A stretch of 64,000 bases of DNA from contig OX597836.1 in NCBI GenBank assembly GCA_951406725.2, positions 41,106,001 to 41,170,000 on the forward strand, read 5' to 3'. Under the pieces are notes generated by a model. The model had not been told where the DNA came from. It worked only from the letters and a program-made list of their open reading frames with translations, and did not search any database. Position numbers and translations under genes: made by a program. Shown here in pieces: positions 1 through 64,000 of the stretch. Numbering within the stretch: position 1 is the first letter of the stretch; each line of letters opens with the position of its first letter. Source of the stretch: Octopus vulgaris. Taxonomy: Eukaryota.

Positions 1-182
1 CCATTGTCGTTTTTCATTCCTTCAGAAATCGTGTTGTTGACTACTAAATTTTATCCAAAAGTCTGTAGTAGTGAAACAGATATACGCATGCGCGTTATCC
101 TATTTCCTCTGAAGTTATTGAGTGGTGAGATACTATCTGAGGCACGAGTAATTTCCCCTTAGTGTTGCTCTTTTATATATCG

Positions 183-558
183 ACTAGCACTATGACCCGG
201 CGATGCCGGGTCATAGTGCTAGTGCATGCATATACAGCTGCGTGCGTGCGCACATACACGCGAGTACTGTCCAAATCTCCGACCAATCACATACAGCTTG
301 CTGGCATTCAATTGGTGTATCAAGTTTCGGGCATTTTCATTGGGTTTTGGATAGAAAATTCACATGAAAGTCACTTCTATTGATTTTTTAATGGCTTTGC
401 GGGGTGACTGGGGAAATGTAAAGATGTGCACGACCACCCTTGGACGGTTTTGAATGGCCATAGAAAGTGTGAGCCCTTTAAATGAACAATTGTGGATTTG
501 TATAAAGGACACGCACACACACAAACAGACAGACATTTTGCCGTTTATATATATAGAT
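183..558 (+). mobile_element. Helentron/DINE-1-like non-autonomous element
   Basis: Starts with a perfect 19-bp hairpin ACTAGCACTATGACCCGGC-gat-GCCGGGTCATAGTGCTAGT (183-223). Ends ACAGACAGAC...TTTATATATATAGAT, the same end architecture as 22416-22723. Confidence 0.5.
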
Positions 559-638
559 ATGATGTTTGGGTCGTACGTGTGTAGCCGAATATTGTATGGG
601 TGTTTTGTACTTTATACGTACTTCCCACTCATACATGA

Positions 639-858
639 ACGAGGAGGCGCTGAAAATTCCTGGTTTTGGGTAAAAGAAAATACAGGAGAATCAGTGAATT
701 ATGGTTTTATTCAACGTATTCTCCTCTCTGGTTCACACACTTATTGCAGCAGTCCTTCAGTTATTTTAAGTTCTGTAAAAGAAATTGGAAGGTCGGGTTC
801 TTCAACAAGGCCTTTCACGACACCATTAAAGCCAGGGACTTTTCAGAACCCTCTCATA
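639..858 (-). mobile_element. mariner-derived MITE (internal deletion derivative)
   Basis: Imperfect TIRs acgaggaggcgctgaaaattcctggtttt and revcomp atgagagggttctgaaaagtccctggcttt. The minus strand encodes a mariner transposase C-terminus, KCVNQRGEYVE*. Confidence 0.65.
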
Positions 859-1009
859 TGGATTTATTAATCGGCAGAAGTTGATAAGTGACTCAAGAAC
901 AGAGAGTTTCGTGTATTGATACTTGTCAAATCTGATGAGAGGCCAATGCATAAAACTCTCGACCTCTGAAGAAATTTTGTAACTTTGGCCGAGTGAATAA
1001 AACATATAT

Positions 1010-1061
<52 letters not shown>

Positions 1062-1152
1062 AGTCAATTTTTGAGTTCTATTTTTCTGTTTGTATTACCA
1101 AATATATATATGCATACATACCTACGCATAATGTATGTATGTATATATATAT

Positions 1153-1216
<64 letters not shown>

Positions 1217-1280
1217 GTGTGTGTGTGTGTGTATATATACTGTATCCTTAAATCCTTAAAAATGTTTTAGCCCGAAGACG

Positions 1281-1356
<76 letters not shown>

Positions 1357-1811
1357 CGACGGGTTTCTTTCAGTTTCCGTCTACCATCTTTCTTTCTTTC
1401 TTTCTTACTTTCCGTAAGTATAAATTATTCTATGTTTGTGCACATGAATTACTGCACACCCGTCTCTGTGTGTGTGTATGTGCGTGCGAACCTGTGTACG
1501 AGATGATCGCAGGCTACCAAAAGTGAAAGTTCGCTGGGTCGGACATGTCACAAGATTCACAGACAATAGGGGGATCCATGCAGCCGCCGAATGGTATCGA
1601 AGAGATCGGGAAATTTCACTCTGAAAGCCTTCACAGTGATGGGAGGATAAATTAGTTGAACAGTTTGGAAATAAGGGGCGTATTCAAGAAAGAACTGGAA
1701 GTGTATTGTGGCCAGCGATGTATAACAACATCCAATAGTATGATCGATACAGCAATACAGTGATATGAGTGTGCGCGCACGCGAATATGTGTGTATGTAT
1801 GTGTGTGTGTG

Positions 1812-2130
1812 TGGAGGCGCATGGCCTAGTGTTTCGGATGTTACCCTCATGATCGTAAGATTGTGGTTTCGATTCCTAGACCGGGCTATGCTATGTGTTC
1901 TTGACTAAAACACTTCATTTCACGTTTCTCCAGTCCATTCAGCTGGCACCCCCCACCCCCCAAAAAAAAACCAAAAAAGAAAAAAATAAACCCCAAAATG
2001 AAAGAATAAAAAAATAAAAAGTAAAATGAGTAATCCTGCGATGAACCGGTGTCCGGTCCAGGTGAAAATATATACACCACACAATCCGGAAAAAACGGCT
2101 TTATTAGTCTATGGCTTTTGGAAGGACCTC
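1812..2130 (+). mobile_element. tRNA-derived SINE, family D
   Basis: Head GGAGGCGCATGGCCTAGTG...GGTTTCGATTCC (A/B boxes); body similar to 9220-9458 and 20420-20755. Confidence 0.55.
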
Positions 2131-2167
2131 TGATCCTTTGATATGTATGCATGTATGTATGTATGTA

Positions 2168-2352
2168 TAAATCCTTAAATCCTTAAAAATGTTTTAGCCC
2201 GAAGGCCGCGGCCATGCTGGGGCACCACCGCTGAATGAGCTACACTAATATGTGAATCCACCTCTGATACGTGGCACTTGATCAAGAAGGGAGTTCGATG
2301 CTGCTGCCCGCATCTGCGTCTCCTGTCGTGAGGTAGGTTCATCTGGGACTCC

Positions 2353-2353
<1 letters not shown>
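2168..2353 (-). mobile_element. CR1-like LINE 3' end (ORF2 C-terminus + 3' UTR)
   Basis: Minus frame GVPDEPTSRQETQMRAAASNSLLDQVPRIRGGFTY*, then a 3' UTR ending in AAGGATTT repeats. A short tail-only copy lies at ~1244-1278. Confidence 0.55.
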
Positions 2354-2431
<78 letters not shown>

Positions 2432-2479
2432 TGTGCATACGAATATGTATCTGTAGATATATATTATTTATATTATATA

Positions 2480-2690
2480 TAAGTACTCAGGTTTGCACGT
2501 CAGTGCAAAACAAAGTGGAAAAAATAGTACTCGAATACCAAAGATAGAGTAACATGCTTTTTTTTTCTTTATTAAACTGCAAAATTAAAACTGACCTGTC
2601 ACTCAGAGTTTCACTTTCACTATCGTCGGACGAATAGAACGTAAAGCCGAGTAACAGTTCTGTGATAATTTTGCAGCTTTAATAAAAAGG
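2480..2690. mobile_element. Degenerate fold-back copy of hammerhead repeat family H1 (Penelope-like)
   Basis: Similar to 40679-40904; inverts near the hammerhead core (cgtcggac|gaatagaacg). Confidence 0.45.
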
Positions 2691-2967
2691 TTTATATGTA
2701 CGTGTGTGAGTGAGCATATATATATGTGTATGTGTGTATATATATATGTTTGTGTGCATATATAAATATACGCGTGTGTATATATATGTATATGTATATG
2801 TATATGAAAAAAATTTATTACATTCTTCAGACATATTGACTCAAATATATATTTTTTAACCTTTTAAAACAAGCCTTCTGTAGTTTTTTCACTTTTTACT
2901 ATTTTCTATATATTCAACCACGTGCTTTCACATACCAACTTTCTTACCTATATATATATATATATAT

Positions 2968-3067
2968 ATTATATATAAGGGCTTAGTAAAATAAATTACT
3001 TTGCCACATACTGAACTCATTCAGTATGTGGCAAAGTAATTTATTTTACTAAGCCCTTATATATAAT
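2968..3067. repeat. Perfect palindrome, 48-bp arms, 4-nt loop
   Basis: 2968-3015 is the exact reverse complement of 3020-3067; loop CTCA; adjoins (TA)n. Confidence 0.9.
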
Positions 3068-3287
3068 GTAATATTTTGAATTTTGAATTTTGAATTCGCC
3101 CTTTACATTGGTCCACCCCGGCCCTGAATATTAGATATTGTTTGTATGGTGGCTTGGACAGTGAAACCCATTACCTCAATGGTCCCTTTAAATACTGAAT
3201 ACTTGGTGAAATTGATTAATAATTAATTAATTTTACCCTCAATTGTTGAAATATATATATATATGTATAAACATATATATATATAAA

Positions 3288-3325
3288 CTGTCCGACGAAC
3301 GGGAACGTGAAACTCCGAGTAACAG
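3288..3325 (+). ncRNA. Minimal type I hammerhead ribozyme motif (family H1) heading a ~145-bp Penelope-like fragment (3285-3430)
   Basis: CTGT-CCGACGA-ACG(GGAA)CGT-GAAAC-TCCGA-GTA-ACAG: stem I CTGT/ACAG, stem II with GNRA loop, stem III ACT/AGT; core carries a U4C variant. Confidence 0.65.
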
Positions 3326-3792
3326 CTTTTGTTATATTTCTGCTGCTTTTAGATAAAGCATATTACTCTACCTCTGGTATTTGAGTACTCTTTTTTACAC
3401 CTAGATTCACATTTATGTGCTTACTCCGGTAAATATATATATATATATATATGAAGAGTGAGAAAAACCTTTTTAATCGTTCGGATGTTCAGCTCCAAGT
3501 AACACACAAACACACACACCACACATACACGGGCACACACACACGCAGACACACACACGCAGACTTACACTATATGTCTGCTGTTCAAACGTCACTGATT
3601 GGTCCACCCCGGCCCTGAATATTAGATATTGTTTGTATGGTGGCTTGGACAGTGAAACCCATTACCTCAATGACCTCAGTTGACCTCAGTTGACCTCAGT
3701 TCACACCAGTTCACCCTCGCTTACTAAAGTTAACCTCAGTCGAATCCACGTAACCTCATATATATTCATTTTCCTCGGGTAATCCAGTTAAC

Positions 3793-3798
3793 TTTATT
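3793..3798 (-). terminator. Candidate polyadenylation signal AATAAA of the minus-strand gene
   Basis: AATAAA about 214 nt downstream of the predicted stop codon. Confidence 0.3.
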
Positions 3799-4011
3799 TA
3801 ACTTAATTTATCACTGGTGAGCCCTAATTGTCTCCAGGTCACCCCAACTAACCCCATACAAACCTAGTTAACAAATCGAGACCAGTGAATTCCAGTTAAA
3901 CCCAGTTACCTCTCGAGTTTACCCCATTACTCCCAGATAATTCCAGCTCAGCTGCCCAACGAGATCCTCATAAGTTATTAGGGGAAAATCCCTTTTTTGG
4001 TTCCTTCTCTG

Positions 4012-4019
4012 TCATATAT
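4012..4019 (-). CDS. Uncharacterised S/P-rich protein, coding exon 6 (terminal; ...N-I-stop)
   Basis: Strong acceptor tattttctctttccattgcag; the phase-1 join gives A|AT ATA TGA. Confidence 0.55.
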
Positions 4020-4366
4020 CTGCAATGGAAAGAGAAAATAATACAGTGGGGTTCGCAAACGTGACAAGAAATTAATACTGCCAATATTTGGTGTGCATAT
4101 GTGTGTATAATCATACGTGTGTGTGCATGTGTGTGTGTATATATATGTGTGTAAGTATATATGCGTGTACATATATATATATATATATTTATTTTATATA
4201 TATATATATTCAAATCTGAAGATTCTACTAGAATAGATGCAAGCGCTAATAAATGATTTATAAAAACATGTGACGTATTAATAAAAATCTGTAAATATAT
4301 AAACATCCAGATTTCTGAATACCATATTTCTTCTAATATATAATACCTATACATCACCTCCAAACC

Positions 4367-4398
<32 letters not shown>

Positions 4399-4824
4399 CA
4401 CGAGGGGTGCTGGTCGGACCGAGGCTATAGGGAAAGACACTTGCTCAAGGTGCCACGCAGTGGGACTGAATATGGAACTAAGTGGTTTGATAGCAAGCTT
4501 TTTACCACACAGCCACGCCTGCACCTATTTATTTATAATGTAATTAAAACTCTTAACCGGTTTCATAATTGGTTGATTTTCAAAATTTACACTTTTGAAA
4601 ATCATACGCATGTGAAACCGGTGAAGTGTATTAATTTTAATATAAATAACTCCTCATATATACTCACTATGCAGTTTCAACTTCATTAGGCTCTTAAAAT
4701 TATGAAGGAAGGATAAAATTCAAGCACGATGCTTTTAAAATGTACAGTTTTGCGTAGCAGAGGCTGAAGATACAATCTAAGATGATTTGGTATCGGAAGA
4801 AGGAAAGATATATTGGTTACTTAC

Positions 4825-5142
4825 TGTAAGTGTCATCCTGTGAATAGGCAGCAGAAGTTGAATGATAACGCTGTAGACAACAACGACTGTTGGGATGATG
4901 TGACACGCTGCACCTTCCTGTACAACAGTTACAAGGCGGCAATGGTGGGCCTTGGAGCTGCGAAGACGGTGATCTACCGCTAAATGTGAAGTGAGCGTCG
5001 CTGCTTTCGTAATGAGATCTACGGTGTTGGCTGCCGGAAGAGGATGATGATGATGGGGATTCTGGGTAGAGTAAACGATGGTCATCAGGGAAATGATGAC
5101 AGCAGTGGCTCGCTTCGCCGTCAGTGGAGCTGTGTTTTGTTT
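4825..5142 (-). CDS. Uncharacterised S/P-rich protein, coding exon 5 (Cys/His-rich)
   Basis: Acceptor ttttttctccccctgctcag, donor GTAAGT; phase 1 in and out; ETKHSSTDGEASHCCHH...YSQDDTY. Confidence 0.85.
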
Positions 5143-5199
5143 CTGAGCAGGGGGAGAAAAAAAGCAAGGTACTACTTTTAGCTGATATCAAGTATTATA

Positions 5200-5390
5200 T
5201 ACATAGGGAGAGTTTACGAAAAGAAAAACACAAAAGACGAAGACAGCTGGTGTACAAAGCAAACATGTATTAGTATAACGCTCAGGAATTGAAAAAGTCT
5301 TTTACGTTTCGAGCCTATGCTCTTCTACAGAAAGGGACACAGAAAAAAAACAAGGAGAGAAAAATATGTGTGTAGCGGCTAGCGATGTAC
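5200..5390 (-). mobile_element. Penelope-like fragment with atypical hammerhead-like motif (family H2)
   Basis: Minus strand CTTTCTGTAGAAGAGC-ATAG-GCTC-GAAAC-GTA-AAAG; paralogues at 47186-47333 and ~35376-35455. Confidence 0.45.
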
Positions 5391-5564
5391 AGACTCGCAC
5401 ATACGCGCAGAGAAAACACACATACACATCTATTTAATACACAACCCAAAGAGTTACTAATTGTTTTATGGTTTTATGATATTTGAATAAGCATATTTAT
5501 AAAGTACGCCATGTAACTTAAATTAATCTTTCAGGCTCTGTTTATGTTATATATATATATATAA

Positions 5565-5948
5565 GTAAGGTTGTGTGTCTGTCTCCTACGATTTAGATTC
5601 CTAACTACTCCCACATTTTGCGATGCAGTTTAACCAAAACCGGGTATCTTATAGTCGTGATTCATATCGAGCCCTTCTGGGTATTAGCGCGCGCGTCTAC
5701 GATGAGTCTACGATTTAAAAAAAATTTACCATCATTTTTTTCCATTTCAATGCATTTTTTTCGCTATTATATAAGGGAGGTAACTCTCTAAAAATGTCTA
5801 CGACGAGTCAACGATTTAAAAATTTATTACCATAATTTTTTTTCCATTTTTAATGCTTTTTTTGCTATTTTTTGGCTATAACTCTCTAAAAATGCTTATA
5901 TAGTTATTTCCCTTACAAACCCGAGCAACGCCGGGCGATACTGCTAGT
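5565..5948 (-). mobile_element. Helentron/DINE-like non-autonomous element
   Basis: Reverse-orientation copy of 22416-22723, with an internal duplication. Confidence 0.6.
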
Positions 5949-6054
5949 GTTATATATGTTAAAAAACAAACAAACAAACAAGACGCTGGACAATGAGGAA
6001 ATAAAAGAAAAAACATGGAAAACGGGAATAAGGTTAGTACACATAATATATATA

Positions 6055-6257
6055 CTCTTTTACTTGTTTCAGTCATTTGACTGCGGCCATGCTGGAGCAC
6101 CGCCTTTAGTCGAGCAAATCGACCCAAGGACTTATTCTTTGTAAGCCCAGTACTTATTCCATTGGTCTCTTTTGCCGAACCGCTAAGTGATGGGGACGTA
6201 AACACACCAGCATCGGTTGTCAAGCAATGCTAGGCGGACAAACACAGACACAAACAT

Positions 6258-6288
<31 letters not shown>

Positions 6289-6458
6289 CATATATACGAC
6301 ACTCTTATTTCAGTTTCCGTCTACCAAATCCACTCACAAGGCTTTGGTTGGCCCGGGGCTTTAGCAGAAGACACTTGCCCAAGATGCCACGCAGTGGGAC
6401 TGAACCCGGAACCATGTGGTTGGTTAGCAAGCTACTTACCACACAGCCACTCCTGCGC
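6055..6458 (-). mobile_element. tRNA-derived SINE, family A (dominant family)
   Basis: Head GGCGCAGGAGTGGCTGTGTGGTAAG...GGTTCAGTCCC, internal (TA)n(TG)n, tail CAGCATGGCCGCAGTCAAATGACTGAAACAAGTAAAAGAG. Confidence 0.9.
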
Positions 6459-6737
6459 CATATATATATATGAGTGTGTGTATAAAAGGGTAGGTATTAT
6501 ATTTATATGCATACACATAGACAAGTGTGTGCAGACGTGAATATCAAGATGCATAGTGATACTAACAGACAAATACATCTGTATGTAAAGACACTCAAGT
6601 ATATAATTTCTCTCCCTCTCTTTGTATTTGCTGTCCGTCTGTCTGTTTGTCTGTCACACACACACACGTACACACACATACACACACAGACACACACACA
6701 CGTACATATACATGCTACGTTGGAAAACCGACTGTAC

Positions 6738-7404
6738 CTTCCGACTGTCTGCAAAACAACCGCCTTTTCGCCACTCCGTTGCGCTGGCGATCTGCGCAGT
6801 CGTGAACCCGCGATTGATGGCACGGCAGGTCACCGGGTGCCCAGCCGTACGAAGACGGCGACCCCCGATGCTGACAGCCGATATGACAAGGAGACTGATG
6901 GAAACTGGCGGGTGAGTGCGACGACGGGACCTGCGATGGCGGAGCCGGAGACTTGACTGGTGTAGAATGACTCGTATCATACTGCTGCTGCTTCGGCTTC
7001 TGCTGCTGCTGCTGGCTGGGAAAGATGAACGGATTGCTGGGGGAAGGTATTAGTTGAGGCTGTTTCCGACGTATCCGCGACGGACTTTCAAGAGGTGTTG
7101 CCAGATATTCATGTTGAAGCGAGGAATTTCCAGGTCCTTCTTCGAATCGTACTTCCGATGGTTGACTGCTACGGTCGAGGCAAAGGTCGCCAGTTGATGT
7201 AGAAGGGCGGTACGACTGCGCATGCCCGGCGGGCGATATCTTCGAGACTGGAGAAATGTAAGTGCTGGCGTGTCGTGACGTCAGATGGGAAATTTTGGGC
7301 GTCGTGTGGTGGAGGTTAAACGGCGACGGTGGCAGCGGTGGCAACATGGTCGGCGAATGGACAACCTCGTTGTGAGATGGAGGCGATGGTAGGAGATCGG
7401 AATC
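6738..7404 (-). CDS. Uncharacterised S/P-rich protein, coding exon 4
   Basis: Acceptor ttgtttcccttctcag, donor G|GTACAG; phase 0 in, 1 out; GC-rich open frame DSDLLPSPP...VAKRRLFCRQSE. Confidence 0.88.
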
Positions 7405-7446
7405 CTGAGAAGGGAAACAATATGAAATTATAAATAGGTAGACTGA

Positions 7447-8218
7447 TACGTACATACATACATACATACATACATACATACATACATACATACATACATA
7501 CATACATACATACATACATACATACATACATACATACATACGTACGTACATACATACATACATACATACACACATACATACATACATACATACATACATA
7601 CATACATACATACATACATACATACGTACGTACGTACATACATACATACATACATACATACGTACGTACATACATACATACATACATACATACATACATA
7701 CATACGTACGTACGTACATACATACATGCGTACGCACGTACGTACATACATACATACATACATACATACATACATACATGCATACATACGTACATACGTA
7801 CATACATACATACATACATACATACATACATACATACATACATACATACATACATACATACGTACATACATACATACAAACATACATACATACATACATA
7901 CATACATACATACATACATACATACATACATACATACATACATACATACGTACATACATACATACATACATACATACATACATACATACATACATACATA
8001 CATACATACATACATACATACATACATACATACATACATACATACGTACATACATACATACGTACGTACATACATACATACGTACGTACATACATACATA
8101 CATACATACATACATACATACATACGTACATACATACATACATAATACATACATACATACATACATACATACATACATACATACATACGTACATACATAC
8201 ATACATACATACATACGT
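7447..8218. repeat. (TACA)n microsatellite with TACG variants
   Basis: About 770-bp tetranucleotide array. Confidence 0.97.
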
Positions 8219-8635
8219 AACATTAATGGCGAATTAATGCGGAACTTAAAACTCTTGTACCTTGGCAATGAATTTTCGTTTGTACCACTCATCACTGGTA
8301 CATTAGGTTATGTACCAATAAATTTTCACAGAAATCTAGAAACACTTGGTTTCACGGAAAAAGGGCAAAAGAAACTGATGTAGATTCTTCAAATCAAGTC
8401 TATTAGTGGCACAGTGAAGATCTGTAAGGCTTTCCAAGCATTGTCCATCTGAGATTTTTAAGCGAATAAATGCACACACGTGGGCATATGTATCGACAGT
8501 TCAACCACCGACAGACGACACCAGCTCAAGCCCTTATTTACAACACGGGGAACTCTCTTAACTCCCAAAGTATTGTCCCTTTGTTAGCAGCTGGCTTGAG
8601 CTCTCTCAAAAGGAACTTAAACTAAACTCAAACAT
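8219..8635 (+). mobile_element. R4/Dong-like non-LTR retrotransposon 3' fragment (C-terminus of the REL-endonuclease ORF)
   Basis: GELMRNLKLLYLGNEFSFVPLITGTLGYVP...LETLGF...LQIKSISGTVKICKAF; flanked by (TACA)n. Confidence 0.6.
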
Positions 8636-8649
8636 CATATATCATACGT

Positions 8650-8944
8650 TCCTTCTCGAACCATGCCTGGCTCAATAGAGCCGGTTTCCCGGTTTCTTGG
8701 CGTATAGGCTCCCCACTTGGACGGGACGCCAGTCCGTCGCAAGTGAGCTGCAAGATGCAGGAGGAAAGAGTAAGAGAAAGTTGTGGCGAAAGAGTCAGCA
8801 GAAGTTCGCCATTACCTTCTGCCAGAGCTGCATGAAGCTTAGGTGTTTCGCTCATAGACACACACATCGCCCGGTCTGAGATTCGAACCTGCGATCCCTC
8901 GACCGCGAGTCCGCTGCTCTTATCACTAGGCCATGTGCCTCCAC
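8650..8944 (-). mobile_element. tRNA-derived SINE, family C-related, with 12-bp TSD
   Basis: Head GGAGGCACATGGCCTAGTG...GGTTCGAATCTC; TSD TATATCATACGT at 8638-8649 and 8945-8956. Confidence 0.75.
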
Positions 8945-9219
8945 TATATCATACGTACATACATACATACATACATACATACATACATACATACATACAT
9001 ACATACATACATACACGCATGCATGCATGATGGAAGTCAATTCATGAGGTGGGTAAGACTACTTTTTAAACGCAGCTTGTGCAAGCAAATTTTCCTTGAG
9101 CGCAAGAAGGTCCTCTCCGGGAAATTGTTTTAAGCGGATGAAGTATTGTCCAACACTGAACCCACTTTTAGGCGCGATCGGCTTTAACATCAGCGGCACA
9201 ACTATAAAAAGTAGTTACC

Positions 9220-9458
9220 TACTCGAGCCATATCGGTTCATAAGGGCCGGTTTCTTGGTTCCGTGGTGTATATATTCCCCACCTGGACGGGACGCTGGTC
9301 CGTCGCAGGATAACTCATTTTTGACAGCTGAGTGGACTGGAGCAATGTGAAATGAAGTGTTTTGCTCAAGAACACAACTCGTCACCTGGTTTAGGTATCG
9401 AAACCACAATTTTACGATCATGAATCCAACACCCTAAGCACTAAGCCACGCGCCTCCA
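9220..9458 (-). mobile_element. tRNA-derived SINE, family D
   Basis: Head GGAGGCGCGTGGCTTAGTG...GGTTTCGATACC; body TGTTCTTGAGCAAAACACTTCATTTCACATTGCTCCAG. Confidence 0.7.
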
Positions 9459-9470
9459 CAGTGACGCAAC

Positions 9471-9637
9471 CACTCGCGTAGCTAGTGTGCCGCCCGTGGT
9501 GGCCTTTCCGTTTGCCGCCCGTGGACCTCACAAAAAAACACATATTACCTACAGCAGACCCCAAAAACTCGTGCCTCTTTAAAAGTGCTGCCCGGGACGG
9601 ACCACCCCTACCGGCCTCCACCACAGCTACGTTAGTG
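9471..9637. mobile_element. hAT-type MITE
   Basis: TIRs CACTCGCGTAGCT / AGCTACGTTAGTG; degenerate 8-bp TSD GACGCAAC/GGCACAAC. Confidence 0.45.
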
Positions 9638-9936
9638 GGCACAACTAAGATTGAGGTGACCAGAAACCAACTTTATGTCTGTTATATTTATTTATATTTA
9701 TAAGGTTTTCCCTTCTCCCAGAAGGAAGTTCTAACGAGAACTAGAGGTCCTTGATTCCCAGTGGTTTACATGTTATTTAACCGAAAGCTGGGACCCTGAC
9801 AGATGCTGCCACTTTGGGTCAGCGTAGACCTTGGAACAATACTACTGTCAAAGAGGTGGTTCCATACACATCAAAATTCCGGAACTCCTCAACCGGGGCC
9901 CCACGATCAGATGCTGTATCAAGTAATACCTAAGAA

Positions 9937-10025
9937 ACACACACTCACACACGCACACACTCACACACACACACACACACACACACTCACAGACACACTC
10001 ACACACACACACACACAGACACACA

Positions 10026-10067
<42 letters not shown>

Positions 10068-10109
10068 GACACACTCACACACACACACACAGACACACAC
10101 ACACACACA

Positions 10110-10175
<66 letters not shown>

Positions 10176-10331
10176 GACACACTCACACACACTCACACAG
10201 ACAGACACACACACACACAGACACACACACACAAACACACACACACACACACAGACAGACAGACACACACACACACACGCACGCACACACACACACACAG
10301 ACAGACAGACAGACACACACACACACACACG

Positions 10332-10362
<31 letters not shown>

Positions 10363-10378
10363 ACACACACACACACAT
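9937..10378. repeat. (CA)n microsatellite with CAGA/CACT variants
   Basis: About 440-bp array. Confidence 0.97.
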
Positions 10379-10537
10379 GATGGGTTTGCGCGCATTTGCA
10401 TAGTCTCCGCATTTCAAATGCTATTTAGAGGGCATTAATCTATGTTGCATAAAAAAAATTCTCGTAATTTCGATAAAACAAAACAAAACAAAGCAAAACA
10501 AAACAAAAAACTCCAGAAAGACAAAGTATTTGCTTAC

Positions 10538-11664
10538 CCAGAGTTGGTTATCGCACGATCGATTTCGGGTGACGTCTTTATTCGACCAACGTCTAAACAT
10601 GACTTTACCAGCGTCGCTGTCCTCCTTCAACGCTTGAATTCTGTTGTACATCTCGTCCTTTCTGTATATTCCCTTCTTGTCGTAGGAGGGCACGAAAGTG
10701 GATTCGTAAGGGAACTCATCAGGGATAGGATGTTCTGGATCGTGTATATAATCAACCGGAACTAACCCCGATAAGGAATGACCAAATACCGTTGTTGGAC
10801 ATGGCCTTTGATCAAACCTCATTTTTTGTTGACAAGATTCCTGTGAGCTTTCGTGTCCATGAAAAACGCTCCTCTCTGTTGGACATAATATCGACTCGTC
10901 TTCTAATATATTCGCCTGCTTGCAGAAGCTACGATTGCTATATCCGCCGGAAGCATTCTCCTCGTAGCATCTGCATGATGTCCTCCTGAAGCAGTCTTTA
11001 TAGACCGGTGATTCTGCAGTCTTTTGTCTACGTTCGCAGGCACTCTTCACTAAACGAGGTGATGGCGGAGTAACAGCAGACGATTTGTTCGCCATTGTGT
11101 AATAATCTGAGTCGTCTTGCGATGATCGACACCTTTCTCTGACCGGTAGTTTATCTACGGTTATCGGAGGAGGTGACGCCATATTGAGATCTGTGAAATT
11201 TTCCACAATTTCCTTGTCGTTCATGGAGCTCATATCGACCGGACGTTTTCTGTTTCTTTTGTCGTGTGAAAAGACAGCCGTGTTCAATTCTCCCGTAGGC
11301 AGATCTGAAAAGAAGAAGTTTCCGCCATCGTTGCTTTTCGCACATTTCGACGGAGTGCAAGGCGATTGAGCCAGTATCGTATAAGGGGAATGAGGTAAAG
11401 GGGATTGACAGGATTTGCTTCTTAGACGTGCTCCATGTTGAGGTGAAGTACGTATCATATATTGAGTTATGGACGTCTGGCTTTTGGCCCGTGAAGGGCT
11501 GGACGAGGTACCGTCCTGTGACGATTTTTGAGGGGAGCAATCAAACTCATCTTTTAAGTCGAGTGGTTTGGTAAAAGTTTTTGCTTTTCTCTTGGGAGGG
11601 TCTTGCAATTTGAAGGTTTTACTTTCTTCTTCATCGTATCTGTCTTCGTCTTCTTGAAACATGC
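10538..11664 (-). CDS. Uncharacterised S/P-rich protein, coding exon 3 (1127 nt)
   Basis: Lies in a non-repetitive 426-codon ORF; acceptor ttttacttctatgttcag, donor TGG|GTAAGC; phase 1 in, 0 out. Confidence 0.92.
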
Positions 11665-11909
11665 CTGAACATAGAAGTAAAATTACTGCCATGGAAATCA
11701 AAATTCAAAACTATAACAGAACATGTAACATAAACTGCTTACGGAACTTAGAACTTGAAATCAAATGTTGAACGTTTAAGCCATAAACTTCTGAGAGTGT
11801 TAATGTTGATACACAGGGAATGTAGGCTGCAAAATCTTGTTGCCATTTAATCTAATACAGTCATGCTTTGCGGCTTTGTATTAGGTCAGAAGTATGTCAA
11901 GCCTTAACT

Positions 11910-12397
11910 CTTTAATATGAACCATTTTATTGCATAATGCGTCTCCATCTTGCCTTTGACTTGAAAATACCCACTTCCCAGAATTGAGGTGGCTTCATGG
12001 CAAATAATTCATCAAGGGATCTTTTTACGTCATCCAAGGAATTGAAATTTTTACCATTAAGACTATTCTGCAGAGATCCGAATAAATGGAAATCCGAAGG
12101 AACAATATCTGGTGAATATGGAGGGTAGGGTAACACATCCCAACCGAGCTGTAGCAATTTTTGTCTGGTTCCCAAAGCATTAAGTGCCGAAAATGAACTT
12201 TCTTATCTTCCATTTTAAAGGGTTACAGAATTAACACAGGTTATAGGAACATAAACCTTCTTCCACGAAAAGATAGCTTAAACTGTGCTCTAAATGGAGG
12301 TGTAGTCAAATCCTATTTTATGGATTCAACCATGTTCTAAAATAAGTCGAAAGGTAAGCTACTATAAATTGGCATGAACTTTCCGGACAACCCAATA
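11910..12397 (-). pseudogene. Internally deleted mariner transposon
   Basis: TIR TATTGGGTTGTCCGGAAAG; N-terminus MEDKKVHFRHLML joined to a catalytic-domain fragment LGWDVLPYPPYSPDIVPSDFHLF (YSPDLAP motif). Confidence 0.85.
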
Positions 12398-12562
12398 GAA
12401 AGGATTATTTTCATCTTTAGTCTAAGAAGGAGCAAAACTTTTGAAGATAAATGACTTAAATTTCCGATAGGTATATCTTTTTAAGGGGAAAACGTGAAGC
12501 AGGGTAGCAGGTTGCATGTTCGAGATTGTGTTTTTAATGGTGAATGGTTTTGATAGACTTAC

Positions 12563-12752
12563 CGTAGGTTAACATTGTGTCTCGGGGGGAAACTAGTGTG
12601 GTAGGAGGGGCTGCCGTGAAGATCTTAGGAATGATGCTATCTGCGGATGGTGAGGTTGAACTCTCGAGCGCCGATGATGATGATGGGAACGATGAAGATG
12701 AAAATGACGATGAAGATTTATCTGTTGCGTTAGTTCTTCTCATCTTGCTTTC
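12563..12752 (-). CDS. Uncharacterised S/P-rich protein, coding exon 2
   Basis: Acceptor tctacatttttcgatag, donor G|GTAAGT; phase 0 in, 1 out; ESKMRRTN...RDTMLTY. Confidence 0.82.
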
Positions 12753-12826
12753 CTATCGAAAAATGTAGACAGATATTATTAGAATGGACATATGATGCGT
12801 AACACATGAAACGTACTCATTTCTGA

Positions 12827-13550
12827 GGGATTAAGTCGATTACATCGACCCAAGTGCGTAACTGGTACTTATTTAATCGACCCCGAAAGGATAAAAGGAA
12901 AAGTCGACCTCGGCGGAATTTGAACTCAGAACGTAACGGCAGATGAAATACCTATTTCTTTACTACCCAGAAGGGGCTAAACACAGAGAGGACAAAAAGG
13001 ACAGACAAACGGATTTAGTCGATTATATCGACCCCAGTGCGTAACTGGTACTTATTTAATCGACCCTGAAAGGATGAAAGGCAAAGTCGACCTCGGCAGA
13101 ATTTGAACTCGGAACGTAACGGCAGATGAAATACCTATTTCTTTACTACCCAGAAGGGGCTAAACACAGAGAGGACAAACAAGGACAGACAAACGGATTA
13201 AGTCGATTATATCGACCCCAGTGCGTAACTGGTACTTATTTAATCGACCCCGAAAGGATGAAAGGCAAAGTCGACCTCGGCGGAATTTTGAACTCAGAAC
13301 GTAGCGGCAGACGAAATACCTATTTCTTTACTACCCACAAGGGGCTAAACACAGAGGACAAACAAGGACAGACGAACGGATTAAGTCGATTATATCGACC
13401 CCAGTGCGTAACTGGTACTTAATTTATCGACCCCGAAAGGATGAAAGGCAAAGTCGCCCTCGGCGGAATTTGAACTCAGAACGTAGCGGCAGACGAAATA
13501 CCGCTAAGCATTTCGCCCGGCGTGCTAACGTTTCTGCCAGCTCGCCGCCT
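12827..13550 (-). mobile_element. tRNA-derived SINE family B, head plus tandem ~184-bp units (about 4-mer)
   Basis: Head GGCGGCGAGCTGGCAGAAACGTTAGC at 13549; junctions at 12945, 13128, 13313. Confidence 0.88.
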
Positions 13551-14098
13551 TAACAAGTTAAACAATCGGGAGAAGCTTTATAGACAATGCTTCCGGGTTT
13601 AGAATACGCGAAGCTTAGCCCAGTGTACCAACCACTAGTTTTTCTAGCTAGAATGAAATTCCTCCCTAGTACATAACTGGTATTTATTTTATCATTCTCC
13701 TGGGAACTTGAGACAAAATCGTTCATAGATGTAAGAATAACAACGAAGTAAATAATAACGTTCCCTGTCGTATTAGGAGATGTCACAGAGTCCCTGGACT
13801 TGAATATAAATTACCGGGATTCGAACACATAAACGGGGTAACCCAAGTGAGCCGTTCTAATGACGATTACAAAGGTAAAGATGTTGCGTAAAGATGATAC
13901 TAATGAGGAGAATGATGCTGATGATGCCGATGATAATGCTAATGTCGTTGTGGATGGTGGCAGTGACGATGGTAAGAATTAGGAAACTGAAGACGTTACC
14001 CTTAAAGCTATCTAGGATAAAGAAGACATTGCACTCAATCGCACATATGCATATGTAATCTTTCTTTCTTTCTTTCGTTCTTTGTGTATGTATGATTA

Positions 14099-14188
<90 letters not shown>

Positions 14189-14486
14189 AAGTAGATAAAT
14201 GAATTATCTTATTACGGATTATTCAAATGATAACCGATACCTGGGTAGCAAAAACACAACAGAAAAAGCACGGTTGAGGTTACGACCATGGGGTCTAAAA
14301 TCCGTGCCTTAGTGCGGAAATTTGAAGTTTTATATATTTGAAACATATGTAGAAAATAATAAAAAGGAATTTTGTTAAGTCTTCGTTCAGCTCCATTTCT
14401 TCCTACACTAAATATATATATATATATGTATATATTCATATATATATATATATGTATATATTCATATATATATATATATGTATATA

Positions 14487-14564
<78 letters not shown>

Positions 14565-14566
<2 letters not shown>

Positions 14567-14960
14567 CGCTGGAGTGGCTGTGTGGTAAGTAGCTTGCTAA
14601 CCAACCACATGGTTCCGGGTTCAGTCCCACTGCGTGGCACCTTGGGCAAGTGTCTTCTGCTATAGCCCCGTGCCGACCAATGTCTTGTGAGTGGATTTGG
14701 TAGACGGAAACTGAAAGAAACCTGTCGTATATATGTATATATATGTATATGTGTGTTTGTATGTCTGTGTTTGTCCCCCTAGCATTGCTTGATAACCGAT
14801 GCTGGTGTGTTTACGTCCCCGTCACTTAGCGGTTCGGCAAAAGAGACCGATAGAATAAGTACTGGGCTTACAAAGAATAAGTCTCGGGGTCGATTTGCTT
14901 GACTAAAGGCGGTGCTCCAGCATGGCCGCAGTCAAATGACTGAAACAAGTAAAGAAAGAA
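14565..14960 (+). mobile_element. SINE family A
   Basis: Full-length copy following (TA)n. Confidence 0.9.
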
Positions 14961-15189
14961 AGAATAGACGGCCTTTTCTGTCCCTTTCTCAAGCTGTTCT
15001 CAAGGCGTTCAAAATAATTTTTCCTTTCGTTCAGGCTTAACAGCCCTTACCGTTTGTATTACTGTTATTCTCCTCGTCCTGTCTTTTACTGTTTTTATTT
15101 GTATTGTTTTTACTGTCCTGTTCTTGGTACCACTTTTACCCTCCGCAAAAAATCCCAAATTTTATTTAATTTGCTTTGCGGGAAGGACT

Positions 15190-15450
15190 GTTTCAACGAA
15201 GTCGTGTCTCGCCTTTACCTTCGAAACACGGAGTAGACGAAGCAGAGGCGGCTGAAGAAGGGGAATTTTCCTTATGTTGTATGTTTCCTCCTCTGTTTAT
15301 TCGTTGTTTAAAAAAATGTCCATTTCCATGGTTTTGTTTTTATGTTTTCGTTTCTCATTGTGTTCGACGTTTTTTTGGTGTCCTGTACCCATATATGCAT
15401 GTATATATACATATAGATGTAGGTACGTACATATATGTATGTATATGTGC
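15190..15450 (+). mobile_element. Dispersed repeat (possibly Penelope-derived), family H3
   Basis: Inverted paralogue at ~35500-35750, partial copy at ~19035-19110; contains GAAAC..GTA and CTGAAGA half-cores. Confidence 0.5.
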
Positions 15451-15492
15451 ATATATTTTATTTATTATTTTGTTATTTTATTTATTATTTTG

Positions 15493-15579
<87 letters not shown>

Positions 15580-15581
15580 CA

Positions 15582-15621
<40 letters not shown>

Positions 15622-15812
15622 AACCACAAAACCGAACCGTGGGTGAAATATGAAAGTAAATATATTCCCCTTATACTCTTAATGTTCTTCATCTTGCAAA
15701 AAAACCTCAAAAAAAAAAGCAAAAATAAAAACATGCGCCACAGAAATCGGGAAACCGGGCCCATGAGCCTGAGCCTTGAAAAGGGCCCATAAATAAATAA
15801 AAATGCATATAG

Positions 15813-16228
15813 ACGCCGGAGTGGCTGTGTGGTAAGTAGCTTGCTTACCAACCACATGGTTCCGGGTTCAGTCCCACTGCGTGGCATCTTGGGCAAGTGT
15901 CTTCTACTATAGCCTCGGGCCGACTAAAGCCTTGTGAGTGGATTTGGTAGACGGAAACTGAAAGAAGCCTGTCGTATATATGTATATATATATATATATG
16001 CGTGTGTGTGATTGTGTGTCTGTGTTTGTCCTCCTAGCATTGCTTGACAACCGATGCTGGTGTGTTTACGTCCCCGTCACTTAGCGATTCGGCAAAAGAG
16101 ACCGATAGAATAAGTACTGGGCTTACAAAGAATAAGTCCCCGGGGTCGATTTGCTCGACTAAAAGGCGGTGCTCCAGCATGACCGCAGTCAAATGACTGA
16201 AACAAGTAAAAGAGTAAAAGAGTAAAGA
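15813..16228 (+). mobile_element. SINE family A
   Basis: Full-length; its tail ends about 12 bp from the exon-1 donor. Confidence 0.9.
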
Positions 16229-16239
16229 GACATACGCAC

Positions 16240-16392
16240 CTCGACTTGGCTTCTAGAAGCACAGATGACAGGATACTTCACATTCAAAGAACTGTTCAGT
16301 TGTTTGTGTTTTTGTGGCGTTAACGGAGGTGTTGGCGGCGTGTATTCCACCGAAACTGTGCGCTCTGACTCTTTTGTTGGGGTGAAATCCAT
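16240..16392 (-). CDS. Uncharacterised S/P-rich protein, first coding exon (exon spans 16240-16416 including 5' UTR)
   Basis: Acceptor ttttttaaatttcag, in-frame TAA upstream of gcgcaATGG, donor GAG|GTGCGT in phase 0 matching exon 2; MDFTPTKESERTVSVEYTPPTPPLTPQK... Confidence 0.78.
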
Positions 16393-16499
16393 TGCGCTTT
16401 AACCAGTCGATACGATCTGAAATTTAAAAAAACACAAAAACATTGTCTTAGACTACAGCTGTTTCAGACAATTTAAAGGCTTCACTTGCAATGGCATCT

Positions 16500-17592
<1,093 letters not shown>

Positions 17593-17699
17593 GTGGAAAA
17601 TAGAGTGGGGAGCCTCCTGATGGAACGTTTCTTTGCTTATTCCTTGCTCCCCAGAGACGACGCACTCAGCTTTCTTCCACATAATAAATAATCACGTGA

Positions 17700-18105
17700 C
17701 CAACCCATCGGAAACAGGACATTGTCGTGGTGCATAACAGAAATAACATGCATGATAATCGACATAGCATATCCCGGTGACAATAGGATCAGAGAGAAAG
17801 AAGCAAAAACTAAACGACCATGACGGTATGAAAAGGTTGCAGTGAAGAGAGTAGATGTTGAAGGGAGTCGTAATTGGGTCGCTTGGAAGTATCAGCACTC
17901 AGCTAACCAGCATGGCTGAAAAAGGATTGGTGCAAGTGTGAAGGTAGAACACCTACAAAAAATCAGCATTGCTTGGAACTGCAATAAGAATTCTTCGCAG
18001 GGGCTCTTGAAGCATGACCGGTAAAACAAGTGTCGCCTTAGTCTGCTGGCTGTAGACAGCTGACACTTTCCATCATAACCAGCAAAATAAGCTGTGAGTT
18101 TTCAT
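17700..18105 (+). mobile_element. R4/Dong-like non-LTR retrotransposon 3' fragment (REL endonuclease)
   Basis: DIVVVH...CMIIDIAYPGDNRIREKE...VVIGSLGSIS...EHLQK(S)ALLGTA(R)ILR with frameshifts; lies between trinucleotide arrays. Confidence 0.75.
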
Positions 18106-18350
<245 letters not shown>

Positions 18351-18364
18351 CAATATATTCTTTT

Positions 18365-18585
18365 AGGAGTGGCTGTGTGGTAAGTAGCTTGCTTACCAAC
18401 CACAGGGTTCCGGGTTCAGTCCCACTGCGTGGCAACTTAGCGGTTCGGCAAAAGACACCGATAGAATAAGTACTAGGCTTACAAAAGAATAAGTCCTGGG
18501 GTCGATTTGTTCGTCTGAAGGCGGTGCTCCAGCATGGCTGCAGTCAAAATGACTGAAAAACGTAAAAGAGTAAAGAGTATAAAGA
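18365..18585 (+). mobile_element. SINE family A, internally deleted
   Basis: Head joined to tail at CGTGGC|AACTTAGCGG. Confidence 0.85.
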
Positions 18586-18599
18586 GCATTTCAGTCTAT

Positions 18600-18995
18600 C
18601 TTTTACTCTTTTACTCGTTTCAGTCATTTGACTGCGGCCATGCTGGAGCACCGCCTTTAATCGAGCAACTCGACCCCGGGACTTATTCTTTGTAAGCCCA
18701 GTACTTATTCTATCGGTCACTTTTGCCGAACCGCTAGGTAACGGGGACATAAACACACCAGCATCGGTTGTCAAGCAACGCTAGGAGGACAAACACAGAC
18801 ACACAAACACACACACGCATATATATATATATATATATATACATATATACGACGGGCTTCTTTCAGTTTCCGTCTACCAAATCCATTCACAAGGCTATAG
18901 CAGAAGACACTTGCCCAAGGTGCCGCGCAGTGGGACTGAACCCGGAACCCTGTGGTTGGTTAGCAAGCTACTTACCACACAGCCACTCCTGCGCC
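18600..18995 (-). mobile_element. SINE family A (tail-to-tail with the previous copy); another 5' half at 19112-19278
   Basis: Similarity to other family A copies. Confidence 0.88.
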
Positions 18996-19031
<36 letters not shown>

Positions 19032-19957
19032 GGAGATAAATAAAAATATATGCAAACATACAAACATATATGTACGTACCCACATCTACATGCATATATA
19101 CATGCATATATATACGACGGGCTTCTTTCAGTTTCCGTCTACCAAATCCACTCACAAGGCTTTGGTCGGCTCGGGGCTATATTAGAAGACACTTGCCCAA
19201 GGTGCCACGCAGTGGGACCGAACCCGGAACCATGTGGTTGGTAAACAAGCTACTTACCACACAGCCACTCCTGCGCCTATATATATAATAAATGAAAAAA
19301 AATGTATTGTATATTCACAAACGACAAATACAAAAAATAAAACGTATATTAAGTCTACGAGGGGACAGAATACGGACACTGAAGATCCCTAATTCTTCAT
19401 CAGTTATTGACCAGATGGTAATACTCAGTTTCGCACCATTCTGTCTGTCTTCCGTCCATTCGTGCACTCAATATACATTGTACGTTTTTTTTTTTATTTG
19501 TCCTTCGTGACACGTGTCTGGAATATTCAGCCACATTCATTTAGGGGGCAGATAGTTCGGTTTGCGCATGCGTGTGTTAATCGGTTGATAAGTGGTTCGA
19601 GGACCCAGAGTTTCGAGAATGATGTTTACCAAAAATCTCAGATATCTTCCATCTTTTACTTGTTTCAGACGTTAGACTATGGCCATACTGGAGCACCACC
19701 TCGAAGAATTATTTAATCGAATGAATCGACTCCCCACCCACCCAAGACTTATTTTTTCTTAAGCTTGGTACTTATTCTATTGGTGTACTTTGCCAAACCG
19801 CTAGATTACGGGGACGTAAACACACCAGTACCGGTTGTCAAGCGGTGGTGGGGAACAGACACAAAGACACACATACACACACACACGCGACGTGCTTATG
19901 AAGTTAGAGAACCTAACGCACTCCGGCTTATACACACACACACATAAATATTGTGTT

Positions 19958-20320
19958 AAGTAAGTTAATTAATTTTGGCTCAAAAAGCAAGGCCATGTAG
20001 GGGGACATGGAGTTATGTACAGGGTGGTGTTCATGTAAAGAGTTCAGGCCACTTATGGTCAAGGGAGACTTTGAACCGAGCGGTCGTCGGTATCTTCACT
20101 ATCTCGTCCGGCAGCTTATTCCACGGATCCGCAACCCGGACGGAGAAAGCTCCTCTCCTTCGATTCAGATGAAATCGTCGCAGATAGAGCTTTTCTGAAT
20201 GACCCCGCAGCCGACGCTCTGGAGCAGGAGTGAAGAACAGCTCATTCGAGAGGTTACACTTTCCGTTTATGATGCTGTGAGCAAGAATGAGATCACCACG
20301 GCGTCGTCGTTTTTTAGAGA
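19958..20320 (-). mobile_element. CR1 LINE 3' end
   Basis: RRRRGDLILAHSIINGKCNL...LRGHSEKL...FSVRVADPWNKLPDEIV...FKVSLDHKW, a typical CR1 ORF2 C-terminus; stop at 20031-20033. Confidence 0.85.
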
Positions 20321-20419
20321 ATTATATTTATATACATGTATATACGTTCATCGATACATGCACTGAAGCGTAAATAATTTTGTATATATCCATATAAATC
20401 ACTGTTATACAGTGGAGAG

Positions 20420-20755
20420 GTAGAGACCCCCTACAGTCATGCATGACCATGGGATTGCACCTGAAAAGTTACCCTCCGAGGCCCAATTCCGAACAAGGTT
20501 GTTTATGGGAGGCCAGCAGTCGCCCATGCATACCAGCCTCCCTTCTTCACACCACTGATGTTATCCAAGGGAAAGGCAAAGGGGCCGATACAGCTTGCCA
20601 TCAGTGATGTTGCAATTCATTTCTGCAACTGAATGAACTGGAGCAACGGGAAATAAAGTGTTTTGCTCAAGAACACAACACACAGCCAAGTCCGGGAATC
20701 GAACTCACAACCTTTCGATCGTAAGCTCGATGCTCTAACCACTGAGCCATGCGCT
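20420..20755 (-). mobile_element. tRNA-derived SINE, family D variant (partial copy also at 49395-49660)
   Basis: GCGCATGGCTCAGTGGTTAGAGC...GAGTTCGATTCC head. Confidence 0.75.
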
Positions 20756-20900
20756 TTCTCTGTAATACAGTAATAAATGAATTATTAGAACGCTGGCGCG
20801 CTGAAAATTACGCATGTGAATTCGTTTATGCCACATTCCCCGAAATACCCTCCGATTCAGACTCTTCCTTTGAAATGTACTTAAGTCAGCAAGTAAAATA

Positions 20901-21318
20901 GGCGTAGGAGTGGGTGTGTGGTAAATAGCTTGATTACCAACCACATGGTTCCGGGTTCAGTCCCACTGCGTGACACCTTGGGCAAGTGTCTTCTATTAGA
21001 GCCTCTGGCCGACCAAAGCCTTGTGAGTGGATTTGGTAGACGGAAGCTGAACGAAGCCTGTCGTATATATGTATATGTATATATATGTGTGTGTGTATGT
21101 GTTTGTGTGTCTGTGTTTGTCCCCCTAGCATTGCTTGACAACCGATGCTGGTGTGTTTACGTCCCTGTCACTTAGCAGTTCTGCAAAAGAGACCGATAGA
21201 ATAAGTACTGGGCTTACAAAGAATAAGTCCCGGGGTCGATTTGCTCGACTAAAAGGTGGTGTTCCAGCATGGCCGCAGTCAACTGACTGAAACAAGTAAA
21301 AGAGTAAAAGAGTAAAAG
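20901..21318 (+). mobile_element. SINE family A
   Basis: Full-length copy. Confidence 0.9.
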
Positions 21319-21330
21319 AATATATAAATA

Positions 21331-21633
21331 TGGCCCAGTGGTTAGGGCAGCGGACTCGCGGTCGTAGGAAGGCGGTTTCGATTCCCAGACCGGGCGTTGC
21401 GAGTGTTTATTGAGCGAAAACACCTAAAAGCTCCACGGGGATCCGGCAGGGGGGTGGGGGTGACGATCCCTGCTGTACTCTTTCGCAACAACTTTCTCTC
21501 ACTCTTTCTTCTGTTGGCCTGCTCGCTTAGCCAGCGGGGTGGCGCCATTTGAAGGCTAAATTAATGCGAAGCGCATTGTGACCAGCGATGTGTAGCAGCA
21601 TCTGACAGCCTGGTCGGTCACGTGATCACGTGA
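21331..21633 (+). mobile_element. SINE family C with alternative tail
   Basis: Head TGGCCCAGTGGTTAGGGCAGCGGACTCGCGGTC...GGTTTCGATTCCC. Confidence 0.8.
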
Positions 21634-21714
21634 TATATATATATATATATAATTTAAAAAGTCCATGTCACAAAAAATGTGCACTCGTAATATACCCACT
21701 ATATAGTGGGTATA

Positions 21715-22000
21715 TTAATTAAAATATACAACATTATAGATGTATTTCAGTCAATCTTAGCATTTGGTTTCGCATTAGGTATTAGATAACCGATATTAGA
21801 TAGCAGTACGGTTATGTAACACAATGTACTCTGCAGAGATGGTGCCAAATTTTTTTCCATACTTCCCATCTCTGAAGAGCACGTAGTGTTACTTAACAGT
21901 GCTGACATTTAATATTGGATTATCTAATACCCTGTGCAAAACTGTTTGGAAAGATCGGTCGAAAAGGGTCTATAATACAATATTCTTTGATTAATATATA
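21715..22000. mobile_element. Diverged fold-back pair, each arm with a decayed long-stem-II hammerhead (family H4)
   Basis: Plus: CCATCT-CTGAAGA-GCAC...GTGC-AAAAC...GAA-AGATCGG. Minus: CCATCT-CTGCAGA-GTAC...ATGC-GAAAC. Confidence 0.5.
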
Positions 22001-22230
22001 TATTAAAATGTCGAGACAACCTCATGTCAGAGAAGAACATTTAAATATTTAAATATTTGCAACGAGAATTTTAGAGTCTATAAATAGAAGTAGATTAAAT
22101 GTTTTGTAAAATAAGATCTTATTAGTGTTTGGGTATATGGGTATATGGGTATATGGGTATATCCATAATTGAACCCTTATTGTTATTTAAAGTTGAAAGG
22201 GGTAAATAGCCGTAGTGAGGAAGGTGAGCT

Positions 22231-22273
<43 letters not shown>

Positions 22274-22415
22274 GAGAGAAAGAGAGAAAATTTCTTTATT
22301 TACCATAAGGTTGAGAAAAAGGGGGGACGATAGGAGGACAGACAAAACAAACGTTGGGGTCAGGGTATCGAATGAGACGAAATGTATGAATAAACAAACA
22401 ATTAAAATATATACA

Positions 22416-22723
22416 ACTAGCAGTATCGCCCGGCGTTGCTCGGGTTTGTAAGGGAAATAACTATATAAGCATTTTTAGAGAGTTACTTCCCTTATATAAA
22501 ACCGAGTAAAAAATGCATTAAAAATGGGAAAAAAATGATGGTAAATTTTTTTTTAAATCGTAGACTCATCGTAGACGCGCGCTAATACCCAGAAGGGCTC
22601 GATATGAATCACGACTATAAGATACCCGCTCTTGGTTAAACTGCACCGCAAAATGTGGGGGTAGTTAGGAATCTAAATCGTAGGAGACAGACACTCACAC
22701 AACTTCACTTTTATATATAAAGA
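22416..22723 (+). mobile_element. Helentron/DINE-like non-autonomous element
   Basis: 5' ACTAGCAGTATCGCCCGGCGTTGCTCGGG hairpin, 3' ...TTTTATATATAAAGAT; paralogue at 5565-5948. Confidence 0.6.
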
Positions 22724-23187
22724 TTAAATGAGAATGAGTGATTAACAAAAAATGAAGCGGAGGACGCGGTCGACCCCACAAACCAAATACTCACACTAGA
22801 GTGTGTGTGCTTGTTTCTGCCTGCTAGTTACTTGTTACAAGATATGGAGAAGTGCATGGTGAGTAGAAAGGGTTTCAGAATTCTTAACACGGCGATTTGA
22901 CAAGAATGGGAGGAGGTCTTTCTTTACACGTTAAATGCGAAAAGCGTATAAGATAAAGAAAACAAAATTAAAGTTTAAGGCTTCAAGGTCAAAATCCACG
23001 AATACGGTTAAGAAAAAACTGATAAGAATTTAAACTAAAATAAAAATAAAAATATAATTCAAATATAACAAAATTAATATATATATATATAGATACGTTT
23101 ACATAATTACACGTGAGCGCACGCACACACACACACACACAAGCAAAGATATACATATATATGAATTATGTATGTGATATATATACA

Positions 23188-23237
<50 letters not shown>

Positions 23238-23356
23238 GATGTACACGTATAAGTATGCATGTACAGGCATTCCTTCATGTCTGTGTATGTGTGCGTATAT
23301 ATATATATATATATATGCATATATATCCATACATATATATATGTATATATATATAT

Positions 23357-23389
<33 letters not shown>

Positions 23390-23414
23390 AATACATAAAT
23401 ATATATACATATAT

Positions 23415-23457
<43 letters not shown>

Positions 23458-23506
23458 GTGTATATGTATAAACATTGTTTCATGTATACATGTTTGTATA
23501 CATATT

Positions 23507-23563
<57 letters not shown>

Positions 23564-23886
23564 GCGCGAGCGCAAACACACATAACAAACGACTAATACC
23601 AACTTGGAATTTAATTACTTCATGTCTGCCGCTGCACAGAATAGGTACGCTTGTAGTTAAATATAGTGAATTGAATATCCATATTAAAAACTTACATATA
23701 TTCTCATATAAACACATTTCTTTATACACGTCAATACGTCATGTGTACAAACGCATTATCTCAAACAAATATTCGTTCCTGAGTAAAATGAAAGGGTGGT
23801 TTTATATCATAAAAAAAAAAGTCTCTCGAATAATTAAACGGATATGTAATTGTAACCATTTTATGCAAGCTGACACGTTTTATTAG

Positions 23887-24053
23887 ACGCGCAGGAGTGG
23901 CTGTGTGGTAAGTAGCTTGCTAACCAACCACATGGTTCCGGGTTCAGAACCCACTGCGTGGCACCTTGGGCAAGTGTCTTCTCTTATAGCCTCGGGCCGA
24001 CCAATGCCTTGTGAGTGGATTTGGTAGACGGAAACTGAAAGAAGCCTGTCGTA

Positions 24054-24096
<43 letters not shown>

Positions 24097-25850
24097 ATAT
24101 GTTTGTGTGTCTAACAACCGCTTGACAACCGATGCTGGTGTGTTTACGTCCCCGTTACTTAGCGGTTCGGCAAAAGAAACCGATAGAATAAGTACTGGGC
24201 TTACAAAGAATGAGTCCTGGGGTCGATTTGCTCGACTAAAGGCGGTGCTCCAGCATGGCCACAGTCAAATGACTGAAACAAGTAAAAGAGTAAAATAGTA
24301 TTTCAGAGTAGATATTGAAGAATTGACGGGTCTGTATGTGGACAGCATATATATCCTTATATAAACCTTTTGAATAATGCATTTCATACGGTTCCATGTA
24401 TACTGTCATTAATTAACCGAGTACATATACTTAGATCTTACATCTTATACTTGTTTCTGTCATTAGACCGCGGTCATGTTGGGTCACCGCCTTGAGGAAT
24501 TTTTAGTCGAATGTATGGACCCAAGTACTTATTTTCTTTTTGAAGCCTGGTACTTATTCTATCGGTTTCTTTTGCCGAACCGCTAAGTTACGGGGACGTA
24601 AACACACCAGCATCGGTTGTCAAGCGATGTTGGCGGGTACAAACACAGACATAAAAACATATACACACATATACATATATATATATTGCAAACCAAATCC
24701 CAAAACGAAATATTGGTGAAATTCTTGTACTTTAAGGTTTTATCATGAAAAATAAGTTTTCAATAAGTTGAGGATGAATATTAGGAGAGCATTTACTACA
24801 TTTTAGTCCTTGGTCGATTTTGGTGTCTTATTTGCTGGTTTTCTTCTGAAGGATTATATTTTTTCTTTAATCCTTTAAATGGAGTTTTTTTTTTTTATTT
24901 CCTGTAAAATTCATTTTTCGTGGTGGAGTTTGGATATTTCTTTTTATTGGAAAAGATAGAAATTGGTTGCATATTGTTTACGCTCTCTTTTACTCTTTTA
25001 CTTGTTTCAGTCATTTGACTTCGGCCATGCTGGAGCACCGCCTTTTTTTTTTTTAATCGAGCAACTCGACCCCGGGACTTATTCTTTGTAAGCCCAGTAC
25101 TTATTCTATCGGTCTCTTTTGCCGAACCGCTAAGTGACGGGGACATAAACACACCAGCATCGGTTGTCAAGCAATGCTAGGGGGACAAACACAGACACAC
25201 AAACATACACGCACACACACACACACATATATATATATATACACATATATACGACGGGCTTCTTTCAGTTTCCGTCTACCAAATCCACTCACAAGGCAAT
25301 GGTCGGCCCGGGGCTATAGTAGAAGACACTTGCCCAAGGTGCCACGCAGTGGGAAAGAACCCGGAACCATGTGGTTGGTAGACAAGCTACTTACCACACA
25401 GCCACTCCTTTTTATGTTAAATAAGTTAAAGAAGCTAGCTTACACACACACACACACACAACACACACACACACACACACACACGCTCGCACACACATTA
25501 TGAACGCATTTAATTGTCGATATTCAAATCTTTACATAGGTATTCACTCAAAAACGCTCAAATATATACATGCAGGTATACATCTAAATAGAAAACGCAA
25601 GGAGATCGATACATACTCTTGCATATACTCTTCTACTCTTTTACTTGTTTCAGTCATTTGACTGTGGCCATGCTGGAGCACCGCCTTTAGTCGAGCAAAT
25701 CGGCCCCCAGGACTTATTCTTTTGTAAGCCTGGTACTTATTATATCGGTCTCTTTTGCCGAACCGCTAAATAACGAGGACGTAAACACACCAGCATCGGT
25801 TGTCAAGCGATGTTGGGGCAACAAACACAGACACACAAACATATACACAC

Positions 25851-25941
<91 letters not shown>

Positions 25942-26807
25942 TGCGACGGGCTTCTTTCGGTTTCCCTATACCAAATCCACTCACAAGTCTTTGGTCGACC
26001 CGAGACTGTACTAGAAGACATTTGCCCAAGGTACCACGCAGTGGGACTGAACCCAGAACCATGTGGTTCGTAAGCAAGCTACTCCTACGCCTATATATAA
26101 ACTAATGTATAATTATATCTTTTATCTTTGTTTCAGTCATTTGACTGCGGCCATGCTGGAGCACCACCTTGAGGAACTTTAGTCAAATGTATCGACCCAA
26201 GTACTTAATTTTTAAAAGCCTGGTACTTACTGAACTGGTCCCTTTTGCCGAAGCGCTAAGTTATGGGGACGTAAACACACCAGAACCAGTTGTCAAGCAT
26301 TGGTGGGGGACAAACACAAACACAAAGACACACACACACATACACACACACACACACATACAACACACACACAACACACACATGCACAAGTATTTATATA
26401 CGACGGGCTTCTTTCAGTTTCTTATTTCTTCATTGCTCTCAAGGGGCTAAGCATAGAGGGGACAAACAAGGACAGACAAACAGATTAAGTCGATTACATC
26501 GACCCTAGTGCATAACCGGTATTTATTTAATCGACCCCGAAAGGATGAAAAGCAAAGTCGACTTCGGCGGAATTTGAACTCAGAACGTAACGGCAGACGA
26601 AATACAGCTGCGCATTTCGCCCGGCGTGCTAACGTTTCTGCCAGCTCGCCGCCTTCTTTCGTTTCTGTCTACCAATTCCACTCACAAAGCTTTGGTCAGC
26701 CCGAGGCTCCAGAAGGTGACACTTGCCCAAAGTGCCACGTAGTGGGACTGAACCCAGAACCATGCGGTTGAGAAGGAAACTTCTTACCACACAGCCACGC
26801 CAGCGCC
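23887..26807. mobile_element. Cluster of SINE family A copies (23887-24298 +; 24445-24660, 24985-25409, 25630-26090, 26115-26807 -) with a family B copy nested at ~26420-26655 (-)
   Basis: Similarity to other copies of each family. Confidence 0.85.
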
Positions 26808-26971
26808 TATGTATGCAGAATTGTATTATGTATCTTCAATATACGTATATATGACTATTATAGTAATGTGCGTGTTGATGTACATGAATGTATATGTATA
26901 TATATGTGTACGTTCAAGTATACACATATGCACAAATGTAGGCATAAACGCATACATATTGATACGCAAAA

Positions 26972-27015
<44 letters not shown>

Positions 27016-27127
27016 CATATGCATATACATAACCGTGTGTGTTGCGTGAGTACATTCATAGACAAACACATTCATATACGTGCATACATACATACATACA
27101 TACATACATACATACATACATACATAC

Positions 27128-27690
27128 ATGGTGGCTGCCCCCTCGTTATCGAGTATGGCCATTGCACGAAGCGTAATCAATGTTGTTATCGTGCAATGCC
27201 TGTGCAAGAAGATTTTTTTTAAAGTGAGGAAAGGCTGTGCACTGAGTCAATCTCACTCGCTAAGCAACAGCAGCCATAATCCGAAAAGAAGAACAAGTCA
27301 ACATCATCGGTAACCACTGAGCCGCAGATTTTATATCGGAGTTATCCCAGTTACTTGAGTTACCTTCTCCTAGAAGGATGCCCTAACAAAGGCTAGGAGT
27401 CCTTCACTCCCAATGGTTTAACCGCGCGATCAGGTATTCAGTCCGATTATTTCTATGTCCCCGCGCATGATGCAGCCTTAAGACATTTATTGGATGGCCG
27501 TTGACTCTCAAGAGTTCCTCCGCCCTTTGACGGGTTTTGTTTTTCATCCCGTAGGGTGTCCAATAAACACCCTCCTCACCAAGCAATCTTGGTGGGGTTG
27601 CCGGTTTAGTCGCCGACGACCCGACTATGCAACAGGTTGTACTGGGTTACATGTTACCAGTAGCACTCGAAAGTGACCTGACATAACATA
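27128..27690 (-). mobile_element. RTE-like non-autonomous element inside (TACA)n
   Basis: Close paralogue at 34288-34840 and diverged relative at 45940-46200; contains an RTE 5'UTR-like TCTAGGAGAAGGTAACTC; no ORF. Confidence 0.5.
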
Positions 27691-28175
27691 ACATACATAT
27701 ATACATGCATGTATACATACACACACACGCGCACACACATACACACGAGTGATTAATTAAATTAAATTAAATGAAAATAAGGGGTGTAAGCAAAATAATA
27801 ATAATAATCCTTCCTACTATAGGCACAAGGCCTGAAATTTAGGGGTAGGGGACTAGTTGATTACATCGACCCCAGTGTCTCACTGGTACTTAATTTATTG
27901 ACCTCAAAAGGATGAAAGGCAAAGTCGACCTCAGCGGAATTTGAGCTTACAATTTGAGCGACAGGCGAAATACCAAAACGATAACAATAATGTTGAATCG
28001 ACAAGATGTTTATTGATAACACGGAATATTAAAATTGCTGATAACACATAAATGTGAAAATATGTGTCGGGCAAGAAATGTGTGTGTATAGGTGTGGAAT
28101 GGGGACCCGTTATCTATTATCTGTTCGGGGTTATGATGTTTAAATAAACATAAAATCTTTAAGAGTTTAGTCTCA

Positions 28176-28595
28176 GGCGTAGGAGTGGCTGTGTGGTAAG
28201 TAGCTTGCTCACCAACCACATGGTTCCGGGTTCAGTCCCACTGCATGGCACCTTGGGCGAGTGTCTTCTACTATAGCCTCGGGCCGACCAAAGCCTTGGG
28301 AGTGGATTTGGTAGACGGAAACTGAAAGAAGCCCGGTATATATATGTATATATATGTATATATGTATGTGTGTGTGTATGTTTGTGCGTCTGTGTTTGTC
28401 CCCCCAACATCGCTTGACAACCGATGCTGGTGTGTTTACGTCCCCGTAACTTAGCGGTTCGGCAAAAGAGACCGATAAAATAAGTACTAGGCTTACAAAG
28501 AATAAGTCCTGAGGTCGATTTGCTCGACTAAAGGTGCTCCAGCATGGCCACAGTCAAATGGCTGAAACCAGTAAAAGAGTAAAGAGTAAAGAGTA
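28176..28595 (+). mobile_element. SINE family A
   Basis: Full-length copy. Confidence 0.9.
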
Positions 28596-29099
28596 TAGAA
28601 AAACAACAGGGTAAGACCGTTAGGAGGAGAGGTTTGAAGGTGAAAGAGGAGGGCGAAATATTGTCTCTGAATAAATCTTTAAAGCGATAAACTTTTAAGT
28701 TTTAACACTTTGTAAGCTCATGATGCTGAGGCCTTCAAGATTCGAGATTCTTTGAGAGTTCTCTTAGAACCGTTTGGTAATTTTTACATTGTTCCCCAAA
28801 TTTTTTCTTCGAGGTTTTTTAAAGTTTGTGTAGTTTATTATACCCTAACCGTGTCACATTTTTTTTTTACATTTTTTTCGATTTTTACTTTTTCACATTT
28901 TCTTGTCTTGTCCGTAAGTATTTTTAACTTTTCTTAACTTCTCTCAACTTAACTTGATTTATTCAGATGCAATGCCTCACCCTCCCCTTTCACCTTCCCA
29001 GCTTCTTCTAACGGCTGTTGTCTTTCTATAGTAGTCCATAACCATGTTGCCTGAGATGCACCAGCACATTATCCTTTTAAATTTTACGCTTGAAAGATT

Positions 29100-29740
29100 T
29101 CATGCTCATATGAGCAAACCAGTTCAGAGCTGCAGTCTAGTTTGTTTTTAAGAAAGGAATTTCTCAAGAGTCGGAATTACATAATTATGAAAGTATGTTA
29201 TCTTTGTAAGTGTGGGTGGATGTTAATACTGTTTAGTTGGTGCTGGAGGGTATATTTCTAGCCTTTAAGGACCATATGTGACTAGAAAAGGAAGTACCAC
29301 TTCTTCTATTTGAGTTACCGAAAGTATAGGTGTGTTGTTAGTGTACCATTTTAAATGGATTTATAGTTATTGCATTGTTAGTGATTGTTGTGCTCTATAC
29401 TAAGTTGTTAGCAAAAGGGTTTCTGCGCAAAAGGCCAGGTGATAAGGCTTGCAACAGAATTTGTTGAATCCCTTCTGCTTGTTACGGTTCAAGTTAAGCA
29501 TTCGCTATTGTTTGTTCGAGGTCGTTTTAGCGTATGATATCTCGATGTTGTGTTTATTAATTACTTTACAATATTTTAGTTTAGAAGTAAAGTGTGTTTG
29601 TAGAATTTTAAGGAATAGAATAAGCTACTTGTATGGAGATCTGTAAGTCGAAAGGGGAGCAATACCAAACCATATTTCTATTTCTAGTTTTCTTAGATGA
29701 CGAGAAGGTATTAGCGAAATTTTCTTAACTAGGTTTCATT
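29100..29740 (-). pseudogene. Penelope-like element relic (RT thumb/linker + GIY-YIG endonuclease)
   Basis: KKTRNRNMVWYCSPF...FLKILQTHF...KVINKHNIEISY...FKM..*QHTYTF...TSFSSHIWSLKARNI...LCNS...SELVCSYEH, with stops and frameshifts. Confidence 0.7.
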
Positions 29741-29980
29741 TGCATTTTGGGTTGGTTAGACGAAAGGCGCAGGCGTGTGGTAAGTAGCTTGCTTACCAAA
29801 CACATAGTTCCGGGTTCAGTCCCACTGCATGGTACCTTGGGCGAATGTCTTCTACTATAGTTTCAGGCCGACCAAAGTTTTGTGAGTGGATTTGGTTGAC
29901 GGAAACTGAAAGAAGCCCATTTTATGTACATATATATATATATGTGTGTGTGTGTGTATGTGTGTGTGTGTGTGTGTGTA

Positions 29981-30040
<60 letters not shown>

Positions 30041-30457
30041 CGTAAATATAGAACGGTACTAAATTTAGATTCTTCTTTCTACGAACCCTTAAAAAGCAGT
30101 TAATGAAGGACTGCAATACTCTTTTACTTGTTTCAGTTATTTGAGTGCGGCCATGTTGGAGCACTGCCTTTAGCCGAACAAATTGACCTCGGGATTTATT
30201 CTTTGTAAGCCTAGTACTTATTCTATCGGTCTCTTTTTGTCGAACCGCTAAGTTACGGGGACGTAAACACACTAACATCGGTTGTCAAGCGGTGGTGGGG
30301 GACAAACACAGATGTAATCGACTTAATCCGTTTGTCTGTCTTTGTTCGTCCCCTCTGTGTTTAGCCCCTTGTGGGCGATAAAGAAATATACACTAGTGGC
30401 CATTGTTCAAAGTTTTTTGTGCAGGATTAGTTGTTTCAAAATGCCTGCCATGACGAG

Positions 30458-30525
<68 letters not shown>

Positions 30526-30565
30526 TAGCTCATATCCGTGAGCGCATGTATGTGTGTGTCTATGG

Positions 30566-30784
30566 CAGTGGTTTTCAACCAGGGTTCCGCGGAACATTAG
30601 GGTTCCGCCAGTACAGTCCAGGGGTTCCGCAAGAAATGACAAAACTGCTAAAATCGGCAGTAATTTTTAAGTTTCCTGAGCAGATATGTGTGCATAAGAC
30701 TATTAAATTATTGCACAGGGGTTCCTCGAGCCAGTGGAATGTTTCCTTGGGGTTCCGCTCCAGCAAAACGTTTGAAAAGCACTG
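30566..30784. mobile_element. hAT (Charlie-like) MITE
   Basis: TIRs CAGTGGTTTTCAA / TTGAAAAGCACTG; 8-bp TSD GTCTATGG/GTCTAAGG; GGGTTCC subterminal motifs. Confidence 0.85.
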
Positions 30785-31011
30785 GTCTAAGGTGTCTGTG
30801 TTTATATTTGTACTGGTTAAAATAAACCAGCGTTATCGCTTTTATTTCTTATCGTTGCTGTTCTATGAATGGAAATATCAGCAGCAGAAGAGGTTGCATA
30901 GCAGGATTGTTCCCATACACACCTTTACACTCTCTCATACTCAGATGAACAATCAACAATAAGATAAGACATACTGCATTATCGTCTTGAACCGTAAAAT
31001 TAAGAATTTTG

Positions 31012-31235
31012 GGATCTTTTCCTTTTGATGGACGGAATTTTCTAGTTAACTAAACAATTTGAAACTTCGTATACTGGTAGAATGTGTCAAAAGAAAACAT
31101 TATTGTAAACAAAATTGAAAACAAAATTGTAATTTGTAAGTTTAACGTAGTTTAATTCTTCGAATTTTAACCAATGTTTAAATTTCAAATTGTTTAGTTA
31201 ACTAGAAAATTCCGTCCATCAAAAGGAAAAGATCC
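31012..31235. mobile_element. GGATC-TIR MITE with 8-bp TSD (Merlin-like)
   Basis: About 52-bp perfect TIR; exact TSD GAATTTTG (31004-31011, 31236-31243). Confidence 0.75.
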
Positions 31236-31246
31236 GAATTTTGTTT

Positions 31247-31980
31247 TGATCTTTACCTTTTGACGTACAAATTTAAAAAATAATTTTTTGTAATTAAACA
31301 TTTTCAAACTTCGGACATTGGTAGAATCTGTCATATAAGACATGTTTTGCTCTTAGCATTTTTGAGAAAAACTTATATTTACGAAGTTATTTCACCGAAG
31401 TTATTTCACGTATAAGTTCTCGTATTTCGGTAATTTCAACCAATCAATGACGTGTATTCAGCTGAATAAAATTACTGTTGTTGTTTGTCAACAAGAACTT
31501 CCGGCGGTGTATTTTTCGTTTGTTATTGTTATTTATGACAACCCTAACTGTAAAACCCTAACCCTAACCCCAAAACCCTAACCTTAACCTTAAAACCCTA
31601 ACCCTAACACACTAACCCTAAAATCCTAATCCTAACCCTAAACCCTAACCCTAAAAGCCTAACATTAAACCCTTAAAACCAGTACAAACGCGCGAACGAT
31701 GTCATAAATAACAGTGACAAACGAAAAATACACCGCCGGAAGTTGTTGTTGACAAACAACGGCAGTAATTTTATTCATCTGAATACACGTCATTGATTGG
31801 TTGAAATAACCGAAATACGAGAACTTAAACGTGAAATAACTTCCTAAATGTGAGCTTTTCTCAAAAACACTAAAAGTAAAAGATGTTTTATATGACACAT
31901 TCTAACGGGTGTCCGAAGTTTGAAAGTGTTTAGTTACAAAAAATAATTTTTTAAATCTGGAGGTCAAAAGCTAAAGATCT
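31247..31980. mobile_element. Fold-back MITE (Merlin-like) with ~290-bp TIRs and a central (CCCTAA)n-like array
   Basis: Exact 8-bp TSD TTTTGTTT; telomere-like repeats at 31539-31680. Confidence 0.8.
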
Positions 31981-32528
31981 TTTTGTTTCATAAGAGTGAA
32001 ACGTTGAACAAAAGAACAGAAGTATGAGCACTTTGAATGCATGGAGGTAAGTATCTTCTGTGTAATCCCTACCTCCTTGAAGTTCCGCCAATTAGGAAAA
32101 AAAAAAAAGCCAAGAAACCAGCAAACAAAAGACCGTTAGTTTGGAGGTATTTCGAAGAAAATTGTAAAAAGAATGTTGCTTAAAACAAACAACCGGGTTT
32201 CGTTAGTTCTAAGATAACAGTTCTTAGAAACGGACTCACTTGTAAAAAGTTTAAAACCCTATTGCAATGATAAGTAGAGAAAAAAAAATAACGTTTGGAG
32301 GAGTTCCACGTAAGCCAACGTGAAATGAAAGTTTGTGTTTGGAGCAAGCGTTTTTATTAGTGTTAATGACGCGACTTTTAAAACGTATTGAGATAAGCGA
32401 TTTTAAGGTAGGGTATTTGGAAATATTTCAAAATATACTCAAACAGAAATATGCATATGAATAGACATACACACACACACATGATTCCTTGCATCATTCA
32501 ATATTTTTTGCTCCAACCTGCATTCAGC

Positions 32529-32603
<75 letters not shown>

Positions 32604-33034
32604 AAACACACACAAGTCGTGGCTCAAGTATTTCTTCTCCGTGTCTGTTATTTGCATGACGGGGAGACATTCCTAAAAGCTATCGTTCTGTCCCCCACCG
32701 GAAAGCCCCTGTTCACAGTAAAATAATTACAACATTTAACGCGCGGGTCTTAACCAAAGCGAGTGTACAGGTGTCAATGACTGATACCTCCTCCTCCCCG
32801 CCTCCTCTTCGCCTCCTCCTCTTCGCCTCCTCCCCTCTCCTCGTTCTCCTCTCCTCTTTGCCCTACTCTTCTTCGTTTTCCCCCACTCTCACCACCTCAA
32901 CGCATCCCCTCACAAGTTGCTGGTTATCAGCAGAAGGTCAAGGGGTTTTTTTGCGACTTGTGTTACGTATATGCATATAAGTATATACATCCATATACAT
33001 CCATATACACACATATATACACACATGAGCACAC

Positions 33035-33110
<76 letters not shown>

Positions 33111-33603
33111 GTCTATCTGTCTATCTACCCATATGTTTCTGTGTGTATATGTGAGTGCGCGCATGCGTAGGTGATTTCATTTCATTATCCCCTCCCTTTT
33201 ATACACTCAAACACACATATACCCCAACACGCAAGATATATGTTTGAGTGTATAAATGAAAGGAGATAATAAAACGAAATCATACACGCATGCGCACTCC
33301 CCCCTCACACATATGTATAATAGAAATATGTTTCAAAAAGAAAATAGAAACTACACGTGGAAAGATATGAGGAAAGTAAGAAGAAAAAAGCGAAACTGCA
33401 CATTGAATATCAAAAATATAAAAGCTTTTCCTTAAAAAAATGAAAAGCAGCAATAGATAAATACAATTATATGAACTGAGGTAGAATTAAGAGGAATTAA
33501 ATTCATTATTTGAATTGTTAAAGAAATTCAAAGTCAAACCGGTTTCGTCATTGCTGTTTTTGCATAAATGGGAAGAGTTTTCATTTTAATGGATTTATAA
33601 CAT

Positions 33604-33766
33604 AGGCGCAGGAGTGGCTGTGTGGTAAGTAGCTTGCTAACCAACCACATGGTTCCGGGTTCAGTCCCACTGCGTGGCACCTTGGGCAAGTGTCTTCTGC
33701 TATAGCCCCGGGCCGACCAATGCCTTGTGAGTGGATTTGGTAGACGGAAACTGAAAGAAGCCTGTC

Positions 33767-33834
<68 letters not shown>

Positions 33835-34035
33835 TTGTGTGTCTGTGTTTGTTCCCCTAGCATTGCTTGACAACCGATGCTGGTGTGTTTACGTCCCCGT
33901 AACTTAGCGGTTCGGCAAAAGAGACCGATAGAATAAGTACTGGGCTTACAAAGAATAAGTCCCGGGGTTGATTTGCTCGACTAAAGGCGGTGCTCCAGCA
34001 TGGCCACAGTCAAATGACTGAAACAAGTAAAAGAG
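33604..34035 (+). mobile_element. SINE family A
   Basis: Full-length copy. Confidence 0.9.
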
Positions 34036-34287
34036 AAAGAGAAAGAGAGTCTAACATATTATTCATATATCCCTGGAATAGTCTTGCCTCAAGTATAGAA
34101 ACCTTGTCAGTTTGTTTAGGGATCGGTTTGGATGTTGGGAAGAAGAGCTTAGATATATCACAAAAATATGCATACCTACATATATTGATACAAACATATA
34201 TACATAAATGCACAGATACATACATACATACATACATACATACATACATACATACATACATACATACATACATACATACATACATAC

Positions 34288-34840
34288 ATCGAGTATGGCC
34301 GTTATCGAGTATGGCCATTGCACGAAGCTTAATCAATGTTGTTATCGTGCAATGCCTGTGCAAGAAGATTTCTTTAAAGTGAGGAAAGGCTGTGCACTGA
34401 GTCAATCCCACTCACTAAGCAACAGCAGCCATAATCCGAAAAGAAGAACAAGTCAACATCATCGGTAACCACTGAGCCTCAGGTTTTATGTCGGAGTTAT
34501 CCCAGGTACCTGAGTTACCTTCTCCTAGAAGGATGCCCTAACAAAGGCTAGGAGTCCTTCACTCCAAATGGTTTAACCGCGCGTTCAGGTATTCAGTCCG
34601 ATTATTTCTAATCCCCGTGAATGATACAGCCTTAAGACATTTATTGGATGTTGACTCTCAAGAGTTCTTCTGCCCTTTGACGGGTTTTGTTTTTCATCCC
34701 GCAGGGTGTCCAATAAACACCCTCCTCACCAAGCAAACTTGGTGGGGTTGCCAGTTTAGTCGCCGACGACCCGACAATGCAACAGGTTGTACTGGGTTAC
34801 ATGTTACCAGTAGCACTCGAAAGTGATCTGACATAACATA
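34288..34840 (-). mobile_element. RTE-like non-autonomous element inside (TACA)n
   Basis: Paralogue of 27128-27690. Confidence 0.5.
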
Positions 34841-34870
34841 CATACATACATACATACATACATACATACA

Positions 34871-34904
<34 letters not shown>

Positions 34905-35298
34905 CATACATACATACATAATACATACATACATGCATACATGTCAGAAATGTCAGTTATTTCTCTCCTTCTGTATATATATATATACTACCACACAAAC
35001 ATGATTTTTATTGAACCCAAAATACTTATTGTATTCCCTTTCTTGTATACTTTCATGTAAACTGTTTTTAACATTTTCTTATCATGATCAAAGACTATAT
35101 AACTATTTTAATACTTTTGTCGTAACCATTTTTTAACACAACGAAGCTTATACAAAGCTTTACATTTTACTTTTGATAATTTTTTCCTAAAAAAGTGAAA
35201 CCGGTCAAGTCAATAAACATCTTTAAAAGACCTTTTCATTTTCAAACCTTCTTTCATATATATTTTCAGTCGTGGTGTTCCTTACAACTTTACTTTGT

Positions 35299-35331
<33 letters not shown>

Positions 35332-35455
35332 GCATGCAAATATCCATACATACATACAAGCACACATACATACATACCGAGCGTTAAACTAATATATCTG
35401 TTTATTGTGTACACCAATTGTCTTCGTCTTTTGTTTTTGTGAATTCTCCCTACAT

Positions 35456-35486
<31 letters not shown>

Positions 35487-35749
35487 ATAACAAAATAATA
35501 AATAAAACATATGCATATATACATATACAGATATGTACGTACCTACATTTATATGTATATATACATGCATATATGGGTACAGGACACTAAAACAACGTCG
35601 AACACAACGAGAAACGAAAACATAAAAACAAAACCATGGAAACGGAATTTTTTTAAACAACGAAAAAACAGAGTACAAGACATAAAACACAAAGAAAATT
35701 CCTCTTCTTCAGCCGCCCCTCCTTCGTTTACTCCGTGTTTCGAAACACA

Positions 35750-35779
<30 letters not shown>

Positions 35780-35783
<4 letters not shown>

Positions 35784-35926
35784 GAAGAAGAAAGAGGAGG
35801 AGAAGAAGAAGAAAGAGAAAGAGAAGGAGATGAAGAAAGAGAAGAAGAGGAAGAAGAAGAAGAAGAAAGAGAAGGGGATGAAGAAAGAGAAGAAGATGAA
35901 GATAGAGAAGAAGAAGATGAAGAAAG

Positions 35927-35959
<33 letters not shown>

Positions 35960-36119
35960 AGAAGAAGAAGAAGAAGAAAGAGAAGGAGATGAAGAAAGAG
36001 AAGAAGAAGATGAAGAAAGAGAAGAAGAAGATGAAGAAAGAGAAGAAGATGAAGAAAGAGAAGAAGAAGAGGAAGAAGAAGAAGGAGAAGAAGAAGAAGA
36101 AGAAGAAGAAGAAGAAGGA

Positions 36120-36164
<45 letters not shown>

Positions 36165-36311
36165 AGAGAAGGAGATGAAGAAAGAGAAGAAGAAGATGAA
36201 GAAAGAGAAGAAGATGAAGAAAGAGAAGAAGAAGAAAGAGAAGGAGATGAAGAAAGAGAAGAAGATGAAGAAAGAGAAGAAGAAGAGGAAGAAGAAGAAG
36301 GAGAAGAAGAA

Positions 36312-36344
<33 letters not shown>

Positions 36345-36635
36345 AGAGAAGGAGATGAAGAAAGAGAAGAAGAAGATGAAGAAAGAGAAGAAGATGAAGA
36401 AAGAGAAGAAGATGAAGAAAGAGAAGAAGAAGAAAGAGAAGGAGATGAAGAAAGAGAAGAAGATGAAGAAAGAGAAGAAGAAGAGGAAGAAGAAGGAGAA
36501 GAGATGAAGAAGATGAAGAAGAAGAAGATGAAGGAGAAGAAGTGGAAGAAGAAGGAGAAGTAGAAGAAGAAGAAGAAGAAGAAGAAGAAGAAGAAGAAGA
36601 AGAAGAAGAAGAAGAAGAAGAAGAAGAAGAAGAAG
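35780..36635. repeat. (GAA)n-based purine array with higher-order GAT/AGA variants
   Basis: About 855 bp of near-pure purine strand. Confidence 0.95.
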
Positions 36636-36639
36636 GAGC

Positions 36640-37139
36640 CACAGCTGACTGGTTTGCAGAATACAGTCGAGACCTTTTTGGAAGCGCGCTAAAGCATTTT
36701 GTATTGAAACTGAGCAAAGCGCGACAGAAACCTATGAAATGTTCCAGACTGTTTAGGGATTGACTTTCTCATTGGCACAAGTAGTTCAAGGGGCGGTGGA
36801 AGGGAGGTGAGAGACGATGGGACGTGTCGGTTAGAGAGGGGCATCAGAAGGTCAGAGCTGACTAGGAAAATTTGTAATATTCTGCAATAAAACCGCTGTG
36901 TATGTATGTATGTATGTACGTATGTATGTATATATATATATATATATGTATGTATATATATATATATATGTATATATATATTTATATATATATATATGCA
37001 GATCGTGTATCAATAGCTATCTTGATGGCGGTGGCCTCATGGAGCTGACCAGCGGCAGCGATTATTCTTATATCTATAAGAATGCCATATTAATATGGCG
37101 ATAACAATTAATTTATATGTATATATATAAAATATATAT

Positions 37140-37204
<65 letters not shown>

Positions 37205-38021
37205 ATGTATATGTATGTATATGTATATATGTATGTATGTGTATGTCTATGTATATGTAATAAGCATACGATTTGGAATTGGTGTAACTCTGACTGTTCA
37301 CAGAATTATATTCCCGAAGATCTAAACACGTGCGAAATTTGAGCAAGGTTTGATCGCCTGGGTGTATTTGACAGAGGTGGGCTTCAAAACTGTCCCTCGC
37401 CCTCTCTACAGTTCTGACCTTGTTCCCTGTGACTTTTGGCTGTGTCTCAAGTTGAAGTTAAGGTGAGACAGTGTCACGTGACAACTTGCTGGGGCTGCCT
37501 ACTGGAGCCTATGCGGCAGGTATTTAAAGGGAGAAATTTGACAAGACAGTCAGTCACCGGCTGACACTCGCTGACGCTACATCGAAGAGGCCAGGGAACA
37601 GAAGAAAGAAGACATGCACCCAACACCAAAGCTGAAGACACCTCCGAAAGGGGGGGGGGCGCCACGTCAAAACGGTAGAGGAGTAGGGGCCGAAACTGGA
37701 CGTGGTTCCTCCTGATGATGTCTTGAGCAAACTGGATCCTATAAAGGAGCTGTTGTGGTAGCAGACCACGAAACACGGTTGTAATTCCTTCCCTCAGGGG
37801 CAATCGTTTTGAAGACATTGAGAAGATGGGTGCTGTGACAAGAGTGCTGGAGGCCTTCACATTGGAAAAACTTCCACGAGATCTTCACAAAACGACTGGA
37901 ACACTACAAGTGCATTGAGGTCGGAGGATCCCGTTTTGAAGGAGTTTAAAATTTTGTACTCCTTCGAATTAATAAGTGTCTCCCCTGAGAAAGTCAGAAA
38001 ACTTCTGGAATGCACCTTGTA
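36640..38021 (+). pseudogene. Fragmented mariner transposon interrupted by insertions
   Basis: ATETYEMFQT...HWHK*FKG (36700-36800); VPRPLYSSDLVPCDFWLCLKLK (37390-37457); LRGNRFEDIE...KCIEVGG; TIR ending TGCACCTTGTA. Confidence 0.75.
37457..37793 (+). mobile_element. GC-rich insertion into the mariner relic with several hammerhead half-cores
   Basis: Splits LKLK|LRG; contains CTGAAGA, CTGATGA and two GAAAC with paired flanks. Confidence 0.5.
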
Positions 38022-38188
38022 TGTACAAACAAGCAGTAATATAATTCATATGCACACAATCACGCGTACATATGCAATACATATGCCATGCACATACATA
38101 AGCAGTAATGAAGCATATGACACGAAACCCCACAAGTGCCAGTTTATCCCCAAAGCTCTTACGTGTGCGCAACACGCATACATATATG

Positions 38189-39265
38189 CGTACATCAAAG
38201 AATTTAGGAAGCCACAGAGTTCAAGAAGCTATCTTGACTTAAGCAAATGAGTTAGTAAATATAGAATACTTGTGTGTAAATGAATTACCCTCAGACAGGA
38301 GTTAAAAAACGGTCAGTGAGAAACTCCAGTGTCAGAAAAATAGCTGAAAGAGAAAGAAATCGACAAGCAATTCAATCGTATGCGAGAACAGTCAATAAAA
38401 ATACGGATTTTTTTTTTCTCGAGAAAAAGTCTGAAGTGCAAAAAAAAAAAACCGCTTAATCTTGATTGAGAAGAAGAAGAAGAAGAAGAAGAAGAAGGAA
38501 GAAGAAGAAGAAGAAGAAGAAGAAGAAGGAGGAGGAGAAGAAGAAGAAGAAGAAGAAGGAGGAGGAGAAGAAGAACGTACATCAAAGAATTTAGGAAGCC
38601 ACAGAGTTCAAGAAGCTATCTTGACTTAAGCAAATGAGTTAGTAAATATAGAATACTTGTGTATAAATGAATTACCCTCAGACAGGAGTTTAAAAACGGT
38701 CAGCGAGAAACTCCAGTGTCAGAAAAACAGCTGAAAGAGAAAGAAATCGACAAGCAATTCAATCGTATGCGAGAACAGTCAATAAAAATACGGATTTTTT
38801 TTTTCTCGAGAAAAAGTCTGAAGTGCAAAAAAAAAACCGCTTAATCTTGATTGAGAAGAAGAAGAAGAAGAAGGAGAAGAAGAAGAAGGAGGAGAAGAAG
38901 AAGAAGAAAAAGAAAAAGAAGAAGGAGGAGAATAAGAAGAAAAAGAAGAAGGAGGAGAAGAAGAAGAAGAAGAAGAAGGAGGAGAAGAAGAAGAAGAAGA
39001 AGAAGAAGGAGGAGAAGAAGAAGAAGAAGAAGAAGAAGAAGAAGAAGAAGGAGGAGAAGAAGAAGAAGAAGAAGAAGAAGAAGAAAAAGAAGAAGGAGGA
39101 GAAGAAGAAGAAGAAGAAGAAGGAGGAGAAGAAGAAGAAGAAGGAGGAGGAGGAGGAGGAGAAGAAGAAGAAGAAGAAAAAGAAGAAGGAGAAGAAGAAG
39201 AAGAAGAAGAAGAAGAAGAAGAAGAAGAAGAAGAAGAAGAAGAAGAAGAAGAAGAAGAAGAAGAA
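38189..39265. repeat. Tandem duplication (387-bp offset) of a 280-bp segment plus (GAA)n tract
   Basis: 38189-38468 matches 38576-38853; the GAA tracts are about 105 and 410 bp. Confidence 0.9.
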
Positions 39266-39339
39266 CGAGGCTGTGGGACAACCGGAAGAAATATTGGTTT
39301 TAAATTTTGGCACAAGGCCAGCAGGTTTTGTGGAAGGAG

Positions 39340-40275
39340 TGAGTCGATTACACCGACCCAGTGTTCATCTAGTACTTTATTTTATCATATTTCTTTACAA
39401 CCCACAAGGGGCTAAACACAGAGAGGACAAACAAGAACAGACAAACGGATTAAGTCGATTATATCGACCCCAGTGCATAACTGGTCCTTAATTTATCGAC
39501 CCCGAAAGGATGAAAGGCAAAGTCGACCTCGGCGGAATTTGAACTCAGAACGGATTAAGTCAATTATATCGACCCCAGTGCATAACTAGTCCTTAATTTA
39601 TCGACCCCAAAAGGATGAAAGGCAAAGTCGAGCTCGGCGGAATTTGAACTCAGAACGTAACGGCAGACGAAATACCTATTTCTTTACTACCCACAAGGGG
39701 CTACACACAGAGGGGACAAACAAGAACAGGCAAACGGATTAAGTCGATTATATCGACCCCAGTGCATAACTGGTCCTTAATTTATCGACTCCGAAAGGAT
39801 GAAAGGCAAAGTCAACCTCGGCGGAATTTGAACTCAGAACGTAACGGCAGACGAAATACCTGTTTCTTTACTACCCACAAAGGGCTAAACACAGCGGGGA
39901 CAAACAAGGACAGACAAACGGATTAAGTCGATTATATCGACCCCAGTACGTAACTGGTCCTTAATTTATCGACCCCGAAAGGATGAAAGGCAAAGTCAAC
40001 CTCGGCGGAATTTGAACTCAGAACGTAACGGCAGACGAAATACCTGTTTCTTTACTACCCACAAAGGGCTAAACACAGAGGGGACAAACAAGGACAGACA
40101 AACGGATTAAGTCGATTATATCGACCCCAGTACGTAACTGGTCCTTAATTTATCGACCCCGAAAGGATGAAAGGCAAAGTCGACCTAGGCGGAATTTGAA
40201 CTCAGAACGTAGCGGCAGACGAAATACGGTTACGCATTTCGCCCGGCCTGCTAACGTTTCTGCCGGCTTGCTGCT
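39340..40275 (-). mobile_element. SINE family B multimer (about 5 units)
   Basis: Junctions at 39669, 39853, 40037, plus one shortened unit. Confidence 0.88.
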
Positions 40276-40678
40276 TTAACTGGAAGAAATATTACATTAC
40301 ACAAGGATCATACAATATCAACAGGGATACCCTTGAGGTAGTAAAAGGACAACATTAGGTGAAAACAAGTACAAAGAAGAGATTTGATTATCAGTTACTG
40401 GTACAAAATGACTGACCTTATATCGAGGATATCTTATCGACATTTATTCGCCAAGTATCAATGGAAATGTAAATATATCATTCACACTCGTTGATATTTG
40501 CAGAAACAAATTTAGATTACCAAGTGTAGCTGAATGATTAGGAGTTTCCTTCCCAATCACATGGATTCGGGTTCAGTTCCGCTGCTTGGCACGTTTGGCA
40601 ACTGGAAACTGAAAGAAGCTCGTCGTGTACATGCGCGCACATACACATGTATGTATGTATGTATGTATGTATATATAT

Positions 40679-40903
40679 ACCGGAGTAAACACATAAATGT
40701 GAAACAAGGTGGAAAAAGAGTACTCAAATACCAGTGGTAGAGTAATATGCTTTATTTTAAGCAGCAGAAAATTCAACAAAATCTGTTACTCTGAGTTTCT
40801 CGTTGCCGTTCATCAGACAGTTTTTGCTAAAAACTGTCTGATGAACGGCAACGAGAAACTCAGAGTAACAGATTTTGTTGAATTTTCTGCTGCTTAAAAT
40901 AAA

Positions 40904-40904
<1 letters not shown>
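40679..40904. mobile_element. Penelope-like family H1 fragment with a perfect 76-bp-arm palindrome
   Basis: 40750-40825 is the reverse complement of 40829-40904; flanked by (TA)n. Confidence 0.8.
40834..40871 (+). ncRNA. Minimal type I hammerhead ribozyme motif (mirror copy at 40783-40820 on minus)
   Basis: CTGT-CTGATGA-ACG(GCAA)CGA-GAAAC-TCAGA-GTA-ACAG. Confidence 0.7.
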
Positions 40905-40941
<37 letters not shown>

Positions 40942-41079
40942 GTTGTATACTGTCAACTTAACATGACAGTAAGGGAATTACACTACCGCTGTTTAGCCCT
41001 AGGAAGCATCGACGCTTCCTGTCGGCCTCGACACATTTCCTGTGTCCTTATATATTTACGAAGGGGAGACAGCTAGGCC

Positions 41080-41141
<62 letters not shown>

Positions 41142-41163
41142 CATACTTTATATATACATGAGC

Positions 41164-41195
<32 letters not shown>

Positions 41196-41363
41196 AGTAC
41201 GTATATGTATGTATATATATGTATGTATGTATGTGTATGTCTATGTATATGTATGTATATATATGTATATTTCAAAGATTTAAACTAAACACAACAAAAA
41301 GAAAATTTGTAGCTTATTCTTCATCAGTCAACGTTCAAAAAGATCATTATAATTTCGCGATCG

Positions 41364-41416
<53 letters not shown>

Positions 41417-41878
41417 CATATATACATATATATTTTATACCTCTCTGTCTGTTTGTCAGTATGTATGTTTGTATGTATCTATCTATCTATATGAAAAAAG
41501 TACTGGGATCCATTCATTTGACTAAAACTCCCTCAAGGTGGCGCTGCAGCATTGCCGCGGTCTAATGATTGGAATAAATAAAAGATAAAAGATAATATAT
41601 ATATGTAAAGTTTCGAATAGAAAGAGGTTGCTTTTCACAGGGTTGTATTTTATCCAAGCATACACTAGTTTAGCACCATATCGATTAATATATTTGGAAT
41701 TCTTTAATTTGCGTTAGTATAAGTATTAACACTTATGTAGTTCCAGTAGTCGTTATAGATGTTTTCATCTATTCGATATATGAGAGCAGGATTTTAATAA
41801 TATGATATAAGGTAGATGGAGAGTTTGCACCCAGAAAAAAACATCAATTTATTTATATAATAGTCAATTTCATATCGC

Positions 41879-41967
41879 CTACGTACGTTTCAATTTCTTA
41901 CCTTCATTAATATTTTGCAGTTAAGATTGCATTATGCGTTTAAAAGGTAAAAATCTCATCAGCGCAA
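41879..41967 (-). ncRNA. Type I hammerhead ribozyme motif with long stem II and minimal palindromic stem III
   Basis: TTGCG-CTGATGA-GATTTTTACCTT...AAGGTAAGAAATT-GAAAC-GTA-CGTAG; core intact. Confidence 0.75.
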
Positions 41968-42184
41968 AAATTGACTAAAATTCATCCCCATTCACTTCCT
42001 TCTCTACTCACCTGTGGAAGGAATAAAAATGAAAATATAGCAAGAATCCATATCAATATATTTATTTAACTTCTACTTTTTAGTTGTGCGAATTTCTGTT
42101 CTTATTGCAGTTTTTATTTATTTAGATGTATTAGTTTTATTTGTTGACAGTTTAGGCTATTATATATATATTTTAGTTAAATTA

Positions 42185-42520
42185 ATTATTATACATTTAA
42201 TGGGAGTATGGTTCACTATGTATTATACGGAAAATTATAGAAAAGAAGGAAAGCCTACCATGAAAGCACTTTAAAGGTAAGCGGAAAGAAGCCAGCACTA
42301 GTTTAAGTAGATTAATTTGGGTAATCAAGGACAGAAATAAAGAATATATACTAAAGTGGGAAGTAATTAGCAGGGCAAAAGCTTATAGCACTGGAAGCAA
42401 ATGATGTGACTTGTGCGTTGAGGAAATATTCCAGATTGTTACATACAAGCACAAATTAATCAGCAATTAAAGAGAAAGAGGATTTTCTTGCCCACATAGG
42501 ATTAAATTTATGTTTAATAA
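42185..42520 (+). pseudogene. Penelope-like GIY-YIG endonuclease C-terminal relic
   Basis: STSLSRLIWVIKDRNKEYILKWEVISRAKAYSTGSK*CDLCVEE...RERGFSCPHR (KW, CxLC and CxH motifs). Confidence 0.75.
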
Positions 42521-42793
42521 ATAAAATTAAACAGAAATCATAGAATAGATATACGTCTAGTAATTTCAAATAAATATAATTAAATACGCATTATGTGAAT
42601 AAATACATAACTAGAACTTAATAATTCTATATTAATCAAATGGAAGAATGTACATTGAAACCCTTACTTTCAGCTGATTTATTAAAATAAATATTTTAAC
42701 AATTATATTAGATAAATGAACGATAGAGAACATGTTATATTCATAAGGGAAATATGAACATGTGTGTGTGTATGTGTGTGTGTGTGGCGTGTT

Positions 42794-42842
<49 letters not shown>

Positions 42843-43905
42843 GTATATATGAGTGTATGTATATATATGTATATAGGCACAGGAGTGGCTGTTTGGTAAG
42901 TAGCTTGCTAACCAACCACATGGTTCCGGGTTCAGTCCCACTGCGTGGCATCTTGGGCAAGTGTCTTCTGCTATAGCCCCGGGCCGACCAATGCCTTGTG
43001 AGTGGATTTGGTAGACGGAAACTGAAAGAAGCCTGTCGTATATATGTATATATATATAAGTGTGTGTGAATATGTTTGTGTGTCTGTGTTTGTTCCCCTA
43101 GCTTGACAACCGATGCTGGTGTGTTTACGTCCCCGTCACTTAGCGGTTCGGCAAAAGAGACCGATAGAATAAGTACTGGGCTTACAAAGAATAAGTCCCA
43201 GGGGTCGATTTGCTCGACTAAAGGCGGTGCTCCAGTATGGCCGCAGTCAAATGAATGAAACAAGTAAAAAGAGTAAAGAGAAAAAGATATCAAAATAAGC
43301 AGCAAGAATGACTCCGGTATATATATGTATATATATGAGTGTATCTGGAAAATTTCCTCAACGCACAAGTCACATCATTTGCTTCCAGTGCTATAAGCTT
43401 TTGCCCTGCTAATTACTTCCCTCTTTAGTGTATATGAGTGTATATATATGTATATATGAGTGTATTTAATAAATTTTTAAAAAATAAAATTATATTTGAA
43501 TAAGCACTTCGTGAATGCTAAAATAGATATAGGAAGTAATCTTAAAATTGTTACATACAAGCACAAATTAATCAGCAATTAAAGAGAAAGAGGATTTTCT
43601 TGCCCACATAGGATTAAATTTATGTTTAATAAATAAAATTAAACAGAAATCATAGAATAGATATACGTCTAGTAATTTCAAATAAATATAATTAAATACG
43701 CATTATGTGAATAAATACATAACTAGAACTTAATAATTCTATATTAATCAAATGGAAGAATGTACATTGAAACCCTTACTTTCAGCTGATTTATTAAAAT
43801 AAATATTTTAACAATTATATTAGATAAATGAACGATAGAGAACATGTTATATTCATAAGGGAAATATGAACATGTGTGTGTGTGTGTGTGTGTGTGTGGC
43901 GTGTT

Positions 43906-43952
<47 letters not shown>

Positions 43953-44657
43953 GTATATATGAGTGTATGTATATATATGTATATAGGCACAGGAGTGGCT
44001 GTTTGGTAAGTAGCTTGCTAACCAACCACATGGTTCCGGGTTCAGTCCCACTGCGTGGCATCTTGGGCAAGTGTCTTCTGCTATAGCCCCGGGCCGACCA
44101 ATGCCTTGTGAGTGGATTTGGTAGACGGAAACTGAAAGAAGCCTGTCGTATATATGTATATATATATAAGTGTGTGTGAATATGTTTGTGTGTCTGTGTT
44201 TGTTCCCCTAGCTTGACAACCGATGCTGGTGTGTTTACGTCCCCGTCACTTAGCGGTTCGGCAAAAGAGACCGATAGAATAAGTACTGGGCTTACAAAGA
44301 ATAAGTCCCAGGGGTCGATTTGCTCGACTAAAGGCGGTGCTCCAGTATGGCCGCAGTCAAATGAATGAAACAAGTAAAAAGAGTAAAGAGAAAAAGATAT
44401 CAAAATAAGCAGCAAGAATGACTCCGGTATATATATGTATATATATGAGTGTATCTGGAAAATTTCCTCAACGCACAAGTCACATCATTTGCTTCCAGTG
44501 CTATAAGCTTTTGCCCTGCTAATTACTTCCCTCTTTAGTGTATATGAGTGTATATATATGTATATATGAGTGTATTTAATAAATTTTTAAAAAATAAAAA
44601 TATATTTGAATAAGCACTTCGTGACTGCTAAAATAGATATAGGAAATAATCTTAAAA
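42435..44657. repeat. Near-identical 1.11-kb tandem duplication, each unit containing a SINE A (42876-43280, 43986-44390)
   Basis: Offset 1110-1112 bp; few differences. Confidence 0.92.
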
Positions 44658-44834
44658 TGAAACGTACCCTAACCATTTGCAAAAAGGCTAACTCCATACT
44701 TTAAATATATAATAATTAATTTAGCTAAAAATATCTATAATAGCTTGAACTGTCAAAAATAGGACTAATACAACTAAATAAATAAAAATTGTAATAAGAA
44801 TTGAAATAAATAAATATATTAATTTGCACTCTTG

Positions 44835-44881
<47 letters not shown>

Positions 44882-44886
<5 letters not shown>

Positions 44887-45322
44887 CACGAAACACACGT
44901 AGTCTTTTTACTAATTTAATAAGGTTTTTATAGTATATGTTTTCTATATGGTGTGAATAACATCTTTCATTATTGAATTGTTTAACAGAGGTTTTTCTCT
45001 AAATTATATATATATATGGAAAATGGAGAATTTGAACATCAGGGCAAAAACTGACTAAAATTCATCCCCATCCTAATGGATGAAGAGTTGCTTACTAACT
45101 GCAATAGCAGCATGTGTTTGTGTGTCTGTTTGGGTCAGCATTGTGCATCTCTTGGATTCCTTTCTAAAAGAGAGGGGCTAAACTACGACAACAGTGGACA
45201 ATGGTCTAGTTGTGGTTTTGAGGAACTGGGTCATACTACCATTCACCTTAATGCAATTTAGATCGGTTTTATAAAGGCTTGTTACCACTCCTTTCTCTAT
45301 TCACCTGTGCAAGGAATAAAAA

Positions 45323-45406
<84 letters not shown>

Positions 45407-45700
45407 TTTTTATTCCTTGCACAGGTGAATAGAGAAGGGAGTGGTAACCAGCCTTCAATAATGAAAGATGTTATTCACACCATATAGAAAACATATACTA
45501 TAAAAACCTTATTAAATAGTAGTAAAAAGACTACGCGTGTTTCGTGCCTATATTTACTACTATTTACTATTTATTGTTTTTGTACTTTATTGATTTTTAG
45601 AATAAGGTTTTTATAGTATATGTTTTCTATATGGTGTGAATAACATCTTTCATTATTGAATTGGTTGATAGAGGTTTTCTCTAAATTATATATATATATA
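44882..45700. repeat. Nested inverted and direct repeats around (TA)n tracts (Penelope-like terminal-repeat debris)
   Basis: 45275-45330 inverted at 45400-45455; 44882-44977 inverted at 45455-45552; 44917-45010 repeated directly at 45601-45695. Confidence 0.8.
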
Positions 45701-45782
45701 TATATATATCATATATTGTGAAATTTGATTTAAAATTACTAAATTGAATTTTTCCCTGAAAGTTTGAAATTATATTCCCTAC

Positions 45783-45900
<118 letters not shown>

Positions 45901-46278
45901 ATGTATGTATGTATATATGTATGTATGTATATATAATTGCAGTCTTGTGCTACTGATGGTAAGTTACTATTGATAGCATATAATACGTTACATCCCGCTG
46001 AATAATCGAGTCGTTGGCGACTAAAGCGGCTACCTCATCAAGCTTGCTTGGTGAGGTGGGTGAAAAACAAAACCCGTGAAAGGGCGTAGGAACACAAGAG
46101 AGTCAACGGTCATCCAATATAGTCAAGGAAATATTGTGACCACTAGTTGAAGCGAAGATAATCAGCCTAGGGAAAGGCAGTCTAGGAAAGACAGTCATTG
46201 AGATACATGAAAAAAAAAATGTTCAGCAAAGTCTGCAGCCAGCTGATACCATTTTGTACAGAAAAAAATTATGGCATA

Positions 46279-46515
46279 AGGGCGGTGAGCTGGCAGAATC
46301 GTTAGCACGCCGGGCGAAATGCTTAGCAGTATTTCGTCTGCCGTTACGTTCTGGGTTCAAATTCCGCCGAGGTCGACTTTGCCTTTCATCCTTTCGGGGT
46401 CGATAAATTAAGTACCAGTTACGCACTTGGGTCGATATAATCGACTTAATCCGTTTGTCTGCCCTTGTTCGTCCCCTCTGTGTTTAATCCCTTGTGGGTA
46501 GTAAAGAAAGAGGTA
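46279..46515 (+). mobile_element. SINE family B monomer
   Basis: Head plus one unit, ending AGAAAGAGGTA. Confidence 0.88.
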
Positions 46516-46624
46516 CATGTGTCGGTGGAATGTTCAGCCATTAATTTCACGAGCAGGCTGTTCTGTTGATCGGAACAATTGGATCATACATCGTCGTAAC
46601 CGACTGAGTGCCAGTCTTGTATGC

Positions 46625-46970
46625 ATCTACATACATGCATACATGCATACATGCATACATACATACATACATACATACATACATACATACATACATACAT
46701 ACATACATACATGCATACATACATACATACATACATGCATACATGCATACATGCATACAAACGTACATGCATACATGCATGCATACATGCATACATGCAT
46801 GCATACATACATACATACATACATGCATACATGCATACATACATACATGCATACATGCATACATACATGCATACATGCATACATACATACATACATACAT
46901 TCATACATGCATACATACATACATACATACATGCATACATACATACATACATGCATACATGCATGCATAC
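46625..46970. repeat. (TACA/TGCA)n microsatellite
   Basis: Read directly. Confidence 0.95.
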
Positions 46971-47125
46971 ATAGAAGATTACAAGTTCAAGCCATCAATG
47001 GAACTGTACGGAATTGTAATAATACCCTGTTGATGTTATTGAAATTCCAACGAAGGAGTCGTGAATGTAGGTTAGAAGCCGTTATCTTACTCCATTGGCA
47101 AAAAATCTTGAAATAAAATCGAATA
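46971..47125 (+). mobile_element. R4/Dong-like extreme 3' fragment
   Basis: RRLQVQAINGTVRNC plus a 3' UTR similar to 48670-48770. Confidence 0.5.
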
Positions 47126-47185
<60 letters not shown>

Positions 47186-47186
<1 letters not shown>

Positions 47187-47333
47187 TTTCTGTGTCCCTT
47201 TTCTATAGAAGAACGTAGGCTCGAAACGTAAAAGACTTTTTCTATTCCTGAGCGTTATACTAATACATCTGTTTGTTTTGTACACTACCTGTCTTCGTCA
47301 TGTTTTTTTCGTAAACTCTTCCTATATTTATAT
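47186..47333 (+). mobile_element. Family H2 Penelope-like fragment with atypical hammerhead-like motif
   Basis: TCTATAGAAGAAC-GTAG-GCTC-GAAAC-GTA-AAAG; paralogue of 5200-5390. Confidence 0.45.
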
Positions 47334-47473
47334 ACATGCATGCATGCATACATACATACATACATACATACAGGCATGCACGCACGCATACAAAGACATA
47401 CATACATACATACATACATGCATACATACATACATACATACATACATACATACATACAGACATACATACATAT

Positions 47474-47504
<31 letters not shown>

Positions 47505-47550
47505 CATACATACATACATACATACATACATACATACATACATACATACA

Positions 47551-47865
47551 ACGGATGTTAACATAAGGGTGAAGAGAACACCTATGCTGGACTATTGAGA
47601 AATCTGCAGTTACTCTTTCCAAATTACAAGTTCAGGTTCATACCTGTAATTATGAGACCCTGGGATATGTAACACACAGTCTAGATATCAATCTTCTCAA
47701 AACCAGGCAGGAGGAAGCTGATTCTAAGACTACATGATCCAAGCCATTACTGGAACTGTAAAAATCTGTAAAATCTTCCAGAAGTTTATCATTACATACA
47801 TATGAACACGTCTAGATATGCATGTATATGCACGAGACTACATACATAAAACAAAACATACACGT
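47551..47865 (+). mobile_element. R4/Dong-like 3' fragment after (TACA)n; 3' UTR resumes at ~48225-48260 and 48670-48770
   Basis: ENTYAGLLRNLQLLFPNYKFRFIPVI..LGYVTHSL...IQAITGTVKICKIFQKF. Confidence 0.65.
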
Positions 47866-47867
47866 CT

Positions 47868-50800
47868 GCAATGGCCCAGTGGTTAGGGCAGCGGACTCGC
47901 GGTCGTAGGATCGCGGTTTCGATTCCCAGACCGGGCGTTGTGAGTGCTTATTGAGCGAAAACACCTAAAGCTCCACGAGGCTCTGCTGTACTCTTTCACC
48001 ACAACTTTCTCTCACTCTTACTTCCTGTTTCTGTTGTACCTGTATTTCAAAGGGCCGGCCTTGTCACTCTCTGTGTCACGCTGAATATCCCCGAGAACTA
48101 CGTTAAGGGTACACGTGTCTGTGGAGTGCTCAGCCACTTACACGTTAATTTCACGAGCAGGCTGTTCCGTTGATTCGGATCAACCGGAACCCTCATCGTC
48201 GTAACCGACGGAGTGCTTCCATCCATCCACATACATACAAAAATATGCTGTTGCTGTTTGTTTGTTGAGCGAAGCGGTCTTCGTCCCAGAGCTCGCAAGA
48301 TCGCGCCTCGGGATAGTCTGTAGTGGTAGAAGTACGAAACGTGGTCCTTTGCTATTCGTAAGACCCGCAGAAGAGAAAGCAGGGGTCAACCCCCGACACC
48401 GAGAGCATCGACGGATGGACGGATGCGCATCCAGGCTCAGCGGTTGCGTAGGAAGTCGGGGACAAGAAACAGGAAGAAAGAGTGAGAGAAAGTTGGAGCG
48501 AAAGTCGAAAGTCGAAAGAATACAACAAGGATCACCCCCCCTGCTGGAGCCTTGTGGAGCTTTAGGTGTTTTCGTTCAATAAACACACACAACGCCCGGT
48601 CTGGGAATCGAAACCGCGCTCCTCCGACCGCGAGTCCGCTGCCCTAACCACTGGGCCATTGCGCCTCCACTGCTGTTGCTGTTGAAATTCCAAGGAGCCT
48701 TGGACCTAGGTTAGAAACTGGATCTTTCTCAATTGGTAAGAAATCTTGAAATAAAACTAAACGATGTCACACATATACATGCTTGCTTATCAGCCGAGGA
48801 CCATGCATATTTACGTTGTCTGTAAACTTCAAAGCGATAGCAACATGCAGAGTAGACTATCTTGGGCCAACAACCAGTATATAAGCTTTCACTTTGAAAG
48901 TTTAGACTTTCGCAATGAATGAAATACTTGATGCACTAAAGAGATAAGGATAAAAACAAAACATCCAGGTTTGATTACGGTGGAATTAACACCGAATATA
49001 CGGCCCATATCGTAAGGAGATGTCCTCAAATGTCATCACGAAACTCTCAACCTTTAAGGTACGATATATTGGCCTAAATATTATATAATGCAAGTGAGGC
49101 ATCAGCTGGCAAAAGGCGGTGGGTTTGGAAGAATGGATAGCACGCCTGGCAAAATGCTTAGCGACATCTCGCCCGTCTTTACGTTCTGGATTCATATGCC
49201 GGTGGGGGTCGACTTTACTTCTCTTCCTTTCGAAGTCGATAAAGGGAAGAAGAAAGAACAGTTCAGAGTTTAGAACTGTGGATAAACGTCATCATTGGCC
49301 CTATGCTGCATAGTAATTAGGGAACAGAAAAAGAATGTGTGTATAGTAGCGGACATCAGTTGTTCAGGAGATGTTAACATAAGATTGGCTTCTGACTGGG
49401 GTGCGTGTTGTGTTCTTGAGCAAGACACTTTATTTCACATTGCTCCAGTTAACTCAGCTGCAGAAATGAGTTGTGATGTCACTGGTGCCAAGCTGTATCG
49501 GCCCCTTTGCCTTTCCCTTGGATAACACTGGCGGCGCGGAGAGCGAAGGCTGGTATGCATGGCGGCTGCTGGTCCTCTATGAACAACCTTGCCCAGAATT
49601 GTGCCTCGGAGGGTAACGTTCTAGTCACAATTCCATGGTCATACATGACCGAAGAGGGTCTTTACCTTAGGGCCTAGTGCATTGATTTGCCTGCAGGCCT
49701 ACAATGCTGCTAAAACAGCCCTTCGAATCTTTCAGCTTCCATAGCAATGGCTCAAGAGCCAGCACGTACAGACGGGGTGACAGTGGTCGTCATTGACAGA
49801 CCTAAACGAAGACGATAGCTGGCCATTTACATAGACCACCCAGCAGATGTCGCTGAATATCGTAGCGATCCAGCCTCTATAAAGCAGCACTGGTATCTGG
49901 GAGTCTGCTGTGATCTGCGGTGTTGCAGTAATGTTGTGTAGTGTTGTGGAGGCGCAATGGCCCAGTGGTTAGGGCAGCGGACTCGCGGTCATAGGATCGC
50001 GGTTTCGATTCCCAGACCGGGCGTTGCGAGTGTTTATTGAGCGAAAACAACTAAAAGCTCCACGAGGCTCCGGCAGGGATGGTGGTGATCCCTGCTGTAC
50101 TCTTTCACCACAACTTTCTCTCAATCTTACTTCCTGTTTTTGTTGTACCTGTAATTTCAAAGGGCCGGCCTTGTCACTCTCTGTGTCACGCTGAATATCC
50201 CCGAGAACTACGTTAAGGGTGCACGTCTCTGTGGAGTGCTCAGCCACTTACACGTTAATTTCACGAGCAGGCTGTTCCGTTGATTCGGATCAACCGGAAC
50301 CCTCATCGTCGTAACCGACGGAGTGCTTCCATGTGTAGTGTTGTTACAATGAGCTGTTGTATTCTCGTAGCATTCTGGCAGTGTTGGAGGTGGAGTGTCA
50401 CAGCAGTGTTTTAAAGACGTTATAGGGATGTTCTGGAGAAATATTGGGATCTTTTCGGTTTGAACGGCAGTTTTTTCTAGCGGTGTCATATGAAATTGTC
50501 ACCCATAATTATGACCCTAGAATCGATCTATTGCATTTCAATCTGTTTTAGGGTTAGGGGTGGGGGGAAGGGTATATTTTTTTCTTCACAAATGTAAATA
50601 AATCCAATCTGTTTCTTAAACGAGGGACATATTCATACGGCACAGAAAGCTTTTTAACTCAATAGACGTCACTGATTAGTTGAAATTGCAGAAATGGAAG
50701 AAAAACAAAAACAAATATCTTACAAACTATAGAATTTTCTCAATAAAGCCAAGAGAAAAAGATGTTTTATAAACACATTCTACCAGTATACGAAGTTTAA

Positions 50801-52015
50801 CATTTTTTTAGTTACCTAGAAATTATGTTAAAAACTGCCGTTCAAACCGAAAAGATCCGAATATTGTATTAGTGTTTTGGGGTTGTTATGACTCAGGATG
50901 TTATAGTACTGTCCTGTTTTGTTGTAGCATTCTGCAGTGTTGTTGTTGTAGTGCTTTGGAATGTAGTGCGGCGTTTTGTGAAGCATCTGAATTGGATGTT
51001 GTTTGGCTGTGAGTTTTGTCATGTTACCTTTTTGTAGTAATTGCAATTTATCGAGGACTGATTGGGTTCCCAGGTAGGGATTAAGTCGATTAAATCGACC
51101 CCAGTGCGAAACTGGTACTTTATTTATCGACCCCCGAAAGGATGAGGGGTAAAATCGACCTCGGCGGAATTTGAACTCAGAACATAACGACAGACGAAAT
51201 ACCTATTTCTTTACCACCCACAAGGGGCTAAACACAGAGGGGACAAACAAGGACAGACATAGGTATTAAGTCGATTACATCGACACCAGTGCGTAACTGG
51301 TACTTAATTTATCGACCCCGAAAGGATGAGGGGCAAAATCGACCTCGGCGGTATTTGAACTCAGAACACAAGGACAGACGAAATACCGCTAAGCATTTCG
51401 CCCGGCGCGCTAACGTTTCTGCCAGCTCGCCGCCTTGTCCAATACGTAGATATCGAGGGAGAAACCTGGACGTCAGGAGCACAGCTGGGCAGCAGTAAGA
51501 GAAGGGTTGAGTAGAAAGCATCCGAACGTGCGACATAACGTGCGTCTATGGGGATATTTGATAGAATTAAAGATTTAAGAGTTCTGGGGTGTGTGTATAA
51601 GGATGATTGGTTAGACTTGGTGTTTATAAGAAAGGTGGAGGCGCAATGGCCCAGTGGTTAGGGCAGCAGACTCGCGGTCGGAGGATCGCGGTTTCAATCC
51701 CCAGACTGGGCATTGTGAGTGTTTATTGAGCGAAAACACATAAAGCTTCACAAGGCTCCGGCAGGGGATGGTGGTGATCCCTGCTGTACTCTTTCACCAC
51801 AACTTTCTCTCGCTCTTTCTTCCTGTTTCTCTTGTACCTGTATTTCAAAGGGCCGGCCTTGTCACTCTCTGTGTCACGCTGAATCTTCTCGAGAACTACG
51901 TTAAGGGTACACGTGTCTGTGGAGTGCTCAGCCACTTGCACGTTAATATCACGAGCAAGCTGTTCCGTTGATCGTATCAGCTGGGACCCTCATCGTCGCA
52001 GCCGACGGAGTGCTC
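47868..52015. mobile_element. Region holding SINE family C copies (47868-48217 +, 48270-48670 -, 49947-50328 +, 51576-52015 +) and a family B dimer (51075-51436 -)
   Basis: Similarity to other copies; tRNA-like A/B boxes. Confidence 0.8.
50447..50858. mobile_element. GGATC-TIR MITE with 8-bp TSD (Merlin-like)
   Basis: 29-bp TIR GGATCTTTTCGGTTTGAACGGCAGTTTTT; TSD AAATATTG/GAATATTG; internal TTAGGGTTAGGGG. Confidence 0.75.
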
Positions 52016-52238
52016 CTATTATAAGAAAGATTTTTAGGGCATGGATGGCAGTGATTGTTAGAATGACTGTGTATAGGATTTTTAGGGTATGTTTATGAGG
52101 GTGCTGGGTTGAATTAGTGATTTTAAGATTTTTAGGGTGTGTCTATGAGGCTGATTGTTATAATTAATGTTTATTGGATTTGTATTGTATAGTAGGGTTA
52201 AGAGAGTGTGGTAGAGGTGTTCTCTTTAGTGTTGTAGT

Positions 52239-53065
52239 CAGCGCCGTCTTAAGAATGGGCACACAGAACAGTTGCCCAGAGAAATTACGGGTCCAGGGAC
52301 CTAATTTTGGACTATGTATGTTATGGCTTGCTGTCAGTAAATAAATGCTATAGGGCCCAGCGCACTGATTTGCACGGGGCATCACGAGGCTAGGAGCCCA
52401 GTTTTGAACTATGTGTGCTGTGGCTTGCTTTCAATAGATAAGTGCTTTAGGGCCCAGCGCATTGATGTGCCCGAGGGTCACACGAGGCTAGGAGCCCAAT
52501 TTTGAACTATGTAAGCTGTGACTTGCTGTCAATAAATAAGTGCTATAGGGCCCATCGCATTGATGTGCCCGAGGGCCACACGAGGCTAGGTGCCCAATTT
52601 GAACTATGCATGCTGTAGCTTTCTGTCAATAAATAAGTGCTATAGGGCCCAGCACATTGATGTGCCCGAGGGCCACTCGGGGTTAGGAGCCCAATTTTGA
52701 ACTATGTATGCTGTAGCTTTCTGTCAATAAATAAGTGCTATAGGGCCCAGTGCATTGATGTGCCCGAGGACCACACGGGGTTAGGAGCCCAATTTTGAAC
52801 TATGTATGCTGTAGCTTTCTGTCAATAAATAAGTGCTATAGGGCCCAGCACATTGATGTGCCCGAGGGCCACACAAGGCTAGGTGCCCAATTTGAACTAT
52901 GTATGCTGTAGCTTTCTGTCAATAAATAAGTGCTATAAGGCCCGGTGCAGTGATTTGCCTAAAGGCCTAACAAGTGTAGGGGCCCAATTCTGATCTATGT
53001 ATGCTAGGGCTTGCTGATAGCAAATAGATACTATTGATTTGCCCGGGGGGAATAAGACGGCCCTG
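52239..53065. mobile_element. hAT-type non-autonomous element carrying eight ~98-bp tandem units
   Basis: TIRs CAGCGCCGTCTTA / TAAGACGGCCCTG; TSD GTTGTAGT/GTTCTAGT. Confidence 0.82.
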
Positions 53066-53242
53066 GTTCTAGTAGTATTCTAACAGCAATATTATTTTGG
53101 GGTAGAATTAGTGTTTAATGGATATTGCGATATGTCATTGACGATGGTCGAAGAATTAGTGTTTAAAGGGTTTTTAGATCATGTCAGTGAGGTCATTGGT
53201 AGAATTTATGTTTAAGAATGTTTAAGATGAGTCTAAAGAATC

Positions 53243-53415
53243 TAGGACATTAACCCCCACCCATAGAATATAACCCCTGCCCAAGGACAATTACCCCTCG
53301 AGGACAAGAGATGATGATTTAAAACTTCTTAATATATTGGAGAGGGAGTAATTAACCAAACTGGACAATTGTCCTAGGGGGTAGTTGTCCTAGGTGGGGG
53401 TGTAATTGTCCTGAT
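53243..53415. mobile_element. Small MITE with GGACAATTACCCC subterminal repeats in inverted orientation
   Basis: AGGACA(A/T)T..CCCC motifs on the left, GGGG..A(A/G)TTGTCCT motifs on the right. Confidence 0.4.
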
Positions 53416-53783
53416 ATGGAGTCTAAGAGGTAACTACGACAGCTTTAACCTATATGCTTTTCCACTGTTAAGGTGATAGGGTCCAATTTGAAGGAGGTGT
53501 GTTTGCTATTTCTAGAATGTTTAGCGACCACGCTGTTTAATTTCTTTGTGAGGGTAACGATTCTTCCAGACACTAGATGTTATAAATGTCTGTGTAGGAC
53601 TTTTCTCAGACATCACACCATACATGTAATAACATATCATAACACACACATACACAAAATGATACAGTCAAAGCAACACGACACGGTCCATCGCAACGTT
53701 ACACATGTCATGACAGTGCACACAATACCACAACACGACAGAAGGTCTTGTGGTGTTGCTACATTAGAATTATTGTTACGCCA

Positions 53784-54180
53784 AGGTGGCGAGCTGGCAG
53801 AATCGTTAGCACGCCGGGCGAAATGCTTAGCAGTATTTCGCTTGTCTTTACGTTCTGATTTCAAATTCCGCCGAGGTCGACTTTGCCTTTCATACTTCGG
53901 GGTCGATAAATTAAGTACCAGTTACGCACTGGGGTCGATATAATCGACTTAATCCGTTTGTCTGTCCTTGTTTGTTCCCTCTGTGTTTAGTCCCTTATGG
54001 GTAGTAAAGAAATAGGTATTTCGTCTGCCGCTACGTTGTGAGTTCAAATTCCGCCGAGGACGACTTTGCCCTTCCTCCTTTCGGGGTCGATAAATTAAGT
54101 ACCAGTTACGCACTGGGGTCGATATAATCGACTTAATCCGTTTGTCTGTCCTTAGCCCCTTGTGGGTTGTAAAGAAATAA
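53784..54180 (+). mobile_element. SINE family B dimer
   Basis: Junction GAAATAGGTATTTC at 54009. Confidence 0.88.
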
Positions 54181-54705
54181 GAATTATTGTTACGCTTCTG
54201 CTGTTCTAATCATTGATATGATGTTGTTCTTTTGCATTGTTGATATCGTGACATTGTGAAGACAACCCTTGTTGTATTTGTGCTATGGCTGATATAGTGT
54301 TGATGTGGTGATGTTCATGCTAAGACGTTGCTGTTGCTGTATGACTGTTGTAGTGTTGTTATAATACTGATGTTATGTTTCTATATTACTGATGTGTTGA
54401 TATTTTTTGTTGTGGGATTGTGGGTTTATTAGTTATTACTGGTGTGATGTTGATGTTGGGATGCAGCCGTTGTGACATTGATGTCGGCCTGCTGCTGCTG
54501 CTGGTGAGCTGTTGATGTTTGGGCAGCTGCTGTTGTGTTGCTGATGTTGGAGTGGTACTGTTGTGATGTTGATGCTGGAGTGCTGTTGTGATGGGGAGAT
54601 GCTCCTGTACTGTTGCTGTTGGGGTGCTGCTGTTGTTACGATGATAATGTTGAAGTGCAGCTGTTGAAATGTTGACGACGGAATACTGCTGTGATGATGT
54701 TTGAG

Positions 54706-56675
54706 GCTGGCATGGTGGAGTTGTGATGTTGATGCTGGCATGGTGGAGTTGTGATGTTGATGTTGGCATGGTGGAGTCGTGATGTTGATGTTGGCATGAT
54801 GGAGTTGTGATGTTGATGCTGGCATGGTGGAGTTGTGATGTTGATGTTGGCATGGTGGAGTTGTGATGTTGATGCTGGCATGGTGGAGTTGTGATGTTGA
54901 TGCTGGCATGGTGGAGTTGTGATGTTGATGTTGGCATGGTGGAGTTGTGATGTTGATGCTGGCATGGTGGAGTTGTGATGTTGATGCTGGCATGGTGGAG
55001 TTGTGATGTTGATGCTGGCATGGTGGAGTTGTGATGTTGATGTTGGCATGGTGAGTTGTGATGTTGATGCTGGCATGGTGGAGTTGTGATGTTGATGCTG
55101 GCATGGTGGAGTTGTGATGTTGATGCTGGCATGGTGGAGTTGTGATGTTGATGCTGGCATGGTGGAGTTGTGATGTTGAAGCTGGCATGGTGGAGTTGTG
55201 ATGTTGATGCTGGCATGGTGGAGTTGTGATGTTGATGCTGGCATGGTGGAGTTGTGATGTTGATGCTGGCATGGTGGAGTTGTGATGTTGATGCTGGCAT
55301 GGTGGAGTTGTGATGTTGATGCTGGCATGGTGGAGTTGTGATGTTGATGCTGGCATGGTGGAGTTGTGATGTTATTGCTGGCATGGTGGAGTTGTGATGT
55401 TGATGCTGGCATGGTGGAGTTGTGATGTTGATGCTGGCATGGTGGAGTTGTGATGTTGATGCTGGCATGGTGGAGTTGTGATGTTGATGCTGGCATGGTG
55501 GAGTTGTGATGTTGATGCTGGCATGGTGGAGTTGTGATGTTGATGCTGGTATGCTGGAGTTGTGATGTTGATGCTGGCATGGTGGAGTTGTGATGTTGAT
55601 GCTGGCATGCAGGAGTTGTGATGTTGATGCTGGCATGCTAGAGTTGTGATGATGATGCTGGTATGCTGGAGTTGTGATGTTGATGCTGGCATGGTGGAGT
55701 TGTGATGTTGTGATGCTGGCATGGTGGAGTTGTGATGTTGATGCTGGCATGGTGGAGTTGTGATGTTGATGCTGGCATGGTGGAGTTGTGATGTTGATGC
55801 TGGCATGGTGGAGTTGTGATGTTGATGCTGGCATGGTGGAGTTGTGATGTTGATGCTGGCATGGTGGAGTTGTGATGTTGATGCTGGCATGGTGGAGTTG
55901 TGATGTTGATGCTGGCATGGTGGAGTTGTGATGTTGATGCTGGCATGGTGGAGTTGTGATGTTGATGCTGGCATGGTGGAGTTGTGATGTTGATGCTGGC
56001 ATGGTGGAGTTGTGATGTTGATGCTGGCATGGTGGAGTTGTGATGTTGATGCTGGCATGGTGGAGTTGTGATGTTGATGCTGGCATGGTGGAGTTGTGAT
56101 GTTGATGCTGGCATGGTGGAGTTGTGATGTTGATGCTGGCATGGTGGAGTTGTGATGTTGATGCTGGCATGGTGGAGTTGTGATGTTGTGATGTTGATGC
56201 TGGCATGGTGGAGTTGTGATGTTGATGCTGGCATGGTGGAGTTGTGATGTTGATGCTGGCATGGTGGAGTTGTGATGTTGATGCTGGCATGGTGGAGTTG
56301 TGATGTTGATGCTGGCATGGTGGAGTTGTGATGTTGATGCTGGCATGGTGGAGTTGTGATGTTGATGCTGGTATGCTGGAGTTGTGATGTTGATGCTGGT
56401 ATGGTGGAGTTGTGATGTTGATGCTGGCATGCAGGAGTTGTGATGTTGATGCTGGCATGCTAGAGTTGTGATGATGATGCTGGTATGCTGGAGTTGTGAT
56501 GTTGATGCTGGCATGCTGGAGTTGTGATGATGATGCTGTTATGCTGGAGTTGTGATGTTGATGCTGGCATGCTAGAGTTGTGATGATGATGCTGGTATGC
56601 TAGAGTTGTGATGATGATGCTGTTATGCTGGAGTTGTGATGTTGATGCTGGCATGCTGGAGTTGTGATGTTGATG
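54706..56675. repeat. 28-bp minisatellite (GCTGGCATGGTGGAGTTGTGATGTTGAT)n, about 70 copies
   Basis: Homogeneous core with degenerate edges. Confidence 0.95.
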
Positions 56676-57499
56676 CTGTGGAGCTACTTTAGTAGTGTTC
56701 ATGCTGGGGTACTGCTGATCTGATGTTGATGTTGTGACGCTGGATATGTGATGTCGAATGTTATGGCGCTGCTGTTGTGATGCTGATGTTTCGTTTGCAG
56801 CTGTTGTGGTGCTGATGCTGGAGAGCTGTTGTTGTAATGCTGATGTTATGAATTAGATTTTGAGGTGCGGCTGTTGTGATGTTGATGTTGGGAACTGCTG
56901 TGGTGATGTTGATTTCGGGTCGGCAATTATTATGATGTTGGCGTCGGGGTGCTGGGGTTGTGATGCTGATGTTGGCGTGCTGGCGTTGTGTTGTTCATAG
57001 TAGAATGCTGCTGCTGTGATGCAGATGTTGTATTTCTGTTGTGATGTCGATGTTAGGAAGCTGCTTTTGCGATGTTGAAGTTGGGATGCTGCTGTAGTAA
57101 AGCTGATGTTGAGGGGGTCTAGTGTTGTCATGTTGATGTTGGATAGTGCTGTAGTGAAGTTCATGTTGGGAAGCTGATGTTGTTAAGTTGATGCTGTGAT
57201 GTTAAGTTGATGCTGGGTTGCTAGCATTGTATTGCTGATGCTGGTGAGCAGTAAATTTTGATGTGGCGATATTGTGATGCTGCTTATGAAAAACTGTTGT
57301 TGCGAGGCTGATATTGGGGAGTTACTGTTATGATGTTGATATGGTGGGGCTGTTTTTCTGATGATGATGTTGGGTGATACTGTTGAGAATAATGATGTTC
57401 GGATGCTGCTCAGGTGATGACATTGTTAGATTGTTGCTTTTAGGAATTCGCTATAATGTTGATGTTAGAGTGCTGCTGTGGTATTGTCAATTTTAGATT

Positions 57500-60400
57500 A
57501 CTGTAATGTTGGGGGTACTGGTATGACGTTGGGGGTGCTGGTGTGATGTTGGTGGTGCTGGTGTGATGCAAGGCGTGCTGTTGTGAAGTCGGGGGTGCTG
57601 TTATGATATTGGGGGCACTGTTGTAAAGGTGGGGGTGCTGGTGTGTGATGTGGTGGAGTTGGGGTCGTGTGGCATGTTGGGGTGCTGGGTGATGTTGGGG
57701 GTGCTGGTATGATGTTGGAGTGATGTGTGATGTTGGAGGTGTGATGTGATGTTGGGGTCCTGTTGTGNNNNNNNNNNNNNNNNNNNNNNNNNNNNNNNNN
57801 NNNNNNNNNNNNNNNNNNNNNNNNNNNNNNNNNNNNNNNNNNNNNNNNNNNNNNNNNNNNNNNNNNNTGTTGGAGGTGCTGATGTGATGTTGGGGGTGCT
57901 GATGTGATGTTGGGGGTGCTGGTGTGATGTTGGGGGTGCTGGTGTGATGTTGGAGGTGCTGATGTGATGTTGGGGGTGCTGATGTGATGTTGGATGGGTG
58001 CTGTGATGTTGGGGGTGCTGATGTGATGTTGGGGTGCTGATGTGATGTTGGGGGTGCTGATGTTGGGGGTGCTGGTGTGATGTTGGAGGTGCTGATGTGA
58101 TGATGTGATGTTGGGGGTGCTGATGTGATGTTGGAGGTGCTGATGTGATGTTGGAGGTGCTGATGTGATGTTGGGTGGTACTGGTTGTGATGTTGGGGGT
58201 GCTGGTGTGATGTTGGGGGTGCTGGTGTGATGTTGGAGGTGCTGATGTGATGTTGGAGGTGCTGATGTGTGTTGGGGGTGCTGATTGTGATGTTGGGGGT
58301 GCTTGTTGTGATGTTGGGAGGTGCTGGTGTGATGTTGGGGGTGCTGATGTTGGGTGTACTGTTGCTGATGTTGGTGATGTTGATGATGTTGGGGGTGCTG
58401 ATGTGATGTTGGGGGTGTACTGTTGTGATGTTGGGGTGCTGGTGTGATGTTGGATGGTGCTGATGTGATGTTGGGTGTACTGTTGTGATGTTGGTGGTGC
58501 TGGTGTGATGTTGGTGGTGCTGATGTGATGATGTTGGAGGGGGTGCTGTGATGGTGTTGGGGGTGCTGATGATGTTGGGGGTGCTGATGTGATGTTGGGT
58601 GTACTGGTTGTGATGTTGGGGGTGCTTAGTGTGATGTTGGGGGTGCTGGTGTGATGTTGGAGGTGTGATGTGCTGATGATGTTGGTGGTGCTTGGCTGTG
58701 ATGTTGGGGGTGGCTGTTGTGATGTTGGGGGTGCTGGTGTGATGTTGGAGGTGCTGATGTGATGTTGGGGGTGCTGATGTGATGTTGGGTGTACTGTTGT
58801 GATGTTGGGGGTGCTGGTGTGATGTTGGGGGTGCTGGTGTGATATTGGAGGTGCTGATGTGATGTTGGAGGTGCTGATGTGATGTTGGGTGTACTGTTGT
58901 GATGTTGGGGGTGCTGGTGTGATGTTGGTGGTGCTGGTGTGATGTTGGGGGTGCTGGTGTGATGTTGGAGGTGCTGATGTGATGTTGGAGGTGCTGATGT
59001 GATGTTGGGGGTGTTGATGATGTTGGTGTGCTGCTGTGATGTTGGGGGTGCTGGTGTGATGTTGGGGGTGCTGGTGTGATGTTGGGGGTGCTGGTGTGAT
59101 GTTGGAGGTGCTGATGGAGGTGTGTTGGATGCTGATGTGATGTTGGGTGTACTGTTGTGATGTTGGGGGTGCTGGATGTGATGTTGGGGGTGCTGTTGTG
59201 ATGTTGGAGGTGCTGATGTGATGTTGGGGGTGCTGATGTGATGTTGGGGGTGCTGATGTGATGTTGGGGGTGTTGTTTCAATGTTGGTGGTGCTGGTGTG
59301 ATGTTAGGGGTACTGGTGTGATGTTGGAGGTGCTGGTGTGATATTGGGGGTACTGGTATGATGTTGGGGGTGCTGGTGTGACGTTGGGGGTGCTGGTGTG
59401 GCGTTGGGGTGCTGGTGTGATGTTGGGGATGCTGTTGTGATGTTGGAGCTGCTGATGTGATGTCGGAGGTGCTGTTTCAATGCTGGTGGTGCTGGTATGA
59501 TGTTGGGTGTACTGTTGTGATGTTGGGGATGCTGTTGTGATGTTGGGTGTACTGTTGTGATGTTGGGGGTGCTGGTGTGATGTTGGGGGTGCTGGTGTGA
59601 TGTTGGAAGTGCTGGTGTGGCGTTGGGGGTGCTGGTGTGGCGTTGGGGGTGCTGGTGTGATGTTGGGTGCTGATGTGATGTTGGGTGTACTGTTGTGATG
59701 TTGGGGGTGCTGGTGTGATGTTGGTGGTGCTGGTGTGATGTTGTTGTGAGTTGGGTTGTCCAAAGTTGCTGGAAGCAGTGTGTTGGGAGTGGTGCCGATG
59801 TGATGTTGACTGTTGGGATGTTGTGCTGGAGGTGCTGTGATGTTGGGGGTGCTGTTTCAAAGTTGGTGGTGCTGGTGTGATGTTGGGAGTGGTGCTGATG
59901 TGATGTTGGGTGTACTGTTGTGATGTTGGGGGTGCTGGTGTGATGTTGGGGGTGCTGGTGTGATGTTGGAGGTGCTGATGTGATGTTGGGGGTGCTGGTG
60001 TGATGTTGGGGGTGCTGATGTGATGTTGGGTGTACTGTTGTGATGTTGTGGGTGCTGGTGTGATGTTGGAGGTGGGTGCTGGTGTGATGTTGGGGGTGCT
60101 GGTGTGATGTTGGTGTGATGGGGCGTTGCGTGACAGGGATGCTGCCGTGATGTTGGAGGTGCTGATGTGATGTTGGAGGTGCTGATGTGATGTTGGGTGT
60201 ACTGTTGTGATGTTGGGGGTGCTGGTGTGATGTTGGTGGTGCTGGTGTGATGTTGGAGGGGTGCTGGTGTGATGTTGGGAGTGGTGCTGTTGTGATGTTG
60301 GGGGTGCTGTTTCAAAGTTGGTGGTGCTGTTGTGATGTTGGGGGTGCTGGTGTGATGTGATGTTGGGTGTACTGTTGTGATGTTGGGGGTGCTGGTGTGA

Positions 60401-63400
60401 CGTTGGGGGTGCTGATGTTGGGGGTGCTGGCAGACGTGTGCTGGTGTGATGTTGGAGGTGCTGATGGGATGTTGGGGGTGCTGATGTGATGTTGGGTGGA
60501 CTGTTGTGATGTTGGGCGGTGCTGGTGTGATGTTGGGGGTGCTGGTGTGATGCTGTGTGATGTTGGAGGTGCTGATGTGATGTTGGAGGTGCTGATGTGA
60601 TGTTGGGTGTACTGTTGTGATGTTGGGGGTGCTGGTGTGAGGTTGGGGGTGCTGGTGTGATGTTGGAGGTGCTGATGTGATGTTGGAGGTGCTGATGTGA
60701 TGTTGGGGATCCTGATGTGATGTTGGGGGTGCTGTTGTGATGTTGGGGGTGCTGGTGTGATGTTGGAGGTGCTGATGTGATGTTGGGTGTGCTGGTGTGT
60801 GATGTTGGGGGTGCTGGTGTGATGTTGGAGGTGCTGATATGATGTTGGGGGTGCTGATGTGATGTTGGGGGTGCTGATGTGATGTTGGGTGTACTGTTGT
60901 GATGTTGGGGGTGCTGGTGTGATGTTGGGGGTGCTGATGTGATGTTGGGTGTACTGTTGTGATGTTGGGGGTGCTGGTGTGATGTTGGGGGTGCTGACTG
61001 GGTAAATGGTTACACGTCAGCGCCAACATCCGCGCTGGCAACATGCGGTGGCACTGGTTGATGCTGGAAGTGCGTCACGCGATGCCGGATGCTGGCATGG
61101 ATGTTGTGCTGATGATGATGTTGGCAGGGTGCTTAAGTGTGATGTTGGCGCTGTACTGTTGTGATGTTGGGGGTGCTGGTGTGATGTTGGGGGTGCTGGT
61201 GTGATGTTGGAGGTGCTGATGTGATGTTGGAGGTGCTGATGTGATGTTGGGTGTACTGTTGTGATGTTGGGGGTGCTGGTGTGATGTTGGTGGTGCTGGT
61301 GTGATGTTGGAGGTGCTGATGTGATGTTGGGGGTGCTGATGTGATGTTGGAGGAGCTGATGTGATGTTGGGTGTACTGTTGTGATGTTGGGGGTGCTGGT
61401 GTGATGTTGGGGGTGCTGATGTGATGTTGGGGGTGCTGATGTGATGTTGGGGGTGCTGATGTGATGTTGGGGGTGTTGTTTCAATGTTGGTGCTGCTGGT
61501 GTGATGTTGGGATGCTGTTGTGATGTTGGAGGTGCTGGTGTGATGTTGGGGTTACTGGTATGATGTTGGGGGTGCTGGTGTGACGTTGGGGGTGCTGGTG
61601 TGGCGTTGGGGGTGCTGGTGTGATGTTGGGGATGCTGTTGTGATGTTGGGTGTACTGTTGTGATGTTGGGGGTGCTGGTGTGATGTTGGGGGTGCTGGTG
61701 TGATGTTGGAAGTGCTGGTGTGGCGTTGGGGGTGCTGGTGTGGCGTTGGGGGTGCTGGTGTGATGTTGGGGGTGCTGATGTGATGTTGGGTGTACTGTTG
61801 TGATGTTGGGGGTGCTGGTGTGATGTTGGGGGTGCTGGTGTGATGTTGGAGGTGCTGATGTGATGTTGGGGGTGCTGGTGTGATGTTGGGGGTGCTGGTG
61901 TGATGTTGGGGGTGCTGGTATGATGTTGGGGGTGCTGGTGTGGCGTTGGGGGTGCTGGTGTGATGTTGGGGATGCTGTTGTGATGTTGGAGGTGCTGGTG
62001 TGATGTCGGAGGTGCTGTTTCAATGTTGGTGGTGCTGGTATGATGTTGGGGGTGCTGGTGTGATGTTGGGAGTGGTGCTTGTTGTGATGTTGGGGGTGCT
62101 GTTTCAAAGTTGGTGGTGCTGGTGTGATGTTGGGAGTGGTGCTGTTGTGATGTTGGGGGTGCTGTTTCAAAGTTGGTGGTGCTGGTGTAATGTTGGGGGT
62201 GCTAGTGTGACGTTGTAGGTGGTGCTGTTTCGATGTTGGAAGTGCTGTTGTGATGTTGGAGGTGCTGGTGTGATGTTGGGGTGCTGTTGTGATGTTGGGG
62301 GTGCTGTTTTAAAGTTGGGTGTGTAGTTGCGATGTTTGGGGTGATGGTGTGATGTTGGGAGTGCTGGTGTGATGATGGAGGTGCTATAGTGATGTTGGTG
62401 GTGCTGGTGTGATGTTGGAGGTGCTGGTATGATGTTGGGGGTGCTGGTGTGATGTTGGTGGTGCTGGTGTGATGTTGGGAGTGGTGCTGTTGTGATGTTG
62501 GAGGTGCTGGTATGATGTTGGGGGTGCTGTTGTGATGTTGGAGGTGCTGGTGTGATGTTGGGGTGCTGTTGTGATGTTGGAGGTGCTGGTGTGATGTTGG
62601 GGGTGCTGTTGTAATTTTGGGGGTGCTGTCATAAGGTTGGGTGTGTAGTTGTGATGTTGTGGGTGCTGGTGTGATGTTGGGGGTGCTGGTGTGATGTTGG
62701 TGGTGCTGGTGTGATGTTGGGGGTGCTAGTGTGACGTTGGGGGTGGTGCTGTTGCGATGTTGGAAGTGCTGGTGTGATGTTGGCGGTGCTGAGATTATGT
62801 TGGGGGTGCTGATGTGATGTTGGGTGTACTGTTGTGATGTTGGGGGTGCTGGTGTGATGTTGGAGGTGCTGATGTGATGTTGGAGGTGCTGATGTGATGT
62901 TGGGTGTACTGTTGTGATGTTGGGGGTGCTGGTTTGATGTTGGGGGTGCTGGTGTGATGTTGGGGGTGCTGATGTGATGTTGGGGGTGCTGATGTGATGT
63001 TGGGGGTGTTGTTTCAATGTTGGTGGTGCTGGTGTGATGTTGGGGTGCTGTTGTGATGTTGGAGGTGCTGGTGTGATGTTGGGGTTACTGGTATGATGTT
63101 GGGGGTGCTGGTGTGACGTTGGGGGTGCTGGTGTGGCGTTGGGGGTGCTGGTGTGATGTTGGGGGTGCTGTTGTGATGTTGGATGTTGGAGGTGCTGGTG
63201 TGATGTCGGGGTACTGTTGTGATGTTGGGGGGTGCTGGTGTGATGGGAGGTGCTGTTTCAATGTTGGTGGTGCTGGTGTGATGTTGGGGGTGCTGGTGTG
63301 ATGTTGGGGGTGCTGTTTCAAAGTTGGTGGTGCTGGTGTGATGTTGGGGGTGGTGCTGTTTCGATGTTGGAAGTGCTGTTGTGATGTTGGAGGTGCTGGT

Positions 63401-64000
63401 GTGATGTTGGGGTGCTGTTGTGATGTTGGGGGTGCTGTTTTAAAGTTGGGTGTGTAGTTGCGATGTTTGGGGTGATGGTGTGATGTTGGTGGTGCTGGTG
63501 TGATGTTGGAGGTGCTGGTGTGATGTTGGGGGTGCTGGTGTGATGTTGGTGGTGCTGGTGTGATGTTGGGGTGCTGTTGTAATGTTGGGGGTGCTGTTCT
63601 AAGGTTGGGTGTGTAGTTGTGATGTTGGGGGTGCTGGTGTGATGTTGGGGGTGCTGGTGTGATGTTGGTGGTGCTGGTATGATGTTGGGGGTGCTGTTTC
63701 AAAGTTGGTGGTGCTGGTGTGACGTTGGGGGTGGTGCTGTTGCGATGTTGGAAGTGCTGGTGTGATGTTGGGGGTGCTGGTATGATGGTGGCGGTACTGG
63801 TGTGATGTTGGGAGTGGTGCTGTTGTGATGTTGGAGGTGCTGATGTGATGTTGGGGGTGCTGTTGTGATGTTGGAGGTGCTGGTATGATGTTGGGAGTGG
63901 TGCTGTTGTGATGTTGGAGGTGATGGTATGATGTTGTGGGTGCTGTTGTGATGTTGGAGGTACTGGTGTGATGTTGGGAGTGGTGCTGTTGTGATGTTGG
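57500..64000. repeat. 20-bp minisatellite (GATGTTGGGGGTGCTGGTGT)n with recurring variant units; runs off the window
   Basis: Variants such as GGAGG, GGGTGTACTGTT and GTTTCAA(T/A)GTT recur in blocks. Confidence 0.95.
57768..57867. other. Assembly gap (100 N)
   Basis: Run of N. Confidence 1.

What the first reader, a model, noticed from the sequence alone, without database searches (positions are those of the whole stretch)
4012..16392. Unrecognised 820-aa low-complexity protein combining PIP-box, cyclin-docking, Fbw7-degron and CDK motifs
Seen: six exons splice in frame (phases 0,1,0,1,1) into an S/P-rich protein with no domain I recognise. It contains QTSITQYM (aa 177-184, nt 11456-11479), VAKRRLF (aa 701-707, around nt 6754-6774), PPTPPLTP (nt ~16315-16338), seven S/T-P-x-K/R sites (TPTK, TPQK, SPQK, SPSR x2, TPSK, TPVK) and basic NLS-like patches PPKRKAK and KRNRKRP. 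Known: the p21 PIP box is QTSMTDFY, the p107 Cy motif is SAKRRLFG, and the c-Myc Fbw7 degron is LPTPPLSP. Inference: a lineage-restricted nuclear cell-cycle or replication regulator (PCNA- and cyclin-binding, SCF-degraded) with the PIP/Cy order reversed relative to Cip/Kip proteins. It lacks the TD and +4 basic residues of a CRL4-Cdt2 PIP degron.
Basis: partly seen in the sequence, partly recalled or inferred. Interest (0 to 1): 0.72.

Follow-up and report, generated by a model that had tools for sequence, protein, structure and literature searches.

The report
Cephalopod-only cell-cycle motif protein
This is a real, spliced octopus gene for an 820-residue protein predicted to have no fold, found so far only in octopods, cuttlefish and close kin, whose conserved short motifs suggest that it likely grips the DNA-copying clamp and cyclins and is likely destroyed on a cell-cycle timer.

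Summary
Observation confirmed. Six exons give an 820-aa frame, 811 of 820 identical to RefSeq Octopus sinensis LOC115231760 X1. Of 41 listed exonic differences, 31 are silent. The gene appears single-copy and is predicted unfolded (pLDDT 35), with no Pfam, PDB or Atlas match. Relatives appear in only six protein clusters, all named ones coleoid cephalopods. At 34-38% identity the TPPLTP degron, the PIP-like box, RRLF and three CDK sites are conservation islands. Limits: the PIP box has Met at position 8, so it is non-canonical and not a Cdt2 degron. Four of seven CDK sites and the first NLS are not conserved. p21 also has a Cy motif after its PIP box. It is not the octopus p21/p27, which lies elsewhere. 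Best reading (0.55): a CDK-timed, PCNA-tethered adaptor cleared by SCF-Fbw7. Binding and expression in dividing cells are untested.

The parts
16240..16392 (-). Coding exon 1 (aa 1-51). An in-frame stop lies 3 codons before the ATG; an acceptor-like site ends at 16417, so a non-coding exon upstream is possible
16309..16341 (-). TPPTPPLTPQK (aa 18-28): Fbw7-type degron T21-P-P-L-T25-P with a full CDK site at T25
   Evidence: 8/8 invariant in 4 full-length proteins; TPPx[ST]P shared by all 4 in 0 of 2000 column shuffles; consensus [TS]PPx[TS]P from PMC8955265
12563..12752 (-). Coding exon 2 (aa 52-114) with the ADS/TIxxKxFxAAP island (12647-12603), partner unknown
10538..11664 (-). Coding exon 3 (aa 115-490)
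   Evidence: its 374 whole codons are identical to the start of P0013
11591..11620 (-). [KR]TFKLQDPPK (aa 130-139): the most conserved island, partner unknown; near-match to the Mad2-interacting consensus
   Evidence: 9/9 invariant in 6 of 6 proteins; strict MIM not met, relaxed pattern met
11456..11500 (-). SPSRAK-x-QTSITQYM (aa 170-184): conserved CDK site S170, basic flank, non-canonical PIP-like box
   Evidence: Q, I, Y/F and M kept in 6 of 6; relaxed PIP p=0.0005; canonical PIP and PIP degron not met
11345..11365 (-). SPCTPSK (aa 215-221): paired proline-directed sites with a full CDK site at T218
   Evidence: 7/7 invariant in 6 of 6, flanks 0.08
11240..11260 (-). KRNRKRP (aa 250-256): basic NLS-like patch; K-x-x-R-K-R conserved
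   Evidence: my monopartite NLS pattern was not met at one shared column
11180..11209 (-). IVENFTDLNM (aa 267-276): NES-like spacing (4 of 5 hydrophobic positions) or acidic LIR-like FxxL
   Evidence: shared by all 4; p=0.010 (NES pattern), 0.0035 (LIR pattern, recalled); NES consensus in PMC4666095
10538..10786 (-). Central conserved block (aa 408-490), 31 invariant columns among 5 proteins; no confident fold; contains RRxS
6738..7404 (-). Coding exon 4 (aa 491-712), S/P/Q/H-rich and poorly conserved
6754..6774 (-). VAKRRLF (aa 701-707): Cy/RxL cyclin-docking motif
   Evidence: G-[VML]-[AT]-[KR]-RRLF in all 4 full-length proteins; [RK]RLF p=0.0015, general RxL p=0.13
4825..5142 (-). Coding exon 5 (aa 713-819) with a Cys cluster (PCxC 4936-4922; CxQ-type 4882-4871), possible metal site, untested
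4012..4019 (-). Coding end of exon 6 with the stop; contigs run on to about 3570-3640 as likely 3' UTR

Best explanation
This spliced, purifying-selected cephalopod gene encodes a protein predicted to be disordered that likely works as a cell-cycle adaptor, likely tethered to PCNA, likely phosphorylated by cyclin-CDK and likely cleared by SCF-Fbw7. Shown: the gene structure, four spliced junctions, purifying selection, no detectable family, and short islands kept across octopods and cuttlefish. Inferred steps: (1) the RKR patch and the NES-like motif 10 residues later would set nuclear residence. (2) QxSITQ[YF]M with its basic flank would seat in the PCNA pocket; lacking TD and a +4 basic residue it would not trigger CRL4-Cdt2, so the protein would stay through S phase. 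(3) Cyclin A/E would dock on RRLF and CDK would phosphorylate T25, S170 and T218. (4) Phospho-S170, seven residues before the Gln, would cut the positive flank charge and loosen PCNA binding. (5) Phospho-T25 would prime GSK3 at T21, making the pTPPxpTP degron read by Fbw7; predicted isoforms starting in exon 2 or 3 would escape this. (6) The output would be carried by the unexplained islands (TFKLQDPPK, ADSIxxKxFxAAP, the 83-aa block), which would bind the partners brought to replicating chromatin.
For: Three independent cell-cycle motif classes plus CDK sites coincide with conservation islands in proteins only 34-38% identical. Column shuffles that keep the island layout, 2000 rounds: relaxed PIP p=0.0005, [RK]RLF 0.0015, TPPx[ST]P 0/2000, three shared full CDK sites 0.001; all three motif classes together 0/2000. 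Substitutions fall where the consensus allows: Y/F at PIP position 7, T/M at position 2, K/R before RRLF, Q/K at +2 of TPxK. Full CDK sites exceed shuffles at p<0.05 in 5 of 6 proteins. PIP flank net charge is +2 to +3 in 6 of 6, and flank charge correlates with PCNA affinity (PMC6881253, passages). Degron consensus and GSK3 priming: PMC8955265 passages. PCNA and cyclin exons that I read as A, B, D and E types (labels recalled) are in the genome. 31 silent against 10 replacement differences. AF2 mean pLDDT 35.3, no residue at 70 or above.
Against: No binding, localisation or turnover data. PIP position 8 is Met, so the canonical consensus fails in 6 of 6. The relaxed patterns were chosen after seeing the sequence, so the p-values overstate the case; the general RxL pattern alone gives p=0.13 and TPxx[ST] alone 0.029. 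In PMC8955265 early degron candidates were positive in only 5 of 22 and 5 of 21 tests, and the motif also suits MAPKs. RRLF lies about 390-680 residues C-terminal of the conserved proline-directed sites, far for docking-guided phosphorylation (my knowledge). Four of seven CDK sites are not conserved. The best-conserved island fits no cell-cycle motif strictly. The alignment is in effect two lineages, four full-length sequences.
Confidence: 0.55

Rival explanations
1. A very diverged orthologue of a known disordered metazoan replication or mitosis factor, whose homology has decayed beyond detection. It would work much as above but would not be a cephalopod novelty.
For: Identity falls to 34-38% within coleoids alone, so homology to other molluscs could be invisible. 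Three of the four searches need shared 5-residue words, and the exhaustive one used a single sequence. Only 48 of 2290 genes in cephalopod-specific synteny blocks were orphans (PMC9023564, passage).
Against: A profile of the 83-aa block at E<=10 returned only the same 6 clusters among 1074 candidates. No Pfam family in 7 of 8 members and one sub-threshold hit, E=0.014, in the eighth. No PDB hit at E<=10. Atlas feature scores at most 0.79.
Confidence: 0.18
2. A signalling, transcription or autophagy scaffold outside the cell cycle: MAPK/GSK3-type kinases drive the degron, the acidic FxxL motif binds ATG8 proteins, and the PIP-like and RRLF matches serve other partners.
For: [TS]PPx[TS]P suits MAPKs. 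The LIR-like pattern is shared by all four (p=0.0035; pattern recalled). RRxS is conserved in the central block (p=0.10). PIP position 8 is non-canonical.
Against: It needs two separate coincidences (PIP-like spacing with an aromatic swap, and RRLF), and the three shared sites keep the +3 basic residue typical of CDKs.
Confidence: 0.14
3. A KID-less inhibitor that acts like the C-terminal half of p21: it competes for PCNA pockets and cyclin grooves to slow S phase or favour cell-cycle exit, rather than recruiting partners.
For: p21 has a PIP box followed by a Cy motif (PMC4666095), the same order as here. RRLF is far from the conserved CDK sites, which suits stoichiometric binding.
Against: No CDI domain, no similarity to the genome's own CKI (probability 0.3%), and two CDI-domain ORFs exist elsewhere. 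Several further invariant islands would be unneeded for simple competition.
Confidence: 0.08
4. A HORMA-domain ligand, mitotic or germline: [KR]TFKLQDPP is captured by Mad2 or a related protein, and the other motifs time it.
For: 9/9 invariant; has K/R at 1, Leu at 5 and Pro at 9 of the K/R-psi-psi-x-phi-xxx-P consensus (PMC4657174); relaxed pattern p=0.002.
Against: Positions 2-3 are Thr-Phe, not aliphatic; the strict consensus is not met; the relaxed pattern was fitted after the fact.
Confidence: 0.05

Closest known systems
p21/Cip-Kip CDK inhibitors
   Same: Disordered; PIP-type box starting QTS (p21 144QTSMTDFY); RRLF Cy motif (p21 19RRLF22); in p21 a second Cy motif follows the PIP box (PMC4666095).
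   Different: No CDI/KID domain; PIP lacks TD, the second aromatic and the +4 basic residue; PIP and Cy are 520 aa apart; has an Fbw7-type degron; octopus has separate CDI-domain genes.
PCNA-binding disordered regulators (p15PAF, Spd1, the Cdt1 N-terminus)
   Same: PCNA engagement through a short motif in a disordered chain, including degenerate motifs (PMC6881253); Cdt1/Dup carries a PIP box and many CDK sites (PMC2965682).
   Different: No sequence match to any; far longer than p15PAF or Spd1 (sizes recalled); no Cdt1 folded domains; not a PIP degron.
SCF-Fbw7 substrates with a primed diphospho-degron (c-Myc, cyclin E)
   Same: Core T-P-P-x-T-P fits [TS]PPx[TS]P; the +4 Thr is itself a full CDK site able to prime GSK3 (PMC8955265).
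   Different: -2/-1 are Pro-Pro after Tyr-Thr, not Leu-rich; no DNA-binding or cyclin domain; degradation untested. The c-Myc degron sequence itself is recalled.
Uncharacterized LOC115231760 (Octopus sinensis), LOC106874485 (O. bimaculoides), GAB1610659.1 (Argonauta hians), CAE1255079.1 (Sepia pharaonis)
   Same: Orthologues: 811/820 identical to the O. sinensis X1 model; that model is 92%, 54% and 38% identical to the others.
   Different: None carries a name, domain or function in its record; no paper in the library holds the five identifiers searched (GAB1610659.1 and CAE1255079.1 were not searched).

Membership tests
Cip/Kip CDK inhibitors | CDI/KID domain (PF02234) | tested here: not met
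   0 of 8 members hit; own-genome scan places CDI elsewhere; profile comparison with that CKI 0.3%
Cip/Kip CDK inhibitors | Cy motif [RK]xLx{0,1}[LF] | tested here: met
   RRLF in 4 of 4 full-length proteins; consensus from PMC4666095
Canonical PIP box | Q at 1, aliphatic at 4, aromatic at 7 | tested here: met
   Q, I, Y/F in 6 of 6; consensus PMC6881253
Canonical PIP box | Aromatic at position 8 | tested here: not met
   Met in 6 of 6, followed by Ile or Phe
Canonical PIP box | Physical binding to the PCNA pocket | not testable with these tools
   needs a binding assay; see Tried and rejected for the modelling attempt
CRL4-Cdt2 PIP degron | TD at 5-6 and K/R at +4 | tested here: not met
   TQ at 5-6; S, P or T at +4 in 6 of 6
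Fbw7 phosphodegron | [TS]PPx[TS]P core in a disordered region | tested here: met
   TPPLTP invariant in 4 of 4 full-length proteins; no fold
Fbw7 phosphodegron | Hydrophobic residues at -1/-2 | tested here: inconclusive
   Pro-Pro; PMC8955265 allows single relaxations
Fbw7 phosphodegron | Phosphorylation-dependent Fbw7 binding and turnover | not testable with these tools
   needs experiment
Mad2-interacting motif | K/R-aliphatic-aliphatic-x-hydrophobic-xxx-P | tested here: not met
   Thr-Phe at positions 2-3; other positions fit
CRM1 nuclear export signal | [quoted passage not shown] | tested here: inconclusive
   last four hydrophobic positions met in all; the first is Asp or Glu
Coleoid-restricted gene family | No homologue outside coleoid cephalopods | tested here: inconclusive
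   6 clusters only in 4 searches; 2 clusters have no species name; sensitivity for disordered proteins is limited

The most novel reading that the evidence does not exclude
A cell-cycle regulator invented in the coleoid lineage: a domain-free hub that joins a non-degron PCNA tether, cyclin docking, a CDK-primed Fbw7 timer and a new partner-binding motif (TFKLQDPPK, possibly a HORMA ligand), with degron-less isoforms as a stable form, and with no counterpart in model animals.
Probability: 0.3. Interest if true: 0.7.

Novelty: new variant of a known kind. Interest (0 to 1): 0.5.

Why it matters
The animal cell-cycle parts list comes from a few model species. A conserved cephalopod protein built only of short motifs would show a lineage adding a new regulator to the PCNA/cyclin/Fbw7 network, and would be a candidate for tuning progenitor proliferation in cephalopods. 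The invariant TFKLQDPPK and the 83-aa block are sharp, testable candidates for undescribed binding motifs. The kind of mechanism (a motif-built CDK substrate) is familiar, and nothing is yet shown by experiment, which caps the interest.

Tried and rejected
Artefact or mis-spliced model: rejected. Octopus p21/p27: rejected. Paralogue family: the own-genome profile search gave 5 matches, all exons of this gene, under a stricter first look that can miss weak hits. Folded domain: full length pLDDT 35.3; central block alone 54.2, pTM 0.14, one 4-residue helix; no fold search was run on such models. Pfam, PDB sequences and three Atlas searches gave nothing above chance. No run on record as RNA was listed; contigs cannot show level or tissue. 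Expression in proliferating cells: identifier searches in the supplements of PMC9712504 (2 files read; 1 unreadable; 2 more too large, including a zip that may hold the cluster markers), PMC13230822, PMC9815951 and PMC11202624 found nothing. The last uses other gene ids, so these blanks are uninformative. bioRxiv supplements were closed. Full-text searches for five identifiers and five motif strings found 0 papers. I looked for the Dacapo PIP sequence as a precedent for Met at position 8 and did not find it in PMC2965682. Neighbour genes for synteny: an ORF scan of the window and 20 kb on each side showed only repeat-like frames. Promoter motifs were not assessed because the start site is unknown. 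Earlier findings: four look-ups, none returned.


Full report
Gene model. The product is 811 of 820 identical to RefSeq Octopus sinensis LOC115231760 isoform X1 (P0011). The 374 whole codons of exon 3 are identical to the start of an Octopus vulgaris record (P0013) that is only 398 aa long and ends in other sequence. All motif coordinates are right.

Splicing and selection. Twenty of 24 listed runs hold part of exon 3; none is on record as RNA. I laid 5 different runs on two stretches. Junction 2-3 is joined with splice-site ends in 3 of 4 runs. Junction 3-4 is crossed by a 1964-nt contig of X2 and a 900-nt contig of X5, each recognised by the same length and depth. Junction 4-5 is crossed in X2, X5 and X7, and 5-6 by one contig of X2 (table 8). 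The X2 contig has 256 letters before exon 2, more than the 177 of 16240-16416, which hints at an upstream non-coding exon (inference). Of the 41 exonic differences listed in those two calls (33 further rows of any kind were not shown), 31 are silent and 10 change a residue, against 23-28% silent expected; p<1e-9. The gene is under purifying selection.

Family range. Four protein searches returned the same small set: exon 3 against longer proteins, 4 hits of 1677 candidates; exhaustive HMMER over 1.84 billion representatives with exon 3, 3 hits; a full-length profile at E<=1, 6 hits of 7979 scored; a profile of the central block at E<=10, 6 hits of 1074. Named members are O. sinensis, O. vulgaris, O. 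bimaculoides, Argonauta hians and Sepia pharaonis; P0007 and P0010 are unnamed and 70-77% identical to the cuttlefish protein. The own genome shows only this copy. Pfam, PDB sequences and the Atlas give nothing above chance. AlphaFold2 finds no fold for the whole protein (pLDDT 35.3) or the block (54.2). Absence outside coleoids is what the searches show, not proof, because identity is already 34-38% between the two lineages.

Are the motifs islands? In four full-length proteins (P0011, P0006, P0007, P0022) 171 of 821 positions are invariant, in 11 islands. PPTPPLTP is 8/8, QTSITQYM 6/8, AKRRLF 4/6, SPCTPSK 7/7 and TFKLQDPPK 9/9, with flanks at 0.08-0.20. P0009 and P0010 are shorter records that cover only the middle motifs and keep them. 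I shuffled alignment columns within conservation classes, 2000 times. Shared matches arose with p=0.0005 for a relaxed PIP, 0.0015 for [RK]RLF, 0/2000 for TPPx[ST]P and 0.001 for three full CDK sites (T25, S170, T218). Looser patterns are much weaker: general RxL 0.13, TPxx[ST] 0.029, RRxS 0.10. The relaxed patterns were set after seeing the sequence, so these values are generous.

The canonical PIP box is Qxx-aliphatic-xx-aromatic-aromatic, and the degron adds TD and a +4 basic residue (PMC6881253, passages). Here position 8 is Met in 6 of 6, positions 5-6 are TQ and +4 is never basic. Four of the seven CDK sites are not shared by all four proteins. PPKRKAK is not kept as an NLS; only K-x-x-R-K-R of the second patch is. 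p21 carries 19RRLF22 and 155RRLIF159 around its 144QTSMTDFY box (PMC4666095, passages), so PIP-then-Cy order has a precedent.

[KR]TFKLQDPPK is the most conserved island. It fits three positions of the Mad2-interacting consensus (PMC4657174, passage) but has Thr-Phe where two aliphatic residues belong. [IV]xxxFxxLxM has four of five NES positions and also looks like an acidic LIR (recalled). An 83-aa block has 31 invariant columns among five proteins. A further island in exon 2 and a Cys cluster in exon 5 are unexplained. RefSeq isoforms X2 and X3 start in exons 2 and 3 and lack the degron; they are models, not tested here.

Not a Cip/Kip protein. No member has the CDI domain. The genome holds two CDI-domain ORFs on another contig, one with its own RRKLF motif before the domain, and the family profile does not match it.

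Mechanism. The most economical reading is a disordered nuclear adaptor run by the cell-cycle clock (confidence 0.55). It would bind PCNA through the non-degron PIP-like box, helped by a flank of net charge +2 to +3, and so stay through S phase. Cyclin A/E would dock at RRLF. CDK phosphorylation of S170 would loosen the PCNA grip, and that of T25 would prime GSK3 at T21 to form the Fbw7 degron (consensus and priming: PMC8955265, passages, which also reports many false candidates). The unexplained islands would carry the output. Every step after motif conservation is inferred. The long distance from RRLF to the conserved phospho-sites is the main internal weakness. Rivals: an unrecognisable orthologue of a known factor (0.18), a scaffold outside the cell cycle (0.14), a KID-less competitor of the p21 C-terminal kind (0.08), a HORMA ligand (0.05).

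Literature. Full-text searches for five identifiers and five motif strings found no paper in the held library. Of PMC9712504, PMC13230822, PMC9815951 and PMC11202624 I saw the search listing and searched supplements only; the largest files of PMC9712504 could not be read and may hold the expression answer. Of PMC6881253, PMC4666095, PMC8955265, PMC4657174, PMC2965682 and PMC9023564 I saw passages only.

Verdict. A real, conserved, uncharacterized cephalopod gene whose motif set survives the conservation test. It works like a motif-built PCNA/cyclin/Fbw7 client but belongs to no named family tested. New variant of a known kind; interest 0.5.

Noticed in passing
G000 C4:103.11-103.24 Mb (L103, L110), C8:72.22-72.27 Mb, C25:19.58 Mb (L108), C21:32.04 Mb: 11 of 22 Cyclin_N matches lie in open frames of 277-365 aa, mostly in two tandem clusters. 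The 3 tested hold both Cyclin_N and Cyclin_C in one frame and have an altered substrate-docking helix (MRAIL label recalled): an apparently intronless, expanded and divergent cyclin family. One has an internal stop.
   Followed up: partly
L016:2727-4067 and 8717-9409 (G000 C2:43.83-43.84 Mb): Two CDI-domain ORFs 6 kb apart. A candidate last exon of the first would complete a PIP-like QTKIVGFL and overlaps the start of the second ORF in another frame. The acceptor was picked by pattern and is not confirmed by reads.
   Followed up: partly
window 11930-12400 (intron 2): Transposase-like remnant (mariner type by recalled motifs) with very high contig depth from other copies.
   Followed up: no
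L013:8471-9931 (-) and L012:3-485 (-): 487-aa frame that looks like reverse transcriptase plus GIY-YIG endonuclease (Penelope type, label recalled) beyond the gene's 3' end.
   Followed up: no
window 54695-56678 and 57868-64000: Long tandem arrays (periods 28 and 20) with a run of N near 57.8 kb; their long H/T/P/Q-rich frames look like repeat artefacts.
   Followed up: no
window 12828-13502, 39549-40227, 52303-53016: Tandem units of 183-184 bp (3.7 copies, two places) and 98 bp (7.3 copies).
   Followed up: no
P0013 (CAI9739652.1): The public O. vulgaris record holds exon 3 plus a different 24-aa tail, missing the degron and the Cy motif; probably a truncated model.
   Followed up: partly
L007 (G000 C1:143.99 Mb): A second, weaker PCNA_N match (44 aa, E=9e-8) apart from the main PCNA gene; a paralogue or related clamp subunit.
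   Followed up: no
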